NCBI GenBank assembly: GCA_045638945.1
Contig: JAZUCF010000024.1
Coordinates: 93,275-157,274 of the forward strand
Reading direction: 5' to 3'
Source: Clostridia bacterium
GTDB lineage: Bacteria; Bacillota; Clostridia; UMGS1883
DNA: 64,000 bases
Below are positions 1 through 64,000 of the stretch, in pieces. Every line of letters begins with the position of its first letter. Positions within the stretch are counted from its first letter, which is position 1. The notes below the pieces were generated by a model. It was given only the letters and a program-made list of their open reading frames with translations. It was not told where the DNA came from and searched no databases. A program made the translations under genes and the position numbers.

Positions 1-597
1 CACGTGGTATTCCGTATGTCAGACGAGGGAAAATTTGCACGTATAGCATTAAACGCAGTGCAAGGCGGATATAATGATGCTATAGAAAATCCCACAGGTC
101 TTTTTGATGAACTTCCTCAGGTTAAGGCTGCCATGGGCATTTCCTCCGGCAGTGTTTTCTCGGGAATGAGTATGGAAGCAATGCAGAATAATCCCTTTGC
201 TGAAATTGATAATAAGGGTAAACAGGCGGCGGCAATGATTGATTCGGCTGACTTCAGCTTCACCTCCGATTACTTATATGAACAGTACGGTTTCATGCAG
301 TTTGTGGATATTTTCTTCGGACTTGTTATGATAGCTCTCGGTGCAGCATCGGCATATCTTGCACTTGGGCTTGCACAGCTTAAAAAGAACACTGTTAAGT
401 ACTTCCGTTTGTACAACATAGCTGTATTGGGTAGTGTAGCACTTTATTCAATCCTTTATACCTTTGTACTTAATCCTTTCTCGGATATTTTCCCGATATT
501 CACAATTCCTTTCTTTGTAATCTTTTTAGGTCTTGTAGCTTCGTTCATGTATAACAAGATGTATTACGACAAACGAGAGAAATATTTTGTAAGATAA
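1..597 (+). CDS. Membrane protein, 5' end cut by the window edge (C-terminal ~198 aa)
   Basis: Frame is open from base 1. Hydrophobic segments FVDIFFGLVMIALGAASAYLALGLA, IAVLGSVALYSILYTFVL and FTIPFFVIFLGLVASFMY. A hairpin follows. No family recognised. Confidence 0.5.
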   Translation, partial: HVVFRMSDEGKFARIALNAVQGGYNDAIENPTGLFDELPQVKAAMGISSGSVFSGMSMEAMQNNPFAEIDNKGKQAAAMIDSADFSFTSDYLYEQYGFMQFVDIFFGLVMIALGAASAYLALGLAQLKKNTVKYFRLYNIAVLGSVALYSILYTFVLNPFSDIFPIFTIPFFVIFLGLVASFMYNKMYYDKREKYFVR

Positions 598-616
598 AAT
601 AAAAGTATCCCACATC

Positions 617-646
617 CTATCCATATCCTGTAAAGGATATGGATAG
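617..646 (+). terminator. Hairpin after the first ORF
   Basis: ctatccatatcc / ggatatggatag, 12-bp perfect stem with 6-nt loop. The downstream T-run is weak (ttggctt). Confidence 0.45.
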
Positions 647-754
647 TTGGCTTAAAATAAAAGAATTTTATACTTTTAATGAAAAAAGAATTAATGAAGA
701 CAGGCTTGAAGCAGCGATAAAGTTACGATTGATCTTATCATTGCTCATGAAGAT

Positions 755-2512
755 ATGACAGGTGATATTATGACTAAACTTAACATTTTAAGACAATATA
801 TGAAAGAAAACAATCTATCCGCAGTAGTTATTTCCACTGCGGATATGCATTTAAGTGAATATATTTCCGAGCATTACAAGCTCCGTCAGTATCTGAGCGG
901 ATTTACGGGCAGTGCAGGAACTTTGGTTGTAACAGAATCTGACGCAGGCTTATGGACGGATGGCAGATATTATATTCAAGCGGAAAAAGAACTTTCGGGA
1001 AGTGGTATCACTCTTTACAGGGCGTCGGAAAAGGAAACGGTGAAGATTTACGAATTTCTGAAAGGAAACCTTTCGGAAAATGATATAATCGGTCTTGACG
1101 GAAGATTGTTTTCTAAAAAATATCTTGATTCTTTTATTTCAAAATTGGGCAACATTAATGTGAATACAGATTGCGACATTGCTCAGATATGGGAAAACCG
1201 CCCCCCTGAACCTATGGGAAAGGCTTTTCTGCTTGAAGAAAAATATAGCGGTGAGGGAGCAGCATCAAAAATCAGCCGTGTGCGGAGTATAATGAGTAAA
1301 AATTCTTTTACCCACTATCTTCTAAGTGCTCCCGAATGTATAATGTGGCTTCTCAATATCAGGGGCAATGATGTGAAGGATACTCCTGTGGTACTTTCAT
1401 ATCTTATGGTTACAGGGAAGAAGGTCACTCTTTACGTGCATAGTGAAAAGCTTCCCCTTGAAGTGTCATCATACCTCAGTGAGCATAATATAGAAGTAGC
1501 AGACTATGAAAAAATCTATGAGGACGTAGAAAACCTCAGGGAAAATGACTGTTCGGCAGTTGATTTTTCCCTTACAAATTATTCGCTCGTAAATAAAATA
1601 GCATCACCCAAAAAAGATTTTAAGGATATTATATATAACCTTAAATGTGTTAAAAACAGCGTTGAAATTGAAAATTTAAAAAAAGTTTACGTAAAAGAAA
1701 ACATCGCACTGACAAAGGCTTTTTATGAAATTTATCACAGCGAAAATATTGACGAATGCAGTACTTGTGAAATTATTGAAAAGTACCGCAATGAGAACGA
1801 AGAATATGTTTCGCCGGCTTTTGATACCATAGCCGCATACGGGGCAAATGCCGCAATGATGCACTACAGCCCCGAAAAACGGAAGTGTAATGCCATAGCA
1901 AAAAGGGGGATGCTCCTTATAGATACGGGTGGACAGTATTTCGGAGGAACTACCGATACCACAAGGACGCTTGTTATGGGAGAGCTTTCGGAAGAAGAAA
2001 AAGAGAGTCTGACACTTGTTTTAAAAAGCCATATTGCCATGGCGGTGTCCGTGTTCCCAGACGGCACAAAATGTAGTGAAATAGACTCCTTAGCTCGTAT
2101 GCCATTATGGAAAAAGGGGCTTGACTACCGATGCTCAACAGGCCACGGGGTAGGGTATATGCTTGGTGTGCATGAAGGTCCGCAAAGGCTTAGTACAGCA
2201 TGTAATGAAAAGCTTATATCCATGATGACTCTAACCGACGAACCGGGTGTATATAAGGAGAATATGTACGGAATCAGAATTGAAAATCATCTGTGTGTAA
2301 CAGAAGCTTTTAAAACCGAGTATGGACAGTTCCTTAAATTTGAGGTGTTGAATTACTGTCCCATAGGAACGGAGGGATTTTTGCCTCATCTTCTTACGGA
2401 TGAAGAAAGAAGATGGCTTAACGACTATAATGAAAAATGCAGGGAAACTATCTCACCTTGTCTTAGTAAGGAGGAAAGAGAGTGGTTGATTCTCTATACA
2501 AAGGCAATATAA
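755..2512 (+). CDS. Aminopeptidase P family protein (Xaa-Pro aminopeptidase, M24B)
   Basis: 585-aa ORF. Creatinase/prolidase-like N-terminal region, then M24 pita-bread domain contexts LIDTGGQY, DTTRT, HGVGYMLGVHEGP, LTDEPGVY, IRIEN. The ATG at 770 (MTKLNIL) is an alternative start. Confidence 0.85.
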   Translation: MTGDIMTKLNILRQYMKENNLSAVVISTADMHLSEYISEHYKLRQYLSGFTGSAGTLVVTESDAGLWTDGRYYIQAEKELSGSGITLYRASEKETVKIYEFLKGNLSENDIIGLDGRLFSKKYLDSFISKLGNINVNTDCDIAQIWENRPPEPMGKAFLLEEKYSGEGAASKISRVRSIMSKNSFTHYLLSAPECIMWLLNIRGNDVKDTPVVLSYLMVTGKKVTLYVHSEKLPLEVSSYLSEHNIEVADYEKIYEDVENLRENDCSAVDFSLTNYSLVNKIASPKKDFKDIIYNLKCVKNSVEIENLKKVYVKENIALTKAFYEIYHSENIDECSTCEIIEKYRNENEEYVSPAFDTIAAYGANAAMMHYSPEKRKCNAIAKRGMLLIDTGGQYFGGTTDTTRTLVMGELSEEEKESLTLVLKSHIAMAVSVFPDGTKCSEIDSLARMPLWKKGLDYRCSTGHGVGYMLGVHEGPQRLSTACNEKLISMMTLTDEPGVYKENMYGIRIENHLCVTEAFKTEYGQFLKFEVLNYCPIGTEGFLPHLLTDEERRWLNDYNEKCRETISPCLSKEEREWLILYTKAI

Positions 2513-2644
2513 ATAAAACATGGAAGAATAAAGTGCAAATCTGTGGTAAAATGCACAAAATTTTTATATTGGAAAATTTTTTGTTGCAAAACCCTTCAAA
2601 ATAGTGTAAAATGTAGAGAAAATATATGGTGGTGATAGAATAAA

Positions 2645-3838
2645 ATGAATATTTCAAAGAAATTTGCATCGGTAGCACCTTCCTCAACTCTTGCAATTAC
2701 TGCAAAGGTTAACGAAATGAAAGCAAACGGCATTGATGTTGTAGGCTTTGGTGCAGGTGAACCCGATTTTAATACTCCCAAGCATATAAGTGATGCGGCA
2801 ATCAAGGCAATTAACGAGGGCTTCACCCGTTATACTCCCGCTTCAGGTACAAAGGAACTTAAGGCGGCTGTTGCGGCTAAGTTTAAGCGTGACAATAATC
2901 TTGATTACGGCATTGAAAATATTGTTATTTCAAACGGTGCAAAGCATTCCCTCATGAATGCTTTGGGCGTAATTCTTAACGTAGGTGATGAGGTAATCAT
3001 TCCTACTCCTTGTTGGGTAAGCTATCCCGAAATGGTTAAGCTTAATGACGGTGTTCCCGTACTTCTCAAGGCAAGTGAGGAGGAGGGCTTTGTGGTAAGT
3101 GCAGATAAGATTGCATCAGCAATCACCGACAAGACACGTGCCGTTATTATTAATACCCCCTCAAACCCCACAGGAATGATTTATTCTGAGGAAGAGCTTC
3201 GTAAGATTGCTGCTCTCTGCGTGGAAAAGAACATCTATGTTATTTCCGATGAAATATATGAGCATCTTATCTACGGCGGCACAAAGCATGTGTCAATTGC
3301 TTCTTTCGGTGAAGATATCAAGGATTTGACAATCATCATAAACGGTGTCAGCAAAACATATGCCATGACAGGCTGGAGAATAGGATTTACTGCATCAAAT
3401 GCGACTCTTGCAAAGGCAATGTCAAGCGTGCAGAGTCACGCAACCAGCAATCCCAATTCCATTGCACAGAAAGCGGCACAGGCGGCACTTGACGGCTCAA
3501 TGGACGAAGTAATTGCAATGAAGGCAGAGTTTGAAAAACGCAGAAACTATATGGTTGAGCGTATGAATACTCTTCACGGAGTTTCCTGCCTTATGCCTCA
3601 TGGTGCGTTCTATGTAATGATGAATGTGAAAGCACTCTTCGGTAAGTCAATTAACGGAAAAACCATTAAGGACAGCAGTTCTTTTGCGGAAATTCTTCTT
3701 GATGAAGCACTTGTTTCCGTTGTTCCCTGTAAGGACTTCGACAGTGACGAACATGTTCGCTGGAGCTATGCAACAAGCATGGAAAACATTGTAAAAGGTC
3801 TTGACAGACTGGAAGAATTCTTAAATAAGTTAAGTTAA
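2645..3838 (+). CDS. Aspartate aminotransferase (class I PLP-dependent aminotransferase)
   Basis: 397 aa. GAGEPDFNTP, NPSNPTG and the PLP-lysine context SKTYAMTGWRIGF. Promoter-like TTGCAA-17-TAAAAT and RBS GGTGGTGA lie upstream. Confidence 0.85.
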   Translation: MNISKKFASVAPSSTLAITAKVNEMKANGIDVVGFGAGEPDFNTPKHISDAAIKAINEGFTRYTPASGTKELKAAVAAKFKRDNNLDYGIENIVISNGAKHSLMNALGVILNVGDEVIIPTPCWVSYPEMVKLNDGVPVLLKASEEEGFVVSADKIASAITDKTRAVIINTPSNPTGMIYSEEELRKIAALCVEKNIYVISDEIYEHLIYGGTKHVSIASFGEDIKDLTIIINGVSKTYAMTGWRIGFTASNATLAKAMSSVQSHATSNPNSIAQKAAQAALDGSMDEVIAMKAEFEKRRNYMVERMNTLHGVSCLMPHGAFYVMMNVKALFGKSINGKTIKDSSSFAEILLDEALVSVVPCKDFDSDEHVRWSYATSMENIVKGLDRLEEFLNKLS

Positions 3839-3841
3839 ACC

Positions 3842-3872
3842 AAAAACGGTGCATTTTCTTGCACCGTTTTTT
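3842..3872 (+). terminator. Intrinsic terminator of the aminotransferase gene
   Basis: aaaaacggtgca / tgcaccgttttt stem followed by a T-run. Confidence 0.75.
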
Positions 3873-3939
3873 GATAATTACTCTTGTAATAATACTCTGT
3901 TTGTGCTAAAATAACTCTATTGAAAGGCAGGCGTATACA

Positions 3940-4917
3940 ATGATCAGAATAGGTATTTCAGGCTACGGCAATCTCGGTCGGGGTGTCGAATCAGCCATAA
4001 AACAAAATGATGATATGGAGCTTGTTGCGGTGTTTTCACGCCGTGACCCCGAAAGTGTAAAAATTAATACAGAGGGCGTAAAGGTTTGCCATATAGACGA
4101 GGCAAAGGACTATGCCGATAAAATCGACGTTATGATTCTTTGCGGCGGCAGTGCCACGGACTTACCTGTGCAGACACCTGAGATGGCAAAGCTTTTTAAC
4201 GTGATAGACAGCTTTGACACCCACGCAAAAATCCCGGAGCATTTTGCAAATGTGGACAAGGAAGCAAAAGAGGGCGGAAAGGTTGCAGTTATCTCTGTAG
4301 GCTGGGATCCTGGTATGTTTTCCCTTAACCGTCTTTTCGGTGAAGCAATTTTACCCGAGGGCAGTACCTATACTTTCTGGGGTAAGGGAGTAAGTCAGGG
4401 ACATTCCGATGCTATCCGCCGTATAGAGGGAGTATTGGATGCACGCCAGTATACAATTCCCGTTCCCGAAGCCTTGGAACAGGTAAGAAACGGGGAAAAT
4501 CCCACTCTTACCACAAGAGAGAAGCATACACGTGAATGTTTTGTAGTAGCGGAGGAAGGGGCAGACCTCAGCCGTATTGAAAACGAGATTAAAACCATGC
4601 CCAACTACTTTGCCGATTATGATACAACAGTTCATTTCATATCCAAAGAAGAACTTTTACGTGACCATAGCGGTATTCCCCACGGCGGATTTGTAATCCG
4701 CAGCGGAAAGACGGGAGACGGAAATAATCATATTGTAGAATATAGCTTAAAGCTTGATTCCAACCCCGAATTTACATCTTCTGTGTTGGTGGCATATGCA
4801 AGGGCCGCATATAAGCTCAGCAAAGAGGGCGTATCAGGCTGCAAAAGCGTGCTTGATATAGCACCCTCATATCTCAGCCCCAAAAGCGGGGAAGAGCTTA
4901 GACGTGAGCTTCTTTAA
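3940..4917 (+). CDS. ddh: meso-Diaminopimelate D-dehydrogenase
   Basis: 325 aa, collinear with my memory of Corynebacterium Ddh: GYGNLGR, GWDPGMFS.NR, TFWG.G.SQGHSDA.RRI.GV, HGGFVI, LD.NPEFT. Confidence 0.92.
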   Translation: MIRIGISGYGNLGRGVESAIKQNDDMELVAVFSRRDPESVKINTEGVKVCHIDEAKDYADKIDVMILCGGSATDLPVQTPEMAKLFNVIDSFDTHAKIPEHFANVDKEAKEGGKVAVISVGWDPGMFSLNRLFGEAILPEGSTYTFWGKGVSQGHSDAIRRIEGVLDARQYTIPVPEALEQVRNGENPTLTTREKHTRECFVVAEEGADLSRIENEIKTMPNYFADYDTTVHFISKEELLRDHSGIPHGGFVIRSGKTGDGNNHIVEYSLKLDSNPEFTSSVLVAYARAAYKLSKEGVSGCKSVLDIAPSYLSPKSGEELRRELL

Positions 4918-4997
4918 ATTAGTCTCTGTACGAGATAAGTATTGGTGCGTATAAATGACATTTTTATTCATTTTTTATGAACGCACATTAGGAAATG

Positions 4998-5030
4998 AAA
5001 AGGAGCAAGGGGTGTTTTCCTTGCTCCTTT
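4998..5030. terminator. Bidirectional terminator between ddh and the convergent 164-aa ORF
   Basis: aaaaggagcaagg / ccttgctccttt stem with an 8-nt loop; T-rich on both sides. Confidence 0.65.
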
Positions 5031-5071
5031 ATGAATTTATATTGTGTTTAGTTAAACAAATTGAGGTTTGT

Positions 5072-5566
5072 TTAATCAATTTCCCCATAAAACCACAGTA
5101 TTGTTTTATGTGTAAAATCTGAATCGACAATTGTTTCATAATAGCCTTTCTCTTTAAGGGGTGATTCAATGTGTCGTTCTTGAATAAATGACATACCTTG
5201 TTTGACAATTGGGTTCCAAGTTTGCTCAGTTGTATTTCTTAACCAAAAAGAATTATAATAGTTTTCATCATAGAAAATAATAATTTGTGACTCCCCAAAG
5301 TTCAACTCGTCAATAACTGCAACCACTTTGCAAAAAGCCAGACTATTAGGTTTGTGCTCGATAATTTCAGCAGTTTTATCAAGCCAAGCTTTGCAAAATG
5401 CGGTTTTTATTTTTCCACTCGTTTTCGGAGATGTAATAAACTGACTAAACGGAACGTGAAAATGTTCGTATTTATAGTCTGTATTTTGAAAAGGACATAT
5501 TTGATTTATGTTATTAAGCAGAACTCTTAATTTTCGTTTTTGTCCTCTTTGCTTTTTATATTTCAT
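5072..5566 (-). CDS. Hypothetical protein (164 aa)
   Basis: Clean ORF with RBS (GAGGTGAG) upstream of the ATG. AT-rich. Basic N-terminus (KKQRGQKRKLR). No family recognised. Confidence 0.5.
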   Translation of the reverse strand: MKYKKQRGQKRKLRVLLNNINQICPFQNTDYKYEHFHVPFSQFITSPKTSGKIKTAFCKAWLDKTAEIIEHKPNSLAFCKVVAVIDELNFGESQIIIFYDENYYNSFWLRNTTEQTWNPIVKQGMSFIQERHIESPLKEKGYYETIVDSDFTHKTILWFYGEID

Positions 5567-5708
5567 ATATACTCACCTCGTTTACCAAGTTCTTATTCTA
5601 TAACTACTTATACGAATAGGAAAGTGGATAAAAAGTTATAAATTACTATTATAGTATAGCATACTTTTACTCATTTGTCACGATATAGAGATAAAATTAA
5701 CAAAATTA

Positions 5709-5945
5709 TTAACTTAACATACCTTTTAAGTCAAAGGATATAGGCTTATCTTTGAACTTGTTAAGCGGTATCTTTTTAGCCTGATTGGATAACAGAGTGA
5801 TTATATCATAGGCTTGTTCAATATAAGGCTTGTGCTTATTCTTCTCAACCCAATAGAAGAGTGCCAAGTAATAATCAAGAAACTTTGAAGATACACCATG
5901 ATAAACAAGTAAAAAATGCAAGCAATCACATGAGATTGCTTGCAT
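5709..5945 (-). pseudogene. Probable C-terminal remnant of an IS1595-like (ISXO2-type) transposase
   Basis: The 78-aa ORF contains YHGVSSKFLDYYLALFYWVEKNK, resembling the conserved C-terminal G(V/I)S.K.L..YL..F motif of that transposase family. No catalytic region. It abuts the stop of the neighbouring gene. Confidence 0.4.
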
Positions 5946-5963
5946 TTTTTACTACAGGAAACT

Positions 5964-7154
5964 TTACAGTTTTAATTTCTTTTCTTTAAGTTTTTTTGTT
6001 ACAAATTCTTTTAAAAGAACATATACCACCGAGAACACGGGAACACCTATCAGCATTCCCACAACACCATATGCATTTCCGCCCACAGTTACTGCGGCAA
6101 GTACAAGTATGCCGGGAAGTCCGATTGATTTTCCCACAACTTTCGGATAAATGAAGTTTCCCTCAATCTGTTGAAGCACGAGGAAAAATATAATAAACCA
6201 AAAAGCCTGCATGGGGCTTACAATCAAAATCAGGAATGTTCCCGCTATAACCCCTATCCACGCACCGACAACAGGGATAAGTGCTGTTGCCGCAACAAGC
6301 ACGGAAATCACAACTGCATACGGGAATCTGAAAATCAACATTCCTATAAAACACATAACTCCTAAAATAACGGCTTCTGCAAACTGTACAGTTGCAAAGC
6401 GTGTAAAGGTTTGATTGACAAGAGTAAATACAGACATTGTTTTATCGGAAAACTTTTTCGGGAATATCGCATACAGCAATTTTTTTGAACAAATGCAAAG
6501 CGTTTCCTTTTGTGCCAACATGTAAAAAGCAAACACAGCCGCCAATACAAAATTAATTATTCCTGAGAAAAGCGAGGTAGTAAGGGAATAGGTCGTACTA
6601 AAAAAGTTCATCCCGAATTTGGGGAGCATTTTTCCTAACTTTGAAAGTAAATCCATATTATCAACCGATGCAAAATCAGAAAAGCTTACCCCTATGTCGC
6701 TTAAAAAGACTTTCAGATTCTGAAAAGTTCCGCCCAATGAATCAAAATATTTGGGAAGAAGGGTTATGAGAGAGTCGGCTGTCTGTATAAAAGCAGGAAG
6801 TATAAGGAACAGAATAGCAAAAATTACCGTCAGTACTAATACGATACTTAAAAACATGCACATAGTTCTTTTTATAAAGAACTTCGGTTTGTGCTTTTTG
6901 AAAATCTTGTCCCACAAATTTTCCAGCGGCCGCATAAACAAATTGAGGATAAAGGCAATTACAAAACCGTAAAAAATCGGCAGAATGAGCGAAATGATTC
7001 TGCCTGCAAAATCAAAAATACTCCTGATATTGTCAAGTGTCCAGAATAATAAGAGTGCAAAGGTTATGGCAAAGATAACCAGTGCAAATTGTGAACGCAG
7101 TTTCGGAAAATTACTGCGGGTTGCGGATTCTTTTTTTTCTTCCAATTTAGCCAT
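5964..7154 (-). CDS. AI-2E family transporter (PerM/YtvI-like, UPF0118)
   Basis: 396 aa, polytopic. Family signature region QQIEGNFIYPKVVGKSIGLPGILVLAAVTVGG. Confidence 0.85.
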   Translation of the reverse strand: MAKLEEKKESATRSNFPKLRSQFALVIFAITFALLLFWTLDNIRSIFDFAGRIISLILPIFYGFVIAFILNLFMRPLENLWDKIFKKHKPKFFIKRTMCMFLSIVLVLTVIFAILFLILPAFIQTADSLITLLPKYFDSLGGTFQNLKVFLSDIGVSFSDFASVDNMDLLSKLGKMLPKFGMNFFSTTYSLTTSLFSGIINFVLAAVFAFYMLAQKETLCICSKKLLYAIFPKKFSDKTMSVFTLVNQTFTRFATVQFAEAVILGVMCFIGMLIFRFPYAVVISVLVAATALIPVVGAWIGVIAGTFLILIVSPMQAFWFIIFFLVLQQIEGNFIYPKVVGKSIGLPGILVLAAVTVGGNAYGVVGMLIGVPVFSVVYVLLKEFVTKKLKEKKLKL

Positions 7155-7292
7155 TTAGCATCACTCCATATGTGGATAATATAGCATTTTCCATCCAATG
7201 TCAATATAATACAGCTAATATTTACCAATTCGACATAATTAGAATAAAAACCCGAATGCATATTTTAATCAATGCATTTGGGTTTTGTTAAT

Positions 7293-7973
7293 TTATTTTG
7301 CTTTGTTTTGTTTGCGGTGCGTGCTTTTTAAATAGAGCTTATAAATTCCGATGCCTATTATGGAAATTATGGCGATTATTCCGTACGTAATCAAAAGTGT
7401 TTTAAACTTGCTTTCGGCAAAGGCATCACCTGCATAGGTAGAGGACATTACCGTGGGAATCCTTGCAATAAGAGTAATGAGAAGAAAATCCCTAAGACTT
7501 ATGGAAGTAAAAGGAGCCGCATATGTAAGCAAGTCCTTAGGTGTGCCTGGGACGAAAAATAGCAAAAATATAACCCTCTTAAGCTTTTTTTCATCCTTTA
7601 AAAACTTTATCTTGTTCATTGCGGAGCTTCCTGCGGCGGCTTCAACGAAGTCTTTGCCAAAGGTTTTTACCAGTTTAAAAATTATTGTCTGACCAATGGT
7701 GATGCCGGTAAGGCATACTAAAAGTCCCCCTATCCAGCCGTACATACTGCCTGCAACAAATTCGATAAGCTCGCCCGGAATCAGAGCAACGACAATCTGT
7801 ACTATCTGGATAAACAGCATCATAAAAATGCCCAATATACCGAACCTATCAATAAATGCCTCAAACTGCTCAGGCTGTCGGGCGGACTGTATAAACGGTA
7901 TTGCAATTACTGTTAAAACAGCCATTGCAGCAAAGAATAATATAATTGAAATGTATTTGTAAGCTTTTTTCAT
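7293..7973 (-). CDS. TVP38/TMEM64 (DedA-related) family membrane protein
   Basis: Motif FVPGTPKDLLTYAAPFT plus multiple TM segments. I prefer the ATG at 7973 (MKKAYKY), preceded by GAGGTG, over the track start at 7991. Confidence 0.8.
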   Translation of the reverse strand: MKKAYKYISIILFFAAMAVLTVIAIPFIQSARQPEQFEAFIDRFGILGIFMMLFIQIVQIVVALIPGELIEFVAGSMYGWIGGLLVCLTGITIGQTIIFKLVKTFGKDFVEAAAGSSAMNKIKFLKDEKKLKRVIFLLFFVPGTPKDLLTYAAPFTSISLRDFLLITLIARIPTVMSSTYAGDAFAESKFKTLLITYGIIAIISIIGIGIYKLYLKSTHRKQNKAK

Positions 7974-8054
7974 AAAACACCTCATATACAACTTTCAGTA
8001 TACAGGGAAAATATGAAAAATTCAATTGTTTTGTCGAAAATTTTTTGAAATGTA

Positions 8055-8288
8055 TCAAAAATCGTGACAGGGCATAGAGTCAATGTTGTGTTTTTCAAAC
8101 AAAAGAACTATGTTTTCAACTTTTTCAAAATCGGTGGTTTCACCATTTTTAATGATATCTTGAATCTGTTGTAAAACTTCAATAGCAACTGTGTTTACAA
8201 TTTCATCGGCATTGATTTCAAAATCATTTATGTGGAAGAGGATATAGTCGGAAATGTGCTTTTTTAATATTTCTGTTTTAATTGTCAT
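8055..8288 (-). CDS. Small acidic hypothetical protein (77 aa)
   Basis: ORF with RBS (GAGGTGAAAC-ATG), divergent from the XRE pair. No family recognised. Confidence 0.5.
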   Translation of the reverse strand: MTIKTEILKKHISDYILFHINDFEINADEIVNTVAIEVLQQIQDIIKNGETTDFEKVENIVLLFEKHNIDSMPCHDF

Positions 8289-8404
8289 AGTTTCACCTCG
8301 AAATTTAAATTTGTATCACTTTTACAACCGATTGTAGCATAATTTAATAGTAAAATCAATACGATAAGTGTAAAAAATGAGACAAATTTAATTGTGGTGA
8401 TTTT

Positions 8405-8650
8405 ATGAAACAAAGAGTTAATTCCAATGGAAAGAATTTAATCGGTGAAAGACTAAAAGAATTGAGGAATAATGCACATTTATCCCAAAGAGATTTAGCC
8501 AGAGAATTGCAACTTATCGGCATTGATATGGATAAGAACGTTATTACTCGTATCGAAACCAATAAGAGATATGTTGCAGACTTTGAATTACAAGCACTTA
8601 AGAAAATTTTCAAGGTAAGCTATGATTTTCTGATTGACGGGGAAGAGTGA
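8405..8650 (+). CDS. XRE-family helix-turn-helix transcriptional regulator
   Basis: 81 aa. IGERLKELRNNAHLSQRDLARELQL...ITRIE is a classic HTH_3 pattern. Confidence 0.8.
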   Translation: MKQRVNSNGKNLIGERLKELRNNAHLSQRDLARELQLIGIDMDKNVITRIETNKRYVADFELQALKKIFKVSYDFLIDGEE

Positions 8651-8853
8651 CTTTAATGGTTTTTAAACGATTATATGAACTAAGAGTTGACAATGACTTA
8701 ACTCAACAGCAGGTTGCAGATTATTTACTTTGTAACCGTCAGGTATATGCACGGTATGAAAAAGGTATCAGGGAAATTCCCGTTTCAATGCTGATAAAAC
8801 TGACAAAGCTATATAATGTATCGGCAGATTATATTTTAGAAATTAATAGTTGA
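8647..8853 (+). CDS. XRE-family helix-turn-helix transcriptional regulator (second, overlapping copy)
   Basis: LYELRVDNDLTQQQVADYL...VYARYEKGIREIPVSMLIKLTKLYNVSADYIL. The likely true start is the ATG at 8656. It overlaps or abuts the stop of the upstream XRE gene. Confidence 0.8.
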   Translation: MTLMVFKRLYELRVDNDLTQQQVADYLLCNRQVYARYEKGIREIPVSMLIKLTKLYNVSADYILEINS

Positions 8854-8870
8854 AGTGGCCGCGTTCCCCT

Positions 8871-8926
8871 CGGTTCCACCAAAAAATAAAGCACCCATCA
8901 GGGTGCTTTATTTTTTGGTGGAACCG
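8871..8926. terminator. Perfect 26-bp-arm palindrome acting as a bidirectional intrinsic terminator
   Basis: cggttccaccaaaaaataaagcaccc - atca - gggtgctttattttttggtggaaccg. The inner GC stem is flanked by A6/T6 on both strands. It sits between the + strand XRE operon and the - strand DUF4062 unit. Confidence 0.75.
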
Positions 8927-9214
8927 AAATATACTTTCACATTTTCACTAATCATCATTATTTGTTAGTGTAATTCTATGGTAGCGGTCACTTGGAAACT
9001 AGCATTTCAAAATGGATTTTGGTGTCTGCCTTGCCCTTGCCGTGACTGCCGATTCGGACTTGACGAATTCTTCGTTCTTCTGTCGGTGGAGAGGAGTGTG
9101 TGCCGACCTTTTCAAAATTTCTTCGGTGGAATGACAAAATCCGTCGCCTTGTGTGGCAACAGTCTTGTTTGTGTAGTGGACGTGTCTCTCCCTTTCAGGA
9201 CTCCTACAATTGCA

Positions 9215-10159
9215 TTATTTTTCAACAACATCACTTGGCTCAAGACCATTTTCGCTAATAATATCAAGAATACGATTTCTTACATTATCATAATCATTTT
9301 TCATCCTTGACATACATGCTTTCGTGCATTCGTATGGCGGCCCTCCATATGTTATAGAAACACCTTCCGCGTCATTTACACAAATTTGTCCGTTACATAT
9401 ATCATCTAAAGTTTCATTATGTATTATTGTGTATGGAGAAACTTTAATTCCCCAAGTTTCCAAATCCTGAATAGCCCTGCTCTCTATCATTACCTCATAA
9501 CATTTTATCAAAACATTAGTAATATTATCTCCAGTATTTACGGCAAGCTGCTTGGTATAATATTCTATTTTTTCTGTCGCCGCGTGTATTACTTCAAAAA
9601 GCTCTGAGACTTTCCTCGACTCGATACTGTTAGTTAAAAAATTACACATCATTCCTGCCCATTGTTTCTTTAAGTATGCTTCAATATTGTTGAAATCAGC
9701 AAATGGCATGATAGCATTATTTGAACTGTTTTTTCGCACTTCATCTATAAATTCAAATATTTTTATATTATCGACACTTGGGTATATAATATCTTTTGTT
9801 TTAGGATTATCTTTGTTTTTCTGATATACATAATGTTCATTCAACACACTTTGTTCAACAAGAGTAAAGACAGGCAGTTTTTGTTTAATAGCCTCTTCAT
9901 ATTCTTTATTAGTAATTGACTTATCTTCATGATGATAGGCACCGCCAAATCTTCCGCCAATAATCAATACAAATATTTGACAATTTGAAACCTCTGCCAA
10001 ACAGGAATCATGAGTGTGAGTTCCTGGATTATAAAACACATCACCATCTTCACTCAAAACAGCCTCATATCCCACATTGTTAATGAAATACTTTATGTTT
10101 TCTCGTATGTATTTTAAATCGTAGCATGTTGAACTAACAAATACTCTTGGAATAGCCAT
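9215..10159 (-). CDS. DUF4062 (TIR-like) domain protein with an unrecognised C-terminal domain
   Basis: 314 aa. N-terminus VFVSSTCYDLKYIRENIKYFINNVGYEAVLSE...CLAEVSNCQIFVLIIGGRFGG matches my memory of the DUF4062 signature. RBS GGAGG lies 7 nt before the ATG. Confidence 0.65.
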   Translation of the reverse strand: MAIPRVFVSSTCYDLKYIRENIKYFINNVGYEAVLSEDGDVFYNPGTHTHDSCLAEVSNCQIFVLIIGGRFGGAYHHEDKSITNKEYEEAIKQKLPVFTLVEQSVLNEHYVYQKNKDNPKTKDIIYPSVDNIKIFEFIDEVRKNSSNNAIMPFADFNNIEAYLKKQWAGMMCNFLTNSIESRKVSELFEVIHAATEKIEYYTKQLAVNTGDNITNVLIKCYEVMIESRAIQDLETWGIKVSPYTIIHNETLDDICNGQICVNDAEGVSITYGGPPYECTKACMSRMKNDYDNVRNRILDIISENGLEPSDVVEK

Positions 10160-10192
10160 TACGATACCTCCACAATGTTTTTCGACAAAATT

Positions 10193-10221
10193 ATTATATC
10201 ATGAAAATGTCAGTATGGCAA
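10193..10221 (-). promoter_or_regulatory. Near-consensus sigma-A type promoter for the DUF4062 gene
   Basis: Minus strand reads TTGCCA - 17 nt - TATAAT, about 30 nt upstream of the RBS. Confidence 0.55.
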
Positions 10222-10290
10222 ATATTTTATACAATTTTATCCAATTATGACGCAAAGCCGTCGCTCTGTGTGCAACGGCTTTACGTTTTT

Positions 10291-11793
10291 CTATGCTCCT
10301 TTTTTATGTTCCTCAGATGTTTTGATAGTTACTTCTACTTTGTCTCTGTAGACAACAATTTCTTTTACGAAACTGCGAATAAGTTTTCTACACATAGGTA
10401 AATCATGCTTTAACATGAATTCTTTAAATATCTTTTTAGTATTATCTATATCATCAGAATTAACAGCCTTAGGCTTGTAATTCTTGTAGTAGTCATATTT
10501 ATTTTCTAATGTCATTTTCTTTTTTTCAAGAGCAATAAGCTTATTAATTATAGCTTCTGAATTATTGGTTTTTTCTATTACCTCTGTCAATCTATTGATT
10601 GAAAAATCAAGCTGAGTCAATTCATTTTTAACACGGATTGTATTAGTGCTATTTTTAGACTTATCTTTATTGAACTTTTTATCGAGAGCTTTTATTAAGT
10701 ATTTATAATTTTTTTCATCAAATATTATATCAGTGAGCAAATCAAGAATATAGTTATCCAGATAACTAAGATTGATGGCTTTATTGCAACAATCACCTCT
10801 ATAACCACCACATCTGTATGTTATATATTCGGTTTTATTTCTCCCTGCATAACTGGTGTTACCTGAAAAGGCTTTTCCGCACTCTCCGCAGACAACTAAG
10901 CCATTTAACAGATAATATCTCTTGCTGTGAAACCTACCTGCATTTTCTTTATTAAGCTTAGCTTTCTCAATAGCTTTTATGTATATATCATCAGATATTA
11001 TGCGAGGGATTCCGTTTGCAATCTTAATTATTTCATTTTCATCTTTGTACTTATGAGAATTGCGAGTACCATCAATGAACTTAGGTGCTGCTCTATTATA
11101 AATATACGTACCTGTATAACGCTCTGCATTATCAAGAATAGAACTGAAAGAATTCTTATTGAAAGGCAATCCTTTTTTAGTGGTGTAACCATGATTATTG
11201 AGGTAGTCAGCAATATTTTGATACGAATAATCATTAATATACATATCAAATATGAGTTTAACTGCCTTGCTTTCCTTTTTGTTGATTACATATTTTCTAT
11301 TCTCATCTACGTCATATCCGTAGGGAGGAACGCCCCCTGTATGCAATCCCTTGTATGCAACTTCTTTTTTTCCTTTCTGAACTTCTCTTCCAAGGTTTTT
11401 ACTATAAAATTCATTCATTGCAAATATCATGCTTTCAAGCATTTCGCTTTCGGGAGTATCATCTAAAGGCTCAATTACGCTTATGAGCTTTATTCCTTTT
11501 TTCTGCAAAAAACACTTATAGGAATATGAATCAATTTTGTTTCTTGCAAATCTATCTAATTTGTGAACTATTACGGCATATACATTTGAATTAGCAACAT
11601 CTTTCATCATTTGCTGAAACTGAGGTCTGTCATCTGTTGTTGCAGATTTAGCTTCATCAACATATTCGCCTTTAATTTTATATCCTTTTTCTTTACAGTA
11701 TTGTTCTATTGCTCTACGTTGAGCTTCTATTGACTCTTGTTTTTGCATGGTGCTTGAATAACGAAGATAAATATATACCATTTTAGTTGGCAT
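10291..11793 (-). CDS. Large serine recombinase (resolvase/invertase N-domain + recombinase domain + zinc ribbon)
   Basis: 500 aa. YLRYSSTMQ (catalytic Ser context), VHKLDRFARN, GGVPPYGY, CGECGKAF...YRCGG zinc ribbon, and a coiled-coil C-terminal region. Confidence 0.9.
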   Translation of the reverse strand: MPTKMVYIYLRYSSTMQKQESIEAQRRAIEQYCKEKGYKIKGEYVDEAKSATTDDRPQFQQMMKDVANSNVYAVIVHKLDRFARNKIDSYSYKCFLQKKGIKLISVIEPLDDTPESEMLESMIFAMNEFYSKNLGREVQKGKKEVAYKGLHTGGVPPYGYDVDENRKYVINKKESKAVKLIFDMYINDYSYQNIADYLNNHGYTTKKGLPFNKNSFSSILDNAERYTGTYIYNRAAPKFIDGTRNSHKYKDENEIIKIANGIPRIISDDIYIKAIEKAKLNKENAGRFHSKRYYLLNGLVVCGECGKAFSGNTSYAGRNKTEYITYRCGGYRGDCCNKAINLSYLDNYILDLLTDIIFDEKNYKYLIKALDKKFNKDKSKNSTNTIRVKNELTQLDFSINRLTEVIEKTNNSEAIINKLIALEKKKMTLENKYDYYKNYKPKAVNSDDIDNTKKIFKEFMLKHDLPMCRKLIRSFVKEIVVYRDKVEVTIKTSEEHKKGA

Positions 11794-11971
11794 TTTGTTT
11801 TAACTCCTTTCTTCTGTGTTTTTTAATGATTTTATAAATTACAGGAATATGAGTTTTCAAACCGATTTTATCTTTTTTTGTGCCTTCTAGAATAGTAATT
11901 TTAGAATGTTTGTATTTACTATTATATAGCATTTTTCTGTCGATTGTATATTTGGCAATCAAACTAATCAC
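11783..11971 (-). CDS. Small basic hypothetical protein (62 aa), overlaps the recombinase start
   Basis: ORF with a TTG start, lysine-rich, 11-nt overlap with the downstream recombinase ORF. Weak support only. Confidence 0.3.
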   Translation of the reverse strand: MISLIAKYTIDRKMLYNSKYKHSKITILEGTKKDKIGLKTHIPVIYKIIKKHRRKELKQNAN

Positions 11972-11998
11972 CCCCTCTCATTGCCAAATACTGTATTA

Positions 11999-12397
11999 TT
12001 ATTCGATTTTTATAAATGCGGTCATAGTATCTTTAATTTTTTTGATTTTCACATTGCAAAAGGACATAGAAGTTCTTTCACTAAAATCGAGTTCAAATGC
12101 ATTGGCTATGTATTCTACCAAGGCAGCATTATAGACGATTCCTTTACCCTTGTTGGATACACTATAATTATTGTCAGCACCTTCAATACTCTCTGCAATT
12201 ATCAAATAACCATGTTCAACATCATCAGCAAGGTTAATTAAATCAGGATTTCCCAATTCTTCATATAAGCTTTTTGACATAGTAAGTCTTTTGCCGTTTT
12301 CACAAAGCACTAATGAAATTGAGTGAGTTGATTTTCCTCCTTTCTTATTAGATACGTTGATTGCCTTAGCATTAGCTAAGATTTCATGTGCTTTCAT
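11999..12397 (-). CDS. Hypothetical protein (~132 aa)
   Basis: ORF packed between the primase and recombinase genes on the same strand. I prefer the ATG at 12397 (MKAHEIL). No family recognised. Confidence 0.5.
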   Translation of the reverse strand: MKAHEILANAKAINVSNKKGGKSTHSISLVLCENGKRLTMSKSLYEELGNPDLINLADDVEHGYLIIAESIEGADNNYSVSNKGKGIVYNAALVEYIANAFELDFSERTSMSFCNVKIKKIKDTMTAFIKIE

Positions 12398-12445
12398 AGC
12401 ACACACTTCCTCTCTTTTTTATATTTTAAATAATGGTACTATTAT

Positions 12446-13873
12446 TTAATTCGTAATTAAATCATCACTATTATCTTGATATGGTAAATTCGACTTGCAA
12501 TAGCTTGTACAATCTAAAGGTCTATGTTTTTTCAAGGAAATCCCCATAACCCTTCTATCGCAACCCGATTTCTTTATGGTAATATCCTTCTGACCTGTTT
12601 TTATTTTGAATAACTGTCTAAAATACATCCAAAACCTACTAGTTGTAATACGAGAATAATTAGTGTGATTATTTGCACTACACCAACTTTGAAATGCAAG
12701 GAAAATAGCTTTCTTTGTTTCCCATACACACATATCCTCAGATGTACTAACGAAAATGCATTCGTTCCAAAATGCCTCAAATGGATTAGACATAGTTATA
12801 TATTGATTCTTTAACTTTTCAATTTTCTTTGATTTTGTAAATTTATAGTCTCTGGACTCAAGCCTGTCAAGACCTCTTATTGCAAAATTAAATATACCAG
12901 ACAGTTCTTTCTTTAATTTTTTCTCTAGATGAATATCTGCAGTTCCGTCTTTAATTGAAAACTGCTTTTCAAATGGAATTATCATAATTCTACGATAGAA
13001 GCCATCTGAAATGTCCTTGAATTGAGGTAGAGTATTGGTGCTGAATATTAATTTGCAGAAAGGTTTAAACGAAAATACATCTTTACCCTTAAATTCTGCT
13101 GATATTGCATCACCACCTGTTATAGCTTTTAAATACTGTGTATCTACAACCTGACCACTATAGCTTTCGTTTTCGGTTGATATATTAACTAATTTATCTA
13201 ATAAAACTGATTTAGTAAATCTTTTAGAAAAATCTCTGATAGCTACAGTTGAGCAGTTACTATCTCCAATCAATGCCATAATCACATTGCATAATACCGA
13301 CTTTCCATTTGCTCCTGTACCAAAAAACAAGAAGAAACACTGTGCTGCATTTTCCTTTGTCATTAAGTAACCCAAAAGTTCCTGAATCACCTTTATTATC
13401 GCTTTATTGTTATCAAATACACTTTTCAAAAACTCAAAAAAATGTGGACATCTAGCCTTCTCATCATAAATTATAGGGAGTTGAACTGTGCAATAATACT
13501 TGGGACTATGTGGAATAAGTTTTTTGTTCTTTAAATCGTACATTCCATTTTTCAGACAGATTAAATCTTTATTTTTATTGAAATTACCACCATAAAACGC
13601 TATTCTCTTTAATGCAGTAAAATAAAATTCCTCAGCCTTTTTATTAAATGCATCGGGGAAAGAGGTTTGAAGAATGATTCTTGCCATAAAAGCTTTTAAT
13701 CTATCCTCCGAAATTTCCTTATAGACTCCGTTATGATACCTATAAAACTTTCCGTTACTTGCACAAATAATCTTATACTTTTTGTGTATATAGCGTGCAA
13801 ATGCATTGCTATTTAGATAAATTATACCTTTATCTGTTCTTCTGAAACCCATTTCTTTTTCTTCTTTAGTCAT
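12446..13873 (-). CDS. Phage/plasmid primase, P4 family (D5-like SF3 helicase/NTPase domain)
   Basis: Walker A FFLFFGTGANGKSVL, Walker B-like region, FKPFCKLIFSTN. I prefer the start at 13873 (MTKEEKEMGF), because the track's N-terminal extension runs through a palindromic operator and promoter. Confidence 0.85.
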   Translation of the reverse strand: MTKEEKEMGFRRTDKGIIYLNSNAFARYIHKKYKIICASNGKFYRYHNGVYKEISEDRLKAFMARIILQTSFPDAFNKKAEEFYFTALKRIAFYGGNFNKNKDLICLKNGMYDLKNKKLIPHSPKYYCTVQLPIIYDEKARCPHFFEFLKSVFDNNKAIIKVIQELLGYLMTKENAAQCFFLFFGTGANGKSVLCNVIMALIGDSNCSTVAIRDFSKRFTKSVLLDKLVNISTENESYSGQVVDTQYLKAITGGDAISAEFKGKDVFSFKPFCKLIFSTNTLPQFKDISDGFYRRIMIIPFEKQFSIKDGTADIHLEKKLKKELSGIFNFAIRGLDRLESRDYKFTKSKKIEKLKNQYITMSNPFEAFWNECIFVSTSEDMCVWETKKAIFLAFQSWCSANNHTNYSRITTSRFWMYFRQLFKIKTGQKDITIKKSGCDRRVMGISLKKHRPLDCTSYCKSNLPYQDNSDDLITN

Positions 13874-13945
13874 AATAATTTCCCTACCTTTGTTAGTTTC
13901 TTTTCTAATTTGTACCATCATTATATCATTTAAATTTCTTATTAG

Positions 13946-13993
13946 GTCGCAAACTTGCGACAAATTGACAATTATTGTTTGCTATGATATTAT
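13946..13993 (+). promoter_or_regulatory. Palindromic operator plus consensus-like promoter in the divergent region
   Basis: GTCGCAA-ac-TTGCGAC (13946..13961) lies immediately upstream of TTGACA (13965..13970) - 17 nt - TATTAT (13988..13993), reading toward the 166-aa gene. Confidence 0.5.
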
Positions 13994-14017
13994 AAAAAAA
14001 TAGGGAGTGGTTTTATA

Positions 14018-14518
14018 ATGCAATCAATAACAAATCGAAAAGATGATTTCCTTAAAAAATTAGATATTTATTTGCTTGAAACAGAAAATGAACGTAGTGG
14101 TGGCTTTGGTTCAACAGGTGTTTCTTTTTATAATAAATTAAGCAATTACATAGAAAAAGAATCACCAAAAAATTTTAAAGAGGAAATGTTAAAACACATT
14201 GATGAATATAAGAATAGAACAGGAAATAATGAGGTAGACTTATACAAAAAAGCACAAGTTGATAGACGAAGTTACTCAAGATTTCTTATAACAGGAACAT
14301 TACCAAAAAACGATATTATATGTTATTGTGTTGCACTTGAGTTAAACGAAAAAGAAACAAAAGAACTTCTTAGTTTGGCAGGTCACTCATTAGGTGATAG
14401 TAAATTTGATAGGATAATAGAATTTTGTATTAAGGAAAAATGTTATGATATTGATGATATAAATGAAGCACTGTTTCATTACAATCAAAAACTTTTAGGA
14501 GTTCAAAGAAATATATAG
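14018..14518 (+). CDS. Hypothetical protein, possible HTH-like DNA-binding region
   Basis: 166 aa with RBS GGGAGTGG. The segment VDRRSYSRFLITGTLPKNDIICYCVALELNEKETKELLSLAGHSL resembles short HTH-type regulators of Firmicutes mobile elements. Weak call. Confidence 0.5.
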   Translation: MQSITNRKDDFLKKLDIYLLETENERSGGFGSTGVSFYNKLSNYIEKESPKNFKEEMLKHIDEYKNRTGNNEVDLYKKAQVDRRSYSRFLITGTLPKNDIICYCVALELNEKETKELLSLAGHSLGDSKFDRIIEFCIKEKCYDIDDINEALFHYNQKLLGVQRNI

Positions 14519-14554
14519 TAAATAAAATAAACTTAACTATATATCATATTAATG

Positions 14555-14596
14555 AAAGCCAATAGGTAACTGTACACCTATTGGCTTTTAATATTT
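14555..14596 (+). terminator. Intrinsic terminator after the 166-aa gene
   Basis: aaagccaataggt / acctattggcttt 13-bp stem followed by a T-rich tail. Confidence 0.7.
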
Positions 14597-14615
14597 CTAT
14601 GAAAGGATGATTAAA

Positions 14616-16190
14616 ATGAATCTAAGCTATGTTTTAAAGGTTGTTCTGTATGCTCGGTTTTCTTCTGACCTGCAGCGTTCAGAAAGCATTGATGCACAAG
14701 TGCGTGCAATGAAGAAGTACTGCGAGCAACACGGAATGCAGATTGTTGACATCTATGTTGACGAGGCAAAGTCTGCAACCACAGACAAGCGACCTTCTTT
14801 CCAAAGGATGATTGAGGACAGTAAAAAGCACATCTTTCAAGGGGTTGTAGTTCACAAGCTTGACAGATTTGCAAGAAACCGCTACGATTCCGCTATGTAT
14901 AAGAGAACACTCAAACTCAATGGTGTTAGAGTGTTCAGTGTGCTTGAAAATCTTGATGACTCACCTGAATCTATAATGCTAGAGTCACTTCTTGAAGGTA
15001 TGAATGAATACTACTCAAAAAACCTTGCAAGAGAAGTTATGAAAGGATTGAAGGAGAATGCAATTCAGTGTAAGCATACAGGTGGTGTACCGCCATTAGG
15101 CTACTATGTTGACGAAAACAAACATCTTGCAATTAACGAAAGAGAAGCGGAAGCAGTAAGAATTATATTTGATATGTTTTCAAAAGGATATTCTTATGAT
15201 GAAATCACATCAAAGCTAAATCAGGAAAAATATTACACAAAGAAAGGAAACATATTTATACGAAATTCTATTTACAGTATTCTCACAAATGAAAAATACA
15301 CAGGCACGTATGTGTTTAATAAGTCATCATCAAAAGATATGAACAACAAAAGAAATTCGCATAAATATAAGGATGATGATTTGATTATAAGAATCCCAAA
15401 CGGTTGTCCTCAAATTGTTGATAATGAAACATTTGAAAAAGTTCAGCAAAGAATACTTGAAAACAAACATCTGTCGGGAATGTATAACGCCAAGCACAGA
15501 TATTTATTAACAGGATTTTTATTTTGCGGTTACTGCGGAAAGCGACTTACAGGTAACAGAAGATATGGAGGAAGAAACAAATCTCTTGCAGTTACATATC
15601 GTTGCTTAACTCACAAGGATATTTGTATCAGTAAGGAATATAACAGATTCTTTTTAGAAGATTTCGTTTTTTATCAAATCAAAGAGCATTTCGGCTATAA
15701 GTCAAAAGTTACTTCTATGTATAATAAAGTAAGTCGTTATCTAAACAAAAGCCGCAAATCTTTGCAATCAGAGTTACAAGCTCTTACTTCAAAACTGATA
15801 ACTGTTAATGAATCAATAGCAAACATTACTAAGGCTATTGAGAAAGGAATTTATAATGAAGATATACACAACAGATTAGAAGAACTCAAAGTTGACAAAG
15901 CAACTATTGAAACAGAAATATCAAAGAAATCACAATTTCAGGAAGTCAAATATACTGATGATGATATATTACAGACCTTGACCGAGTGCAAAGAGCTTAT
16001 CAGGCAACCTACTAACCCTGAAAATAGATGGTTTCTTAAAAAAGTCATTTCAAAAATTGTTCTTTATCGGGATGAAGTGCTAATTGTTCTCAAAACAGGA
16101 TTATCAGTTAATGATGAATTTGATACTGAAATAAGAGCAACAAGAAAAGAAATTTATGACTATGGAAGGAGAATAAAAAATGCTGGTTGA
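14616..16190 (+). CDS. Large serine recombinase (second copy, opposite orientation)
   Basis: YARFSSDLQ, VHKLDRFARN, GGVPPLGYY, CGYCGKRL...YRC zinc ribbon, coiled-coil tail. Clear paralog of 10291..11793. The ATG at 14616 has better spacing from AAAGGA than the track start at 14607. Confidence 0.9.
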   Translation: MNLSYVLKVVLYARFSSDLQRSESIDAQVRAMKKYCEQHGMQIVDIYVDEAKSATTDKRPSFQRMIEDSKKHIFQGVVVHKLDRFARNRYDSAMYKRTLKLNGVRVFSVLENLDDSPESIMLESLLEGMNEYYSKNLAREVMKGLKENAIQCKHTGGVPPLGYYVDENKHLAINEREAEAVRIIFDMFSKGYSYDEITSKLNQEKYYTKKGNIFIRNSIYSILTNEKYTGTYVFNKSSSKDMNNKRNSHKYKDDDLIIRIPNGCPQIVDNETFEKVQQRILENKHLSGMYNAKHRYLLTGFLFCGYCGKRLTGNRRYGGRNKSLAVTYRCLTHKDICISKEYNRFFLEDFVFYQIKEHFGYKSKVTSMYNKVSRYLNKSRKSLQSELQALTSKLITVNESIANITKAIEKGIYNEDIHNRLEELKVDKATIETEISKKSQFQEVKYTDDDILQTLTECKELIRQPTNPENRWFLKKVISKIVLYRDEVLIVLKTGLSVNDEFDTEIRATRKEIYDYGRRIKNAG

Positions 16191-16713
16191 AAAAAACATA
16201 TTAAAATCAGATTTGTCCTACAATGATGATAAGTCTAGGAGGTATTTGCTTCATATTGAATGGGACAAGACAAAGAAAAATGCGGCTATTGTTATGCTAT
16301 CAGCAGGAAAAGCAAACGGATTAGTGTTTGACCGTACTACTAATAATGTAATAGAAAATTTGGTTGAGTTAGACTACGGAAGTGTAGACATACTCAACCT
16401 TTTTTCATCTTTAGAGACCAAAATTGATGATGAAGCCGATTCAGAAAATCTAAAGATAATTGATGTTTCTGCAAAGAATGCAGACATTGTAATATTTGCA
16501 GCCGGAACAGGAAGAAAAGCAGATACGAGAGTGCAGTCACGGCAAAATGAAGTTTTAGCAAAACTTAAAAAGCACGATAAAAAATTATTCTGCATTGCAG
16601 ACAAGAACGGACAGAAATTCTACCATCCCTTATGTCCCAAGGTGAAAAAGTGGAACTTAGTTAAGTTTGATATTGAAGAATTAACAAAGAAAGGATATGA
16701 CAATGAGTATTAA
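16180..16713 (+). CDS. DUF1643-like protein
   Basis: 177 aa. RRYLLHIEWD...AAIVMLSAG...ILNLFS...FYHPL follows the DUF1643 pattern from memory. Its start overlaps the recombinase stop. Confidence 0.6.
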   Translation: MLVEKNILKSDLSYNDDKSRRYLLHIEWDKTKKNAAIVMLSAGKANGLVFDRTTNNVIENLVELDYGSVDILNLFSSLETKIDDEADSENLKIIDVSAKNADIVIFAAGTGRKADTRVQSRQNEVLAKLKKHDKKLFCIADKNGQKFYHPLCPKVKKWNLVKFDIEELTKKGYDNEY

Positions 16714-17020
16714 GCTTGGAACAAAAAAAGACCTGCGGAAGATTTGCCATTTGCCGACAAATGTGCAGAATGCAATCCGTGACGATGTCGAGGCTTTGGA
16801 TTGCTTCTATGGCGAAGGGAGGAACATTGACTCCGACATGGGTGGCTTTGTTGTTGTGTGTGGTGCAGACGAAGAGGTATGCATCCAAAATTTTGAGGAG
16901 GATTTGAGCAAGGCGGAGTTTGTGGAGGAGATTTCCTCGTTTGTCAAAGCTCTTTACATCTCAGGAACGGAAAGAAATATCATTATTTACAGAAGGAAAA
17001 AAGAAGATGGACAAACATAA
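16697..17020 (+). CDS. Hypothetical protein (107 aa)
   Basis: ORF overlapping both neighbours by a few codons (coupled). Locally higher GC. No family recognised. Confidence 0.45.
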   Translation: MTMSIKLGTKKDLRKICHLPTNVQNAIRDDVEALDCFYGEGRNIDSDMGGFVVVCGADEEVCIQNFEEDLSKAEFVEEISSFVKALYISGTERNIIIYRRKKEDGQT

Positions 17021-17327
17021 GGTCAATGGGATTTTACTTGGGAATTCAGATTTGCTAAAATATCCCTCAGAGGTGATGAATTTGGATAAGCAACTGTTTA
17101 ATTCAGTCTATAAGGAAATAGCAGAAGCCTTTGGAGTAGATGTAGCGATTCAGTTTTACCAAATGTATAAGGGTATGCAGATTTCTTTTCCTACAAGGCT
17201 TTTTAATCCCGATTATGTTCGTACTCAAATCCCCATTGAATATGACGGAACTAATATTAAGCAGTTGGCTAAAAAGTATGGGTACAGTGAAAAAACAATT
17301 AGACGAATGATTAAAGAGAATTTGTGA
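17007..17327 (+). CDS. Mor-like / CD3324-family transcriptional activator-like protein
   Basis: IAEAFGVDVAIQFYQMYKGMQISFP...IPIEYDGTNIKQLAKKYGYSEKTIRRMIKE matches the Mor-family C-terminal HTH pattern. I prefer the ATG at 17007 with the AGAAGGA RBS over the track start at 16920. Confidence 0.65.
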   Translation: MDKHKVNGILLGNSDLLKYPSEVMNLDKQLFNSVYKEIAEAFGVDVAIQFYQMYKGMQISFPTRLFNPDYVRTQIPIEYDGTNIKQLAKKYGYSEKTIRRMIKENL

Positions 17328-17336
17328 GGTGTAGTA

Positions 17337-18563
17337 ATGGCGTTAATAGATGTCGTTAAATATGAAGGTGGTCCAAATATCTTTGCTTGGAAATATCCAA
17401 ATAATGAGTTGAGTACGAAAACTCAACTTATAGTAAATGAAAGTCAGGAAGCCATTTTATTTAAAGGTGGGCAGGCATTAGACATATTTGGTGCAGGTAG
17501 ACATACTTTAGAAACAAAAAATATTCCTGTTTTAAGTAAATTGATTAATTTACCTTTTGGAGGGCAATCTCCTTTTACTGCTGAAGTATGGTTTGTAAAT
17601 AAAATTCATTCATTAGATATTAAGTGGGGAACTTCGACTCCTATTTCCTTGTTTGACCCATTTCTTATGATTGATGTCAAAGTAAAAAGCTTTGGTCAAT
17701 TTGGAATAAGAGTTGATAATTCAAGAAAGTTTTTAGAGAAACTTGTAGGTACACTTCCGATATTCAGTCAAGAAAATGTTACTGCATATTTTAAGGGTGA
17801 ATATTTGAGAAAATGCACATCTATTATAGGCTCATATTTTACTCAAAAAAATATTGGTATTTTACAAGTAAATACATACTTAGATAATTTATCAGATTTC
17901 ATAAAAGAATATATGAAAGACTTTATGGCTGATTATGGAATAACCTTGTTAAACTTCTCCGTCAATAGTGTTAATGCCGACGAGAATGACAGTAGCTATA
18001 AAGTAGTAAAAGAAGCTATGGCTGGTGCTGCTAAAACAAGATGGACAGAAGCCGCAAAAGCAGACACACAAGCATATACTACACGTCAGGTAGGTACCGC
18101 AAAAGCAGATGTTATGGGATATGAGCAAAAGCAAGCAGGTTATACTTATCAGCAAAAACGGTCATTTGATGTTATGGAAAGTGCCGCTTCAAATGAAGGT
18201 AGCGGTATGTCAAATGATTTTATGACTATGGGAATGGGGCTTGCTATGGGCAATAAAATGGGTGCAGTTGTAGGAACACAAATGGGAAATATGGCTACGG
18301 TTATGGATGTAACTGAAGATATACCTAAAACTTGTGAAAAATGCGGAGCATTATTAAACAGCAATCAAAAATTTTGCAGTAATTGCGGAGCAGATGCACA
18401 ATTAACCAATCAAGCAAAGTGTGTTAGTTGCGGAAGATTACTTGATGTCAATAGCAAGTTTTGTCCTGAGTGCGGAGCTTCTCAAATTAAACAATGCCCT
18501 GAATGTAAAACCGAAATTAAAGGAACTCCTAAATTCTGCCCTGAATGTGGAAATAAGCTTTAA
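17337..18563 (+). CDS. SPFH/band-7 domain protein of the YdjI/COG4260 type with three C-terminal zinc ribbons
   Basis: 408 aa. N-terminus IDVVKYEGGPNIFAWKYP...LIVNESQEAILFKGGQ...GAGRHTLETKNIPVLSKL...PFGGQSPFTAEVWFVNK...KWGT. M/G/A-rich linker. Three ribbons: CEKCG-x-CSNCG, CVSCG-x-CPECG, CPECK-x-CPECG. Confidence 0.8.
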   Translation: MALIDVVKYEGGPNIFAWKYPNNELSTKTQLIVNESQEAILFKGGQALDIFGAGRHTLETKNIPVLSKLINLPFGGQSPFTAEVWFVNKIHSLDIKWGTSTPISLFDPFLMIDVKVKSFGQFGIRVDNSRKFLEKLVGTLPIFSQENVTAYFKGEYLRKCTSIIGSYFTQKNIGILQVNTYLDNLSDFIKEYMKDFMADYGITLLNFSVNSVNADENDSSYKVVKEAMAGAAKTRWTEAAKADTQAYTTRQVGTAKADVMGYEQKQAGYTYQQKRSFDVMESAASNEGSGMSNDFMTMGMGLAMGNKMGAVVGTQMGNMATVMDVTEDIPKTCEKCGALLNSNQKFCSNCGADAQLTNQAKCVSCGRLLDVNSKFCPECGASQIKQCPECKTEIKGTPKFCPECGNKL

Positions 18564-18575
18564 GGTGGTGCTTCA

Positions 18576-19238
18576 ATGAAAAATAAGAAATCTATTTTAA
18601 TGATTGGTGGAATAACTCTATTTATAACTCTTATTATATTTCTTCTTGGAATAGATAAGGGGAAAAGAACTATTGACTACATCTCTTTTTTATTCATCGT
18701 ATTAGGCGAATGTATAACATTTGGTACTATGGCATTTTACAAGCAACCTACAATGATTTCAAATCTTTCAATATCATCAATTATGCCTGTTTATCTGGTG
18801 ATAAATATTCTTTTTTCGCTATTGTTTAAAAATGCATTTGCCGATAACATTTCAGCTTTTACAGTGATTCATATTGTGTTAATTTCTATTCTTACTATAT
18901 TAATTATTTTTTTAAGCGGATTGTTAAATGAGATTAATAAGGATGAAGAAAACACAATAAGACAAAAAGCCGTTATTGACGAGTGTGAACGAGTAGCACA
19001 AATACTTATGCTTAACAGTAAGTATGAAAATCATCGTACAAAATTAAATAAAATTTATGATGATATTAAATATTCAGACCATATATCTGATTATAAAAGT
19101 TCAGAAATATTGTCAGCACTAAATTCAATTTCAGTATGTACTGATGAAAACGAAATAGATGCTTTATGTGAGCAGACAATTCAATTAATTCAGGATAGAA
19201 ATATTACTGTCAATCAGCTAAAAAGAGGGGGATTTTAA
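18576..19238 (+). CDS. Four-TM membrane protein with a ~100-aa helical cytoplasmic tail
   Basis: 220 aa. Four hydrophobic helices in the first ~115 aa, then a charged helical tail. Starts 12 nt after the SPFH gene, with RBS AAGGTGG. Confidence 0.6.
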   Translation: MKNKKSILMIGGITLFITLIIFLLGIDKGKRTIDYISFLFIVLGECITFGTMAFYKQPTMISNLSISSIMPVYLVINILFSLLFKNAFADNISAFTVIHIVLISILTILIIFLSGLLNEINKDEENTIRQKAVIDECERVAQILMLNSKYENHRTKLNKIYDDIKYSDHISDYKSSEILSALNSISVCTDENEIDALCEQTIQLIQDRNITVNQLKRGGF

Positions 19239-19239
19239 T

Positions 19240-19779
19240 ATGGACAAGAAAATAGAGAAAATGATAAATACATTTAAACCTAATCAAAGAGAAAAACTGT
19301 TAAAGCAAATTGCACCGAAAAGAGGTTTTACTACAGGGGCTATTTTAGGGTACGCACTGGGAGTTTGGGCTTCAGGCATTATTTTTATTCCGCTTGGTTT
19401 AGAATTTGTTGGAATATTGACTGGCATAGTTTGTGCTACGATAGGAGGAACATTTTTTGAAAAACATAATGCAAAACAAAGGGAATATTTTTCTATGATA
19501 GACAATCATAGGATTTTATCAATAGACCAAATCGCTTCGTCATTGTCAGTATCTTACGAACAAGCAAGAAAAGATATAAATAAAATGATAGAAAAAGGAT
19601 TTTTTGGAAACGCTCATATTGATAATGTAACTCGTTCGATAGTTCTTCCTATAAGTGGTGTCGATATTAACACTGAAGTTACAACAATCAATAAAACATG
19701 CCCCTCTTGCGGAGCAACAAATAATGTATCTTCACTTGGTGAAAACAAATGTGAATATTGTGGAACAATCTTAGATTAA
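19240..19779 (+). CDS. Two-TM membrane protein with a wHTH-like segment and a C-terminal zinc ribbon
   Basis: 179 aa. TM helices GAILGYALGVWASGIIFIPLG and FVGILTGIVCATIGGTFF; SIDQIASSLSVSYEQARKDINKMIEKGF; CPSCG-x13-CEYCG. Starts 1 nt after the upstream stop, with RBS AGAGGGGGA. Confidence 0.6.
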   Translation: MDKKIEKMINTFKPNQREKLLKQIAPKRGFTTGAILGYALGVWASGIIFIPLGLEFVGILTGIVCATIGGTFFEKHNAKQREYFSMIDNHRILSIDQIASSLSVSYEQARKDINKMIEKGFFGNAHIDNVTRSIVLPISGVDINTEVTTINKTCPSCGATNNVSSLGENKCEYCGTILD

Positions 19780-19795
19780 TTACTTAATAACGGAT

Positions 19796-19830
19796 AAAAG
19801 CTATGAGGACATTTCTCATAGCTTTTGTTT
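19796..19830 (+). terminator. Intrinsic terminator ending the long + strand operon of the element
   Basis: aaaagctatgag / ctcatagctttt 12-bp stem, 7-nt loop, T-rich tail. Confidence 0.75.
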
Positions 19831-20047
19831 ATGCAAAGGAGTTGAGAAAAATGCAATATACATTATTAGGTTTTGGTTTGACACTCACAATATTACTGAC
19901 TATCGAATCAATTAACAAAGAAAGGGCGTGAAGAAAATGATGTTTTTGGTTGGGGCAACAACGTCTGCGTTTTTGACCTCGTTCAGCGAGGGTGCGATGC
20001 TCGCTGCAACTGTTTACCTTGCGACAAAGGGTGTCAAGCGGAGATGA

Positions 20048-20136
20048 GGACAGTTTGAGGGCAGATTTTGGACAGTTCGAAAACCTCAGACGTCAGTATG
20101 TACCTGCCTTTGGACAAGTGGACAAGTTAGGGCAGA
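20048..20136 (+). repeat. Direct repeats GGACA(A)GTT(T)(G)AGGGCAGA x2 plus two extra GGACA(A)GT half-copies
   Basis: ggacagtttgagggcaga at 20048..20065, ggacagtt at 20070..20077, ggacaagt at 20112..20119, ggacaagttagggcaga at 20120..20136. Non-coding and GC-rich, at the right edge of the element. Confidence 0.7.
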
Positions 20137-20154
20137 CATAGCTTGTTATATAAG

Positions 20155-20192
20155 AAAACACGTACATGAAATTAACATCATGTACGTGTTTT
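20155..20192 (-). terminator. Intrinsic terminator of ssrA
   Basis: On the minus strand, just after CCA: aaaacacgtacatg / catgtacgtgtttt 14-bp stem, then TTTTCTT. Confidence 0.8.
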
Positions 20193-20196
20193 TCGA

Positions 20197-20544
20197 TGGT
20201 GGAGCCGAGGGGAGTCGAACCCCTGTCCGAAAACATATTCACACAGGCATCTCCGAGCGCAGTCACTTATTAAAAATTCCCTCCGCCGCAAGGCAAGTGA
20301 CAGCCCAAGCGGTTTTGGTAGCTTCATTCGTCATGCATGGTGCAAAGCTTAACCATGTCACGTTCACCACTGTGTGACGCTCTTATCCCGACCGTGGTCC
20401 TTCAGGTAAGAACGGCTGCACTAATTAGGCAGCGTAAGCTAAATTATTGTTAGCGTTTAAATTTAAAAATTGGGATTTTAACGCAGTTCCCGCTGCGGCT
20501 CGCTTCCCATGCTTCAACATCCCCGTCGAAACCGGTACGGCCCC
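20197..20544 (-). ncRNA. ssrA: tmRNA (transfer-messenger RNA)
   Basis: Sense 5' end GGGGCCGTACCGGTTTCGACGGGG. 3' end GGACAGGGGTTCGACTCCCCTCGGCTCCACCA (T-arm, acceptor, CCA). Internal tag frame GCT AAC AAT AAT TTA GCT TAC GCT GCC TAA = ANNNLAYAA* (20425..20454). Adjacent to smpB. Confidence 0.93.
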
Positions 20545-20566
20545 GTATTGATGCCGCCGTTTTGGC

Positions 20567-20596
20567 GGCAAGTAATAGTATACATCAGACTTCTAA
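20567..20596 (-). promoter_or_regulatory. Probable ssrA promoter overlapping the smpB stop
   Basis: Minus strand reads TTGACA - 18 nt - TATACT, about 32 nt upstream of the mature tmRNA 5' end. Confidence 0.5.
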
Positions 20597-20602
20597 AGCT
20601 TG

Positions 20603-21076
20603 TCAATAGGAATTTCTTTCTTTAAGAGTTCTTTCAATCATTCTGCCTGCATCTCTCTTTGCGGCATCGTCACGCTTGTCATAGTGCTTTTTACCTCTCG
20701 CCACAGCGATTGTGACCTTTACCCTCTGACCTTTAAGATACATATCAAGGGGAATAAGTGTCAATCCTTTTTGCTTTACAGTTCCTAAAAGCTTCATAAT
20801 TTCTCTTTTGTGCATTAAAAGCTTTTTTGGTCTTAACGGGTCTTTATTGAAAATATTTCCTTGTTCATACGGAGAAATATGCATTCCGAGGATAAACATT
20901 TCTCCGTTACTATCTATTTCACAATAGCTTTCTTTCAGATTTACTCTTCCCATACGGACGGATTTAACCTCTGTTCCAAAAAGCTCAATGCCTGCCTCGT
21001 ACTTTTCTTCTATGAAGAACTCGTGATGAGCGCTTCTGTTTTGTGCCAGAAGCTTTCTTTGTTCTTTTTCTGCCAC
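20603..21076 (-). CDS. smpB: SsrA-binding protein SmpB
   Basis: [31 protein letters not shown]..., IPL.MY, basic C-terminus. I prefer the GTG at 21076, preceded by GAAGGAGG 8 nt upstream; the track gives a TTG at 21094. Confidence 0.88.
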
Positions 21077-23159
21077 CTTGTTTGCCTCCTTCAAGAAGTT
21101 TAAAATCTATCCTGCGGCTTGCTTTATTAGCCGCCGTCAGCTTAACCTTTACACTATCACCGATTGTAAAGGTGCGTCCGCTTCTCTCGCCGTAAAGCGA
21201 AAGCGTTTTTTCGTCAAAAACATAATAATCATCGCTTAGCGTTTCCAACCTAACCAAGCCCTCAACCGTGTTGGGGAGCATAACGAAAAATCCAAATCCC
21301 GTAACGGAAGAAATCACGCCCTCAAAATCCTCGCCCACAAAAGGCTGCATATATTCCGCCTTTTTAATGTCAAGAGTATCCCTTTCGCACATTGCGGCGG
21401 CGTTCTCCCGCTCGCTGCACTGCGTTGCCGCTTCATCAACAAAATTGCGGAGCTTCTTTTTCATCTCTGCATCATTTTCGATAGCCGCCTTTAATGCTCT
21501 GTGGCAAACAAGGTCGGGATATCTGCGGATGGGGGAGGTGAAATGACAGTAATTCTCAAGCCCTAATCCAAAGTGTCCGTCATTTTGGCTGCTGTATTTA
21601 GCCTTTGCCATGCTTCTGAGGAGCATTGTGGAAATCGTGGATTCATATGGAGTGCCGCTTACACTCTCCATTATTTTACTCAAATCGGGGGAATTACCAT
21701 ACCCCATATTATATATGAAATTCAGTGTATTTGCAAGCTTTTCCCGATTAGGCTCGTCATGAACTCTGTAAATCGAAGGAATTTTCTTGTTTTCCCACAA
21801 ATATTTTGCCACGGCACTGTTTGCCGCTACCATGAATTCTTCTATGATTTTATTTGCGAAGGTGTTTTCTCTTAAAATGATATCTATAGTCTTTCCGTCT
21901 TTATCAAATATCGCTTTGGCTTCGGGTATATTGAAATCAATGCTTCCACGCTGGGCAGTTTTCTTCGCAAGAAGCAAATAAAGCTCATACATATCGGATA
22001 GCATGGGGAGAAGATGAGAATATTCTTTGCATAAATCATCGGGCTTTTCCTCAATCAGAAGCCGTACATTCTCATAAGTCATGCGGTTTGTGCTTTTGAT
22101 ATACGATTTATAAAAGGATGAGGATAAAGCATTGCCCTCCGTATCGTAATCAATAAATGCCGACATTGTAAGCCTTACCACGCCCTCGTTAAGAGAACAT
22201 ACATCATTTGAAAGCTTTACGGGGAGCATAGGAAGCACCCTGTCCGCAAGATAAACGCTGGTGCCTCTTTTAAAGGCTTCCTTGTCAAGAAGAGAATCGG
22301 GCTTTACATAATTGCTTACATCCGCAATATGAACTCCAAGCCTGTATCCCTTGTCCGTTCTTTCCACCGATACTGCATCGTCAATATCTTTTGTGTCAGC
22401 ACCGTCAATCGTGATAATGGTTTTGCCTGTTAAATCCAGTCTGTCAGTAAAATCACTGTCACGGATTACGGCAACCTTTTGCGCCTCGTCAAGTACTTTT
22501 TTGGAAAACTCAGTGCTGAAATCATAGCTTTTTATAACCGAAAGAACATCCACCCCGAAGTCATAGGGGAAGCCCAACACCTCTGTAATTTTGCAGGAAA
22601 GGGAGGAAGTGGGGGAGTCGTACTCGGTTATCTCGCAAACTACCTTTTGTCCGTTTAATGCTCCGTTTACATCCCTTTGCATAACGAAGATTTCATCGGG
22701 AAGCCTGTCGCTGTCGGGAGTCACAATGCCGTAGCCTCGTTCCTGAGAGAATATGCCAACCACTTTTTTATTGGCACGCTCCAGTATTTTTAAAATACTA
22801 CCCTCACGCTTTTTTTCGCCGTGTGATTTTCTTTGGATTTTTACAAGGACTCTGTCACCGTTAAGAGCACCCATTACATTCTCGCTCGGAATATGAATGT
22901 CCCCGTTCTCGTTAATTACAAAACCAAAGCCCTTACCCGTGGCACGGAATACTCCCTCAATAAGTCCCATGGATTTTGAACTAAAGAGTCTTTTTTTTCT
23001 GCCTGAAATTACACTGCCCTCATTTTCAAGCTCGGCAATGATGCTTTCAAATTTATCCATATCTTTCTGCGGTACGCATAAAAGCAGCGCAATATTTTCT
23101 TTTGTCATTGGTACATATTCATCGCTGTTTATAAATGCAAGTATTTTTTCTTTCTGCAA
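20985..23159 (-). CDS. rnr: Ribonuclease R
   Basis: 724 aa. N-terminal wHTH/cold-shock region, RNB domain ([18 protein letters not shown]...[13 protein letters not shown]), S1 domain, and a lysine/arginine-rich tail. Confidence 0.92.
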
Positions 23160-23436
23160 CTAGAGATACCGCCTTTCAAAAAATAAAGGGGATGTAAAAA
23201 AAGTCCAGAACGCAAAAAGGCGACAATAATGCAAAATTAAGACTGTTTACAACCCGTAAAGTTTTTAATTTGGTTGAAAAATCTCATTTTATTCGATTTT
23301 TCCATATTTTTAAGCCTTTTTGCTACGGAGCAAACTTCGCCTCTCGACGTACCCACGTACGCCTTCGGGTAACCCAAACCTACGGTTTGGCTCAGTTTGT
23401 CCGTTCTGAAGCATTTTTTCCTATCCCCATAAGAAA

Positions 23437-23470
23437 GGCGATGTAAAAAACAGAGTTTTTTTACATCGCC
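23437..23470 (-). terminator. Intrinsic terminator of secG
   Basis: ggcgatgtaaaaaa / ttttttacatcgcc stem. On the minus strand it is followed by TTTCTTAT. Confidence 0.7.
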
Positions 23471-23481
23471 TACAGGTTTTG

Positions 23482-23718
23482 TTATTTTACAATACCAAGA
23501 GAGAGCACAACCGAGAGAATAATGAAAAGAACCGCAAATACTGCTGTAAGCTTTTCAAGTAATGCTTCTCGTGTGTTTGACTTATTCTTGGAAAAGAATG
23601 TATCGCCGCTGCCGCCTGTTATAGCGCTTGCGCCCTGATCTTTACCTTTCTGGAACAAAACAATAACTGTAAGCAAAAGTGCTACTACAATATAAGTGAT
23701 AGTCAACGCCATCTGCAT
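23482..23718 (-). CDS. secG: Preprotein translocase subunit SecG
   Basis: 78 aa from the ATG at 23718 (MQMALTITYIVVALLLTVIVLFQKGKDQGASAITGG...), RBS GGAGGTG. The track's longer start at 23787 is unlikely. Confidence 0.78.
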   Translation of the reverse strand: MQMALTITYIVVALLLTVIVLFQKGKDQGASAITGGSGDTFFSKNKSNTREALLEKLTAVFAVLFIILSVVLSLGIVK

Positions 23719-23935
23719 TTTACACACCTCCGTTAGATTTCGCTTTTCATACTCCATTACTTTAGCATAAAACACAGATAATTGCAATACTTTTTTTAAA
23801 ATTATTTCCTAATTTGCAAATATTTAATCATTATTTCTGTTTTTCAATGCTTATAGTGTATTGATTCTGAGCATGATTTATGGTATAATCGATTTGTACA
23901 GAAATTTATTTTGACACATCTGCGGAGGACGCCTT

Positions 23936-24730
23936 ATGATTATAGATTTTCATACACATGCATTTCCCGATTCGATTTCTGAAAAAGCCTTGGAAAAGCT
24001 ATCTTTTGTCAGCGGAGGACTTGAGGTGCAAAGTGCTGGAACGCTTAATTCCTTAAAACAGGAAATGGTAAAAGACGGAGTGGATATTTCTGTTGTTCTT
24101 TCTATTGCTACAAATCCAAAACAGCAAACAAATGTAAATAATTTTGCAAAAGAAATCAATGATAAAAAATCTGTTTTTGCATTTGGCTCAATACATCCCG
24201 AAGCAGAGAATGCATTAGAGGAGCTTGAACGTATCAAAGAGCTGGGATTAAAGGGTGTAAAATTTCACCCCGAATATCAAAAATTTTATGTTGATGATGA
24301 AAAAATGAAGCCAATTTACAAGAAAATTTCATCTCTTGGACTTATAACTGTCTTTCACGCCGGATACGACTACGGATATGCACCTCCGTATCACTGTATG
24401 CCGGACAACCTGCTCGGCGCTTTAAAGTGGTTTGATTCTCCGGTGATTGCAGCACATTGGGGCGGTGTAAACTGTGGGGTAGAAGTAATAAAAAAGCTTT
24501 GCGGTAAAGACATATGGTTTGATTTGTCCTTTGGATATGGAACCATGCCGAAAGCTATTGCACAGGAGATTGTAGATAAGCATACCCCTGACAGGCTGGT
24601 GTTTGCCTCAGATATGCCGTGGCACCGTCCAACTTGGGAAAAACGGCTTATAGAAACGCTTGATATTTCCAAAAATGATAAAGATAAAATTTATTATAAA
24701 AATGCTTTGAAACTGTTGGATATAGAATGA
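23936..24730 (+). CDS. Amidohydrolase-family metal-dependent hydrolase (TIM barrel)
   Basis: 264 aa. N-terminal IIDFHTHAFPD metal-binding motif, later HPEYQ and AHWGG. RBS GGAGGA. Confidence 0.7.
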   Translation: MIIDFHTHAFPDSISEKALEKLSFVSGGLEVQSAGTLNSLKQEMVKDGVDISVVLSIATNPKQQTNVNNFAKEINDKKSVFAFGSIHPEAENALEELERIKELGLKGVKFHPEYQKFYVDDEKMKPIYKKISSLGLITVFHAGYDYGYAPPYHCMPDNLLGALKWFDSPVIAAHWGGVNCGVEVIKKLCGKDIWFDLSFGYGTMPKAIAQEIVDKHTPDRLVFASDMPWHRPTWEKRLIETLDISKNDKDKIYYKNALKLLDIE

Positions 24731-24805
24731 AGCTACCGGTAAAACTGATTTTTTGCCCCTGACTTGACACGAACTTTGTCGAATTTTGTGAAAGGAAGTG
24801 CATAT

Positions 24806-25462
24806 ATGAGGAAAAAGCCTATATTGATAGGAATAGCATTTTTGGCTTTTGTTTTAATTGTATCCTTTATAAAAAACTCATATCCATTAGGAAGTGTTGT
24901 AAAAGATTACAGTAGAAAAATTAAAACATCATATGGGGATGTTTTTAATATAGAATATGAAGAATATAATTTTCCGGATAGTGCTTCACATACTGAACTT
25001 ATAAATGTGAAGACAAACCATAATGTATATTTTACTGATGATCCTGCAATAGAGTGGACATATCTTGAGGAATGTTATTCAACTGATAAATACAATGTGT
25101 ATTTCTTTCATGAATCATTTATTTTTGTTAATGATAATGAGATGATTAAGGTTCCTAAAAAAGATTTATACGAAAACTGTGATTTGAATTATACACAATA
25201 TCCTGAATTGATAAAAGCAATTATCTTGGATGGAGATCAAGGGATAACATGTTTATATGCCGAGTTTTACTTAAAAGAAAAAGATAAAGATATTGAAAAT
25301 CGAATTTGTAAAATTGCAGAAATTCCCGAAGATGAAGACCCTTCATATTACAATGGAATAAGCGATTTTAAGTTTAAGAGACATTGGTATTCCGAACATG
25401 GTTGCGAAGAAGTAATTGACTTTTCAAAACAAATGGCTGAAAAATATAATATTTCAAGATAA
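24806..25462 (+). CDS. Membrane-anchored hypothetical protein
   Basis: ATG at 24806 after AAAGGAAG. N-terminal TM/signal anchor PILIGIAFLAFVLIVSFI. No family recognised. Confidence 0.5.
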   Translation: MRKKPILIGIAFLAFVLIVSFIKNSYPLGSVVKDYSRKIKTSYGDVFNIEYEEYNFPDSASHTELINVKTNHNVYFTDDPAIEWTYLEECYSTDKYNVYFFHESFIFVNDNEMIKVPKKDLYENCDLNYTQYPELIKAIILDGDQGITCLYAEFYLKEKDKDIENRICKIAEIPEDEDPSYYNGISDFKFKRHWYSEHGCEEVIDFSKQMAEKYNISR

Positions 25463-25876
25463 TTTTTAGTCTTGATTCAAAAAATTATAAGATTAGGCGT
25501 GTTGCCGTTATGATTTTACTTGTGTCAAGTCCATACAATTTAAAAGAATAGTTTGCCGATTTATAATGTTTACATATACTATCGGATGTGAGAAAATCCA
25601 GTATTCTCGCGGGTTCTAAAGAATTTTGTTCAGAAGAAATCCAGTGAAAAATTAAAGGAAAAATAGTAGGTCCTATTATTCACTGTTCTCCTGACTTGAC
25701 AAAAGTCGAATTGTGCCGAATAATGCTCAATAAAACTTTCTTTGCAAAGTCCTCCTTTAGGCAAGCGGGGCTTATTTATATAAAATACAAGGAAAGTGCT
25801 TTTGCAAGCCTTTAAATTTAATGAAAATTTAAGCTTAGAAGGTTATTATAGAGCAAATTTTGCAAGGAGAATCTTT

Positions 25877-28216
25877 ATGAAGTTCAAAAGAATTATTTCG
25901 TTTTTGATTTCAATTTTAATACTCTTTTCCTCGTCTGTTTCCTTTGCACAGGGGGAATATGCTACTCGCGGTGAAGTAGCCGACATGCTTTTGGAAGCCG
26001 CTGATTTTTATAATGAGGGAGTTTTAAAAAGCGATATTATAAAAGGCTATGAGGACGGACTTTTGCACGAGGAACGCCCCGTTACCCGTGCAGAGGCGTT
26101 GGTAATGCTTAAAAGGGCATTTAAAACCGTTCCTGTGCCTGTTGGGCACAATGCCCGAACGGCACTTTCAGCCGAAGCCTTTGCGGATATTCCCACGTGG
26201 GCTGAAAATGAGCTTGGTGAAATTTTCTCCGCAGGTCTGGTTGCGGGAACTGCTCCGAAAACCTTTTCACCGCAATTAAATGTTACCAAAGAACAGATGA
26301 AGCTTTTTATAGAGCGTATGTATTCCTTGCAGGGTGCAAATATAAAGGATGATTTTTATGCATCGGTTAATAAGAATGCTCTTGAAAAAATGGATTTGCT
26401 TACGGGAAATCCTGTTAATGGGACAATAGAATCGCTTTCTTTTGAATCTAACGGAAATGTTGATAAAATCATCAAAGAAATAATTGCACAGAAACATCCT
26501 GATGGCAGTGTGAAACAGAAAATTGCAGATTTCTATAAGTGTGCTATTGACGTGAAAAATCGCAATAAAACGGGAATAAAGCCCATACAAAAATATCTCG
26601 CAAGGATAGATTCGGCAAAGAATATAGGGGAGCTGACAGTGCTTCATTCTCTTTTGGCTGATGAACTATGCCTCTTTCCGTTTTTGGAATTTCAATTAAC
26701 CTATGATTTGGAGGAAGGGAAGAATTATCTTTTATATCTTTCAGTTCCGACACCTTTAGCACCGAAAGAAACTTATACGGACGGCAAGCACAAGGACGAA
26801 TATCTTAAATATATAAGCACTTTGTTTTCACTTTTAGGTGATGATGAGAAGACATCACAGAAAAATGCACAAGCCTATTTTGAATTTGAAAAGGCACTTG
26901 CCCAAAACATGCTTGATACTCACCAAACCAATGATATTCAATCGGTTTACAATGTTTTATCCTACAATAAAATAAGCTCGCTTTTCCCTGATTTTAATAT
27001 GAAAAAGCTGATTAATTCCTGCGGTTTTGAAACAGAAGAAAAAATAGTCGTGTCTGATACAAGGCTTTTGGAAACGTTTTCCGATATGTATAGCCAGTCA
27101 AATCTTGATGCTTTGAAGCTTGCAATGAAAATAAGAATAGCAGTAGAAATCGGTGAAACGCTCAATGAAGATTTTCTCCGTGCATCGGTAGAGTTCGACA
27201 ATGCCATTACGGGAATTGACAGTGAGTATATTATTGAGGACTATATTCTGGGCGTGCTTGATACGGCTATGCCCGACTATATTTCGCAGGTTTATTCAGC
27301 AAAATATTTTGATGAAGAGTCCAAGCGTGATGTTGAGAGAATGACTCGTGAGATTACCCAGGTATTCAAAAAACGCATAGATGCACTGGAATTTTTGAAT
27401 GAAGAAACGAAAGATAAAGCAAAGAAAAAGCTTGATTCAATGAAAGTGAAAATAGGCTATCCCGACAGCTTTGATTCGTATATTGATGATGTTACAATTC
27501 TTTCACCAAAGCAGGGCGGAACATATTTTGATAATATGATAAAAATTAATAAGGCTCGCAGGGATTATTACGGAAAAATGCAAAAGATAGAGCCTGACCG
27601 CGGAATGTGGCTTCTCACACCGTATACTGTCAATGCGGTGTATAACTCGGCTATGAATGATATAACACTGCCTGCCGCAGTTCTGCAAAAACCTCTTTAT
27701 GATAAAAATGCTCCCTATGAGAAAAATCTTGGAGGTATAGGTTTTATCATTGCACACGAAATTACCCACGCATTTGACTCTAACGGAGCATTATTCGACG
27801 AAAACGGAAATATGCATGATTGGTGGAGCGAAGATGACCGTGCTGAGTTTTCCAAGCTCTGTGCAAATGTATCGACGCTTTATGACGGCTGTGAGGCAGT
27901 GCCCGGAATTCAGAATGACGGAATACTTACACTTAACGAAAACATTGCCGATTTGGGAGCAATGGCGTGTATTACACAGCTCGCAAATGAAAAAAATCTT
28001 GACCATAAAACTATGTACAAATCGTTTGCAGCGGTTTGGGCAGGAACGGCAACTCGTGAGTTTTATGAGTATTTATCCCGTAATGATGTTCACAGCAATG
28101 GTAAGCTGAGGGTGAACAGAACTCTTATGAATTTTCCCGAATTTTATGAAGCTTTTGAAATTGAAGCGGGCGACGGCATGTATCTTCCGCCTGAGGACAG
28201 AGTAATTATTTGGTAA
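25877..28216 (+). CDS. M13-family zinc metallopeptidase (PepO/neprilysin-like) with signal peptide and N-terminal SLH repeats
   Basis: ATG at 25877 after AAGGAGA. Signal peptide ending SFAQG. SLH-like FADIPTWAENELGEIFSAGLVAGTAPKTFSPQLNVTKEQM. HEITHAFD and NENIADLGA M13 motifs. Confidence 0.82.
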   Translation: MKFKRIISFLISILILFSSSVSFAQGEYATRGEVADMLLEAADFYNEGVLKSDIIKGYEDGLLHEERPVTRAEALVMLKRAFKTVPVPVGHNARTALSAEAFADIPTWAENELGEIFSAGLVAGTAPKTFSPQLNVTKEQMKLFIERMYSLQGANIKDDFYASVNKNALEKMDLLTGNPVNGTIESLSFESNGNVDKIIKEIIAQKHPDGSVKQKIADFYKCAIDVKNRNKTGIKPIQKYLARIDSAKNIGELTVLHSLLADELCLFPFLEFQLTYDLEEGKNYLLYLSVPTPLAPKETYTDGKHKDEYLKYISTLFSLLGDDEKTSQKNAQAYFEFEKALAQNMLDTHQTNDIQSVYNVLSYNKISSLFPDFNMKKLINSCGFETEEKIVVSDTRLLETFSDMYSQSNLDALKLAMKIRIAVEIGETLNEDFLRASVEFDNAITGIDSEYIIEDYILGVLDTAMPDYISQVYSAKYFDEESKRDVERMTREITQVFKKRIDALEFLNEETKDKAKKKLDSMKVKIGYPDSFDSYIDDVTILSPKQGGTYFDNMIKINKARRDYYGKMQKIEPDRGMWLLTPYTVNAVYNSAMNDITLPAAVLQKPLYDKNAPYEKNLGGIGFIIAHEITHAFDSNGALFDENGNMHDWWSEDDRAEFSKLCANVSTLYDGCEAVPGIQNDGILTLNENIADLGAMACITQLANEKNLDHKTMYKSFAAVWAGTATREFYEYLSRNDVHSNGKLRVNRTLMNFPEFYEAFEIEAGDGMYLPPEDRVIIW

Positions 28217-28217
28217 C

Positions 28218-28251
28218 AAAAAAAGTCGGTTTATTCTAAACCGACTTTTTT
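28218..28251. terminator. Bidirectional terminator between convergent genes
   Basis: aaaaaaagtcggttt / aaaccgacttttttt stem with A/T runs on both sides. Confidence 0.75.
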
Positions 28252-28252
28252 G

Positions 28253-29983
28253 TTATGATTTACTGGTGTAGAGAGAATATAGCTTTGCATATGTGCCGTT
28301 TTTTGCAATTAATTCTTCGTGTGTTCCTTCTTCTGCAATTCCGTCCTGTGTCAGCACAAGAATACGTCCTGCATTTTTAATGGTTGTAAGACGGTGTGCA
28401 ATTGTAAAGGTAGTTCTGTTTTCTGAAAGCTTTTCGAGGGACTTTTGAACTACATACTCGCTTTCATTATCCAGAGCAGAGGTAGCTTCGTCAAGAATCA
28501 ATATGGGGGGATTCTTCAAAAACACCCTTGCAATAGAAATTCTCTGCTTTTGTCCTCCCGAAAGCTTCACGCCACGTTCACCCACATAGGTGTCATATCC
28601 GTCGGGAAGCCTCATTATAAATTCATGTGCGCCTGCCGCTTTAGCCGCTTCCTCAACCTCTGTGCGACTTGCTCCCGGCTTTCCGTACACTATGTTGTCG
28701 TACACACTGCCGCTGAAAAGGTAGACATCCTGCTGTACAGTGCCGATATTGCTCCGAAGTGATTTTAGTGTTATATCGTGAATATCAATTCCGTCAATAT
28801 AAATGTTTCCGTCTGCAATATCATAAAATCTCGGAATCAGATTGCAAAGAGTGCTTTTACCGCCGCCCGACGGACCTACAATAGCAATGTTTTCACCCGG
28901 TTTTATATGAAGATTGATGTGATTTAATACATCTGTTCCGTTTTCATTATATCTGAAACGGACGTCACGAAGCTCGATTTCACCTTTAAGGCTTCCTGCA
29001 TCATAGGAACTTTCACTATCTTCAATTAGTACAGGCTCATCCATTATTTCGTAGAATCTTTCAATACCCGTGATACCTTTCTGGAACTGCTCGGTAAATT
29101 CCACAACACGCCTGATTGAAGTGATAAGTGTCTGAATATAGAGTAGATAAGCAATCAAATCGGCACTGTTAATATATCCGTTTGCCATAAATATTGAGCC
29201 GATTACTATTACCCCGATATACATAACTCCGTCAAAGAATCTTGTTCCTGCCTGAAAGAGAGCCATGTATCTGTAGGCGTGCTTTTTTGTATCAAGAAAT
29301 TTGCGGTTGCCTTTTTCAAACTTTTCACGTTCAATATCTTCGTTTGCAAAGCTCTTAACCACGCGGATGCCCAGAAGGCTGTCCTCAAGATCTGCATTAA
29401 GCTCGCCTATTTGTTCACGCTGCTTTTTGAAAGCGTTTTTCATTTTCTTTCTGAAAACCACCGCTGAAATCAGCATAAGGGGGAGAAGCAGAAAAATTAA
29501 AAGCGTAAGGTAGAAGTTAATTCCCGAAAGAATAATAAACGAGCCTATAATTTTTATTCCGCCTATAAAAAATTCCTCGGGACAGTGGTGGGAAAACTCG
29601 GTAACGTCAAATAAGTCGCTTGTTACCCTGGACATTATCTGTCCCACCTTTGCATTATCGTAGTAGCTGAAAGGAAGCTTCTGCAAATGGTTAAAAAGGT
29701 CACGGCGCATATCGGTTTCAAGCTTAGCCCCCGTTATATGCCCGATGCTTGCCATGAAATATTGTGCGGCAGTGTCGCATAACCTCAGAAATAAATAAAT
29801 CGAGCTGAGCCGGATAACCGTAGACATAAGCACCTCGGAAGCACCGCTTAGTGCAGTGTTGGTTATTTCACGGACAATCATGGGAAATACAAGCTCACAT
29901 ACAGTTGAAGCGGCGGCACAAAGTAAATCCAGTATTATTATACCGATGTAGGGCTTGTAGTAAGATGCAAAACGTCTGAACAT
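28253..29983 (-). CDS. ABC transporter, fused permease/ATP-binding protein (MsbA-type exporter)
   Basis: Six-TM N-domain. Walker A GPSGGGKST, signature LSGGQKQR, Walker B ILILDEATSALD. The track start at 29995 is also possible. Confidence 0.88.
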   Translation of the reverse strand: MFRRFASYYKPYIGIIILDLLCAAASTVCELVFPMIVREITNTALSGASEVLMSTVIRLSSIYLFLRLCDTAAQYFMASIGHITGAKLETDMRRDLFNHLQKLPFSYYDNAKVGQIMSRVTSDLFDVTEFSHHCPEEFFIGGIKIIGSFIILSGINFYLTLLIFLLLPLMLISAVVFRKKMKNAFKKQREQIGELNADLEDSLLGIRVVKSFANEDIEREKFEKGNRKFLDTKKHAYRYMALFQAGTRFFDGVMYIGVIVIGSIFMANGYINSADLIAYLLYIQTLITSIRRVVEFTEQFQKGITGIERFYEIMDEPVLIEDSESSYDAGSLKGEIELRDVRFRYNENGTDVLNHINLHIKPGENIAIVGPSGGGKSTLCNLIPRFYDIADGNIYIDGIDIHDITLKSLRSNIGTVQQDVYLFSGSVYDNIVYGKPGASRTEVEEAAKAAGAHEFIMRLPDGYDTYVGERGVKLSGGQKQRISIARVFLKNPPILILDEATSALDNESEYVVQKSLEKLSENRTTFTIAHRLTTIKNAGRILVLTQDGIAEEGTHEELIAKNGTYAKLYSLYTSKS

Positions 29984-30123
29984 AATAATCTCCAATCAAA
30001 CTTATAAAAATATCCTAATCAAGTCATAATTGTATAATATTCATACTTATATGTCAATGAAATTTTAGATTGACGGGGTAATTAGCAGATGATATAATCT
30101 TTAAAGTAATCAGGGGAGGGAAA

Positions 30124-31506
30124 ATGATGACAAGATTCGAAATTTCACAAATAGTATCTAAACAAAGAAAATTCTTTTCCACAGGCAAAACCTTAGATGT
30201 TACATTCAGAATAGGCGCTTTAAAAAAACTTAGAGAACATATTAAAGAAAACGAAAATAAAATCTCAGAGGCAGTAAAAAAGGATTTGGGTAAGTCTTAC
30301 TTTGAGAGCTATATGTGCGAAACAGGGTTGGTACTCAGTGAAATAACATATATGCTGAGGCACATAAGAAGATATGCAAAGGATAAAACAGTAGCCACAC
30401 CCTTGCCGCAGTTTCCTTCACATAGCTTTGTTAAACCTATGCCCTATGGTGTTACGCTGATTATGAGTCCGTGGAATTATCCCTTGCTTTTGACCCTTTC
30501 TCCTCTTGTAAATGCCATTGCCGCAGGTAATACTGCGGTAGTGAAGCCAAGTGCCTATTCGCCCGAAGTAAGCAGTGTCATAACGGAAATTATAGAAAAG
30601 GTGTTTCCTCCCGAATACGTTTCATGCATAAGCGGAGGCAGGGAAGAAAACGGATATCTTCTTGATGAAAAATTTGATTATATTTTCTTTACGGGTAGTA
30701 AAAATGTAGGCAAGCTTGTGCTTGAAAAGGCAGCTCCAAATCTCACCCCCGTAACGCTTGAACTGGGAGGAAAAAGCCCGTGTATCGTGGATAAAAGTGC
30801 AAATCTTAAGCTTGCCGCAAAACGTATTGTGTTCGGGAAATATCTCAACTGCGGACAGACCTGTGTCGCACCCGATTATATTATGTGTGAACAGAGTGTA
30901 AAAGATAAATTTATAAAATTTGTGCTTGAGGAAATAAAAAAGCAATATTCCGAGAACGCCCTTGAAAATGAGAATTACGGAAAGATTGTTAATAAAAAGC
31001 ACTTTGAAAGGCTTTTGGGCTTGATTGATTCAAAAAAGGTTGTATTCGGCGGTAACAGTAACAGTGAAACACTGCAAATACAGCCCACGGTTATGGATAA
31101 TGTAACAAATGAAGATGCTGTTATGCAGGAGGAAATTTTCGGTCCAATAATGCCGATTCTTACCTTTGAATGTCTTGATGATGTTATTGAAATCATAAAC
31201 AGGGGAGAGAAACCACTTGCCCTTTATATATTCTCCTCCGATAAAAAGAATATTAAAAAGGTGACAACACTTTGTACTTTCGGCGGAGGCTGTGTAAACG
31301 ATACAATCATACACCTTGCTACCAGTAATATGGGCTTCGGAGGTGTGGGTGAAAGCGGAATGGGTGCATATCACGGAAAAGTCGGGTTTGATACTTTCTC
31401 GCATCACAAGAGCATCGTCGATAAAAAGACGTGGCTCGACCTTCCCATGCGTTATCAGCCATATGACAAATTCAAAGAAAAATTAATAAGAATGTTTTTG
31501 AAATAG
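30124..31506 (+). CDS. Aldehyde dehydrogenase family protein (ALDH3-like)
   Basis: 460 aa. FTGS, ELGGKSP, catalytic-Cys context NCGQTCVAPDY, EEIFGP. Confidence 0.88.
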   Translation: MMTRFEISQIVSKQRKFFSTGKTLDVTFRIGALKKLREHIKENENKISEAVKKDLGKSYFESYMCETGLVLSEITYMLRHIRRYAKDKTVATPLPQFPSHSFVKPMPYGVTLIMSPWNYPLLLTLSPLVNAIAAGNTAVVKPSAYSPEVSSVITEIIEKVFPPEYVSCISGGREENGYLLDEKFDYIFFTGSKNVGKLVLEKAAPNLTPVTLELGGKSPCIVDKSANLKLAAKRIVFGKYLNCGQTCVAPDYIMCEQSVKDKFIKFVLEEIKKQYSENALENENYGKIVNKKHFERLLGLIDSKKVVFGGNSNSETLQIQPTVMDNVTNEDAVMQEEIFGPIMPILTFECLDDVIEIINRGEKPLALYIFSSDKKNIKKVTTLCTFGGGCVNDTIIHLATSNMGFGGVGESGMGAYHGKVGFDTFSHHKSIVDKKTWLDLPMRYQPYDKFKEKLIRMFLK

Positions 31507-31541
31507 GAATGAAGGCTTGACATATGTCAAGCCTTCATTCC
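31506..31541. terminator. Perfect 36-bp palindrome between convergent aldehyde dehydrogenase and psd genes
   Basis: ggaatgaaggcttgacat|atgtcaagccttcattcc. It overlaps the last codons of psd. Confidence 0.65.
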
Positions 31542-32393
31542 TATCTTTTCGCCGAATTTTACCACTGTTTCATAATCTTCTTCGGAATTTTTTAATATAT
31601 CTTCGTCGATAATCGCGGTGTTTTCTTTCAGCAGAACTACCACCGTAGAGCCGCCAAATTCAAAATAACCTTTTTCCTGTCCTCTTTGTACGGATATGAT
31701 GTCATTATGATGATTTACGATTTTTCCCACTAAAAGCGCACCAACCTCCATCATAACTATGTCATCAAAATTTTTGCTGTGGAGAACACTGTAGGTGCGT
31801 GTGTTTTCTTTATAAATGGGGAAGTAATCATTTGCTATAGGATTTACAGTGTGCAATTTGCCGTGGATGGTTACGGTTTTTTCTTTTTCTGCATCGTCTA
31901 TATAGCAATACCTGTGATAGTCATCAACAGAAAGCCTGAAAATAAGCACATAACCGTTTTTATACTCCTGTGCTAAAGCTTCGTTTTGCAAAAGTGAGGC
32001 GACCGAGTATTGTGTTTGCTTTATAACAAACCTTGTACCGTCGGTGATTTTTAAAACCGTCAGCTTACTGTCACACGGGCTGATTAAGCTCTTGGGCGTA
32101 AAATCAACGGGTCTGACCTCCGTTTTGATTTTTCGGCAGAAAAAGTCGTTATAGCTTTTGTAATCGGCTTCTTCATAAAGACTCATATCAATATTATTTT
32201 TTTCAATAAAGGATTTAATAAGCCTACATGAGAACTTGGAGGACAGAAATACCCCTGCCGCCTTGGAGATAAACGGCTTTGTTAATGGCTTTAGTAAAAG
32301 CCTTCCAAAGACGTTGCCGTACAGCTTTTTTAGCATACGGTCCTGCTTGCCTTCAAATTCAATTGTGGCACCGTCACGCAATCTTTGTTTCAT
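31527..32393 (-). CDS. psd: Phosphatidylserine decarboxylase proenzyme
   Basis: 288 aa. Self-cleavage site context GYFEFGGSTVVVL. Directly downstream of pssA. Confidence 0.85.
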   Translation of the reverse strand: MKQRLRDGATIEFEGKQDRMLKKLYGNVFGRLLLKPLTKPFISKAAGVFLSSKFSCRLIKSFIEKNNIDMSLYEEADYKSYNDFFCRKIKTEVRPVDFTPKSLISPCDSKLTVLKITDGTRFVIKQTQYSVASLLQNEALAQEYKNGYVLIFRLSVDDYHRYCYIDDAEKEKTVTIHGKLHTVNPIANDYFPIYKENTRTYSVLHSKNFDDIVMMEVGALLVGKIVNHHNDIISVQRGQEKGYFEFGGSTVVVLLKENTAIIDEDILKNSEEDYETVVKFGEKIGMKA

Positions 32394-32417
32394 AAAATTC
32401 CTCTGTCAAATTTGTTT

Positions 32418-33062
32418 TTACGGTTTTAAGCCTGTAATTTTGGTATATGCAAATATTACGCCGATTATAACAGCCGTAATTCCCATAAGGGTTAATATGG
32501 TTTTAAGACCGGGCTTACGAAGTTTAAAATCAAGTATGAATAAAAATCCCGTTATAAGAAGAACAAAGTGAAGCAGAACAGGGAATACAGAGGCGGGAAT
32601 TAAAAACTGCATCCAGAAAGAAAGGGGGAGAATGATTGATATTGATGTTACGGGAAGTCCGTGGTATATCTTTGCACAGCCATCCTCTGTTTTCTGACGG
32701 TTTAGTTCCATTACATTGAAGAATGCAAGCCGTATTACTGCACACAGGCAGTAAAAAGAGATTATAATACCCCCTATAATTCCATTAAGTCCCAAAAGAT
32801 AACAAATCATGGCAGGGAAGAGTCCAAAGCAAATCACATCGCACAATGAGTCAAGTTGTATGCCGAAATTTTTCTCATCCTCGGTGCGATTCTTTTTTGT
32901 GCGTGCCACTCTGCCGTCAAAAGCATCGCACACCCCCGAAAACGCCAGAGCGAAAATTGCGGTTGTAAAATTTCCGTTAAGTGCTTGTATCATTCCGAAA
33001 ACGGAGGAAATCAAGCTTAGATATGTAAGTAGTACAGTATAGTCGTAGACGCCTATAAACAT
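32418..33062 (-). CDS. pssA: CDP-diacylglycerol--serine O-phosphatidyltransferase
   Basis: CDP-alcohol phosphatidyltransferase motif DAFDGRVAR...G.QLDSLCD. Polytopic. Confidence 0.85.
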   Translation of the reverse strand: MFIGVYDYTVLLTYLSLISSVFGMIQALNGNFTTAIFALAFSGVCDAFDGRVARTKKNRTEDEKNFGIQLDSLCDVICFGLFPAMICYLLGLNGIIGGIIISFYCLCAVIRLAFFNVMELNRQKTEDGCAKIYHGLPVTSISIILPLSFWMQFLIPASVFPVLLHFVLLITGFLFILDFKLRKPGLKTILTLMGITAVIIGVIFAYTKITGLKP

Positions 33063-33092
33063 AATTTATCGTTACCTTTCAATTAGATATTA

Positions 33093-33488
33093 TCAGCCTT
33101 TTCGGCGGATTCTTGCAGTAAGCTTCTTTCTTCTGCGTCTTTTTACAACAGAATATGATGCCTTAAGCGAACGCATAACAGAATCCTTGTCATCATCACT
33201 GATTTCATTATCCGCAAAGAATGAGGATATTTCATTAATCAGACTTTCCGTTCTGCCCACGGAAGACAAGTCCGTTTTATCGCTGTCCTCGTTTTCTGTA
33301 AGTAAATAATTGATACTGCAACCTAAGGCAAAAGCAAGCTTTGAATAAACCTCGCGTTTTTTTGGATATCTGCCTGCAACCTCATAATTTCTTATTGTAC
33401 GCAGAGAGAGACCACAAAGCTTTCCCAGTTCAGTTTGGGAAAGTTTCTTTTCAGTTCGGAGTTGACGCACTTTTTCTCCAAATCTCAT
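33093..33488 (-). CDS. XRE-family transcriptional regulator
   Basis: FGEKVRQLRTEKKLSQTELGKLCGLSLRTIRNYE HTH_3 pattern, with a basic tail. Confidence 0.78.
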   Translation of the reverse strand: MRFGEKVRQLRTEKKLSQTELGKLCGLSLRTIRNYEVAGRYPKKREVYSKLAFALGCSINYLLTENEDSDKTDLSSVGRTESLINEISSFFADNEISDDDKDSVMRSLKASYSVVKRRRRKKLTARIRRKG

Positions 33489-33727
33489 TATATGTGCCTC
33501 CTTGGGAAAAATAGTTACCTTTCAAACATGATGTTGCCGCATAAATGGGCAACAATCTTACCTATATTGTATGTCAAAATGCAGAATTTGTCAATGCTTT
33601 TAGGAAAATTTGTCGAATCAAATGGGAAACTTTATTTCCTTATTGAGCTATGCTATATAAAGAAATTTTTGGTTGAATTAATGAAATATATATGATACAA
33701 TATATACGTTTTGAAAGGAGTAATATA

Positions 33728-34657
33728 ATGGAACAAAAAAATAAACTTATGACAACCCCTGTTTTTGTAGCATTAGCGGCTATGTTTTGCTGTGCATTGT
33801 GGGGAAGTGCAACCCCCTTTATAAAAACAGGATACAAACTGATGCTTCCTGAAAATGATGTAGCATCAACGATACTTTTTGCAGGAATCAGGTTTTTCTC
33901 AGCAGGAATTATTACAGTTTTGATATACAGCATAGCAAGGAAAAAGCTTCTTGTGCCCAAGCGTGAAAACTTGGGAGCTGTTGCAACTGTAGCGAGCTTT
34001 CAGACCATAATCCAATACTTGTTCTTTTACATAGGTCTTGCCAACACCACGGGGGTTAAGGGAACTGTTATAAGCGGTTCAAATTCCTTCTTTTCTATAT
34101 TGTTTGCAACACTTATTTTCAGACAGGAAAAGCTTACCGCAAAAAAGCTTTTTGCATGTGTTTTAGGTTTTATGGGAATAATCCTTATTAATCTCAATGG
34201 ACTAAGCCTCAATTTTAACTTTATGGGTGACGGCTTTGTACTTTTCTCCAATATGGCATATGGCATATCAGGGGTTTTAATGAAAAAGTTTTCACATCGT
34301 GAAGACCCTGTGGTAATCAGCGGATATCAGTTTATCATGGGCGGATTTGTAATGATTCTGGTAGGACTTCTCATGGGAGGAGTTATTGTCGTTACAAGCA
34401 TCAAGGCAGGGCTTGTTCTTTTATATCTTGCCCTCCTTTCAGCGGTTGCCTATGCTCTATGGGGTATGCTTCTTAAATACAACCCTGTATCCAGGGTAGC
34501 AATATACAGTTTTATGACACCCGTTTTCGGCGTTATACTCTCAACGCTGATGCTCCCCGAAAGCAGCAGTGTTTCGCTCCTTAATCTTATTATGGCTCTT
34601 GTGCTGATTTGCAGCGGAATTGCTATAGCAAACTACAGTAAAACCACAAATAAATAA
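33728..34657 (+). CDS. DMT superfamily (EamA-like) transporter
   Basis: Ten hydrophobic segments in two EamA-like halves. ATG at 33728 after AAAGGAG; the track start at 33692 is less likely. Confidence 0.8.
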   Translation: MEQKNKLMTTPVFVALAAMFCCALWGSATPFIKTGYKLMLPENDVASTILFAGIRFFSAGIITVLIYSIARKKLLVPKRENLGAVATVASFQTIIQYLFFYIGLANTTGVKGTVISGSNSFFSILFATLIFRQEKLTAKKLFACVLGFMGIILINLNGLSLNFNFMGDGFVLFSNMAYGISGVLMKKFSHREDPVVISGYQFIMGGFVMILVGLLMGGVIVVTSIKAGLVLLYLALLSAVAYALWGMLLKYNPVSRVAIYSFMTPVFGVILSTLMLPESSSVSLLNLIMALVLICSGIAIANYSKTTNK

Positions 34658-34665
34658 TAGTTTTT

Positions 34666-34708
34666 AACGAAAAAGAAACGCATCTCCCGGATGCGTTTCT
34701 TTTTCGTT
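34666..34708. terminator. Bidirectional terminator
   Basis: aacgaaaaagaaacgcatc / gatgcgtttctttttcgtt 19-bp perfect stem. Confidence 0.75.
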
Positions 34709-37214
34709 AGTAGCTGAATTTACATAACTCGATATTCTTAATTCCAAACGGCGTTGCTTCTTCCTTTGAAGTGCGTAAAAGATTAAAGGGGGTGTTATAT
34801 ATTGTAATTTCGGCAATGGCGCCGCAGTCAAGGTTAAACACCTCAAGCCTTGGTGTTTCGCAGAAAAATGTGTGACTGCGTTTTCCTATTCTTATTTTAC
34901 ATATATCAAAATCGCCCTCGACAGATAGAATATTTCCGGATAAGTCCTTATCGGGGAGCTTTACCGCGTATGTAAGACCTCCGTAGTAATACGCCATACC
35001 TGATGCGGTTATATCGTTGGTGTAACTTTGAAGCCGCAATAGTGAATTTTCATTGCAGTCAAAATCTCCGCACAGATAAATCGGCTCAAAAGAGGTTATA
35101 TTATACGAATAAAAATGTGACGGAGTAATGCTGGAAAAATCAGGAGTATAGTTGTTGGATTTTTTATACTCAACGGCAAAGGTGTTCTTTCCGTCGGAAA
35201 TCAGGTCTGTTATATCTATTCCCATAAAGCGTGGGTCCTTTTCGGAGGGAATAAGATTGTTGAGCCTGTTTCCGTTAAGCTCGGCAAATTCAAGGTTATC
35301 AGCATTTTCAATATATGCCGTAACCTGACCGATATTTTCCTTATCCGCATTAAAGGGGTATTTAACCTTTACCGTTTCCCCGTCGGCAAGACGGTAGAAT
35401 TCCTTATGCAGATTATCTATGCTGTTTTCACGGTAGCTTTTCCGTCCGAAACAGGCATTTACATTCTTTAGCGGAAGAATGTTTTCATCTGCCGCAGAAA
35501 GAGCAAAGGGAACGTCACACACCTTTTCATGGGGAGCGAATTCAATATCGTCTGTAAAGGGCGGGGCAATATCGGCTGAAAGCTTATCGGAATATATAAG
35601 TACAGCAGTTTTGCCTGCCTTTATCTTGAAACTGTATTCGTCGTCAGCCAAGGGAATCGAATATATTTCTCCGCTCCCAGAGTCCACGGCAAAAAGCTTT
35701 TTTTCGCTGAGTTTGGCTGTTATTTTTGTATCGTTTTGGGCAGTGATAAAAATATACTCATCGCCATCGCTATATCGGCGGTTTATGGTTATCTCTCCAT
35801 CAGTATGCAAACCTCCAAAGGCTTCTGCCTCATATTCATCTGCTTTAGTTATTTTTCCTGTAAAACCGTCGGGAACACAGAAAGAGGAATCGCAGGAAAT
35901 TATGGTGTTGTAACGGCAATTTCCGATAATCAAATCACCTCCTGAAATTAGGGCGTGCTTCTTTATCAGGTTTTCCTCCATCATATGAAAGCCGATGCCT
36001 TGTTTCATAAGCTTAGCCGTAAGAGAGGCGAGAGAGTTCTCATCAAGCGGATTATATACTATAAGAATGTTTGCATTTGAAAGTGTGTTTGAGCTTAAAA
36101 AGGTAAGTCTTGAAAGCCTGTCCGATATATCTTTTTCTGCAAAGTCGGACATTGTCACCGTATGCTTCTCATACTTTCTTCGGTCTGATAGAGAGAATGC
36201 CACGCTATCGAAAATAATTCCGTCTGAGCCGAATCCCGTGAGAAATGCCGCCTTATTGTACCTCTCACAGCAGGGGGCAAAGGAGGGGAGCAGAAGCCTT
36301 ATGTAAAGAGACTTTTCAAACTGTTCGCTTATTGTTTGTGCAAGCTTGATTTGTATAAAATCGGGGTTTTCGCACTGAACCTTAAGTGCAATGCTGTCTG
36401 CTTTGATATATTGTGATTGTCGGGAAATATTTTTGTTTCCGTCTGCACTTACCGACAGCTCAAGGTTGTTTTTACGGCATTTTTCACTGATGATGCCTGT
36501 GAAATTGTCGGCAATACATTCCCCGAAGGCTTCATTGTATTTTTCGCAAATGTCACTATCCTTTTGTGTCAATTTCTCACAAAGAAGCTTCGTATCGGAA
36601 ATGCCGATTCGTTTTTGAACAGACGGGGAATAAAGACAAACATCGTCAGGCAGATTTATTTGTGTCATAAAAGCCTTGATTTCCATTCCGATAAATCTTT
36701 GACACTGCCTGAGATATTTATCATAGACTGTCTGTGTGAAACATTCCGTTACAAACGCATCGGTAATATCTGCAATAGCCATACGCCCTGAAGCACGCAT
36801 ACGGCTCATATCCCTGAGTACAATTGCTCTATCATCGCTTTCGCTTATTATTACGTCTGTTTTTTCAATATCCTTTTTTGAAACTTCTGAAACATCACGG
36901 ATTCTGTAGTCGGGAACGCTTGTTATTTCGCCTCCGCCACTTCCGCTTGCGGGAGAATTTTCATCGCATACACCCAAAGCAATGCCGTACTTTCCGCTTC
37001 TGCGTGCAGCGGTGCGGATAAGCTCGAAATAGTCCTCGGATAAATAGGGAAGCACCAGCCCCTTTGAGGGGCGAATAAAAACACGTGCAATTCCCATTTC
37101 CGAAAGCCTGTAAAGCATGGAATCTATTTCCTGGGCAGCGGGCTTTGCACACCAGTCCCATATTACGGAAGGGGAATATTCCTTGTATGTATTTTTGAAT
37201 TCACGTATATCCAT
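34707..37214 (-). CDS. Large cytoplasmic hypothetical protein (835 aa), possibly glycoside-hydrolase-like
   Basis: Long uninterrupted ORF with no signal peptide. The N-terminus (EIDSMLYRLSEMGIARVFIRPSKGLVLPYLSEDYFELIRTAARRSGKYGIALGVCDE) recalls uncharacterised glycosyl-hydrolase-like proteins of Clostridia. Function not supported beyond that. Confidence 0.45.
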   Translation of the reverse strand: MDIREFKNTYKEYSPSVIWDWCAKPAAQEIDSMLYRLSEMGIARVFIRPSKGLVLPYLSEDYFELIRTAARRSGKYGIALGVCDENSPASGSGGGEITSVPDYRIRDVSEVSKKDIEKTDVIISESDDRAIVLRDMSRMRASGRMAIADITDAFVTECFTQTVYDKYLRQCQRFIGMEIKAFMTQINLPDDVCLYSPSVQKRIGISDTKLLCEKLTQKDSDICEKYNEAFGECIADNFTGIISEKCRKNNLELSVSADGNKNISRQSQYIKADSIALKVQCENPDFIQIKLAQTISEQFEKSLYIRLLLPSFAPCCERYNKAAFLTGFGSDGIIFDSVAFSLSDRRKYEKHTVTMSDFAEKDISDRLSRLTFLSSNTLSNANILIVYNPLDENSLASLTAKLMKQGIGFHMMEENLIKKHALISGGDLIIGNCRYNTIISCDSSFCVPDGFTGKITKADEYEAEAFGGLHTDGEITINRRYSDGDEYIFITAQNDTKITAKLSEKKLFAVDSGSGEIYSIPLADDEYSFKIKAGKTAVLIYSDKLSADIAPPFTDDIEFAPHEKVCDVPFALSAADENILPLKNVNACFGRKSYRENSIDNLHKEFYRLADGETVKVKYPFNADKENIGQVTAYIENADNLEFAELNGNRLNNLIPSEKDPRFMGIDITDLISDGKNTFAVEYKKSNNYTPDFSSITPSHFYSYNITSFEPIYLCGDFDCNENSLLRLQSYTNDITASGMAYYYGGLTYAVKLPDKDLSGNILSVEGDFDICKIRIGKRSHTFFCETPRLEVFNLDCGAIAEITIYNTPFNLLRTSKEEATPFGIKNIELCKFSY

Positions 37215-37314
37215 AAATAATACCTCGTTTCATAATCAATATTTTACAATAGAATGAAAATTTCGTCAACTAAAATATTGTATTATAATTTGGCAAAAAC
37301 CAAATAAATTGGTA

Positions 37315-37343
37315 TTGACATTAATTGTGTTTTAAATTATAAT
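37315..37343 (+). promoter_or_regulatory. Consensus sigma-A promoter upstream of the malic enzyme gene
   Basis: TTGACA (37315..37320) - 17 nt - TATAAT (37338..37343). Confidence 0.6.
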
Positions 37344-37367
37344 GTACCTAATATTGGGAATTCGGGG

Positions 37368-37405
37368 TGTACTTATTTCCAAAGAAATGAGTGCACTTTT
37401 TTTTG
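37368..37405 (+). terminator. Intrinsic terminator inside the malic-enzyme 5' leader (attenuator candidate)
   Basis: GUGUACUUAUUUC-caaa-GAAAUGAGUGCAC, 13 bp including 2 G-U pairs, followed by T8. It lies between the promoter and the RBS/ATG at 37469. Confidence 0.55.
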
Positions 37406-37468
37406 AAAATGATACTTTGGGATACAAAGATAAAAACAAACTACAAATTCCCATGGGAGGTTTAAGTT

Positions 37469-38641
37469 ATGGATATTAGACAGGAATCATTGAAAAAGCA
37501 CTATGAATGGAACGGAAAAATAGAAGTTATTTCCCGTGCGCCCATCAACTCAAGAGAGGACCTTTCTCTTGCCTACACCCCCGGTGTTGCTGAGCCTTGT
37601 CTTGAAATAAGCAAGGATGTTAATAAGTCCTACGAGCTTACAAGACGTTCAAATCTTGTTGCCGTAGTTACAGATGGTACTGCAATCCTCGGACTCGGTG
37701 ATATCGGTCCCGAAGCAGGTATGCCCGTAATGGAAGGAAAGTGTGCGCTTTTCAAGGCTTTTGCAGATGTTGATGCTTTCCCTCTTTGCATAAAGTCAAA
37801 AGACGTAGACGAAATTGTTCGTACAATTTATCTTCTTTCAGGAAGTTTCGGCGGAGTTAACCTTGAGGATATTTCCGCTCCTCGTTGCTTTGAAATCGAG
37901 CAGAAGCTTAAAGAAATCTGCGATATTCCGATTTTCCACGATGACCAGCACGGAACAGCTATCGTTGTTGCCGCAGCTCTTATCAATGCGCTCAAGCTTG
38001 TTAAGAAAGAAATCGGAGAAGTAAAGGTTGTTATCAACGGTGCAGGCAGTGCAGGTATTGCTATCGGTAAGCACCTTATGAATATCGGTGTTAAGCACCT
38101 CACATTCTGCGACAGATTCGGTATCATCTGCGAGGGCGATGAGAACAATAACCCCGCACAGGAAGAAATTTCTAAGGTAACAAATCTTGAACACAAGAAG
38201 GGTACACTTGCAGATGCACTTACAGGTGCAGATGTATTTATCGGCGTTTCAGCGCCCAATCTTGTAACTCCCGAAATGGTTAAATCAATGGCAGCGGATG
38301 CAATAATGTTCCCCATGGCAAACCCCACTCCCGAAATTATGCCTGACGTTGCAAAGGCAGCAGGTGCAAGAGTTGTGGGAACAGGCCGTTCGGATTTCCC
38401 CAATCAGATTAATAACGTTCTTGCATTCCCCGGCATATTCCGCGGTGCTCTCGATTGCAGAGCAAGCTGCATCAACGAGGAGATGAAAGTTGCAACATCT
38501 TTTGCACTGGCTTCTCTTATCCCTGATGATGAAATCACAGAGGATAACATTATTGCTCCCGCTCTTGATAAGAGAGTGGCACAGGTTGTTGCCGAGGCAG
38601 TTGTTAAAACAGCTAAGGAAACAGGCGTAGCAAGAATCTGA
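37469..38641 (+). CDS. NAD(P)-dependent malic enzyme (oxaloacetate-decarboxylating malate dehydrogenase)
   Basis: 390 aa. LAYTPGVAEPC, VVTDGTAILGLGDIG, GGVNLEDI, NGAGSAGIA, ANPTPEI, NNVLAFPGIFRGAL. Confidence 0.92.
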   Translation: MDIRQESLKKHYEWNGKIEVISRAPINSREDLSLAYTPGVAEPCLEISKDVNKSYELTRRSNLVAVVTDGTAILGLGDIGPEAGMPVMEGKCALFKAFADVDAFPLCIKSKDVDEIVRTIYLLSGSFGGVNLEDISAPRCFEIEQKLKEICDIPIFHDDQHGTAIVVAAALINALKLVKKEIGEVKVVINGAGSAGIAIGKHLMNIGVKHLTFCDRFGIICEGDENNNPAQEEISKVTNLEHKKGTLADALTGADVFIGVSAPNLVTPEMVKSMAADAIMFPMANPTPEIMPDVAKAAGARVVGTGRSDFPNQINNVLAFPGIFRGALDCRASCINEEMKVATSFALASLIPDDEITEDNIIAPALDKRVAQVVAEAVVKTAKETGVARI

Positions 38642-38666
38642 CATTAGCGTAAATACATAAATACAG

Positions 38667-38710
38667 AAAATGACAATTTTGCACAATGCATAGTTGTCAT
38701 TTTTTGTTTT
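38667..38710 (+). terminator. Probable terminator of the malic enzyme gene
   Basis: aaaatgacaa / ttgtcatttt stem with a 17-nt loop, followed by a T-run. Confidence 0.5.
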
Positions 38711-38713
38711 GTA

Positions 38714-38722
38714 TGGTATAAT
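38714..38722 (+). promoter_or_regulatory. Extended -10 promoter element (TGgTATAAT)
   Basis: tatggtataat, about 75 nt upstream of the TTG start at 38799. Confidence 0.45.
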
Positions 38723-38798
38723 CATTATATATAAAATTTTATTTTGTAAAATTAAGGAACAAAAGATTTGTTTATCTTGTTGCTTGGAGGGGAAGAAC

Positions 38799-39848
38799 TT
38801 GGACGAAAGACAAATTATAAACTCGCTTATAGAGAGTGTATTAAATAATGATGAGTGCACTCGGGAATTTGAACTTAAGTTAACTGAATTTGTTAACGGG
38901 TTATCAAATGATAGTATTTTAATAAATTTGTTTAATTCTCAAGAAGATAATGAAAAGTTTTTGGGAATGTATGGATTGCTTGTATATTATACACATACGA
39001 TGGAGTATAATAAACTTAAATCCTTATTAGTCGGTAGTGAGAGCTTTTTTTTAAATAACAAATGCCTGGGGCATTTAAGAACTATTTACTATATAAATTC
39101 AGACGATTATTATACAGAAGGTGAATTGTTAAATCATCTTGAAAATGCATATGATGTTGTAATCGCATATAAAGAAATGGATAAATGGCATCCAGATAAA
39201 AAAATAAATGTTGAAGGATGTGCACATGCTTTTGCGGATTTATTTGTGACCTATTGTGAAAAACATGAAGAATCGAAGGATAAAATAGTAAGGAAGTGGT
39301 ATAAAAGAGCTTTTTTGGAAGTAAATACCGCTATAGAATTATCTCCGAAATCTGCAAAATACTATTGCACGAAAGGAAGGATATTATCTCAAAAACATCG
39401 CTATGAAGAAGCACTTAGTTTTATTCAAAAGGCGATTAACATAGAATCTCCTGATATACAAAAAGATAAATATACATTAAGAATGATGCAGTATCAGTCA
39501 CATAAACTTGATGTACAGGCAAGATTTCAGGTTTATAAACTTAATGCCGAGCAAAATGTAATTAATGAGGATATCGCGAAGATGAAAGACTCGCTGATGT
39601 CCAATGTTGAAACAATAGGTTTTTTTGCCGGAATTATCAGCTTTGTGATTGGAAGCCTGACTTTAGCTAACGGACAAACTGCTGGAGATGCAGCGGCGTT
39701 AATACTGATTCTTTTGGGTGCTTTGCTTGTTGTGTTTGATTGCTTCAGTTTATTGATACATATTGGAAAGAAAAATATATTTAAACATATTATCGTTCTG
39801 TTTGTAGGTATATTAATTATACTGGGAGGATTATTTCTTGTTTTATGA
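38799..39848 (+). CDS. Hypothetical protein: helical/TPR-like N-terminal region plus C-terminal TM helices
   Basis: I prefer the TTG at 38799, preceded by GGAGGGG, over the track start at 38694. TPR-like segment SAKYYCTKGRILSQKHRYEEALSFIQKAINIESPD. C-terminal hydrophobic helices IGFFAGIISFVIGSLTL, AAALILILLGALLVVF, IIVLFVGILIILGGLFLV. Confidence 0.5.
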   Translation: MDERQIINSLIESVLNNDECTREFELKLTEFVNGLSNDSILINLFNSQEDNEKFLGMYGLLVYYTHTMEYNKLKSLLVGSESFFLNNKCLGHLRTIYYINSDDYYTEGELLNHLENAYDVVIAYKEMDKWHPDKKINVEGCAHAFADLFVTYCEKHEESKDKIVRKWYKRAFLEVNTAIELSPKSAKYYCTKGRILSQKHRYEEALSFIQKAINIESPDIQKDKYTLRMMQYQSHKLDVQARFQVYKLNAEQNVINEDIAKMKDSLMSNVETIGFFAGIISFVIGSLTLANGQTAGDAAALILILLGALLVVFDCFSLLIHIGKKNIFKHIIVLFVGILIILGGLFLVL

Positions 39849-40021
39849 TTTTAATTGTTCTAGAAAAGCAGGGAAAATTTTAATGAGGATGCAATTTTTT
39901 ATAACGAAAAGCTGTTAATTGTTATAGATGCTGTAACACCTCTGACAAAGATTTATTTTACGCCCGAGGAGTCGGATGGTTGCTGGGTAACTAAAAAGAA
40001 CGGTTCCCCTTTTGCCTAAAA

Positions 40022-40043
40022 AAGACGAGGGAAAGACGAGGGA
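40022..40043 (+). repeat. Tandem 11-nt repeat aagacgaggga x2, flanked by gaacggttc(c/t)cct copies
   Basis: Exact tandem at 40022..40032 and 40033..40043. Flanking 13-mers at 39998..40010 and 40042..40054 (12/13 identical) can also pair as a 10-bp imperfect stem. Confidence 0.7.
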
Positions 40044-40139
40044 ACGGTTCTCCTGTCCTAAACAATATGATTTTGGGTCTTAACTTACCACAAGCCTATG
40101 CGTTAGAAATCAACGCAATGAAATAACAAAGGAGTACCA

Positions 40140-40673
40140 ATGAAAACGAAACTTACACCTAAGAATTTTTATACCAGGCTTTATAAAATGCTTGAAAATG
40201 TCACCCCTCTTGAAATAGACTGCGGAAGGCTTTGTGACGGTGCATGCTGCACTGTGACGGACGAAGTAACGGGAATGTATCTTTTTCCGGGGGAACGGGT
40301 GATGTATAACCCCATGCCCTCATGGGGTGAAATTCAAGATATTGATTTTACATATAACGGCGGAAAAAGTGTGGACTTTTTCACCTGTGAGGGTAAGTGT
40401 GACAGAACCCTCAGACCGCTTTCGTGCAGAATATTTCCCCTTGTGCCCTATGCAAAACGAGGGGACAAGCTCAGCATTATTATGGACATAAGAGGGAGAG
40501 GGATGTGCCCCCTTGCTACTGCAATGAAAATAGAAGATTTATCGCCTCTTTTTGTGGAGAGAGTTACAAAAGCGATGCAGCTTTGTATGCTTAACCATGA
40601 AACGAGGGAATTCATATATTCGCTTTCAGAATCCATAGATGAGATAAAAAAGATGGGGGAGGATTTCAGATGA
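40140..40673 (+). CDS. Cysteine-rich hypothetical protein (possibly YkgJ/UPF0153-like metal-binding)
   Basis: 177 aa. DCGRLCDGACC cluster near the N-terminus, further Cys at CEGKCD and CPLA. RBS AAGGAG. Family call is weak. Confidence 0.45.
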   Translation: MKTKLTPKNFYTRLYKMLENVTPLEIDCGRLCDGACCTVTDEVTGMYLFPGERVMYNPMPSWGEIQDIDFTYNGGKSVDFFTCEGKCDRTLRPLSCRIFPLVPYAKRGDKLSIIMDIRGRGMCPLATAMKIEDLSPLFVERVTKAMQLCMLNHETREFIYSLSESIDEIKKMGEDFR

Positions 40674-41587
40674 GTTACAATTTTGCAATTATTGACCTTG
40701 GCTCAAATTCAGTGCGTATGAACATAAATGCCATTGAAAAGGACGGGAGTTGGAGTACGCTTCAAAAACTGCGTGCAACCGTCCGTCTTAGTGAGGGAAT
40801 GAGCAGTGATAATTTCCTAAAGGAAAACGCCATGAACCGTGTTATAGATGCACTGTGCGATTTTTGCGATAAAGCAAAGGAATATAAGTGCGTAAGCATC
40901 GCCGCGGTAGCCACTGCGGCGCTTAGGAATGCGGCAAATAAAGAGCTTTTCCTTTCAAGAGTTAAGGAAAAGACAGGAATTGATTTTGAAATAATCAGCG
41001 GTGAGCAGGAGGCTTTCTACAGCTTCCTTGCAGTGCGTGAAACGGTGGGAATTGAAAACGGAGTAATATATGATACAGGTGGCGGAAGCACCGAAATCAT
41101 GCTCGTAAAGAATGGCGAAATAAAACACAGTGTAAGCCTTCCCTTAGGTGCTGTGATAATGACGGAGAAATTCAGAAAAAGCAGTCAGATGCATCTTTAT
41201 AAATATGTTTCCTCATACATAGGCGGTATAGATTGGCTTGACGAGTGTGAAGGACTTCCCCTTTACGGAATAGGGGGAAGTGCAAGAGCACTTGCCATGC
41301 TTTACAAAAAAGAAAATTTAGGGATTGATGCCTTTGACGGAATGAAAATTCCCTATGCATCCGTGGCGAAAATTTATCAGAATATTTTCGTAACCCCCGT
41401 TGAAAAACGAAAGGAAATAAAAGGTATGGAAATATCACGTGCGGATATTATATTGGCAGGGCTAACGCCGCTTAAGGTTCTTATGGATATGTGCGGAGGA
41501 AAAAGCGTAACAATATGTGCTTCCGGAGTGAAAGAGGGCGTATTTTTCAGAATGAAGGATGAGATTTTAAGGAGCAGTAACAAATGA
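40670..41587 (+). CDS. Ppx/GppA family phosphatase (exopolyphosphatase-like)
   Basis: IIDLGSNSVRM, ATAALRNA, DTGGGSTE (ASKHA fold motifs). Start overlaps the upstream stop. Confidence 0.8.
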   Translation: MSYNFAIIDLGSNSVRMNINAIEKDGSWSTLQKLRATVRLSEGMSSDNFLKENAMNRVIDALCDFCDKAKEYKCVSIAAVATAALRNAANKELFLSRVKEKTGIDFEIISGEQEAFYSFLAVRETVGIENGVIYDTGGGSTEIMLVKNGEIKHSVSLPLGAVIMTEKFRKSSQMHLYKYVSSYIGGIDWLDECEGLPLYGIGGSARALAMLYKKENLGIDAFDGMKIPYASVAKIYQNIFVTPVEKRKEIKGMEISRADIILAGLTPLKVLMDMCGGKSVTICASGVKEGVFFRMKDEILRSSNK

Positions 41588-42081
41588 GTGTAAATATCGT
41601 TTTGGTAGAGCCTGAAATTCCGCAGAATACAGGCAATATTGTCCGCACCTGTGCGGCGACGGGAACACGGCTTCATATAGTAAAGCCCATGGGCTTTGAA
41701 ATCGATGATAAAAAGCTTAAGCGCGCGGGGCTTGATTATTGGCATTTTCTGAATATCCAGTACTATGAAAATCTTGACGATTTTTTTGAGAAAAATAAAG
41801 ACGGCAGGTTTTTCTACCTTAGCTCTAAAGCCCCAACGGCATATACAGAGGTTAATTATAAGGACAATGATTTCCTCCTTTTCGGCAAGGAAACAAAAGG
41901 CCTTCCCGAAAAGCTTCTTATGGAGCATCCTGAGCGTGCCGTGCGAATTCCGATGATAAGCAGTGCCAGATGCCTTAATCTTTCAAATTCCGCGGCAATA
42001 GTTGTATATGAGGCACTAAGACAACAGAATTTCGCCTCGCTTACAAAAGAGTCGGATTACCTTTATGGAATAATAGACTGA
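41584..42081 (+). CDS. trmL: tRNA (cytidine(34)-2'-O)-methyltransferase (SpoU/TrmL)
   Basis: 165 aa. IVLVEPEIPQNTGNIVRTCAATG, LLFGKETKGLP, SLNLSNSAAIVVYEALRQ. Confidence 0.85.
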   Translation: MSVNIVLVEPEIPQNTGNIVRTCAATGTRLHIVKPMGFEIDDKKLKRAGLDYWHFLNIQYYENLDDFFEKNKDGRFFYLSSKAPTAYTEVNYKDNDFLLFGKETKGLPEKLLMEHPERAVRIPMISSARCLNLSNSAAIVVYEALRQQNFASLTKESDYLYGIID

Positions 42082-42122
42082 TTGTGCTTTTGAGTTGGAC
42101 ATAGACAAAGGCACATCAAAGT

Positions 42123-42169
42123 AAAAGGAGCTGTAGCAAAATGGAATTCATTTTGCTACAGCTCCTTTT
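42123..42169. terminator. Bidirectional terminator between trmL and the AraC-family gene
   Basis: aaaaggagctgtagcaaaatg / cattttgctacagctcctttt 21-bp perfect stem. It overlaps the 3' end of the minus-strand gene. Confidence 0.75.
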
Positions 42170-42935
42170 TGTCTTTTCTTACTTGAGCGGGAGTTTTACC
42201 TGTTTGCTTTTTATATGCACTGCTGAAATAAAGTCTGTTTGAAAATCCAAGCATTTCAGAAATTTTGTCTATGGGTAGATTGGTATGCCTTAGTAAATTT
42301 GTAGCTTCGTCCATTTTCAGCATCAACTGATATTTGTATGGAGGCAGGGAATATTTTTGCTTGAAAATTACCGAAAGCCTGTCCTTACTCAGTCCAACCT
42401 TTTCCGCGTAAGCAGATACGTCAAACTCGCCGTGTATAAAATTATTGTGAATATCCTCAGCAAGGGATGAAATTACACTGTCAGTCAATGGCTTTTCATT
42501 TATTGAATCAAGTGCAATCATGAGCAATTCATAAAGTATAGCAGAAACGAAACTGCCATGAGTACGATTTTTATGTATATATGCAATGTAAAGTCTTTCA
42601 AAACAATCGCGGAAAGCCTCGCTGCTGTAAATTTTAAAAACATTGCTTTTGAAGCTATGTTCCTCTTTAAACGATTCAGTATCCTTTACCCTGAAGCGTA
42701 CCTCCAATATGTCGGCATCAATGCTTTTTGAGCATTTGAAACACAGAAAATCGCCGACACATATTAAAACCGTATTTTTTGAAAATGCATACTTTGTTTT
42801 GTTAAGTATGCATTTTCCGCTTCCTCCTGAAATGAAAAGCAATATCCCCTCATCGAAAGGCAGATCATACTTATAAAGGTGCTTTTCACCGGAAAAATGG
42901 CGTTTATGTACTTTTAATACTTCAATATTTCTCAT
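42156..42935 (-). CDS. AraC-family transcriptional regulator
   Basis: 259 aa. N-terminal cupin-like region. C-terminal double HTH (YAEKVGLSKDRLSVIFKQ..., ISEMLGFSNRLYFSSAYKKQTGKTPAQ). Confidence 0.82.
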   Translation of the reverse strand: MRNIEVLKVHKRHFSGEKHLYKYDLPFDEGILLFISGGSGKCILNKTKYAFSKNTVLICVGDFLCFKCSKSIDADILEVRFRVKDTESFKEEHSFKSNVFKIYSSEAFRDCFERLYIAYIHKNRTHGSFVSAILYELLMIALDSINEKPLTDSVISSLAEDIHNNFIHGEFDVSAYAEKVGLSKDRLSVIFKQKYSLPPYKYQLMLKMDEATNLLRHTNLPIDKISEMLGFSNRLYFSSAYKKQTGKTPAQVRKDKKEL

Positions 42936-42941
42936 AAATTA

Positions 42942-43814
42942 TTACCTGTAAACGTGGAAACCGTTACCCACAATCTGTTGTGATTCGGAGAATATAATGA
43001 ACGCATCTGAGTCTATTTCCAGTATCTTTCTTTGGAATTCGGGAATTTCATTTTCTTTTAAAGCACACATAAGGGTTGACTTTTTCTGCATTGTGTACGC
43101 TCCTGTTACGTCGAAAATCGTCACCCCTCTGGGAGAGGTTGATACAAGTAGCTTAGCCACGTCAATCCCCTTATCCGTAACGATAAAGGCTAATTTTGAA
43201 ACGTTCAGCTTCTGAATCAACCAGTCAACGGCAAAGGTTGACACAAAGAGTGCCACAATACCCCAAAGGGTAAGGTTGATGTTACCAAAAACAATAAGCG
43301 AGGTTAATATAACCATAGCGTCCACAATCAAGAGGAGCTTGCCGATTTTGAAATGCGGGAAAAAGTGCTGAAGCAGCCTTCCCAAAATATCCGTGCCACC
43401 CGTAGAACCCCCGGAAAGCAGTGTCAGTCCGATTCCGAAACCGTAAAGAATTGAGCCAAAAAGGGAGGCTAAGACAATATCATCAGTCAATGCGGGAAGC
43501 TCGGAAAAAAGCTGTACAAATATGGAAATATTCGCCGCACCGATGATTGTTTTTACCACGAATTCTTTTCCTATAACTTTAAAAGAAATAAGCAGGAAAA
43601 GAATATTGATAACGGCAAAGGAAAGTCCCGGAGGGATTTTGGCAATATGATACAGAATCGTGGAAAGACCCGAAACGCCGCCGCTTACCACTTTGTTCGG
43701 CAGGTAAAATACGCTGATTCCGAATGCCGTGATAATAGGACCAATCAGAAACAGAAAGTTTTGTCTTAATTTTTCCTTTGAAAGAAAATTGTGTGCTAAT
43801 TGCTTATTATGCAT
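42942..43814 (-). CDS. YitT-family membrane protein (DUF161/DUF2179)
   Basis: Polytopic N-domain with GGVSGLS and GGSTGGTDI motifs. C-terminal DUF2179-like domain (RGVTIFDVTGAYT). ATG at 43814; the track start is 43847. Confidence 0.82.
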   Translation of the reverse strand: MHNKQLAHNFLSKEKLRQNFLFLIGPIITAFGISVFYLPNKVVSGGVSGLSTILYHIAKIPPGLSFAVINILFLLISFKVIGKEFVVKTIIGAANISIFVQLFSELPALTDDIVLASLFGSILYGFGIGLTLLSGGSTGGTDILGRLLQHFFPHFKIGKLLLIVDAMVILTSLIVFGNINLTLWGIVALFVSTFAVDWLIQKLNVSKLAFIVTDKGIDVAKLLVSTSPRGVTIFDVTGAYTMQKKSTLMCALKENEIPEFQRKILEIDSDAFIIFSESQQIVGNGFHVYR

Positions 43815-44084
43815 TTTATCACCCTTGTAAATATACTTAATTTGCAAGAAATAATTCTAACACAGAAGCACCCAAAAAGCAATATTAATCGGGTAAAAAC
43901 GCATAAAAAGAAAGAAATTTTGCTTAAAAAGAAAAAGATAGAAAATTTTAATGAGATATTGCGGAAACAAAGAAAAAATTATCTAAAATATCAACATTGC
44001 TTATAATTAAAAATATCGCACTAATTTTATGAAAAATAAGGTTGTTTTTTTCTACAAAATATTATATAATGATATGGTTAAGAG

Positions 44085-44741
44085 GTGATTGATGTGTTGG
44101 GCAGAACAATTTACGATATCAAATCAATACTTGAACGCGACCCTGCGGCGAGAAATGCACTGGAGGTAATACTTCTGTATCCCGGATTTCACGCGGTAAT
44201 GTTTCACAGGTTTGCACATATGCTCTATCGTTGTCATCTCAGATTTATTCCAAGGCTTATAAGTCAGATTTCAAGGTTTCTTACGAAAATTGAAATTCAT
44301 CCCGGAGCGACTATCGGTAAAGGGCTTTTAATTGACCATGGCTGCGGAGTTGTAATAGGCGAAACCACGGTAATAGGTGATGACTGCACTATATATCAGG
44401 GGGTAACCCTTGGAGGTACCGGTAAGGATACGGGAAAGCGTCATCCAACATTGGGTAATAATGTAATGGTTGGCTCAGGTGCAAAAATCTTAGGTCCCTT
44501 TACCGTAGGCGATAACTCAAAGATTGCGGCAAATGCCGTTCTGCTCCGTGAGGTTGAAGCGGACAGCACCTGCGTAGGCGTTCCTGCGCGTGTTGTAAAA
44601 CGCGGTGATAAAAGGGTGGATAATCTGGACCAGATTCATATTCCCGACCCTGTCAGCCAGGAGCTTTGTAGGATGAGTGCCCGAATTGATAAGCTTACTG
44701 CTGAGCTTGAAAAAGTAAAAAATACTGGCAACGAAAGGTGA
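44085..44741 (+). CDS. cysE: Serine O-acetyltransferase
   Basis: ILERDPAARNALEVILLYPGFHA, IHPGA.IG, hexapeptide repeats. The GTG at 44094 has better spacing from AGAGG than the GTG at 44085. Confidence 0.88.
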   Translation: MIDVLGRTIYDIKSILERDPAARNALEVILLYPGFHAVMFHRFAHMLYRCHLRFIPRLISQISRFLTKIEIHPGATIGKGLLIDHGCGVVIGETTVIGDDCTIYQGVTLGGTGKDTGKRHPTLGNNVMVGSGAKILGPFTVGDNSKIAANAVLLREVEADSTCVGVPARVVKRGDKRVDNLDQIHIPDPVSQELCRMSARIDKLTAELEKVKNTGNER

Positions 44742-44746
44742 TCGCT

Positions 44747-46135
44747 ATGAAATTATATAACACTTTAACAAGGACAAAGGAAGAATTTAAACCCTTAGTT
44801 CCAGGCGAGGTAAAAATGTATTCCTGCGGACCTACGGTTTACAACTACTTTCACTTAGGAAATGCACGCCCCTTTATAGTCTTTGACTGTCTCAGACAAT
44901 TTCTTGAATACAGGGGTTACGATGTTAAATTCGTGCAGAACTTCACTGATGTTGATGATAAGCTTATAAATAATGCAAGGGAAGAAGGAACTACCGTTCC
45001 CGAAATAGCTGAAAAATATATAAAAGAGTATTTTGTAGATGCTAAGGCTCTCGGAATCAAAGAAGCCTCCGTTCATCCCAGAGCTACGGAAAATATTGAT
45101 GCCATCATTGAAACCGTGTCCACCCTTATTGAAAAGGGACACGCATATGAGGTAGAGGGAGATGTATATTTCTCCGTTGAAAGCTACAAGGACTACGGAA
45201 AGCTCAGCCATCAGCCTCTTGAAGATTTGGAGAGCGGTGTCCGCAAGGAGCTTGACGATAAGAAACGCCACCCCATGGATTTTGCTCTGTGGAAGAAGCG
45301 TAAAACCGATGACGAAATAGGCTGGGAAAGCCCCTGGGGAATCGGAAGACCGGGCTGGCACATCGAATGTACTGCAATGGTAAACAGATACCTTGGTCAT
45401 ACCATTGATATTCACAGCGGCGGCTTTGACCTCATTTTCCCTCATCACGAAAATGAGATTGCACAAAGTGTTTGTGCGAACGGCACGCCTTTTGCAAACT
45501 ACTGGCTTCACAACGGTTTCATAAATGTAAATAATGAGAAAATGAGTAAATCTCTCGGTAATTTCTTTACTGTGCGTGATATCGCCGCAAAATATGACTA
45601 CGAAGTAATTCGTTTCTTTATGCTTTCGGCTCACTACAGAAGCCCCATCAATTTCTGCGATGAGCTTATGGATGCGGCGAAAAACGGTCTTGAAAGAATT
45701 TATAATTGTGTTGACAATATTGATTTCCTTATGAATAATGCTCAGGTCGGTGAAGCAGGGGAAGATATAAAGTCAGCTATGGAGGGGTATAAAAATAAGT
45801 TTATCTCATCCATGGAGGACGACCTTAATACTGCCGATGCAATTTCTGCAATTTTTGAGGCTGTACGTTATGCAAATACAATGCAGTCTCCCAATAAGGC
45901 TGAGCTTCAGCTTGCAAAGGACACCATTATAGAGCTTGGTAACGTGTTGGGACTTCTCAAAAATACCCAAAAAGCAAGCCTCGACGAAGAAATAGAGGCA
46001 CTGATTGCTGAGAGAACACAGGCAAGGAAAGATAAAAACTGGGCTTTGGCAGATAAAATCCGTGACGACCTTAAAGCAAGGGGAATTGTGCTTGAAGATA
46101 CCCCCGACGGAGTAAAATGGAAAATAGAAAAGTAA
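44747..46135 (+). CDS. cysS: Cysteine--tRNA ligase
   Basis: MKLYNTLTR..., HLGNAR (HIGH), GWHIECTAM, KMSKS. ATG at 44747 after GAAAGGTGA. Confidence 0.93.
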   Translation: MKLYNTLTRTKEEFKPLVPGEVKMYSCGPTVYNYFHLGNARPFIVFDCLRQFLEYRGYDVKFVQNFTDVDDKLINNAREEGTTVPEIAEKYIKEYFVDAKALGIKEASVHPRATENIDAIIETVSTLIEKGHAYEVEGDVYFSVESYKDYGKLSHQPLEDLESGVRKELDDKKRHPMDFALWKKRKTDDEIGWESPWGIGRPGWHIECTAMVNRYLGHTIDIHSGGFDLIFPHHENEIAQSVCANGTPFANYWLHNGFINVNNEKMSKSLGNFFTVRDIAAKYDYEVIRFFMLSAHYRSPINFCDELMDAAKNGLERIYNCVDNIDFLMNNAQVGEAGEDIKSAMEGYKNKFISSMEDDLNTADAISAIFEAVRYANTMQSPNKAELQLAKDTIIELGNVLGLLKNTQKASLDEEIEALIAERTQARKDKNWALADKIRDDLKARGIVLEDTPDGVKWKIEK

Positions 46136-46147
46136 GGGAGCAGTTAT

Positions 46148-46552
46148 ATGCTGTTTAAAGCTGACAATATAAATCCCAAGGAATACAGCCCTTTGGCTCT
46201 TGCATATATCGGGGACACGGTTTATGACCTTTTTATCAGAACAAAGGTGCTTCGAAAAGGAAACCGCCACGTTACCGTAATGCACAAGGAAGCAGTAAGC
46301 TTTGTTAAAGCACATTCCCAGTCGGTAAGTGCTTATGCAATAGAAGAGCATCTTACTGAGGATGAGCAACGCATTCTTAAATGGGGGCGTAATGCAAAGA
46401 GTAACACTACTCCGAAAAATGCCGATGTTACGGAGTATCGTATGGCAACGGGCTTTGAAACCCTTATTGGATATTTGTATCTTAATAATGATACCGAGCG
46501 TCTTGAGTTTTTGCTCGAAAAAGCATATGAGGCATCAGAAAAAAGTAATTAA
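46148..46552 (+). CDS. mrnC: Mini-ribonuclease 3
   Basis: 134 aa. LALAYIGDTVYDLFIR, ATGFETLIGYLYL. Conserved position after cysS. Confidence 0.85.
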   Translation: MLFKADNINPKEYSPLALAYIGDTVYDLFIRTKVLRKGNRHVTVMHKEAVSFVKAHSQSVSAYAIEEHLTEDEQRILKWGRNAKSNTTPKNADVTEYRMATGFETLIGYLYLNNDTERLEFLLEKAYEASEKSN

Positions 46553-46577
46553 TTTTAACATAGGAGTGATTGTCTAA

Positions 46578-47411
46578 ATGAAAAATTCTACCAAAATTCA
46601 TGCGTATAAAGCAAGAAAGCATGCTTTAACGGGTATTTACAATGCCGCATCCGGTCATCCGGGCGGAAGTCTTTCAATAGCAGACATTTTATCTGTTTTG
46701 TACTTTGAAAAGATGAATGTTGACCCGGAGAACCCAAAAATGGCAGATCGTGACAGATTTGTTCTTTCAAAAGGACATTGTGCACCCATCCTTTACGGAA
46801 TACTTGCAGAGCGTGGGTTTTTCTCCACCGACCTCTGTGCTACACTCCGTAGAGCGGACAGTATACTTCAGGGGCACCCCGATATGAAGGGCGTTCCCGG
46901 GGTGGATATGTCTACAGGCTCTCTCGGTCAGGGAATTTCAGCGGCTAACGGTATGGCTCTTTCAGCAAAGCTTGACGGTAAGGATTTTAAGGTTTACACA
47001 ATCCTTGGTGACGGCGAGATTGAAGAAGGTCAGGTGTGGGAGGCTGCAATGTTTGCGGCACACTACAAGCTTGATAATCTTGTAGCATTCCTTGATTTTA
47101 ACGGACTTCAGATTGACGGCGACATCCGTGAAGTTATGAACTCCACTCCTATCGACAAGAAGTTTGAGGCATTTAACTGGAATGTAATCACAATCGACGG
47201 ACACGATTACGATCAGATCAGAAATGCAATTGATGAAGCTCATAAGGTGGAAGGTAAACCCACCATCATCATTGCAAAGTGCATAAAAGGCAAGGGCGTT
47301 TCATTCATGGAAAATCAGGCAGGCTGGCACGGGGCTGCTCCCAATGAAGAACAGTACAAGCAGGCTATCGCGGAGCTTGACGAAGCACTCAGCACACTTG
47401 AGGCTGAATGA
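46578..47411 (+). CDS. Transketolase, N-terminal (TPP-binding) subunit
   Basis: 277 aa. SGHPGGSLS, LSKGH, GSLGQG, GDGE..EGQVWEA. Confidence 0.9.
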   Translation: MKNSTKIHAYKARKHALTGIYNAASGHPGGSLSIADILSVLYFEKMNVDPENPKMADRDRFVLSKGHCAPILYGILAERGFFSTDLCATLRRADSILQGHPDMKGVPGVDMSTGSLGQGISAANGMALSAKLDGKDFKVYTILGDGEIEEGQVWEAAMFAAHYKLDNLVAFLDFNGLQIDGDIREVMNSTPIDKKFEAFNWNVITIDGHDYDQIRNAIDEAHKVEGKPTIIIAKCIKGKGVSFMENQAGWHGAAPNEEQYKQAIAELDEALSTLEAE

Positions 47412-47420
47412 GAAAGGAAT

Positions 47421-48380
47421 GTGAAAGATATGGCTATAGGTGATAAGAAAGCAACTCGCGAGAGCTATGGTATGGCACTCGCTGAACTTGGTGAGAAATA
47501 TGATATTGTTGTAATGGATGCCGACCTTTCCAAATCAACAAAGACAGATACTTTCAAGAAGAAATTCCCCGAAAGATTTATTAATACAGGTATAGCCGAG
47601 GGCAATATGCTTTCAACGGCGGCAGGTCTTGCAAGCACGGGAAAGATTGTTTTTGCAAGCTCCTTTGCAATGTTTGCGGCAGGCCGTGCGTTTGAACAGA
47701 TTCGTAACTCTATCGGTTATCCCCATCTTAATGTGAAAATCGGTGCAACCCATGCAGGTATCAGCGTAGGCGAGGACGGTGCAACTCACCAGTGCCTTGA
47801 GGATATGGGTATTATGCGTACAATCCCCGGAATGGTAATCATTAATCCTGCTGACCATGTTGAGGCAATGGCGGCTGTAGAAGCAGCAGTTAAATATGAC
47901 GGACCTGTTTATCTCCGCTTCGGAAGACTTCCCGTTCCGCAGATTTTTGATGAAAATACATATAAATTTGAAATCGGTAAGGGTGTACAGCTTGCAGAGG
48001 GCAAGGACGCCACAATTATTGCGACAGGACTTATGGTTCCTTACGCATTGGAAGCAAGAGAGCTTCTTAAAAATGACGGAATTGATGCGGCAGTAATTAA
48101 TATTCATACAATTAAGCCCATTGACCGTGATATAATTGAAAAAGCAGCTCGTGAAACGGGTGCAATCGTTACTGCCGAGGAACACAACGTTAACTGCGGT
48201 CTTGGCAGTGCAGTGGCAGAGGTTCTTTGCGCAACATGTCCCGTTCCCATGCTGAGAGTGGGTACACAGGACGTATTTGGTAAGAGCGGTAAGCCCTACG
48301 AGCTTCTTAAAGAATACGGACTTTCAGCAGAAAATATTGCAGAAAACGTAAAGAAAGCAATAGCCTTGAAAACACGATAA
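47421..48380 (+). CDS. Transketolase, C-terminal (pyrimidine-binding) subunit
   Basis: 319 aa. GIAEGNM, VGEDGATHQ, IKPID. The ATG at 47430 is a possible alternative start. Confidence 0.9.
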   Translation: MKDMAIGDKKATRESYGMALAELGEKYDIVVMDADLSKSTKTDTFKKKFPERFINTGIAEGNMLSTAAGLASTGKIVFASSFAMFAAGRAFEQIRNSIGYPHLNVKIGATHAGISVGEDGATHQCLEDMGIMRTIPGMVIINPADHVEAMAAVEAAVKYDGPVYLRFGRLPVPQIFDENTYKFEIGKGVQLAEGKDATIIATGLMVPYALEARELLKNDGIDAAVINIHTIKPIDRDIIEKAARETGAIVTAEEHNVNCGLGSAVAEVLCATCPVPMLRVGTQDVFGKSGKPYELLKEYGLSAENIAENVKKAIALKTR

Positions 48381-48407
48381 AAATAATTCCAAAGGGGAAT
48401 TATACCG

Positions 48408-50585
48408 ATGAATGAACTTTTAGAAAAGTTAAATAAACCTCAGAGGGAGGCCGTTGAACATATCAACGGTCCTCTTTTGGTGTTGGCAGGTGCAGGAAGC
48501 GGCAAGACGAGAGTGCTTACTCACCGCATCGCGTATATGATTCAGGAAAAGGGGATTTCACCGTGGAGTATTCTTGCAATCACCTTTACAAATAAAGCCG
48601 CACGTGAAATGCTGCAGCGTGTAGAAAATCTTATCGGGGCTGTTGCAAATGATATGTGGGTAAGGACATTCCACTCTGCTTGTGTAAGAATTCTCCGCCG
48701 TGATATTGACCGCATCGGTTATGATACGCGTTTCAACATTATTGACTCCGATGACCAGAAATCCCTTGTTAAGGAATGTCTTAAGGAGCTTGGATTTGAT
48801 GAGAAACAGCTTCCGCCAAGAAGTGTTTTAAGTGAGATTTCCCATGCAAAGGACAATCTCTTGACTCCTGAAAATTACACCCTTGACTATGCGGACGATT
48901 ACAGGAAAAAACAAATCGCACGTGTGTATTCACTTTATCAGCATAAGTTAAAGACTGCAAACGATCTTGATTTTGATGATTTGATTATGCTTACGGTAAA
49001 GCTTTTTCAGGAAAACGAGGACGTGCTTGAATTTTACCGCAATAAATTCAAGTATGTACTTGTGGATGAGTTTCAGGATACAAACAAGGCACAGAATGAG
49101 CTGGTAATTCTGCTTGCAGGAAATCACCGCAACCTTTGCGTTGTGGGTGACGATGACCAGAGTATTTATAAGTTCCGCGGTGCTGATATTTCAAATATTC
49201 TTGATTTTGAGAAGGCTTTTCCAGAAAGCCGTGTAATACGCCTTGAACAAAATTACCGTTCAACGCAGAATATCCTTGATGCGGCAAACAGTGTGATTAA
49301 GAATAATTACGGAAGAAAGGGTAAAAAGCTCTGGACTGATAAAGGTGAGGGCGAAAAAATTAATGTGTATAAAGCGGCTAATGAATATGAAGAGGCAAGC
49401 TTTATTGCAGAAAAAATAGCACAAATGGTGCGTGACGGTTACAGCTATAACGATATGGCGGTACTCTACCGTGCAAATGCCTCATCACGAATCCTTGAGG
49501 AAGTGTTTATGCGTAAAGCACTTCCGTACAGAGTTCTTTCAGGACTTCGCTTCTATGACCGCAAGGAAATCCGTGATATGATTGCATATTTGAGGCTTAT
49601 AAAGAATCCCGATGATGATATCAGCCTTAAAAGAATTATAAATACACCGTCGAGAAAAATAGGAAAGGTAACTCTTGATAAAATTTCCGCTTTGGCTGAA
49701 AGAGAAAACTCAAGCATGCTTAAAGCAATCGGAAATAACAGGGATTCTGTTAATGCATCGGCAGTCGAGTTTTTCGACCTTATCGAAGAATTAAGGGCAT
49801 TTTCCCAAAATAGCTCCTTGGGCGACCTTGTAAATGAAGTATTTGAAAAATCACTTTATCGTGCTTTCCTTGAAACCGATGAAAAGGGTGAAGAACGCAT
49901 AGATAATGTGTACGAGCTTATAAACGGTGCTTCAAATTACGAAGAAAACAATGAAGATGCCACATTCCTTGATTATATGGATAATCTGGCACTTATCAGC
50001 GATATAGATAATTATGACGAGGATTTGGAAGCAGCGGTATTTATGACTATGCATGCCGCAAAGGGCTTGGAATTCCCCGTGGTTTTCATATGCGGCTTTG
50101 ATGATGGAATTTTCCCCAATATGGCAAGCTGCTATAGCAGTGAGGAATTAGAGGAAGAACGAAGATTGTGCTATGTGGGAATCACCCGTGCACAAGAGGT
50201 TCTTTTTATTACAACTGCACAAAACAGAATGCTTTACGGCAAAACCTCGGTGTATAAGCCGTCGAGATTCTTAGACGAAATCCCGACCGAGCTTCTCTTT
50301 GTTACGGACAACACTCCAAAACCGAGGGAATCGTGGCTCCCCGAAAACGACAACAACCGCTTCTCATATATCCCCGAAAGCTCATTGTTTGGTAATAAAC
50401 CAACCACTTATGAGGTAAAGGGCGAGGTATTTAAATCGGGGGACGTTGTAATCCATAAAAAATTCGGCAAAGGCATCGTAATTGATGCAACTCCCGTGGG
50501 AAACGACGTTCATTATGAAATAGCCTTTGAAAGCGTAGGAACAAAAAATCTTTTGGGGCTTTATGCAAAGCTTCAGAAAGCGTGA
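48408..50585 (+). CDS. pcrA: ATP-dependent DNA helicase PcrA (UvrD family)
   Basis: LNKPQREAV, AGAGSGKT, DEFQDTN, LEQNYRS, and a C-terminal Tudor-like tail (GDVVIHKKFGKG). Confidence 0.92.
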   Translation: MNELLEKLNKPQREAVEHINGPLLVLAGAGSGKTRVLTHRIAYMIQEKGISPWSILAITFTNKAAREMLQRVENLIGAVANDMWVRTFHSACVRILRRDIDRIGYDTRFNIIDSDDQKSLVKECLKELGFDEKQLPPRSVLSEISHAKDNLLTPENYTLDYADDYRKKQIARVYSLYQHKLKTANDLDFDDLIMLTVKLFQENEDVLEFYRNKFKYVLVDEFQDTNKAQNELVILLAGNHRNLCVVGDDDQSIYKFRGADISNILDFEKAFPESRVIRLEQNYRSTQNILDAANSVIKNNYGRKGKKLWTDKGEGEKINVYKAANEYEEASFIAEKIAQMVRDGYSYNDMAVLYRANASSRILEEVFMRKALPYRVLSGLRFYDRKEIRDMIAYLRLIKNPDDDISLKRIINTPSRKIGKVTLDKISALAERENSSMLKAIGNNRDSVNASAVEFFDLIEELRAFSQNSSLGDLVNEVFEKSLYRAFLETDEKGEERIDNVYELINGASNYEENNEDATFLDYMDNLALISDIDNYDEDLEAAVFMTMHAAKGLEFPVVFICGFDDGIFPNMASCYSSEELEEERRLCYVGITRAQEVLFITTAQNRMLYGKTSVYKPSRFLDEIPTELLFVTDNTPKPRESWLPENDNNRFSYIPESSLFGNKPTTYEVKGEVFKSGDVVIHKKFGKGIVIDATPVGNDVHYEIAFESVGTKNLLGLYAKLQKA

Positions 50586-51331
50586 TAATTATGTATAATG
50601 AGTTTGCTTATTTATACGATAAATTAATAAACGATGTTGACTATAAAAGCTGGGCAGACTATTATTTTAAAATATTTCAGCGTTATGGCCTTAAGCCCAA
50701 ACTCGGGCTTGACCTTGGCTGCGGAACAGGTAATATGACTGTAGAGCTGGCAAATCGCGGCATAGAAATGACAGGTGTGGACTTGTCGGAAGATATGCTT
50801 ATGGTGGCAAGGGAAAAGTCAGAGGGTCTTGATATATTATATCTCAACCAGGATATGGCGGAGTTTGAGCTTTACGGGACTGTGGATTTTGTCATTTCAA
50901 GCCTTGATTGCATAAACTATGTTACCGATAAGCGTGAGCTTCTTCGTGTGTTTAAGCTTGTGAATAACTACCTTGACCCAGGCGGGCTTTTTATCTTTGA
51001 TATAAATACTGCGTATAAGCTTGAGAATGTGATAGGTAACAACATCTTTGTTCTTGAAGATGACAACGTTTTCTGCACATGGCAGAATGAATATGATAAG
51101 AAGAGAAAAATCTGCGATTTTTACCTGACATTCTTCTGCAAGGATGGTAGCGAATATACAAGGTTTGATGAGAAACACAGCGAGCGTGCATATGAAATAG
51201 ACGAGATAAAAACGCTGATTGAAAATTCGGGTATGAAGCTCCTGAGGGTGTATAACTCTCTTAGTTTCGATAATCCTAAGAAGAATAGTGAAAGAGTATT
51301 TTTTGTTGCTCAGGAACAGGGGAAAAGATAA
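50582..51331 (+). CDS. Class I SAM-dependent methyltransferase
   Basis: Motif I LDLGCGTGN and post-I GVDLSEDML. The ATG at 50591 is an alternative start. Confidence 0.75.
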   Translation: MIIMYNEFAYLYDKLINDVDYKSWADYYFKIFQRYGLKPKLGLDLGCGTGNMTVELANRGIEMTGVDLSEDMLMVAREKSEGLDILYLNQDMAEFELYGTVDFVISSLDCINYVTDKRELLRVFKLVNNYLDPGGLFIFDINTAYKLENVIGNNIFVLEDDNVFCTWQNEYDKKRKICDFYLTFFCKDGSEYTRFDEKHSERAYEIDEIKTLIENSGMKLLRVYNSLSFDNPKKNSERVFFVAQEQGKR

Positions 51332-52563
51332 TGATTGTAGTTATAGGCGGAGGTGCCGCAGGTATGATGGCGGCAATCTCGGCAGCGCAGGAGGGTGCAA
51401 GCGTCACCCTGATAGAAAAGAATAAGGATTTGGGAAAAAAGCTCCGCATAACAGGCAAGGGAAGATGCAACGTTACAAATGGCTGTGCTACAGAGGAAAT
51501 ATTTGAAAATATCCCCACCAACCGCAACTTTCTCTACAGTGCAATATATACCTTCTCTAATTTTGACACCATGAATTTCTTTGAAAAATGCGGTGTTAAA
51601 TTAAAGGAGGAGAGGGGCGCGCGTATATTTCCGCAAAGTGATAATGCGGCGGATATAGTAAATGCTCTCAAAAATAAGCTCAGAGAGCTTAATGTAAAGA
51701 TTATTGGCGGAAAAGTTATCGAAATTCTCACCGATAACGGCATGGTAAAAGGCGTGAAAACCGAAACCTCCACAGTTTTTTGCGAAAGCGTCATATTGGC
51801 AACAGGAGGCAAAAGCTATCCGCAGACAGGCTCTACCGGCGACGGATACACACTCGTACAAGAGACAGGACATACCATTACAAAGATTAAACCTGCCCTT
51901 GTTCCACTGGAAACGGTGGAAAGTACAAAAGCTTTAATGGGACTTTCACTGAAAAATATTTCAGTTTCTGTTTTTGATAAACAAGGTAAAAAGAAGTATA
52001 CGGACTTTGGAGAGATGCTTTTTACCCATTTTGGATTGACAGGTCCCGTTATTCTTTCTTCCAGCAGTCATATGGGGGAAAAACCCGAGGGAATGCGTGT
52101 GGAAATCGACCTTAAACCGGCACTTGATACGGATACTCTTGATAAAAGAATACTGCGTGATTTTGAAAAATACCAAAATAAAAATTTTGAAAATTCTCTT
52201 TCCGATTTACTTCCGTCAAAGATGATTGATTATATTGTGAAAAAATCGGGAATAGATCCATATAAAAAGGTGAACAGTATTACTAAAGAGGAGAGAAAAA
52301 ATCTTCTTAATCTTTTAAAGCATCTTTCTTTTACCGTTAAATCATACCGCCCTGTATCCGAAGCAATCATAACAAGCGGTGGAGTAAATGTGAAAGAAAT
52401 CAACGCATCTACAATGGAAAGTAAAATTGTAAAGGGACTTTACTTTGCAGGTGAAGTTATAGATGTTGATGCCTATACAGGCGGATTTAATCTGCAAATA
52501 GCATTTTCCACGGGACATCTCGCCGGAAAAAGTGCCGCAGAAAACAAGGAGGAAGAGTTATGA
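51331..52563 (+). CDS. NAD(P)/FAD-dependent oxidoreductase, HI0933/YhiN family
   Basis: VIGGGAAGMMAA dinucleotide fold, TGKGRCNVTN, GLYFAGEVIDVDAYTGGFNLQ. Confidence 0.82.
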   Translation: MIVVIGGGAAGMMAAISAAQEGASVTLIEKNKDLGKKLRITGKGRCNVTNGCATEEIFENIPTNRNFLYSAIYTFSNFDTMNFFEKCGVKLKEERGARIFPQSDNAADIVNALKNKLRELNVKIIGGKVIEILTDNGMVKGVKTETSTVFCESVILATGGKSYPQTGSTGDGYTLVQETGHTITKIKPALVPLETVESTKALMGLSLKNISVSVFDKQGKKKYTDFGEMLFTHFGLTGPVILSSSSHMGEKPEGMRVEIDLKPALDTDTLDKRILRDFEKYQNKNFENSLSDLLPSKMIDYIVKKSGIDPYKKVNSITKEERKNLLNLLKHLSFTVKSYRPVSEAIITSGGVNVKEINASTMESKIVKGLYFAGEVIDVDAYTGGFNLQIAFSTGHLAGKSAAENKEEEL

Positions 52564-53225
52564 CGAAAATCGCTATCGACGGTCCTGCAGGAGCGGGAAA
52601 AAGCACCATTTCAAAAAAAGTGGCAAAGGAGCTTGGGTACGTGTATATTGACACTGGGGCAATGTACCGTACAGTAGGTCTTAAAGCTGTAAGAATGGGG
52701 ATTAACACTAAGGACGAAAAAGGCGTTACATCAATTCTGCCTGACCTTGATATTGACATCAGACATGAGGGCGTCGAACAGCAAATTTATCTTGACGGAG
52801 AAAATGTTTCCGATAAAATCCGTACTCCCGAAATTTCCATGGCGGCAAGTAACGTTTCTGCCATTGGTGCGGTAAGAGTCGCCCTTGTTGATATGCAAAG
52901 AAAGCTTGCCGAGAATCACGATGTTGTTATGGACGGCAGGGATATCGCAACTTTTGTGCTTCCCGATGCAGAGGTTAAAATTTTCCTTACGGCGTCAGTT
53001 GAAGCACGTGCGGCAAGGCGTTACAGAGAGCTTATTGAAAAAGGCGAGAGCGTGTCCCTTGAAGATGTTAAAGCTGAAATGATACAAAGAGATAAAAATG
53101 ACTCTACCCGCAAAGTATCACCGCTTAAGGTAGCGGATGATGCAACGGTTATTGATAACTCTGACCTTGGTTTAGAGGAATCAGTTAGCAAGGTAGTAGA
53201 ATTTATAAGGAGCAAAATCTCATGA
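52560..53225 (+). CDS. cmk: Cytidylate kinase
   Basis: IAIDGPAGAGKST, DTGAMYR, GRDIAT. Confidence 0.92.
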   Translation: MTKIAIDGPAGAGKSTISKKVAKELGYVYIDTGAMYRTVGLKAVRMGINTKDEKGVTSILPDLDIDIRHEGVEQQIYLDGENVSDKIRTPEISMAASNVSAIGAVRVALVDMQRKLAENHDVVMDGRDIATFVLPDAEVKIFLTASVEARAARRYRELIEKGESVSLEDVKAEMIQRDKNDSTRKVSPLKVADDATVIDNSDLGLEESVSKVVEFIRSKIS

Positions 53226-53788
53226 GTTTTTACAGAATAGCAGTAAAATGTGCGGGAGGAGTATTTAGGGTGTTTCTCTTGTCGAAAACCCGCGGAAAAG
53301 AAAATATTCCGTGTGAAGGACCATTCCTTTTGTGTGCGAATCACCGAAGCTATAAGGACCCCATTCTGATTGCGGCAGGGTGCAATCGTGACCTTACTTT
53401 CATGGCTAAGGAGGAGCTTTTTAGAAAGCCCGGCTTAGGCTGGCTTATTAAAAAGCTCGGGGCATTCCCCATTAAAAGAGGCAGGGGAGATGCTGCGGCA
53501 GTCATGGCAACTCTTAAAATTATGAAAAAAGGCGAGCCGACATTGATTTTCCCCGAGGGCACGAGGCTCAGAAAAGGTGAAAGAAAACAGGTTAATTCAG
53601 GAATAATCAGACTTGCCTTGCAGTCGAATGTCCCTATATTACCTGCATTTGTCGGTGCGAACAAAGTTACATACGGGAAACCGATATCTTATGCTCAGTA
53701 TGCCGAGCAGGCACAGGACGGAGATGTTATGCAGCGTCTTGCGGACGAGCTTATGGATACCATCTATGCTTTGGGTGAAAAGAAATGA
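53222..53788 (+). CDS. plsC: 1-acyl-sn-glycerol-3-phosphate acyltransferase
   Basis: NHRSYKDP (HX4D) and FPEGTR motifs. Confidence 0.82.
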   Translation: MSFYRIAVKCAGGVFRVFLLSKTRGKENIPCEGPFLLCANHRSYKDPILIAAGCNRDLTFMAKEELFRKPGLGWLIKKLGAFPIKRGRGDAAAVMATLKIMKKGEPTLIFPEGTRLRKGERKQVNSGIIRLALQSNVPILPAFVGANKVTYGKPISYAQYAEQAQDGDVMQRLADELMDTIYALGEKK

Positions 53789-55797
53789 AAAGGGTTGTAA
53801 AAGTTGCGGAAAAAGCAGGGTTCTGCTTTGGTGTAAGCCGTGCTGTGAGGCTTACCGAGGAAGGGCTTTCAGAAGGGAAGAAAATAGTAACACTCGGTCC
53901 TATTATACACAACAGTGCAGTGGTTAATGATTTAAGAGACCGCGGAGTCAGAATAATAGAAAAGGCAGAAGATGCAAAAAAGGGAGAAACCGTTGTTATA
54001 AGAAGCCACGGAATAACAAGAGCAGAGCAGGAAATATTGGACGCTAAAGGTGTGGAATATATTGATGCAACCTGCCCTTTTGTAAAGAAAATCCACAATA
54101 TTGTAAACGAAGCCTATGCAAAAAAATGTAATATTTTAATTATAGGCGATGAAAGACATCCCGAAGTGATAGGCATAAACGGATGGTGCGAAAACAGTGC
54201 CAAGGTTATACAGACTATCGAAGATGCGGAAAATGTTGCTTTTGGCGATGATAAAGAGCTTTATGTCGTGGCACAAACCACGTTTGAGAGAGAATTATGG
54301 AAAAAAATTACGAAAATTATAAAAAAGACTTGCCAAAGTGCTATAGTTTTTGATACAATATGTAGTGCTACGAATGAAAGGCAGAAATATGCAGCTCTGC
54401 TTGCTAAAGAGAGTGACGTGTTTATTGTCGTCGGAGGCAAAAACAGTTCAAATACAAAGAAGCTGTTTGACATTGCTTCGCCTCTTTGTCCGCATACCTT
54501 TCATGTGGAGGGTGTGGAGGAGCTGCCTAAAAATTTACTCAAGCTCGGTCATTCGTTCGGTATTACCGCCGGTGCTTCAACGCCGGAGCATATAATTAAG
54601 GAGGTTTTAGAAACCATGGTAGAAGAAAAGAACACTAATATTCAAGGAAATGGAGAGCCTACATTTGCCGAGGCATTTGAACAATCCCTCGTCACTTTAA
54701 ATACAGGACAGGTTGTAACGGGCACAGTAATCAGCATTACTCCCACAGAAGTATATGTAGATCTTGGCTACAAGGCTGACGGTATCATCCCTGCGGACGA
54801 GCTTACAGACGACCCCTCAGCAAACCCCGCAGATGTTGTTAAGGTTGGCGACGAAGTGGAAGTATTCGTTGTAAGAGTAAACGACGGTGAAGGCTACGTA
54901 AAGCTTTCTAAAAAGAAAATCGATGCAATCAAGGGCTGGCAGACAATCGAAGCTGCTTATGAAAGCGGCGAAATTCTCACAGGTCGTATTGTTGAAAATG
55001 TAAATCGCGGCGTAATCGCACTTGTTAACGGAAGCAGAATCTTTATTCCTGCATCTATGGCAAGCGAAAGATTTATGAAGGATCTTCAGCCCCTCGTTGG
55101 TACAGAAGCAAGCTTCAAAATCGTAAATATCCGTGAAGACAGACGTGGCAAGAAAGCAATCGGTTCCATCAAGGTTGTTGCACAGGCTGAGCGCGCTGAA
55201 AAGGTAGCTGCATTTATGGCAGACGTTGAAGAAGGTAAGGTTTACACAGGTACTGTTAAGACTCTTACAGACTTTGGTGCATTTGTTGACCTTGGCGGTG
55301 TTGACGGTCTTATCCCGATTTCTCAGCTTAGCTGGCAGAGAATCAAGCATCCCTCAGAAGTTCTCAGCGTTGGTGACAGCGTTGAGGTTACAATCCTTAG
55401 GGTTGACAAGGAAAATGTTAAGATTTCTCTCGGCTACAAGAAGGCTGAGGATAATCCCTGGGAAATTGCAAAGAGAACCTTCAATGAAGGCGATGTTGTA
55501 ACAGTTAAGGTTGTTCGTCTTGTACCCTTTGGTGCTTTTGTAGAGCTTATCCCCGGAATTGACGGTCTTGTTCACATTTCTCAGATTGCTAACAAGAGAA
55601 TCGGAAAGCCCGAAGATGTTCTTACAGTAGGCGAAATGGTTGATGCTAAGATTATGGACATCAACTGGGATGAAAAGAAGATTGGTCTTTCCATCCGTGA
55701 ACTTCTCGCTCCCGAAGCTCCTGCAGTTGAAGAAGCAGCAGAGGAAGTTGCTCCTGAAGTTGCAGAAGAAGCTGCTCAGGAAGAAACAGCTGAATAA
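53785..55797 (+). CDS. ispH: Bifunctional 4-hydroxy-3-methylbut-2-enyl diphosphate reductase (IspH) / ribosomal protein S1-like fusion
   Basis: N-terminal ~280 aa with GFCFGVSRAV, GPIIHN, SHG, DATCPFV, NSSNT. This is followed by four S1 repeats (GTVISITPTEVYVDLG, GRIVENVNRG, GTVKTLTDFGAFVDLG, VKVVRLVPFGAFVEL) and an acidic tail. Confidence 0.88.
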   Translation: MKRVVKVAEKAGFCFGVSRAVRLTEEGLSEGKKIVTLGPIIHNSAVVNDLRDRGVRIIEKAEDAKKGETVVIRSHGITRAEQEILDAKGVEYIDATCPFVKKIHNIVNEAYAKKCNILIIGDERHPEVIGINGWCENSAKVIQTIEDAENVAFGDDKELYVVAQTTFERELWKKITKIIKKTCQSAIVFDTICSATNERQKYAALLAKESDVFIVVGGKNSSNTKKLFDIASPLCPHTFHVEGVEELPKNLLKLGHSFGITAGASTPEHIIKEVLETMVEEKNTNIQGNGEPTFAEAFEQSLVTLNTGQVVTGTVISITPTEVYVDLGYKADGIIPADELTDDPSANPADVVKVGDEVEVFVVRVNDGEGYVKLSKKKIDAIKGWQTIEAAYESGEILTGRIVENVNRGVIALVNGSRIFIPASMASERFMKDLQPLVGTEASFKIVNIREDRRGKKAIGSIKVVAQAERAEKVAAFMADVEEGKVYTGTVKTLTDFGAFVDLGGVDGLIPISQLSWQRIKHPSEVLSVGDSVEVTILRVDKENVKISLGYKKAEDNPWEIAKRTFNEGDVVTVKVVRLVPFGAFVELIPGIDGLVHISQIANKRIGKPEDVLTVGEMVDAKIMDINWDEKKIGLSIRELLAPEAPAVEEAAEEVAPEVAEEAAQEETAE

Positions 55798-55810
55798 CAG
55801 ATTTATACAA

Positions 55811-55845
55811 AAAGGACTGCATGAATTTTTGCAGTCCTTTTCTTC
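55811..55845 (+). terminator. Intrinsic terminator after ispH/S1
   Basis: aaaggactgca / tgcagtccttt stem with an 8-nt loop and a T-rich tail. Confidence 0.75.
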
Positions 55846-55877
55846 ATTATATTTGTGTATATATAGGTAGAAATATG

Positions 55878-55906
55878 TTGACTATTGACGGAAATCGTGC
55901 TATAAT
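55878..55906 (+). promoter_or_regulatory. Promoter of xpt
   Basis: TTGACT - 17 nt - TATAAT. Confidence 0.55.
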
Positions 55907-55957
55907 TTTCTATAAGTTATGAAAAGTTTTTGTTGGGAGTGAGCAGTCATAGTTGCA

Positions 55958-56521
55958 TTGGAGGACAAAATTTTAAATGAGGGAAAGGTTCTGCCCGGAG
56001 ATATCCTCAAGGTGGATTGTTTCCTTAATCACCGCATTGATGTGCCATTCCTTCTGGAAATGGGCGAGGAGATAGCACGGCTTTATAAAGATGTACCGGT
56101 TAATAAAATTCTCACTATTGAAACATCGGGTATCCCAATCGCATTTGCCGCAGCTCAATATATGAATGTACCTGTGGTATTTGTGAAAAAAAGCAAGTCC
56201 GGAAATATATCTGACGATGTGTATTCTTCACGCGTAGCTTCTTTCACAAGGAAGAACGTGTATGATGCTGTAGTCAGCAAAGAATTTTTAAATAGTGAGG
56301 ACAAGGTTCTTGTAATAGATGATTTCCTTGCAAAAGGAAATGCACTGACAGGTCTTATTGATATTATAAATCAGGCAGGAGCAACTCTTTTAGGATGTGC
56401 CATTGCTATTGAAAAAGGCTTTCAGGGCGGCGGAGATGAGCTAAGAGCAAAGGGTGTGCGTGTGGACTCTTTGGCAATTATCGATTCTATGACGGAAAAC
56501 TCGCTTTCGTTCCGCAAATAA
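55958..56521 (+). CDS. xpt: Xanthine phosphoribosyltransferase
   Basis: ILNEGKVLPGDILKVDCFLNHRID, TIETSGIPIA, VLVIDDFLAKGNA (PRPP motif). The TTG start is the only in-frame start after an upstream stop. Confidence 0.85.
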   Translation: MEDKILNEGKVLPGDILKVDCFLNHRIDVPFLLEMGEEIARLYKDVPVNKILTIETSGIPIAFAAAQYMNVPVVFVKKSKSGNISDDVYSSRVASFTRKNVYDAVVSKEFLNSEDKVLVIDDFLAKGNALTGLIDIINQAGATLLGCAIAIEKGFQGGGDELRAKGVRVDSLAIIDSMTENSLSFRK

Positions 56522-56581
56522 AAGTGTATGTAAAGAATCTTTACATAAATATTTTTGCCTAAAAGGCAGGAGGGTTTAAAA

Positions 56582-57787
56582 ATGAAAAAAATTCTTTCAT
56601 TACTTCTCGTTGCTGTAATGTGTGTAGCATCAGTTTGTATGCTTTCAGCTTGCGGCGGAGAAAAGGCAGATTCCGATTTTAAGATCGGATTCATTTTCTT
56701 GCACGATGAAAACTCAACTTATGACAAGAACTTCCTTGATGCTGCACAGGCAGCTACAAAAGAGTTGGGACTTTCAGAAGACCAGGTTATTTTCAAGACC
56801 AACATTCCTGAGGGTAACGAATGTTATGAAGCAGCTGCAGACCTTGCAGACCAGGGCTGTGATGTAGTATTTGCTAACAGCTTCGGTCACGAGCCTTATG
56901 TATTAAAGGCTGCAAAGGAATTCCCCGAGGTTGAATTCTGCCATGCAACAGGTACTACTGCTCATACTGAAAACGTTAAGAATTTCCACAATGCATTTGC
57001 TTCTATCTATGAAGGCAGATACCTTGCAGGTATTGCGGCAGGTATGAAGCTTAACGAAATGATTGAAGCGGGAAAGATTACTCCCGACCAGGCTAAGATG
57101 GGTTACGTTGGTGCTTTCACATATGCTGAAGTTATTTCAGGTTATACATCCTTCTATCTTGGTGCAAAATCAGTTTGCCCCTCAGTTACAATGGAGGTTC
57201 AGTTCACAGGCAGCTGGTATGACGAAGCTCTTGAAAAAGAAGCAGCTACAAAGCTCCTGAGCAACAAGTGCGTTCTTATCAGCCAGCACGCAGACTCTAT
57301 GGGTGCTCCCACAGCATGTGAGAACGCAGGCGTTCCCAACGTTTCCTACAACGGAAGCACAAAGGATGCTTGCCCCAACACATTCATCGTTTCTTCAAGA
57401 ATCGATTGGGCTCCTTACTTCAAGTACATCATTGAATCTGCACAGAACGACAAGGAAATCGCAGCAGACTGGTGCGAAGGCTTTGAAGTTGGTTCTGTAA
57501 AGCTTACAGAAATCAATGAAAAGGTTGCAGCAGAAGGTACAAAGGAAGCTTTGGAAGAAGCAAAGGCTAAGCTTATCTCCGGTGAAATCAAGGTATTTGA
57601 TACAAATAACTTTACCGTTGAAGGTAAGAAGCTTGATTCTTACATGGCAGACGTTGATACAGATGCTAAGTACGAAAAGGATACAGAGGCAATTTCTGAC
57701 GGATATTTCCATGAATCAGAATACCGCAGTGCTCCTTACTTCGATATGACAATCGACGGAATTAAGCTGCTTAACAGCATGTTCTAA
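56582..57787 (+). CDS. BMP-family (PnrA/Med-like) ABC transporter substrate-binding lipoprotein
   Basis: ATG at 56582 after AGGAGGG. Lipobox MLSAC-GG. FKIGFIFLHD..., typical of purine-nucleoside binding lipoproteins. Confidence 0.85.
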   Translation: MKKILSLLLVAVMCVASVCMLSACGGEKADSDFKIGFIFLHDENSTYDKNFLDAAQAATKELGLSEDQVIFKTNIPEGNECYEAAADLADQGCDVVFANSFGHEPYVLKAAKEFPEVEFCHATGTTAHTENVKNFHNAFASIYEGRYLAGIAAGMKLNEMIEAGKITPDQAKMGYVGAFTYAEVISGYTSFYLGAKSVCPSVTMEVQFTGSWYDEALEKEAATKLLSNKCVLISQHADSMGAPTACENAGVPNVSYNGSTKDACPNTFIVSSRIDWAPYFKYIIESAQNDKEIAADWCEGFEVGSVKLTEINEKVAAEGTKEALEEAKAKLISGEIKVFDTNNFTVEGKKLDSYMADVDTDAKYEKDTEAISDGYFHESEYRSAPYFDMTIDGIKLLNSMF

Positions 57788-57903
57788 TTTTAACTTACGT
57801 GGGGCGGAGGTTTTTCTCCGCCCTATAATAAATTTATTCCTTGTATTTTTTGATAAGCAAAGGGTTTATCAAAGAATATAAGAATTCTTAGCTGGAGGTT
57901 AAT

Positions 57904-59442
57904 ATGGAACAGAATATTGCTCTCGAACTTAAAAACATAACCAAGACCTTTGGCAATGTTGTTGCCAATAAAAATGTATCGCTGAAAGTCAGAAAGGGAG
58001 AAATCCTTTCCATTCTCGGAGAAAACGGCAGTGGAAAAACAACGCTTATGAACATGGTTTCGGGAATTTATTACCCCGACCATGGTCAGATGTTTATCGA
58101 CGGGAAGGAATGTGTAATTGCGTCTCCCAAGGATGCATTTAATTATAAAATTGGTATGATACATCAGCATTTTAAGCTTGTTGATGTTTTTAGTGCTGCG
58201 GAAAATATTGTCTTGGGGCTTAAAGATGAAAAAGGCTTCGATATGTCCAATTATATTGAGAAAATCAAGGAAATTACCGAAAAATACGGGTTTGAACTTG
58301 ATTTACAGAAAAAGATATATGAGATGTCCGTTTCCGAAAAGCAAACGGTAGAAATAGTAAAAGTGCTTTTCAGAGGGGCTGATATTCTGATCCTTGATGA
58401 GCCTACAGCAGTTTTAACTCCGCAGGAAACCGTTAAGCTTTTCAAGGTTTTAAAGAATATGCGTGATAGCGGAAAGGCTATAATCATTATCACACATAAG
58501 CTTCACGAGGTGCTTTCACTCTCCGACTATGTAACTGTACTTAGAAAAGGCGAATATGCAGGCACTGTAAAGACAAGCGAAACAAACGAGGCAGAGCTTA
58601 CGGAAATGATGGTGGGAAAGAAAATTTCACTTAACATTCACAGAAGCACCCCCGAAAACACCTGTGACCGTCTCGTAGTTCAGAAAATAAGCTGCATAAA
58701 CCGCGAGGGGGCAAAAATTCTCGACGATGTTTCTTTCACGGCAAAGTCGGGAGAAATTCTCGGAATTGCGGGAATCGCAGGAAGCGGACAGAGGGAACTT
58801 CTGGAAGCAATTGCAGGTCTTGGGCAGCTTGACGAGGGCAAGATTATTTATCATGACCCCAAGAGCGGAAAAGAAGAAAATCTTCGTGACAAGACACCTC
58901 TCCAAATACGCCAGATGGGTGTAAGGCTTGCATTTGTCCCCGAGGACAGACTTGGAATGGGTCTTGTAGGAAATATGGATATAGTGGATAATATGATGCT
59001 TAGAAGCTATAAAAAAGGTAAGTCCGTATTCTTGCAGAGAAAAGCTCCTAAATCATTGGCAGAGGAAATTATTGAGCGTCTTGAAGTGGTAACACCCTCC
59101 GCAAACACTCCTGTAAGAAGACTTTCGGGAGGAAATGTTCAGAAAATCCTTGTAGGACGCGAAATTGCATCTTCGCCAACAGTTTTGATGGCGGCGTATC
59201 CTGTCCGCGGACTTGATATAAATTCATCTTACACAATCTATAATCTTCTTAACGAGCAAAAGGAAAAAGGCGTAGCCGTAATTTTTGTAGGTGAGGATTT
59301 GGATGTGCTTCTTGAACTGTGTGACAGAATTTTGGTAATAGGCTCGGGCAAGGTTACAGGTATTGTTGACGGAAGAAGTGCTACTAAGGAAGAAATAGGT
59401 CTTTTGATGACTAAGTCTTCATCACAGCACGTTGAAGAATAA
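57904..59442 (+). CDS. ABC transporter ATP-binding protein (duplicated ATPase, sugar/nucleoside type)
   Basis: Two ABC cassettes: GENGSGKTT / LDEPT and LSGGNVQK / FVGEDLD. Confidence 0.9.
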   Translation: MEQNIALELKNITKTFGNVVANKNVSLKVRKGEILSILGENGSGKTTLMNMVSGIYYPDHGQMFIDGKECVIASPKDAFNYKIGMIHQHFKLVDVFSAAENIVLGLKDEKGFDMSNYIEKIKEITEKYGFELDLQKKIYEMSVSEKQTVEIVKVLFRGADILILDEPTAVLTPQETVKLFKVLKNMRDSGKAIIIITHKLHEVLSLSDYVTVLRKGEYAGTVKTSETNEAELTEMMVGKKISLNIHRSTPENTCDRLVVQKISCINREGAKILDDVSFTAKSGEILGIAGIAGSGQRELLEAIAGLGQLDEGKIIYHDPKSGKEENLRDKTPLQIRQMGVRLAFVPEDRLGMGLVGNMDIVDNMMLRSYKKGKSVFLQRKAPKSLAEEIIERLEVVTPSANTPVRRLSGGNVQKILVGREIASSPTVLMAAYPVRGLDINSSYTIYNLLNEQKEKGVAVIFVGEDLDVLLELCDRILVIGSGKVTGIVDGRSATKEEIGLLMTKSSSQHVEE

Positions 59443-59459
59443 AGAGGGGGAGTAGTAAT

Positions 59460-60572
59460 ATGAAAAAAATTAATAATTTCTTGCACCAATCTCTCTACGT
59501 TTCTCCGTTTCATATTGCAAAAAGAGATTCTCTTGTCTGGTGGAAAGCATGGATAATCAGAATTGTGGCGGTAATGATTGCCCTTCTTGTGTGCGGTGCT
59601 ATCACTATTGCACTTACGGATATCAACCCTGTTAAGATGTACTTTACCATGATTGACGGTGCCGTAGGAACACCCCGTCTTGTGTGGAATATGCTTCAGA
59701 ATACGGCAATTCTTCTTTGCATTTCGCTTGCGGTAACTCCTGCATTTAAGATGCGATTCTGGAATATAGGCGCGGAAGGCCAGGTGCTTATCGGCGGCCT
59801 TGCAACGGCACTTTGTATGATTTTCCTTGGTGAAAAGCTTCCTGCTCCGCTTTTGATTGTACTAATGCTTATAAGCAGTATTGTGTTAGGTGCGTTTTGG
59901 GCACTTGTTCCCGCATATTTTAAAACAAAGTTTAATTCAAACGAAACTCTTTTTACGCTGATGATGAACTATATTGCAATCCAGCTCGTTGCATATTTCA
60001 CTTTGGAAATGTCTGTACCGAAGGGGTCGGGAACTCCCAGAGTACTGGAACATGGACAGCTTCCCGTGCTCCTTGACCAAAAGTATTTATTCAACATACT
60101 GGTTGTTGCAGTGATTACCGTTATTATGCATATATACCTTAAGTACAGCAAGCAGGGATATGAGATATCCGTTGTGGGTGAAAGTGAAAACACAGCAAGG
60201 TATATCGGAATCAATGTTAAAAAAGTAGTTTTAAGAACTATGGCTATTTCAGGTGCAATCTGCGGTATCGCGGGATTTCTGATAGTCGCAGGCACAGACC
60301 ACTCCCTCAAAAGCGACAGTGCCGGGGGCAGGGGCTTTACGGCAATCATGGTTTCGTGGCTTGCTAAATTTAACCCTGTGTTTATGATTTTAACATCTCT
60401 TTTGATTGTTTTCCTTGAAAAAGGTGCGTCAAAAATTTCCGAGGTTTACAGACTGAATTCCTCCTTCTCAGATATTATAACGGGAATTATAATTTTCTTT
60501 ATAATCGGTGCGGAATTTTTTATTAACTACAAAATTAAAGTAAATACAAAGGAAAAGGAGGAGAGAGTATGA
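59460..60572 (+). CDS. ABC transporter permease (BPD_transp_2 type)
   Basis: 370 aa, polytopic. Operon position after the ATPase. NIGAEGQ motif. Confidence 0.85.
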   Translation: MKKINNFLHQSLYVSPFHIAKRDSLVWWKAWIIRIVAVMIALLVCGAITIALTDINPVKMYFTMIDGAVGTPRLVWNMLQNTAILLCISLAVTPAFKMRFWNIGAEGQVLIGGLATALCMIFLGEKLPAPLLIVLMLISSIVLGAFWALVPAYFKTKFNSNETLFTLMMNYIAIQLVAYFTLEMSVPKGSGTPRVLEHGQLPVLLDQKYLFNILVVAVITVIMHIYLKYSKQGYEISVVGESENTARYIGINVKKVVLRTMAISGAICGIAGFLIVAGTDHSLKSDSAGGRGFTAIMVSWLAKFNPVFMILTSLLIVFLEKGASKISEVYRLNSSFSDIITGIIIFFIIGAEFFINYKIKVNTKEKEERV

Positions 60573-61546
60573 TAGTTACCATAATACAAAGAGCAGTAAT
60601 GCAGGGCACTCCCTTACTTTTTGGCTCAACGGGCGAAATCCTTACCGAAAAATCAGGAAATCTGAATCTTGGAATCCCCGGAATTATGTATGTAGGAGCA
60701 ATCAGCGGTGTTGCAGGCTCGTTTATTTATGAGCAGAGTGTGTCGGTGCTCAATCCTTTCTTAGCTATACTGATTCCCCTTGTATGCTCTATATTAGGCT
60801 CGGCGTTAATGGGACTTATTTATTGCTTCTTAACCGTGTCTTTACGTGCTAATCAGAATGTTACAGGTCTCGCATTAACCACATTTGGTATAGGAATCGG
60901 TAACTTTTTCGGTGGCTCTTTAATTAAGCTTGTGGATACGGATGTGCCCTCAATTTCTCTTTCTGCAACCAGCACTATTTTTAAAACGGAGCTTCCCTTT
61001 GCTCATTCGCTCGGATGGTTTGGTGAGATTTTCTTTTCATACGGATTTTTGGTTTATGTTGCAATTATCGTTGCGTTGATATCCTCTCACGTGCTTAAAA
61101 AGACCCGTACAGGGCTTCATTTGAGAGCAATCGGAGAAAGCCCCGAAACAGCCGATGCGGCGGGAATAAGCGTTACAAAATACAAGTATATCTCAACCTG
61201 TATTGGTAGTGCTATTGCAGGCTTGGGCGGATTATATTATGTAATGGATTATGCTAACGGCGTTTGGTCAAACAATGGATTTGGCGACAGAGGCTGGCTT
61301 TCTATAGCACTTGTTATTTTTTCCGTATGGCGTCCTTCCATAAGTATTCTCGGCTCAATCTTGTTTGGATTTTTGTATGTAATTCCCACATACATTCCTA
61401 ATATTACGGTGAGCACAAAAATTCTTTTTGAGATGCTTCCCTATGTTGTTACCATACTTGTGCTTATTATCACAAGTATCAGAGACAAAAAAGAAAATCA
61501 GCCTCCTGCGGCTTTGGGCTTGCCCTACTTCAGGGAGGAACGATAA
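60569..61546 (+). CDS. ABC transporter permease (second subunit)
   Basis: 325 aa, polytopic. Start overlaps the upstream stop. GEILTEKSGNLNLGIPG. Confidence 0.85.
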   Translation: MIVTIIQRAVMQGTPLLFGSTGEILTEKSGNLNLGIPGIMYVGAISGVAGSFIYEQSVSVLNPFLAILIPLVCSILGSALMGLIYCFLTVSLRANQNVTGLALTTFGIGIGNFFGGSLIKLVDTDVPSISLSATSTIFKTELPFAHSLGWFGEIFFSYGFLVYVAIIVALISSHVLKKTRTGLHLRAIGESPETADAAGISVTKYKYISTCIGSAIAGLGGLYYVMDYANGVWSNNGFGDRGWLSIALVIFSVWRPSISILGSILFGFLYVIPTYIPNITVSTKILFEMLPYVVTILVLIITSIRDKKENQPPAALGLPYFREER

Positions 61547-61550
61547 ATAG

Positions 61551-61584
61551 AGAATCGCAGTTTTTTGACTGCGATTCTTTGTTT
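61551..61584 (+). terminator. Intrinsic terminator of the ABC transporter operon
   Basis: agaatcgcag / ctgcgattct stem followed by ttgttt. Confidence 0.7.
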
Positions 61585-61696
61585 ATCGTCTTAAATAAGA
61601 AAATGTTGTAAAAAATATATGAAGGAAAGCGGCTTTGGTTGACAATGGGATACTTTTTATGGTATCATATATTTAAGTATATTATGAATTGGAAGT

Positions 61697-62365
61697 GTGG
61701 AATTGAACCAGTTTGTTTCTTCGATTAATGAGATTTTAGCGAGGTTAATAGTGCTTTTTACCGCTATCACTGTTCACGAATACGCACATGGATATGTGGC
61801 TTATAAGCTTGGCGACCCTACGGCAAAATATGCAGGCAGGCTTTCTCTTAATCCCATGTCGCACCTTGACCCTATCGGTGCTTTGTGTATGGTGCTTTGC
61901 GGATTCGGATGGGCAAAGCCCGTACCTGTTAATCCCATGTATTTTAAAGACCGTAAGCGTGACAGTGCCCTGGTTTCTTTGGCAGGTCCTCTTTCAAATA
62001 TAGCTCTTGCCTTGGTTACGGCAGTGCTTACAGCAGTTTATTTTTCATTTGTATATATAAAGTTTCCTGCTAACTTTGCAGCGGAGTTTGGGTTTGAGCT
62101 TTTGCTTCAGCTTGCACAGCTTAATATTGGCTTTGCCGTGTTTAATCTGATTCCCTTTCCGCCGCTTGACGGAAGTAAAATTTTAGGTGCATTTCTTTCA
62201 AATGAAAATTATTATAAGTTCATGAGATATGAGCATTTCGGATTTCCCATACTGATTCTGATGTCGATTACAGGGCTTTTGGGAAGAATATTATATATTT
62301 TTATACAGCCTGTCTGGACGGCATGGACTGCCCTGTTTGAAAAACTTGTAATGGTTTTTATGTAA
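61697..62365 (+). CDS. Site-2 protease family (M50) membrane metalloprotease
   Basis: HEYAHG (HExxH) in TM1 and NLIPFPPLDG motif. Confidence 0.78.
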   Translation: MELNQFVSSINEILARLIVLFTAITVHEYAHGYVAYKLGDPTAKYAGRLSLNPMSHLDPIGALCMVLCGFGWAKPVPVNPMYFKDRKRDSALVSLAGPLSNIALALVTAVLTAVYFSFVYIKFPANFAAEFGFELLLQLAQLNIGFAVFNLIPFPPLDGSKILGAFLSNENYYKFMRYEHFGFPILILMSITGLLGRILYIFIQPVWTAWTALFEKLVMVFM

Positions 62366-62387
62366 ATTTCTGTTAAGGCGGATTATT

Positions 62388-63134
62388 ATGAGTGAGCTCT
62401 CCTTTAAAATAGATGTGTTCGAGGGTCCGCTTGACCTTCTGTTGCATCTTATAAGTAAGAATAAAGTCAGCATCTGCGACATTCCCATTTCCACTATCAC
62501 AGACCAGTATTTTGAGTATCTGGAGCTTATGCAGCAGCTTGATATGGAACTGGGCGGTGAATTTCTGGTAATGGCATCTCAGCTTTTGTATATTAAATCA
62601 AAAATGCTCCTGCCAAAGCCCGAAGAGGAGGAAGAAGATCCCCGTGCAGAGCTTGCTGACAGGCTTGAGGAATATAAAAGATATAAAGAAATTTCGGCAC
62701 AAATGGATAAGCTCAGCCACAGTATGGAGCATATTGTATTCAAAGGTGTTGAGCCGCTCAATCTGCCGAAAATAAGAACTGAAAACAAGGAAATACCCAT
62801 AGAAAGGTTATTTGAGGCTTTCTTTACTGTGATAGACAGAAGTGCTTCCAAAAAACCTATTGACCCTAAGACGTTTAAGCGTGTCATAGGAAGGACAAAC
62901 TATTCTGTGCGCACCGCATCAAAAAGCGTCATGAGCAAGATTAAAATGGGCGGAAAGACCGTGTTTGAAGAACTTTTTACAGGGCTTCGTGTCCGTGGTG
63001 AGTACGTGGCTACCTTTTTAGCACTTTTGGAATTGATAAAAGAAAATGCAGTAACCGTTACACAGGAAAACGGCAAGCTTTATTGCCTGAGAGGTGAAAA
63101 CAATGTGGAACTTGACAATTGGGAAGAATATTGA
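62388..63134 (+). CDS. scpA: Segregation and condensation protein A
   Basis: FEGPLDLLLHLI, and an acidic linker EEEEEDPR. Confidence 0.9.
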   Translation: MSELSFKIDVFEGPLDLLLHLISKNKVSICDIPISTITDQYFEYLELMQQLDMELGGEFLVMASQLLYIKSKMLLPKPEEEEEDPRAELADRLEEYKRYKEISAQMDKLSHSMEHIVFKGVEPLNLPKIRTENKEIPIERLFEAFFTVIDRSASKKPIDPKTFKRVIGRTNYSVRTASKSVMSKIKMGGKTVFEELFTGLRVRGEYVATFLALLELIKENAVTVTQENGKLYCLRGENNVELDNWEEY

Positions 63135-63717
63135 GTGTGCCTTGGAGGCAGTGCTTTTCTCGCTTGGTGAGGCTGTAGAGATTGAAAGGCTTGCACAGGC
63201 TCTTGAGGTTCGTGAAGATGAAGTAAAGGAAGCCTTTGAAAAGCTTAAATCCAAGTATGAAAAGGAAAATCGCGGAATAAAGCTTATTGAAATTGACGGA
63301 TCGGTACAGATGTGCTCAAATCCCGATTATTTTGAATGTATAAAGCGTGTAACGCAAATTGAGAAGCAGGCAGGGCTTTCCTCCGCTGCTTTGGAAACTC
63401 TTTCAATAATTGCGTATAATCAGCCCGTAACAAAGGGAACAATTGAATTTATAAGAGGTGTGGATTGTACATATTCCGTAACACGTCTTTTGGAGCGTGG
63501 ATTTATAGATGAGCTCGGTAGAGCGGAAACCCCCGGAAGACCCATTCTTTATGGAACTACAATGGAGTTTTTGCGTTGCTTCGGACTTAAATCCCTTGAA
63601 GAGCTTCCTCCTCTGCCCGAAAAGGAAACCCCGGTGGAGGTCGAGATTGGTAAACCAACCGATGTTATAGAGGAATATGTAAAAGAAAACGAAACCAATA
63701 CAGAAACAGAGGAATAA
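63094..63717 (+). CDS. scpB: Segregation and condensation protein B
   Basis: ALEAVLFSLGE, LSSAALETLSIIAYNQPVTKGTIEFIRGVD, GRPILYGTT. The ATG at 63103 is an alternative start. Confidence 0.9.
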   Translation: MKTMWNLTIGKNIECALEAVLFSLGEAVEIERLAQALEVREDEVKEAFEKLKSKYEKENRGIKLIEIDGSVQMCSNPDYFECIKRVTQIEKQAGLSSAALETLSIIAYNQPVTKGTIEFIRGVDCTYSVTRLLERGFIDELGRAETPGRPILYGTTMEFLRCFGLKSLEELPPLPEKETPVEVEIGKPTDVIEEYVKENETNTETEE

Positions 63718-63720
63718 TTA

Positions 63721-64000
63721 ATGACGGTTATTCTTGCAGCTATGCTTGCTGTTATAATTTTAATATTGTTTGCGCCTCTTAGGCTTAGTTTGTCTTTTAA
63801 AAATTCCGATTTTCGTGCAAAGATTGTTTTGGCAGGAATCCCTATGTACACATATAAAGGGAAAAAAGACAAAAAAAGTATTGACGAGGCAGTAGAGGAT
63901 AGGGTAAAATCATTAGAGAAGGATACCTTGTCCTTGGGTGAAAAAATTAAGCGGATTGCAAGTATTTCACGCCTTGCGGCAAAACTTTTAGGTAAATATA
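63721..64000 (+). CDS. 3'-truncated ORF (runs off the window), N-terminal TM helix; possibly DUF2953/sporulation-associated
   Basis: ATG at 63721, and the frame stays open to base 64000 (MTVILAAMLAVIILILFAPLRLSLSFKNSDF...). Not in the supplied track because it has no stop. The family guess rests on the N-terminal pattern and its position after scpB. Confidence 0.45.
   Translation, partial: MTVILAAMLAVIILILFAPLRLSLSFKNSDFRAKIVLAGIPMYTYKGKKDKKSIDEAVEDRVKSLEKDTLSLGEKIKRIASISRLAAKLLGKY

What the first reader, a model, noticed from the sequence alone, without database searches (positions are those of the whole stretch)
9215..10221. Stand-alone DUF4062 (TIR-like) gene with its own consensus promoter at the edge of the element
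Seen in the sequence:
- A 314-aa ORF follows TTGCCA-17-TATAAT and GGAGG-7nt-ATG.
- It is separated by 131 nt and a hairpin from the recombinase gene upstream.
- The first convincing terminator lies about 290 nt after its stop.
- The N-terminal ~90 aa (VFVSSTCYDL...IFVLIIGGRFGG) fit the DUF4062 signature as I remember it.
- The remaining ~200 aa carry no motif I recognise.

Established (from memory, to be verified): DUF4062 is considered a TIR/deoxyribosyltransferase-like Rossmannoid domain. It is frequently fused to STAND NTPases and other conflict-system domains.

Inference: this is a single-gene candidate effector/sensor in the cargo position of a mobile element. It is possibly NAD+- or nucleotide-targeting.
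Basis: partly seen in the sequence, partly recalled or inferred. Interest (0 to 1): 0.65.

Follow-up and report, generated by a model that had tools for sequence, protein, structure and literature searches.

The report
Stand-alone DUF4062 (NIR) anti-phage NADase candidate
This gene at the edge of a genomic island next to the tmRNA gene encodes a TIR-like "DUF4062/NIR" enzyme fused to an unrecognised sensor domain; it is most likely a one-gene anti-phage system that kills infected cells by destroying NAD+, a kind of system first described in three 2026 preprints, but from a lineage nobody has tested.

Summary
A 314-aa ORF (9215-10159, minus strand) follows TTGCCA-17-TATAAT and GGAGG-7-ATG, and matches Pfam DUF4062 (E 1.5e-24).

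Three 2026 preprints (Swarozyc, Evangelion, NIR/Vulcan/Vesta) show that DUF4062 is a TIR-like NADase used by single-gene abortive-infection systems built as core + stalk + variable auxiliary (AUX) domain. The window protein has that build:
- a five-stranded TIR-like core;
- the catalytic Glu (E86, aligned to KpSwz E97 and Eva01 E87), plus F7 and W167;
- a 54-residue stalk helix;
- a compact 107-aa AUX (pLDDT 94.6).

It is not Swarozyc or Eva01. The AUX shows no sequence or fold relative (hhalign probability 0.1%; Foldseek best E 1.8). The core belongs to a distinct subfamily (S-I-T-N-x-E-Y; Q/W/E motif absent).

The family is widespread in Bacteria and Archaea. It has no conserved neighbour gene, and the same core carries at least 21 other tail types. 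It sits near RM, AbiE, BREX, Shango and integrases, or alone beside guaA, lepA or ssrA.

Verdict: an untested variant of a newly known kind. Interest is moderate.

The parts
9215..10159 (-). DUF4062/NIR-AUX gene, 314 aa (stop codon 9215-9217)
   Evidence: ORF list. Pfam PF13271 at 86.4 bits. Full-length homologues share 44-77% identity.
9695..10159 (-). TIR-like catalytic core, residues 1-155 (five beta strands; Pfam match residues 5-90 = 9890-10147)
   Evidence: AF2 secondary structure: E5-10, E32-35, E62-67, E97-102, E150-153 with flanking helices, pLDDT 84.5. Foldseek hits TIR-STING, DNPH1, plant TIRs and SARM1. hhalign against Swarozyc/Eva01 gives probability 97.2%.
9902..9904 (-). Codon of E86, the predicted catalytic glutamate in the motif S81-I-T-N-K-E86-Y87
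   Evidence: E86 is invariant in 43 homologues. It aligns to KpSwz E97 and Eva01 E87. The equivalent residues are required for defence and NADase activity (papers).
9533..9694 (-). Long helix, residues 156-209 (last core helix plus stalk); contains Q166-W167
   Evidence: AF2 predicts helix 156-209. W167 aligns with Eva01 W162 and the KpSwz GW motif. KpSwz has an equivalent helical stalk.
9218..9532 (-). AUX domain, residues 210-314: compact alpha+beta domain with the conserved loop T-Y-G-G-P-P-Y; presumed sensor
   Evidence: AF2 of residues 208-314 alone gives pLDDT 94.6 and pTM 0.86. No Pfam hit. Foldseek PDB best E 1.8 and BFVD best E 0.52. hhalign against Swarozyc/Eva01 gives probability 0.1%.
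10193..10221 (-). Sigma-70-like promoter TTGCCA-17-TATAAT with TG extension
   Evidence: Consensus scan, 11 of 12 positions. Predicted only.
10167..10171 (-). GGAGG ribosome-binding site, 7 nt before the ATG
   Evidence: Read from the sequence.
10250..10286 (-). Hairpin between the recombinase stop and the promoter; upstream copy of the bracketing repeat
   Evidence: dG -25.1 kcal/mol, z -5.96. The motif occurs only twice in the window. Aligned to the downstream copy.
9134..9168 (-). Terminator-like hairpin 52 nt after the stop; downstream copy of the bracketing repeat
   Evidence: Flagged by the terminator scan. dG -16.9 kcal/mol, z -4.95. Shares the motif with the upstream copy.
8870..8927 (.). 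27-bp perfect palindrome (bidirectional terminator-like). Arm 1 holds a 16/17 copy of the tmRNA 3' end at 8865-8881 (+). Probable left border of the island.
   Evidence: Inverted repeat I1/I2 list. Local alignment and shuffle test, 0 of 300 shuffles reach the score.
10291..11793 (-). Large serine recombinase adjacent to the gene (element backbone, not part of the defence unit)
   Evidence: Pfam Resolvase + Recombinase + Zn_ribbon_recom.
20197..20544 (-). tmRNA gene (ssrA); right border of the island
   Evidence: Rfam RF00023 at 163.6 bits and ARAGORN. smpB and rnr follow.

Best explanation
The gene encodes a self-contained, one-protein abortive-infection system of the DUF4062/NIR class.

Build of the protein:
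- Residues 1-155 form a TIR-like NAD+ glycohydrolase, with E86 as the catalytic glutamate.
- Residues 156-209 form a helical stalk that would mediate dimer or oligomer formation and hold the enzyme auto-inhibited.
- Residues 210-314 (AUX) are the sensor.

Proposed action: when AUX binds a phage-derived cue, the stalks and cores rearrange and oligomerise. The cue is most likely a phage protein or a replication intermediate, as in the tested relatives. [quoted passage not shown]

The gene rides as an autonomous promoter-to-terminator cassette at the outer end of an ssrA-linked integrative island.

Shown here: the domain, the predicted fold, conservation of the essential residues, single-gene status, and the mobile and defence-type contexts.
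Inferred: NADase chemistry, auto-inhibition, the sensing role of AUX, and the phage-defence phenotype.
For: - Domain and fold: Pfam DUF4062, E 1.5e-24. The AF2 model (pLDDT 84.5) has five parallel strands plus helices and a 54-residue helix. The nearest solved folds are TIR-STING, plant TIRs, SARM1, SPARTA TIR-APAZ and DNPH1.
- Homology to tested proteins: profile-profile match to KpSwz/Eva01 cores at probability 97.2%, E 3.4e-11. PDB KpSwz and TEP1 are the only solved-sequence hits.
- Essential residues: Eva01 F11/E87/W162 and KpSwz E97 correspond to F7, E86 and W167. F7 and E86 are invariant and W167 nearly so in the family.
- Published experiments: DUF4062 proteins hydrolyse NAD+, cause abortive infection, and need both the catalytic Glu and the AUX.
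- Stand-alone status: there is no conserved neighbour in 78 loci.
- Modular sensor swapping: 36 of 150 representatives carry this AUX; 114 have the same core with other tails, which form at least 21 clusters.
- Context: neighbours include AbiE, mads, Shango, BREX, RM methylases, SoFic, ABC-3C and integrases; an HNH+C5-MTase pair; a MoxR/DUF5682 module; and 32 IMG/VR viral contigs.
- Distribution: patchy across Bacillota, Bacteroidota, Pseudomonadota, Planctomycetota, Chloroflexota and Bathyarchaeia at 40-55% identity, which indicates horizontal transfer.
- Expression unit: own promoter, RBS and terminator-like hairpin.
Against: - No experiment exists on this protein or on its subfamily.
- The core differs from all tested ones. 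The first Glu of the usual S-x-T-E-x-E-[YF] motif is Asn (N84, invariant). The Q/W/E motif, conserved in Evangelion proteins, is replaced by H-T-H-D-x-C. A roughly 20-residue insertion follows strand 4.
- Some DUF4062 proteins (human NWD1, NWD2, NPHP3) show no NADase activity, so the domain does not guarantee the chemistry.
- One Evangelion lineage (Eva02) gave no protection against the phages tested.
- The AUX has no recognisable relative, so its sensor role rests only on analogy.
- PADLOC (2023) and NCBIfam (2026) have no model for the protein.
- Many homologues sit among housekeeping genes with no neighbouring defence gene.
Confidence: 0.6

Rival explanations
1. The architecture and the defence role are the same, but the chemistry differs. 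The divergent core (N84, H-T-H-D-x-C loop, extra insertion) would not simply deplete NAD+. It might make an ADP-ribose-derived signal, or act as an N-glycosidase on another nucleotide (dNMP or CMP, as DNPH1 and CMP hydrolases do).
For: - DNPH1 structures are among the best Foldseek matches, with the highest target-normalised TM-scores (0.64-0.68).
- The Avs DUF4062 effector was first annotated as a CMP-hydrolase-like domain.
- The subfamily has lost the first Glu and the Q/W/E motif.
- Eva01 activation perturbs several adenine and guanosine metabolites.
- The NIR authors themselves speculate on functional diversification.
Against: - Every bacterial DUF4062 tested so far yields ADPR + nicotinamide and no other products.
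- The residue shown to be catalytic is retained.
- No partner effector that could read a signal is conserved next to the gene.
Confidence: 0.15
2. The gene serves the island rather than the host. It would act as an addiction or stabilisation toxin, or as a weapon against competing mobile elements or helper phages of a satellite-like island. Broad anti-phage defence would not be its selected role.
For: - The gene sits directly beside a large serine recombinase at the island edge.
- The island has replication genes (D5_N/DUF5906 primase-helicase) but no virion genes, as satellites do.
- Relatives occur on plasmids, on prophage-like viral contigs and next to integrases.
- The cassette is bracketed by a repeated hairpin.
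Against: - No antitoxin-like partner is conserved.
- Close homologues sit alone between housekeeping genes with no visible element.
- Tested relatives protect against lytic phages when moved out of their elements.
Confidence: 0.12
3. The protein is a non-catalytic TIR-like scaffold, or a decaying gene, with no enzymatic or defence function.
For: - Some DUF4062 domains lack detectable NADase activity.
- The protein is a singleton at 90% identity, found on one contig.
Against: - The ORF is intact, with strong expression signals.
- 34 columns are invariant across 43 homologues from many phyla, including the catalytic Glu.
- Both domains are predicted with confidence.
Confidence: 0.05

Closest known systems
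Swarozyc (KpSwz, Klebsiella pneumoniae; PDB 10wc/11cq/11cv; Osinski et al., bioRxiv 10.64898/2026.05.01.722283)
   Same: - A single protein of about 320-340 aa.
- An N-terminal DUF4062 TIR-like core with five strands.
- The catalytic Glu at the same aligned position (E97 and E86).
- A helical stalk, then a C-terminal AUX of about 110-130 aa.
- Found in defence islands and spread by horizontal transfer.

   Different: - Core identity is only about 29% over 94 aligned columns.
- The window family has N instead of the first Glu of T-E-x-E-F and lacks E-E-Q-W-E.
- The AUX shows no detectable homology (hhalign probability 0.1%; phmmer and hmmsearch align residues 5-104 only).
- The trigger (the phage portal for KpSwz) is unknown here.
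Evangelion type 1 (Eva01, S. aureus plasmid pMW2, WP_000072390.1; Ibarra-Chavez et al., bioRxiv 10.64898/2026.06.25.731849)
   Same: - A single-gene DUF4062 core plus AUX, 324 aa against 314 aa.
- The essential residues F11, E87-Y88 and W162 have counterparts F7, E86-Y87 and W167.
- Carried on a mobile element next to recombinase genes.

   Different: - 23% identity over 137 aa.
- The Q50-W51-E52 motif is absent.
- The AUX is unrelated.
- The window gene is chromosomal, in an island, not on a resistance plasmid. Only 11 PLSDB plasmids give even a weak N-terminal match, whereas the KpSwz core matches 189 Staphylococcus plasmids.
- Eva01 senses replication- or recombination-associated cues.
Vulcan, Vesta and NIR-Avs (Le Mouellic et al., bioRxiv 10.64898/2026.09.04.749371)
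   Same: The same effector domain (NIR = DUF4062), with a conserved catalytic Glu and abortive-infection logic.
   Different: - Vulcan has C-terminal HEAT repeats.
- Vesta is a two-gene operon with an alkaline phosphatase.
- Avs proteins carry a STAND NTPase plus TPR repeats.
- None of these features is present here.
Canonical TIR NADases (SARM1, TIR-STING, ThsB, SPARTA TIR-APAZ) and NDT-like hydrolases (DNPH1)
   Same: The fold is similar and the catalytic Glu lies at the start of the helix after strand 3 (literature).
   Different: There is no Pfam TIR hit. Sequence identity is 9-19%. The published analyses place DUF4062 as a separate family.

Membership tests
Pfam DUF4062 (PF13271) = NIR domain | Match to the family HMM above the gathering threshold | tested here: met
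   86.4 bits against a cut-off of 24.7, E 1.5e-24, model positions 1-82 of 82.
Pfam DUF4062 (PF13271) = NIR domain | TIR-like alpha/beta fold with a five-stranded parallel sheet | tested here: met
   The AF2 model has five strands and flanking helices. Foldseek top hits are TIR domains and DNPH1. This is a prediction, not a solved structure.
Pfam DUF4062 (PF13271) = NIR domain | Catalytic glutamate in S-x-T-x-x-E-[YF] | tested here: met
   E86 is invariant. It aligns to KpSwz E97 (an Ala in the deposited E97A chain; a Glu in the Vibrio homologue) and to Eva01 E87.
Pfam DUF4062 (PF13271) = NIR domain | NAD+ hydrolysis to ADP-ribose + nicotinamide | not testable with these tools
   This needs an enzyme assay. 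Some family members are inactive in vitro.
Swarozyc | C-terminal AUX homologous to KpSwz AUX (HTH/winged core, W-Y hairpin anchor) | tested here: not met
   hhalign of the AUX profile against the Swz/Eva01 alignment gives probability 0.1%. phmmer and hmmsearch against PDB KpSwz align only residues 5-104. A fold-level comparison was not possible, because KpSwz is absent from the Foldseek PDB copy (entries to 2026-04-08).
Swarozyc | Helical stalk between the core and the AUX | tested here: met
   AF2 predicts helix 156-209. KpSwz is described.
Swarozyc | Activation by the phage portal protein | not testable with these tools
   This needs co-expression or biochemical experiments.
Evangelion (Eva01 lineage) | Conserved aromatic F11, E87-Y88 and W162 | tested here: met
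   F7, E86-Y87 and W167 align to them.
Evangelion (Eva01 lineage) | DUF4062 Q/W/E motif (Q50-W51-E52) | tested here: not met
   The aligned positions read H-T-H-D-S-C. The family consensus is H-T-H-D-A-C with C53 invariant.
Evangelion (Eva01 lineage) | Eva01-type AUX region | tested here: not met
   BLASTP finds no AUX alignment. hhalign gives probability 0.1%.
Evangelion in the broad sense (single-gene DUF4062 core + any AUX) | Single gene, with no obligatory partner | tested here: met
   No neighbour cluster is shared by more than 5 of 78 loci.
Evangelion in the broad sense (single-gene DUF4062 core + any AUX) | AUX-dependent anti-phage phenotype | not testable with these tools
   This needs phage challenge of wild-type and AUX-truncated constructs. 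The sequences of Eva02-04 are not available in the held text, so lineage assignment could not be tested.
Vulcan | C-terminal HEAT repeats | tested here: not met
   The C-terminal part is a 107-aa alpha+beta domain with no repeat and no Pfam hit.
Vesta | Operon with the alkaline phosphatase VstB | tested here: not met
   The window neighbours are a serine recombinase and non-coding DNA. No conserved partner exists in 78 loci.
NIR-Avs / NLR-like | STAND NTPase plus sensor repeats | tested here: not met
   The protein is 314 aa with only DUF4062 in Pfam.
Canonical TIR (Pfam TIR/TIR_2) | Match to the TIR family HMMs | tested here: not met
   There is no TIR family at E <= 0.1. The similarity is at fold level only.

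The most novel reading that the evidence does not exclude
This widespread subfamily has two departures from every tested DUF4062 system. Its core carries S-I-T-N-x-E-Y, a C12/C53 pair and an H-T-H-D-x-C loop, and lacks the Q/W/E motif. Its AUX is a confidently folded domain with no sequence or structural relative.

The most novel reading is that it is more than another NAD+ depleter. The altered active-site surroundings could give a different substrate or product (a signalling nucleotide, or a non-NAD N-glycosidase reaction). The AUX, with its invariant-like Y-G-G-P-P-Y hairpin, could be a new sensor fold recognising a trigger class not yet known for DUF4062 systems, conserved from gut Clostridia to Bathyarchaeia.
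Probability: 0.12. Interest if true: 0.7.

Novelty: new variant of a known kind. Interest (0 to 1): 0.4.

Why it matters
DUF4062/NIR has only just been recognised as an NAD+-degrading immune domain shared by bacteria and human TEP1. Only a handful of architectures have been tested.

This gene represents a large, cross-phylum lineage with 280 cluster representatives at E <= 1e-30. One core subfamily is joined to more than 20 different C-terminal domains, which makes it a natural library of sensors for phage cues. Testing it would show three things:
- whether the divergent core still depletes NAD+;
- what the unrecognised AUX domain senses;
- how far the core-stalk-sensor logic generalises, including to Archaea and to gut anaerobes, whose defence repertoires are poorly sampled.

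Tried and rejected
1. PADLOC 2023 and NCBIfam 2026 scans of the protein gave no model.
2. An Rfam scan of the 3' region and the whole window found only tmRNA. The sub-threshold hits all fall on the palindrome. The idea of an associated structured RNA in the 290-nt trailer was dropped. That region is not conserved in any other locus.
3. A big-database search with the AUX profile returned a single 140-aa AUX-only ORF. There was no evidence that the AUX is fused to other effectors.
4. A search with a 95-aa KpSwz fragment returned only short fragments. The full KpSwz sequence was recovered through a Vibrio plasmid homologue and the PDB alignment instead.
5. I first suspected that the window protein lacks the catalytic Glu, because phmmer aligned E86 to an Ala of KpSwz. 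This was rejected: the deposited chain is the E97A mutant.
6. The empty-site search for island borders failed. Two metagenome scans found nothing, then only distant tmRNA genes. No att-like repeats link the two island ends apart from the tmRNA 3'-end copy.
7. A DNA search of E. coli genomes found no match, so no link to the E. coli Evangelion or Swarozyc representatives could be made.
8. Foldseek with the AUX alone against PDB and BFVD gave nothing significant. A MarR hit at probability 0.04 is not evidence for a winged helix.
Full report

Yes. The 314-aa ORF lies on the minus strand at 9215..10159.
- TTGCCA-17-TATAAT (10221..10193) is preceded by TG. It matches 11 of 12 consensus positions, which ties it for best in a 4.2-kb scan. 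Promoter-like sites are common in this AT-rich DNA (33 found, 21 expected), so this is suggestive only.
- GGAGG lies 7 nt before the ATG.
- The upstream gene (10291..11793) is a large serine recombinase with Resolvase, Recombinase and Zn_ribbon_recom domains.
- The 131-nt spacer contains a strong hairpin at 10250-10286 (dG -25.1 kcal/mol, z -6).
- Pfam DUF4062 matches residues 5-90 at 86.4 bits, against a cut-off of 24.7.

Two details need correction.
- A terminator-like hairpin already lies 52 nt after the stop (9134-9168; dG -16.9; followed by AUUUUGUCAUU).
- The Pfam model covers only the first half of the catalytic fold, so the unassigned part is about 105 aa, not about 200 aa.

**2. Anatomy of the protein**

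An AlphaFold2 model built on 43 homologues has pLDDT 84.5. It shows three parts:
- five strands (5-10, 32-35, 62-67, 97-102, 150-153) alternating with helices;
- one 54-residue helix (156-209);
- a compact alpha+beta domain.

Modelled alone, residues 208-314 reach pLDDT 94.6 and pTM 0.86.

Foldseek of the full model against the PDB returns TIR-STING, plant TIR domains, SARM1, SPARTA TIR-APAZ and the deoxyribosyltransferase-like DNPH1. All of these hits fall on the N-terminal domain.

The C-terminal domain (AUX) has no recognisable relative:
- no Pfam match;
- no significant structural neighbour in the PDB (best E 1.8) or in BFVD (best E 0.52).

**3. What is known about the domain**

Three 2026 preprints have turned DUF4062 from a domain of unknown function into a defined immune effector.
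- Osinski et al. show it is a TIR-like NADase. The single-protein system Swarozyc (KpSwz) is built as a TIR-like core, a helical stalk and an AUX domain. It is auto-inhibited as a dimer or oligomer. It is activated when the AUX binds the phage portal, and it then hydrolyses NAD+ to ADPR + nicotinamide. Activity depends on E97.
- Ibarra-Chavez et al. describe Evangelion, single-gene DUF4062 + AUX systems. In Eva01 of plasmid pMW2, residues F11, E87 and W162 and the AUX are all required. NAD+ falls on infection, and escaper phages map to recombination genes.
- Le Mouellic et al. rename the domain NIR. They show NAD+ depletion by a NIR-Avs, by Vulcan (NIR + HEAT repeats) and by Vesta (NIR protein + alkaline phosphatase). 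NIR genes lie near defence genes in 20% of cases, against 3.9% expected.

**4. How the window protein relates to the tested systems**

The PDB sequence copy contains KpSwz (10wc, 11cq, 11cv). The window protein hits it weakly (E 0.068) and its family profile hits it better (E 8e-4), in both cases only over residues 5-104.

I recovered the KpSwz sequence through a Vibrio plasmid homologue, and took Eva01 from pMW2.

- The core is homologous. Profile-profile comparison gives probability 97.2% and E 3.4e-11 for the core, about 29% identity over 94 columns.
- The AUX is not detectably homologous. The same comparison gives probability 0.1%. Eva01 shares 23% identity over 137 residues, in the core only.
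- The catalytic Glu is present. The deposited KpSwz chain reads SFTEKAFDYA where the Vibrio homologue reads SYTEKEFDYA, so the Ala is the E97A mutation. The catalytic residue is therefore the second Glu of S-x-T-E-x-E-[YF]. Window E86 (S-I-T-N-K-E-Y) aligns to it and is invariant in the family.
- F7 aligns to Eva01 F11, and W167 aligns to Eva01 W162.

Differences in the core:
- The first Glu of the motif is Asn (N84). It is invariant in the alignment and is N in 169 of 267 relatives.
- The Q/W/E motif is replaced by H-T-H-D-x-C, with C53 invariant.
- C12 replaces an aromatic residue.
- A roughly 20-residue insertion follows strand 4.

The KpSwz core matches 189 Staphylococcus (Eva01-type) plasmids. 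The window protein matches only 11 plasmids, weakly. Swarozyc and Eva01 are therefore closer to each other than either is to this subfamily.

**5. The family and its contexts**

Size and spread:
- Full-length homologues (about 310-340 aa, 44-77% identity) number in the hundreds in the 90%-identity cluster database.
- An exhaustive HMMER scan of 50%-identity representatives gives 3055 hits at E <= 1e-3 and 280 at E <= 1e-30.
- In the species-representative genomes the family occurs in Bacillota, Bacteroidota, Pseudomonadota, Planctomycetota, Chloroflexota, Verrucomicrobiota and several Bathyarchaeia.
- At the DNA level only the coding sequence is shared between loci.

Stand-alone status and modularity:
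- Across 78 loci no neighbouring gene family recurs in more than five loci. The largest is an integron-integrase-like recombinase. The gene is genuinely stand-alone.
- Among the 150 best representatives, 36 carry this AUX. The other 114 have the same core subfamily joined to other C-terminal regions, which fall into at least 21 clusters. This is the sensor-swapping pattern expected of a modular immune protein.

Neighbours:
- Genes within two positions in 41 loci include AbiEi/AbiEii, mads components, Shango SngB/C, BREX BrxC/BrxH, type II methylases, SoFic, an ABC-3C component, tyrosine integrases and resolvases. They also include plain housekeeping genes.
- P0042: lepA | DUF4062 | HNH endonuclease + C5 methylase | serS.
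- P0006: guaA | DUF4062 | MGMT-type gene, with no other foreign gene.
- P0022: guaA | DUF4062 | unknown genes + MoxR AAA + DUF5682.
- Thirty-two IMG/VR viral contigs encode relatives, mostly sharing the core only. Two Acinetobacter phage contigs do so in GenBank.

**6. The local element**

- GC falls from about 40% to about 31% between roughly 8 kb and 20.2 kb.
- The right border is the tmRNA gene (20197-20544), followed by smpB and rnr.
- The island carries two divergent large serine recombinases, a D5_N/DUF5906 primase-helicase, a DUF1643 protein, an SPFH + double-zinc-ribbon protein and small unknown genes. It has no virion genes.
- The last 17 nt of tmRNA recur, 16 of 17, at 8865-8881 inside the palindrome. 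No shuffle out of 300 reaches this score. The copy is in inverted orientation, which I cannot explain.
- I could not find an empty site in metagenomes, nor att-type repeats.
- The promoter-to-terminator unit is bracketed by two related hairpins. The motif occurs only at these two places in 64 kb. This fits a separately acquired cassette.

**7. Mechanism**

The best-supported explanation (confidence about 0.6) is a one-protein abortive-infection system.
- The TIR-like core, with E86, hydrolyses NAD+.
- The stalk mediates auto-inhibitory dimers or oligomers.
- The AUX senses a phage cue and releases the enzyme.

Shown here: the fold prediction, residue conservation, single-gene status, modularity and context.
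Inferred from relatives: the chemistry, the regulation and the phenotype.

The conserved T-Y-G-G-P-P-Y hairpin of the AUX is my candidate for the contact surface. This is by loose analogy with the W-Y hairpin anchor of KpSwz, and it is speculation.

The rivals are a different substrate or product (0.15), an island-selfish role (0.12), and a non-catalytic or decaying protein (0.05).

**8. Novelty and verdict**

The kind is known as of 2026: a single-gene DUF4062/NIR core with a diversified AUX.

The protein fails the AUX-based membership tests for Swarozyc and Eva01. It lacks the defining parts of Vulcan, Vesta and NIR-Avs. It belongs to a distinct and untested core subfamily.

I rate it a new variant of a known kind. 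It is a worthwhile candidate for testing, but it would not surprise a specialist. Interest 0.4.

Noticed in passing
window 10250-10286 and 9134-9168 (minus strand): Two related hairpins bracket the DUF4062 transcription unit. Their core of about 27 nt is 24/27 identical. The motif GTTGC-N0-2-ACACA-N1-3-GCGACGG occurs only at these two places in the 64-kb window and in none of the 108 loci held at that point. They may be cassette borders or a duplicated terminator.
   Followed up: partly
window 8865-8881 (+) within the palindrome 8870-8896/8901-8927: A 16/17 copy of the tmRNA 3' end (TCCCCTCGGTTCCACCA) lies 11.3 kb from ssrA, in INVERTED orientation. On the same strand as ssrA only 11 of 12 nt match. 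It probably marks the island border, but the orientation is not what simple integration into ssrA would leave.
   Followed up: partly
window 10291-11793 (-) and 14607-16190 (+), with 12446-13963 (-): Two divergent paralogous large serine recombinases flank a D5_N/DUF5906 primase-helicase, in an island of about 11 kb with no virion genes. It could be satellite-like, or two elements in tandem.
   Followed up: partly
window 17337-18563 (+), followed by 18576-19238 and 19240-19779: An SPFH/Band_7_1 domain is fused to a double zinc ribbon. It is followed by a 220-aa protein and by a 179-aa protein with a weak HTH and a zinc ribbon. The module has unknown function and may be another stress or defence cargo of the island. 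PADLOC gives no real hit.
   Followed up: partly
window 16180-16713 (+): A DUF1643 protein is encoded directly after, and overlapping the end of, the second serine recombinase gene.
   Followed up: no
window 9215-10159, residues C12 and C53: Two (near-)invariant cysteines in this subfamily replace aromatic or hydrophobic residues of Swarozyc and Eva01 (F/Y at position 12, F/I at position 53). They may be in contact or form a redox or metal site near the active site. Distances in the model could not be measured with these tools.
   Followed up: no
L141 2280-2702: A 140-aa ORF is 66% identical to the stalk end plus AUX of the window protein, with no DUF4062 core upstream. A divergent HTH-TPR gene lies there instead. 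It may be a remnant or a free-standing AUX. It is a single low-coverage contig.
   Followed up: partly
L105 7001-7972; L107 7001-7942; L003-L006: Close homologues sit immediately 3' of guaA, or between lepA and serS. With ssrA in the window, this means insertion next to highly conserved genes that commonly serve as island integration sites.
   Followed up: partly
L100 12646-12803 vs window 14778-14935: A metagenome contig from a different organism has a serine-recombinase segment 74% identical to the window's second recombinase, about 11 kb from its own tmRNA gene. This suggests a related ssrA-linked island elsewhere.
   Followed up: no
window 8405-8853 (+) and 5001-6000: Two overlapping HTH_3 (Xre-type) regulator genes end just before the palindrome. 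A further low-GC stretch (30%) lies around the unknown ORF 5072-5566. It is unclear whether these belong to the host, to this island or to another element.
   Followed up: no

Follow-up and report, generated by a model that had tools for sequence, protein, structure and literature searches.

SPFH proteins of the Band_7_1 type are common in bacteria and, to our knowledge, the only system built on one of them to have been studied is that of YdjI (SamI) in Bacillus subtilis, with the focus on its link to PspA. YdjI lacks a transmembrane (TM) segment and consists of a Band_7_1 SPFH domain, a low-complexity linker and a C-terminal zinc ribbon (PMC8581546; PMC11237479), while YdjG carries two N-terminal zinc ribbons, an NTF2-like (YpeB-related) domain and a TM segment (PMC11237479). 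SamG and SamH recruit SamI, which in turn keeps SamGH in check, a phenotype that does not require PspA; loss of SamI is deleterious to B. subtilis when SamGH is present (bioRxiv 10.64898/2026.02.06.704340). In the following, these properties are compared with those of a locus found in a stretch of 64,000 nucleotides from a Clostridia bacterium (the window), where three genuine genes form a putative membrane-scaffold operon encoding a soluble SPFH protein and two membrane partners.

The three genes (the triad) lie on the + strand, namely g1 (17337..18563, 408 aa), encoding the soluble SPFH protein of Band_7_1 type; g2 (18576..19238, 220 aa), encoding a 4-TM membrane protein with a predicted cytoplasmic helical bundle and an RGGF end; and g3 (19240..19779, 179 aa), encoding a protein in which a TM hairpin is combined with a PCI-like winged helix and, at the C-terminus, a zinc ribbon (CPxCGA...CEYCG). 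The coordinates and the gaps of 12 nt (g1-g2) and 1 nt (g2-g3) agree with the preliminary description of this DNA, as does the presence of a ribosome-binding site for each gene, since Shine-Dalgarno-like sites are found 7-9 nt 5' of the starts (GAGGTG for g1, AAGGTGG for g2 and GAGGGGGA for g3). The operon is closed by an intrinsic terminator (19792..19830, + strand), the strength of which, also asserted earlier, is reflected in a hairpin of -20.7 kcal/mol (z = -6.0; 0 of 200 shuffles were as stable); a simple consensus terminator scan of the window does not have it among its listed sites, and a terminator after g3 is kept in L007, a related locus considered below.

Residues 18-214 of g1 (approximately 17388-17978) match Pfam Band_7_1 (PF13421) with E = 3.8e-42 and 144.7 bits against a gathering cut-off of 24, which establishes the protein as a YdjI/COG4260-type SPFH protein; Band_7 (PF01145) is matched weakly (E = 0.0075). 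A Gly/Met-rich low-complexity linker (residues 286-326; approximately 18192-18314) precedes exactly three consecutive CxxC-x10-CxxC units (residues 333-350, 362-379 and 387-404; 18333-18548), as had been read from the sequence, and DZR and Zn_ribbon matches are also present in the protein. No hydrophobic segment or TM anchor is found on a Kyte-Doolittle scale (19-residue window, maximum 0.95). The homologues of g1 amount to 5493, and strong conservation of the SPFH domain is evident from 111 columns that do not vary across 23 diverse sequences; a PDB sequence search with the g1 profile gives matches confined to the zinc-ribbon part. Identity to B. subtilis YdjI would be approximately 25%, a tentative value given that the YdjI sequence used had no exact match in a look-up, and g1 is best regarded as a distant paralogue. 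A relation between the number of zinc ribbons in g1 and the number of g3 paralogues was also considered and rejected (rho = 0.11, p = 0.36, n = 74).

For g2, hydropathy and structure prediction agree on the four TM helices and helical tail that had been proposed: four hydrophobic segments (residues 7-25, 36-54, 66-84 and 95-113) are followed by the helical bundle in an AF2 model with a pLDDT of 84. Compared with the PDB by Foldseek, the model has no match at E < 0.1 and resembles generic helical proteins at best. No Pfam model exists for this family, which comprises 1150 representatives after clustering at 50% identity (the best 150 of them are, with few exceptions, approximately 210-255 aa long), and its gene lies directly 3' of g1 in most of the sampled loci. 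In g3, the two TM helices reported before correspond to a hairpin of hydrophobic segments spanning residues 34-72 or so; the winged-helix-like stretch is a winged helix, and the terminal ribbon is a single CPSCG...CEYCG unit (residues 154-174). Pfam gives weak HTH_DeoR, PCI and Zn-ribbon matches, and the best Foldseek matches of the AF2 model (pLDDT 74) are the PCI winged helices of the proteasome lid, CSN and eIF3 (E = 0.03-0.3), along with MarR-type ones, all of them weak. What stays invariant across the g3 family is the ribbon; in this family, fusions to DUF2207, Sel1/TPR and MORN modules, i.e. interaction modules, are found, and no effector-type, enzymatic or toxin domain was detected in the triad proteins (Pfam) or in the g3-family fusions. 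NCBIfam and PHROGs scans of the triad proteins returned nothing informative. Both g2 and g3 represent uncharacterised families and are not orthologues of YdjH and YdjG.

What the triad shares with SamGHI is a TM-less Band_7_1 SPFH protein with a linker and ribbon(s), encoded beside two membrane proteins, one of which carries a CPxCG-type zinc ribbon in both systems. However, the gene order is reversed, with the SPFH gene coming first in the triad; the single ribbon described for YdjI compares with three in g1 and five in most of its relatives; YdjH (SamH) is a membrane protein in which a low-complexity segment or coiled coil accompanies a TPM_phosphatase domain, for which neither g2 nor g3 gives a match at E <= 0.1; g3, whose single ribbon is C-terminal and preceded by an N-terminal TM hairpin and a winged helix, resembles YdjG (SamG) in the ribbon motif alone; and pspA is part of the B. 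subtilis operon, whereas none is found beside the triad. Since neither g2 nor g3 shares homology with YdjH (TPM) or YdjG (NTF2-like), the analogy with SamGHI is carried by g1 alone. The SPFH-NfeD pairs (QmcA-YbbJ; FloA/FloT with YqeZ/YuaF) and the HflK/C-FtsH cage are similar in that the genes of an SPFH scaffold and of a dedicated membrane partner go together and the scaffold presumably builds up into a large oligomer organising clients at the cytoplasmic membrane, but the SPFH proteins in question carry membrane anchors of their own and are members of Pfam Band_7 (PF01145), whereas g1 is unanchored, and g2 and g3 have no NfeD or FtsH match. Full-text searches of the literature found no description of a g1-g2-g3 operon.

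The absence of a PspA/IM30 gene from the window, noticed earlier, holds both in a phmmer search with E. coli PspA and in a Pfam search for PspA_IM30 on the ten window ORFs of 188-259 aa outside the island that carries the triad. It extends to the relatives: PspA_IM30 does not occur in any of their Pfam-annotated contexts (nine look-ups), nor was it found with 2 or more members when 90 neighbours of matching size, drawn from 46 loci, were compared, which agrees with the view of the triad as a self-contained, PspA-less module. It seems that the general unit consists of the SPFH protein with its membrane partners rather than of PspA. A further, tentative difference concerns the sigma-W (ECF) dependent expression of SamGHI, since chromosomal relatives of the triad show no sigma-W-type promoter signal: in the 200 nt upstream of 77 relatives neither TGAAAC-N15-18-CGTA nor other ECF or sporulation-type motifs are enriched, in a comparison made difficult by the distance between the species, and a stress-response role so far lacks regulatory support.

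How the triad is distributed was assessed in 83 loci with sufficient downstream DNA, taken from species-representative genomes and metagenome contigs of Clostridia, Paenibacillus, Erysipelotrichales and others. The order g1>g2>g3 is kept in 63 of them and at least one partner is present in 78; overall, at least 588 genome stretches gave a match. The island and chromosomal copies can be aligned for all three proteins down to 22-23% identity with their motifs conserved, and two genera share the synteny rpsF-ssb-rpsR-triad (Lachnoclostridium phytofermentans and Anaerocolumna jejuensis). A recombinase gene lies within 10 kb in just 3 of the 80 species-representative loci, and Mor, DUF1643 and D5_N, which accompany the triad in the window, in none of the 80 within the same distance. 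In viral sequences relatives are rare: a scan of IMG/VR for close relatives found none, and a profile scan found a relative in 5 of 2.9 million viral contigs; a search of phage genomes gave matches of about 23% identity on small unannotated contigs and nothing closer. A plasmid search gave a 36% relative on Butyrivibrio pNP21 that is accompanied by neither g2 nor g3. Thus, the triad is a widespread, mostly chromosomal operon of the Firmicutes (Bacillota) with an ancestrally chromosomal function, and the distribution of the family suggests a housekeeping-like one. The proposal that this gene composition is peculiar to mobile-element cargo has to be abandoned; of the picture that had been set against it, i.e. 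core operons always linked to pspA, the conserved chromosomal operons are found and the linkage to pspA is not.

In the window, the triad does belong to an AT-rich element, as the preliminary description had stated. The GC content is 31-34% at about 9-20 kb and about 40% or more elsewhere, and the GC profile and Pfam matches delimit an integrative island at 8865..20150, with approximate borders. On the - strand it contains a DUF4062 gene (9215-10159), a first serine recombinase gene (10291-11793; Resolvase, Recombinase and Zn_ribbon_recom) and a D5_N/DUF5906 primase-helicase gene (12446-13963). On the + strand, a second, large serine recombinase gene with the same three domains (LSR2, 14607-16190) is followed by a DUF1643 gene (16180-16713; E = 1.7e-24), a 107-aa ORF (16697-17020) that overlaps the neighbouring ORFs, a Mor-family gene and the triad. 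From LSR2 (14607) through g3 the genes overlap or lie <=12 nt apart, so that, of the earlier claim of a transcriptional fusion to the recombinase operon, the close co-oriented packing stands and a single transcript is compatible with it, the packing being no proof of one operon. Beyond the triad the island adjoins the terminator at the 3' end of the tmRNA gene ssrA (20197..20544, - strand; ARAGORN and Rfam RF00023, 163.6 bits), and the backbone of the island recurs at ssrA in three genomes, i.e. the window, L001 and L096. A search for att sites gave no direct repeat of the ssrA 3' end; a 17-nt copy of it in inverted orientation at 8865-8881 has no counterpart in L001 and L096, and an Rfam scan around it gave spurious hairpin matches alone. 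The Mor-family gene, the tmRNA gene marking the integration site and the SCC-like nature of the island (see below) had been overlooked in the earlier account.

The gene set of the ccr complex of staphylococcal cassette chromosome (SCC) elements includes ccr recombinases, a primase-helicase and DUF1643 (PMC10581047), and the island resembles it in its pair of large serine recombinases, primase-helicase, DUF1643 and lack of transfer genes of its own. It differs in residing at ssrA rather than in rlmH, in a Clostridia-like genome of 40% GC, in the absence of SAUGI and DUF960 matches, in recombinase genes that are divergent around the primase rather than adjacent, and in its cargo, i.e. the Mor-family gene with the triad. 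Given that SAUGI, DUF960 and the rlmH site are missing, the island is SCC-like, not an SCC.

The Mor-family gene (17007..17327, + strand; 106 aa from the ATG at 17007) ends 9 nt before g1, and its product matches PF08765 with E = 7.8e-11 and 42.4 bits against a gathering cut-off of 24.9 and is annotated in PHROGs as 'late transcriptional activator'. Members of this family act as middle/late activators in Mu-like phages. Like Mu Mor/C and the late activators of satellites, it is a small Mor-family DNA-binding protein encoded just ahead of possible target genes, but it is co-oriented with the triad at a distance of 9 nt, and the genes beside it are not morphogenesis or lysis genes. On the other side of the triad, beyond the terminator, two small hydrophobic ORFs follow on the + strand (26 aa, 19851-19931; 36 aa, 19937-20047), which are conserved as proteins in L001, L007 and L008, i.e. 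in four islands with the window, and absent from the chromosomal triads compared.

In a neighbour-joining tree, the window copy falls in a monophyletic sub-clade of 63-95% identity that includes none of the 80 species-representative loci and in which island copies are found at both basal and crown positions. Of the eight contexts of this sub-clade that were inspected, six represent small integrative islands located at a tRNA or tmRNA gene, with Mor directly 5' of g1 in five of the six (the window, L001, L007, L008 and L092); in the sixth, L096, the Mor gene survives, separated by an IS insertion from a decayed triad. The remaining two, L003 and L094, lie in the chromosome with neither Mor nor any island gene. 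The window and L007 share 94% identity in Mor, 95% in g1 and 89% in g2, but just 57% in DUF1643, and their backbones differ, being of the serine-recombinase and of the tyrosine-integrase type, respectively. Thus, a cassette made of Mor-g1-g2-g3, the terminator and the two small hydrophobic ORFs circulates among islands at tRNA and tmRNA genes and has moved between islands with different integrases.

We consider it moderately probable that the triad encodes a PspA-independent, SamGHI-like membrane scaffold or sensor complex, which SCC-like and satellite-like islands have captured as a Mor-linked cassette. Gene order and the analogy with SamGHI suggest that g1, g2 and g3 interact. On this basis, g2, with its four TM helices and helical bundle, and g3, with its hairpin, winged helix and ribbon, would be integral membrane receptors recruiting the soluble, oligomerising g1 to the cytoplasmic face of the membrane, probably through contacts of the C-terminal ribbon array of g1 with the ribbon and winged helix of g3. 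The g1 assembly may then organise or restrain its membrane partners, much as SamI (YdjI) does with SamG and SamH. The derived mobile lineage has gained the Mor-family gene directly upstream of g1 and, on the island, the cassette would most likely act as an accessory module for membrane homeostasis or protection, co-expressed with the recombinase operon and perhaps of benefit to the element.

A defence, exclusion or maintenance role of the triad is possible but speculative, and the constant presence of Mor, the recurrent capture by islands and by the prophage-like contig L098, and the defence-like neighbours hint at a conflict-related or element-specific role of the mobile lineage. That the Mor-triad cassette is an anti-phage module for superinfection exclusion or abortive infection is nevertheless rather unlikely in our estimation. 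The SPFH protein would hold g2 and g3, and perhaps the small peptides, in check until a phage perturbs the system or, alternatively, the complex would act at the membrane to stop phage DNA from entering or holins from working; the 'brake' logic of SamI could be reused as such an abortive switch. The other slots of the islands are indeed filled by defence-like genes, namely DUF4062 in the window, Mrr, NTP_transf_2 and Fic in L001, AbiH beside L008, and Amidoligase_2 with GATase, VbhA/Fic and SMC_N/AAA_15 in L092, but these vary from island to island while the triad is constant, which is the opposite of the usual pattern of defence cargo. Similarly, the swapping of the cassette between unrelated backbones, often seen with defence cargo, and the position of the triad in L098, flanked as is typical of morons by an HTH_3 repressor gene on one side and the early recombination genes on the other, have to be set against a family that is overwhelmingly chromosomal, strongly conserved, not adjacent to recombinases and almost never present in phage genomes. 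The triad proteins moreover contain no effector domain and, in line with the earlier account, fit no defence-system model of PADLOC-DB v2, in which g2 is unmatched and the matches of g1 (E = 0.0067) and g3 (E = 0.0036) are at chance level, and full-text searches found no SPFH-based defence system described. A broader version, in which the cassette with its small ORFs would be a new membrane-acting conflict system, with the SPFH oligomer as a guard or brake on the membrane partners, switched on by Mor in small helper-dependent islands and excluding or aborting phages or rival elements, seems to us unlikely; its source would be a membrane-surveillance operon of the housekeeping kind, and other immune modules do derive from stress systems.

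Distinctly unlikely, in our view, is that the cassette serves the life cycle of the island, with Mor switching it on after induction and the complex aiding transfer, excluding competitors or hijacking a helper phage, for example in lysis timing or at membrane-bound replication and packaging sites. The kinship of Mor with the activators of Mu-like phages, its link to g1 in the islands and in none of the 80 species loci, and the conservation of the cassette as a core across integrase types are what such a role would lead one to expect; so is the gene content of the islands, which combine an integrase with a primase-helicase and lack genes for capsids, packaging and conjugation (Pfam/PHROG), like helper-dependent satellites or SCC. 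However, this role presupposes induction or transfer of the islands, both of them hypothetical, Mor apparently shares a transcript with the triad instead of preceding a target promoter that could be recognised, and L003 and L094 keep the triad in the chromosome with neither Mor nor island genes, from which it follows that the triad works without the island. An addiction (toxin-antitoxin-like) module, in which g2 and g3 or the small hydrophobic peptides would be membrane toxins neutralised by the SPFH protein, is highly improbable, because the deleterious loss of SamI in the presence of SamGH and the likeness of the conserved 26-aa and 36-aa ORFs to type I toxins are outweighed by chromosomal triads that are stably inherited without the small ORFs, by three long, strongly conserved proteins unlike typical toxin-antitoxin pairs, and by L096, where the triad has decayed and the island backbone is still there.

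Returning to the membrane scaffold or sensor complex that we favour, the locus points to a large, strongly conserved, PspA-less SPFH operon in Clostridia, Paenibacillus and their relatives, with partner families that have no Pfam model or described function. In the company of a Mor activator, what looks like a membrane operon of housekeeping type has become mobile between SCC-like and tyrosine-integrase islands, and the Mor-triad cassette offers a concrete, testable case of what mobile elements gain from an SPFH scaffold. If the mobile lineage were defensive, it would represent a new mechanistic class; otherwise, it provides an entry point to an uncharacterised conserved operon.

The three genes of the triad are + strand open reading frames of 408 aa (g1, 17337..18563), 220 aa (g2, 18576..19238) and 179 aa (g3, 19240..19779), which are separated by 12 nt (g1-g2) and 1 nt (g2-g3), are each preceded at a distance of 7-9 nt by a purine-rich ribosome-binding site, and are followed on the same strand by a terminator hairpin at 19792-19830 (-20.7 kcal/mol, z = -6.0 versus shuffles). 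The g1 product is a member of the Band_7_1 family (Pfam PF13421; residues 18-214, E = 3.8e-42) and also matches double-zinc-ribbon families of Pfam, its three CxxC-x10-CxxC units (residues 333-350, 362-379 and 387-404) being preceded by a Gly/Met-rich linker; hydropathy analysis reveals no hydrophobic segment in it. By hydropathy, g2 contains four hydrophobic helices, after which the AlphaFold2 model (pLDDT 84) places a cytoplasmic helical bundle; g3 combines a hydrophobic hairpin, a winged helix that is PCI-like by Foldseek (E = 0.03-0.3) and a single terminal CPSCG...CEYCG ribbon. The preliminary description of the three reading frames, their gaps and their domains proved accurate.

To our knowledge, YdjI (SamI) of Bacillus subtilis is the only relative that has been studied. 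YdjI/SamI is a Band_7_1 protein that is devoid of transmembrane segments, combines a low-complexity linker with a zinc finger, and is recruited by the membrane proteins YdjG/SamG and YdjH/SamH (PMC8581546; PMC11237479). The window triad is built on the same principle, in that a soluble SPFH-ribbon protein is encoded with two membrane proteins, of which one bears a ribbon. Its partners, however, are different: no TPM domain is present in g2, and g3 has a PCI-like winged helix instead of the NTF2-like domain of YdjG. The genes also stand in the opposite order, and pspA is never linked to the triad. Because partners, gene order and pspA linkage differ, the operon is set apart from SamGHI orthologues and is regarded as a novel form of the SPFH-plus-membrane-partner theme.

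Searching a protein collection yielded 5,493 g1 homologues at E <= 1e-5, typically ~432 aa long, ~45% identical and with five ribbons, and scanning a single genome for each species gave at least 588 confirmed relatives; the taxa listed for g1 relatives are Clostridia, Tissierellia, Erysipelotrichales, Paenibacillus and others. When reading frames were called in 80 loci from species representatives and in the other retrieved contexts, and were searched with g2 and g3 profiles, at least one partner (g2 or g3) was found in 78 of the 83 loci with enough downstream DNA and the order g1>g2>g3 in 63 of these 83, additional g3 paralogues being frequent among the loci surveyed. The g2 and g3 proteins of Lachnoclostridium phytofermentans are 22-23% identical to those of the window, and share with them the motif ...R......K.GG[FI] ending g2 and C.xCGA...CEYCG in g3. 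The g2 family, for which there is no Pfam model, comprises 1150 representatives at 50% identity, with lengths of ~210-255 aa in nearly all of the best 150; the g3 family bears no functional names, is occasionally fused to DUF2207, Sel1/TPR or MORN modules, and has no enzyme or toxin fusions.

Most copies of the triad are chromosomal: a recombinase is seen within 10 kb at just three of the 80 species-representative loci, Mor, DUF1643 and D5_N occur near the triad in none of them, and the triad is found downstream of rpsF-ssb-rpsR in two genera (L. phytofermentans, CP000885, and Anaerocolumna jejuensis), the other neighbouring gene families being heterogeneous. PspA_IM30 is absent from the Pfam-annotated triad contexts retrieved and did not occur with at least two members among 90 neighbours of matching size from 46 loci; none was found in the window either, as had been claimed at the outset. 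With a little better than even confidence, the triad can be read as a membrane scaffold or sensor complex that would act independently of PspA, with the chromosomal state as the ancestral one and the Mor-linked mobile cassette as a derivative; g1, g2 and g3 would assemble with one another, both the complex and its function being predicted.

The carrier of the cassette in the window is visible in base composition, GC falling to 31-34% at ~9 to 20 kb versus ~40% or more elsewhere. The triad occupies the right end of this AT-rich stretch, which reaches as far as the 3' side of ssrA, the tmRNA gene (20197-20544, - strand; ARAGORN, Rfam 163.6 bits), after which come smpB and the RNase R gene. The island adjoining ssrA (approximately 8865-20150) encodes on the - strand a protein of 314 aa whose N-terminal domain is DUF4062 (9215-10159), large serine recombinase 1 (10291-11793) and a D5_N/DUF5906 primase-helicase (12446-13963), and on the + strand large serine recombinase 2 (14607-16190), DUF1643 (16180-16713), a 107-aa reading frame and the Mor-family activator (17007-17327), the last four overlapping one another and the Mor stop lying 9 nt 5' of g1. 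As the ccr gene complex of the staphylococcal cassette chromosome (SCC) is listed with this same combination (two serine recombinases, a primase/helicase and DUF1643; PMC10581047), the carrier is described as an SCC-like integrative island; neither transfer nor capsid genes are present in it. GC profile, gene packing and island genes agree with the initial view of a triad packed behind a large serine recombinase in an AT-rich mobile element. The interpretation built on that view stands in part: the module is PspA-less and on a mobile island, but the triad occurs widely and sits, in most cases, in the chromosome.

The left edge of the AT-rich region carries, at 8865-8881 (+), 17 nt that repeat, with 16 of 17 matches, the ssrA 3' end, TCCCCTCGGTTCCACCA. 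This copy is inverted relative to ssrA, is overlapped by a perfect palindrome/terminator of 27 bp (arms 8870-8896 and 8901-8927) and may be a remnant of an old attachment site. The same serine-recombinase/D5_N/DUF1643 backbone beside ssrA is present in two metagenomic genomes (L001 and L096), neither of which has a counterpart of this copy within 10 kb. At the other end, between the small reading frames that follow the triad and the ssrA terminator, GGACA(A/G)-type motifs are repeated at 20048-20140 (e.g. TTGGACAAGTGGACAAGTT), with a counterpart in L001 (TTGGACGGGTGGACGGGTT); these may be recombinase binding sites.

In a neighbour-joining tree, copies 63-95% identical to the window g1 form one clade, which includes none of the 80 species loci. 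Six of its eight inspected contexts are small integrative islands: the window, L001 and L096, with their common serine-recombinase backbone at ssrA; L007 and L008, with tyrosine integrases near tRNA-Trp; and L092, beside tRNA-Ser, where a tyrosine integrase and D5_N are accompanied by defence-like cargo. L092 has Amidoligase_2 and GATase genes 5' of Mor (6855-8891), and genes for a VbhA-like antitoxin, Fic and an 810-aa SMC_N/AAA_15 protein 3' of the triad (12563-16174). Between the window and L007, Mor is 94%, g1 95% and g2 89% identical, DUF1643 only 57%, and the integrases are from different families; therefore, the cassette has moved between backbones. The triad is the constant part across the island family, and the slot beyond serine recombinase 1 varies, holding DUF4062 in the window and Mrr-type endonuclease, NTP_transf_2 and Fic genes in L001 (465-2362), and resembles a defence-cargo hotspot. 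A role of the mobile lineage in defence or exclusion, to which the island setting and such neighbours point, is nevertheless unlikely: PADLOC, run as the defence-model check, gave no match to the triad proteins, which contain no effector domain, and the triad has a housekeeping-like distribution and is the conserved, not the variable, part of the islands. No sign of a new defence mechanism has been obtained so far.

The Mor-family gene is immediately 5' of g1 in five of the six clade islands, and is kept in the sixth, L096, with an insertion sequence between it and a decayed triad; there, an IS240-family transposase and further genes lie between Mor and g1 (5579-12452), a 16-aa Mor remnant persists just 5' of g1, g2 is shortened to 151 aa and g3 is disrupted. 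Such invariant linkage would suit a cassette serving the island's own cycle under Mor control, a reading that is quite improbable and against which stand two clade members that live without Mor: the remaining contexts, L003 and L094, are chromosomal, nested within the clade and show no Mor remnant. Mor (PF08765) and Band_7_1 are annotated in a single reading frame in P0021, a 374-aa homologue from a metagenome contig, which is either a real Mor-SPFH fusion or a read-through/frameshift artefact.

The g1 family is very rare in phage genomes and viral contigs. One prophage-like IMG/VR contig that has it (L098, UViG_3300005201_000285, region 2162-20029) also encodes two serine recombinases, an HTH_3 repressor, a YqaJ exonuclease and an SNF2 helicase. 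Between its repressor and early recombination genes stand, in order, a weakly Mor-like gene, g1, g2, a 295-aa reading frame, a second g1 paralogue and g3. The triad is from a distant lineage (43% identity), and the operon appears to have been captured here independently by a mobile element.

Two small hydrophobic reading frames lie 3' of the triad terminator on the + strand, one of 26 aa at 19851-19931 (MQYTLLGFGLTLTILLTIESINKERA) and one of 36 aa at 19937-20047 (MMFLVGATTSAFLTSFSEGAMLAATVYLATKGVKRR); both are kept at the protein level in the islands L001, L007 and L008, and may encode small membrane peptides or resemble type I toxin genes. That the cassette is an addiction module, as they and the analogy with the SamI brake might suggest, is very improbable.

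The operon, tentatively a membrane scaffold or sensor as proposed, is an uncharacterised, very widespread, PspA-less SPFH operon with a Mor-linked mobile lineage on an SCC-like island beside ssrA. The triad offers a way into a conserved operon of unassigned role, and the window cassette a clean case of operon capture by a mobile element that is open to experiment.
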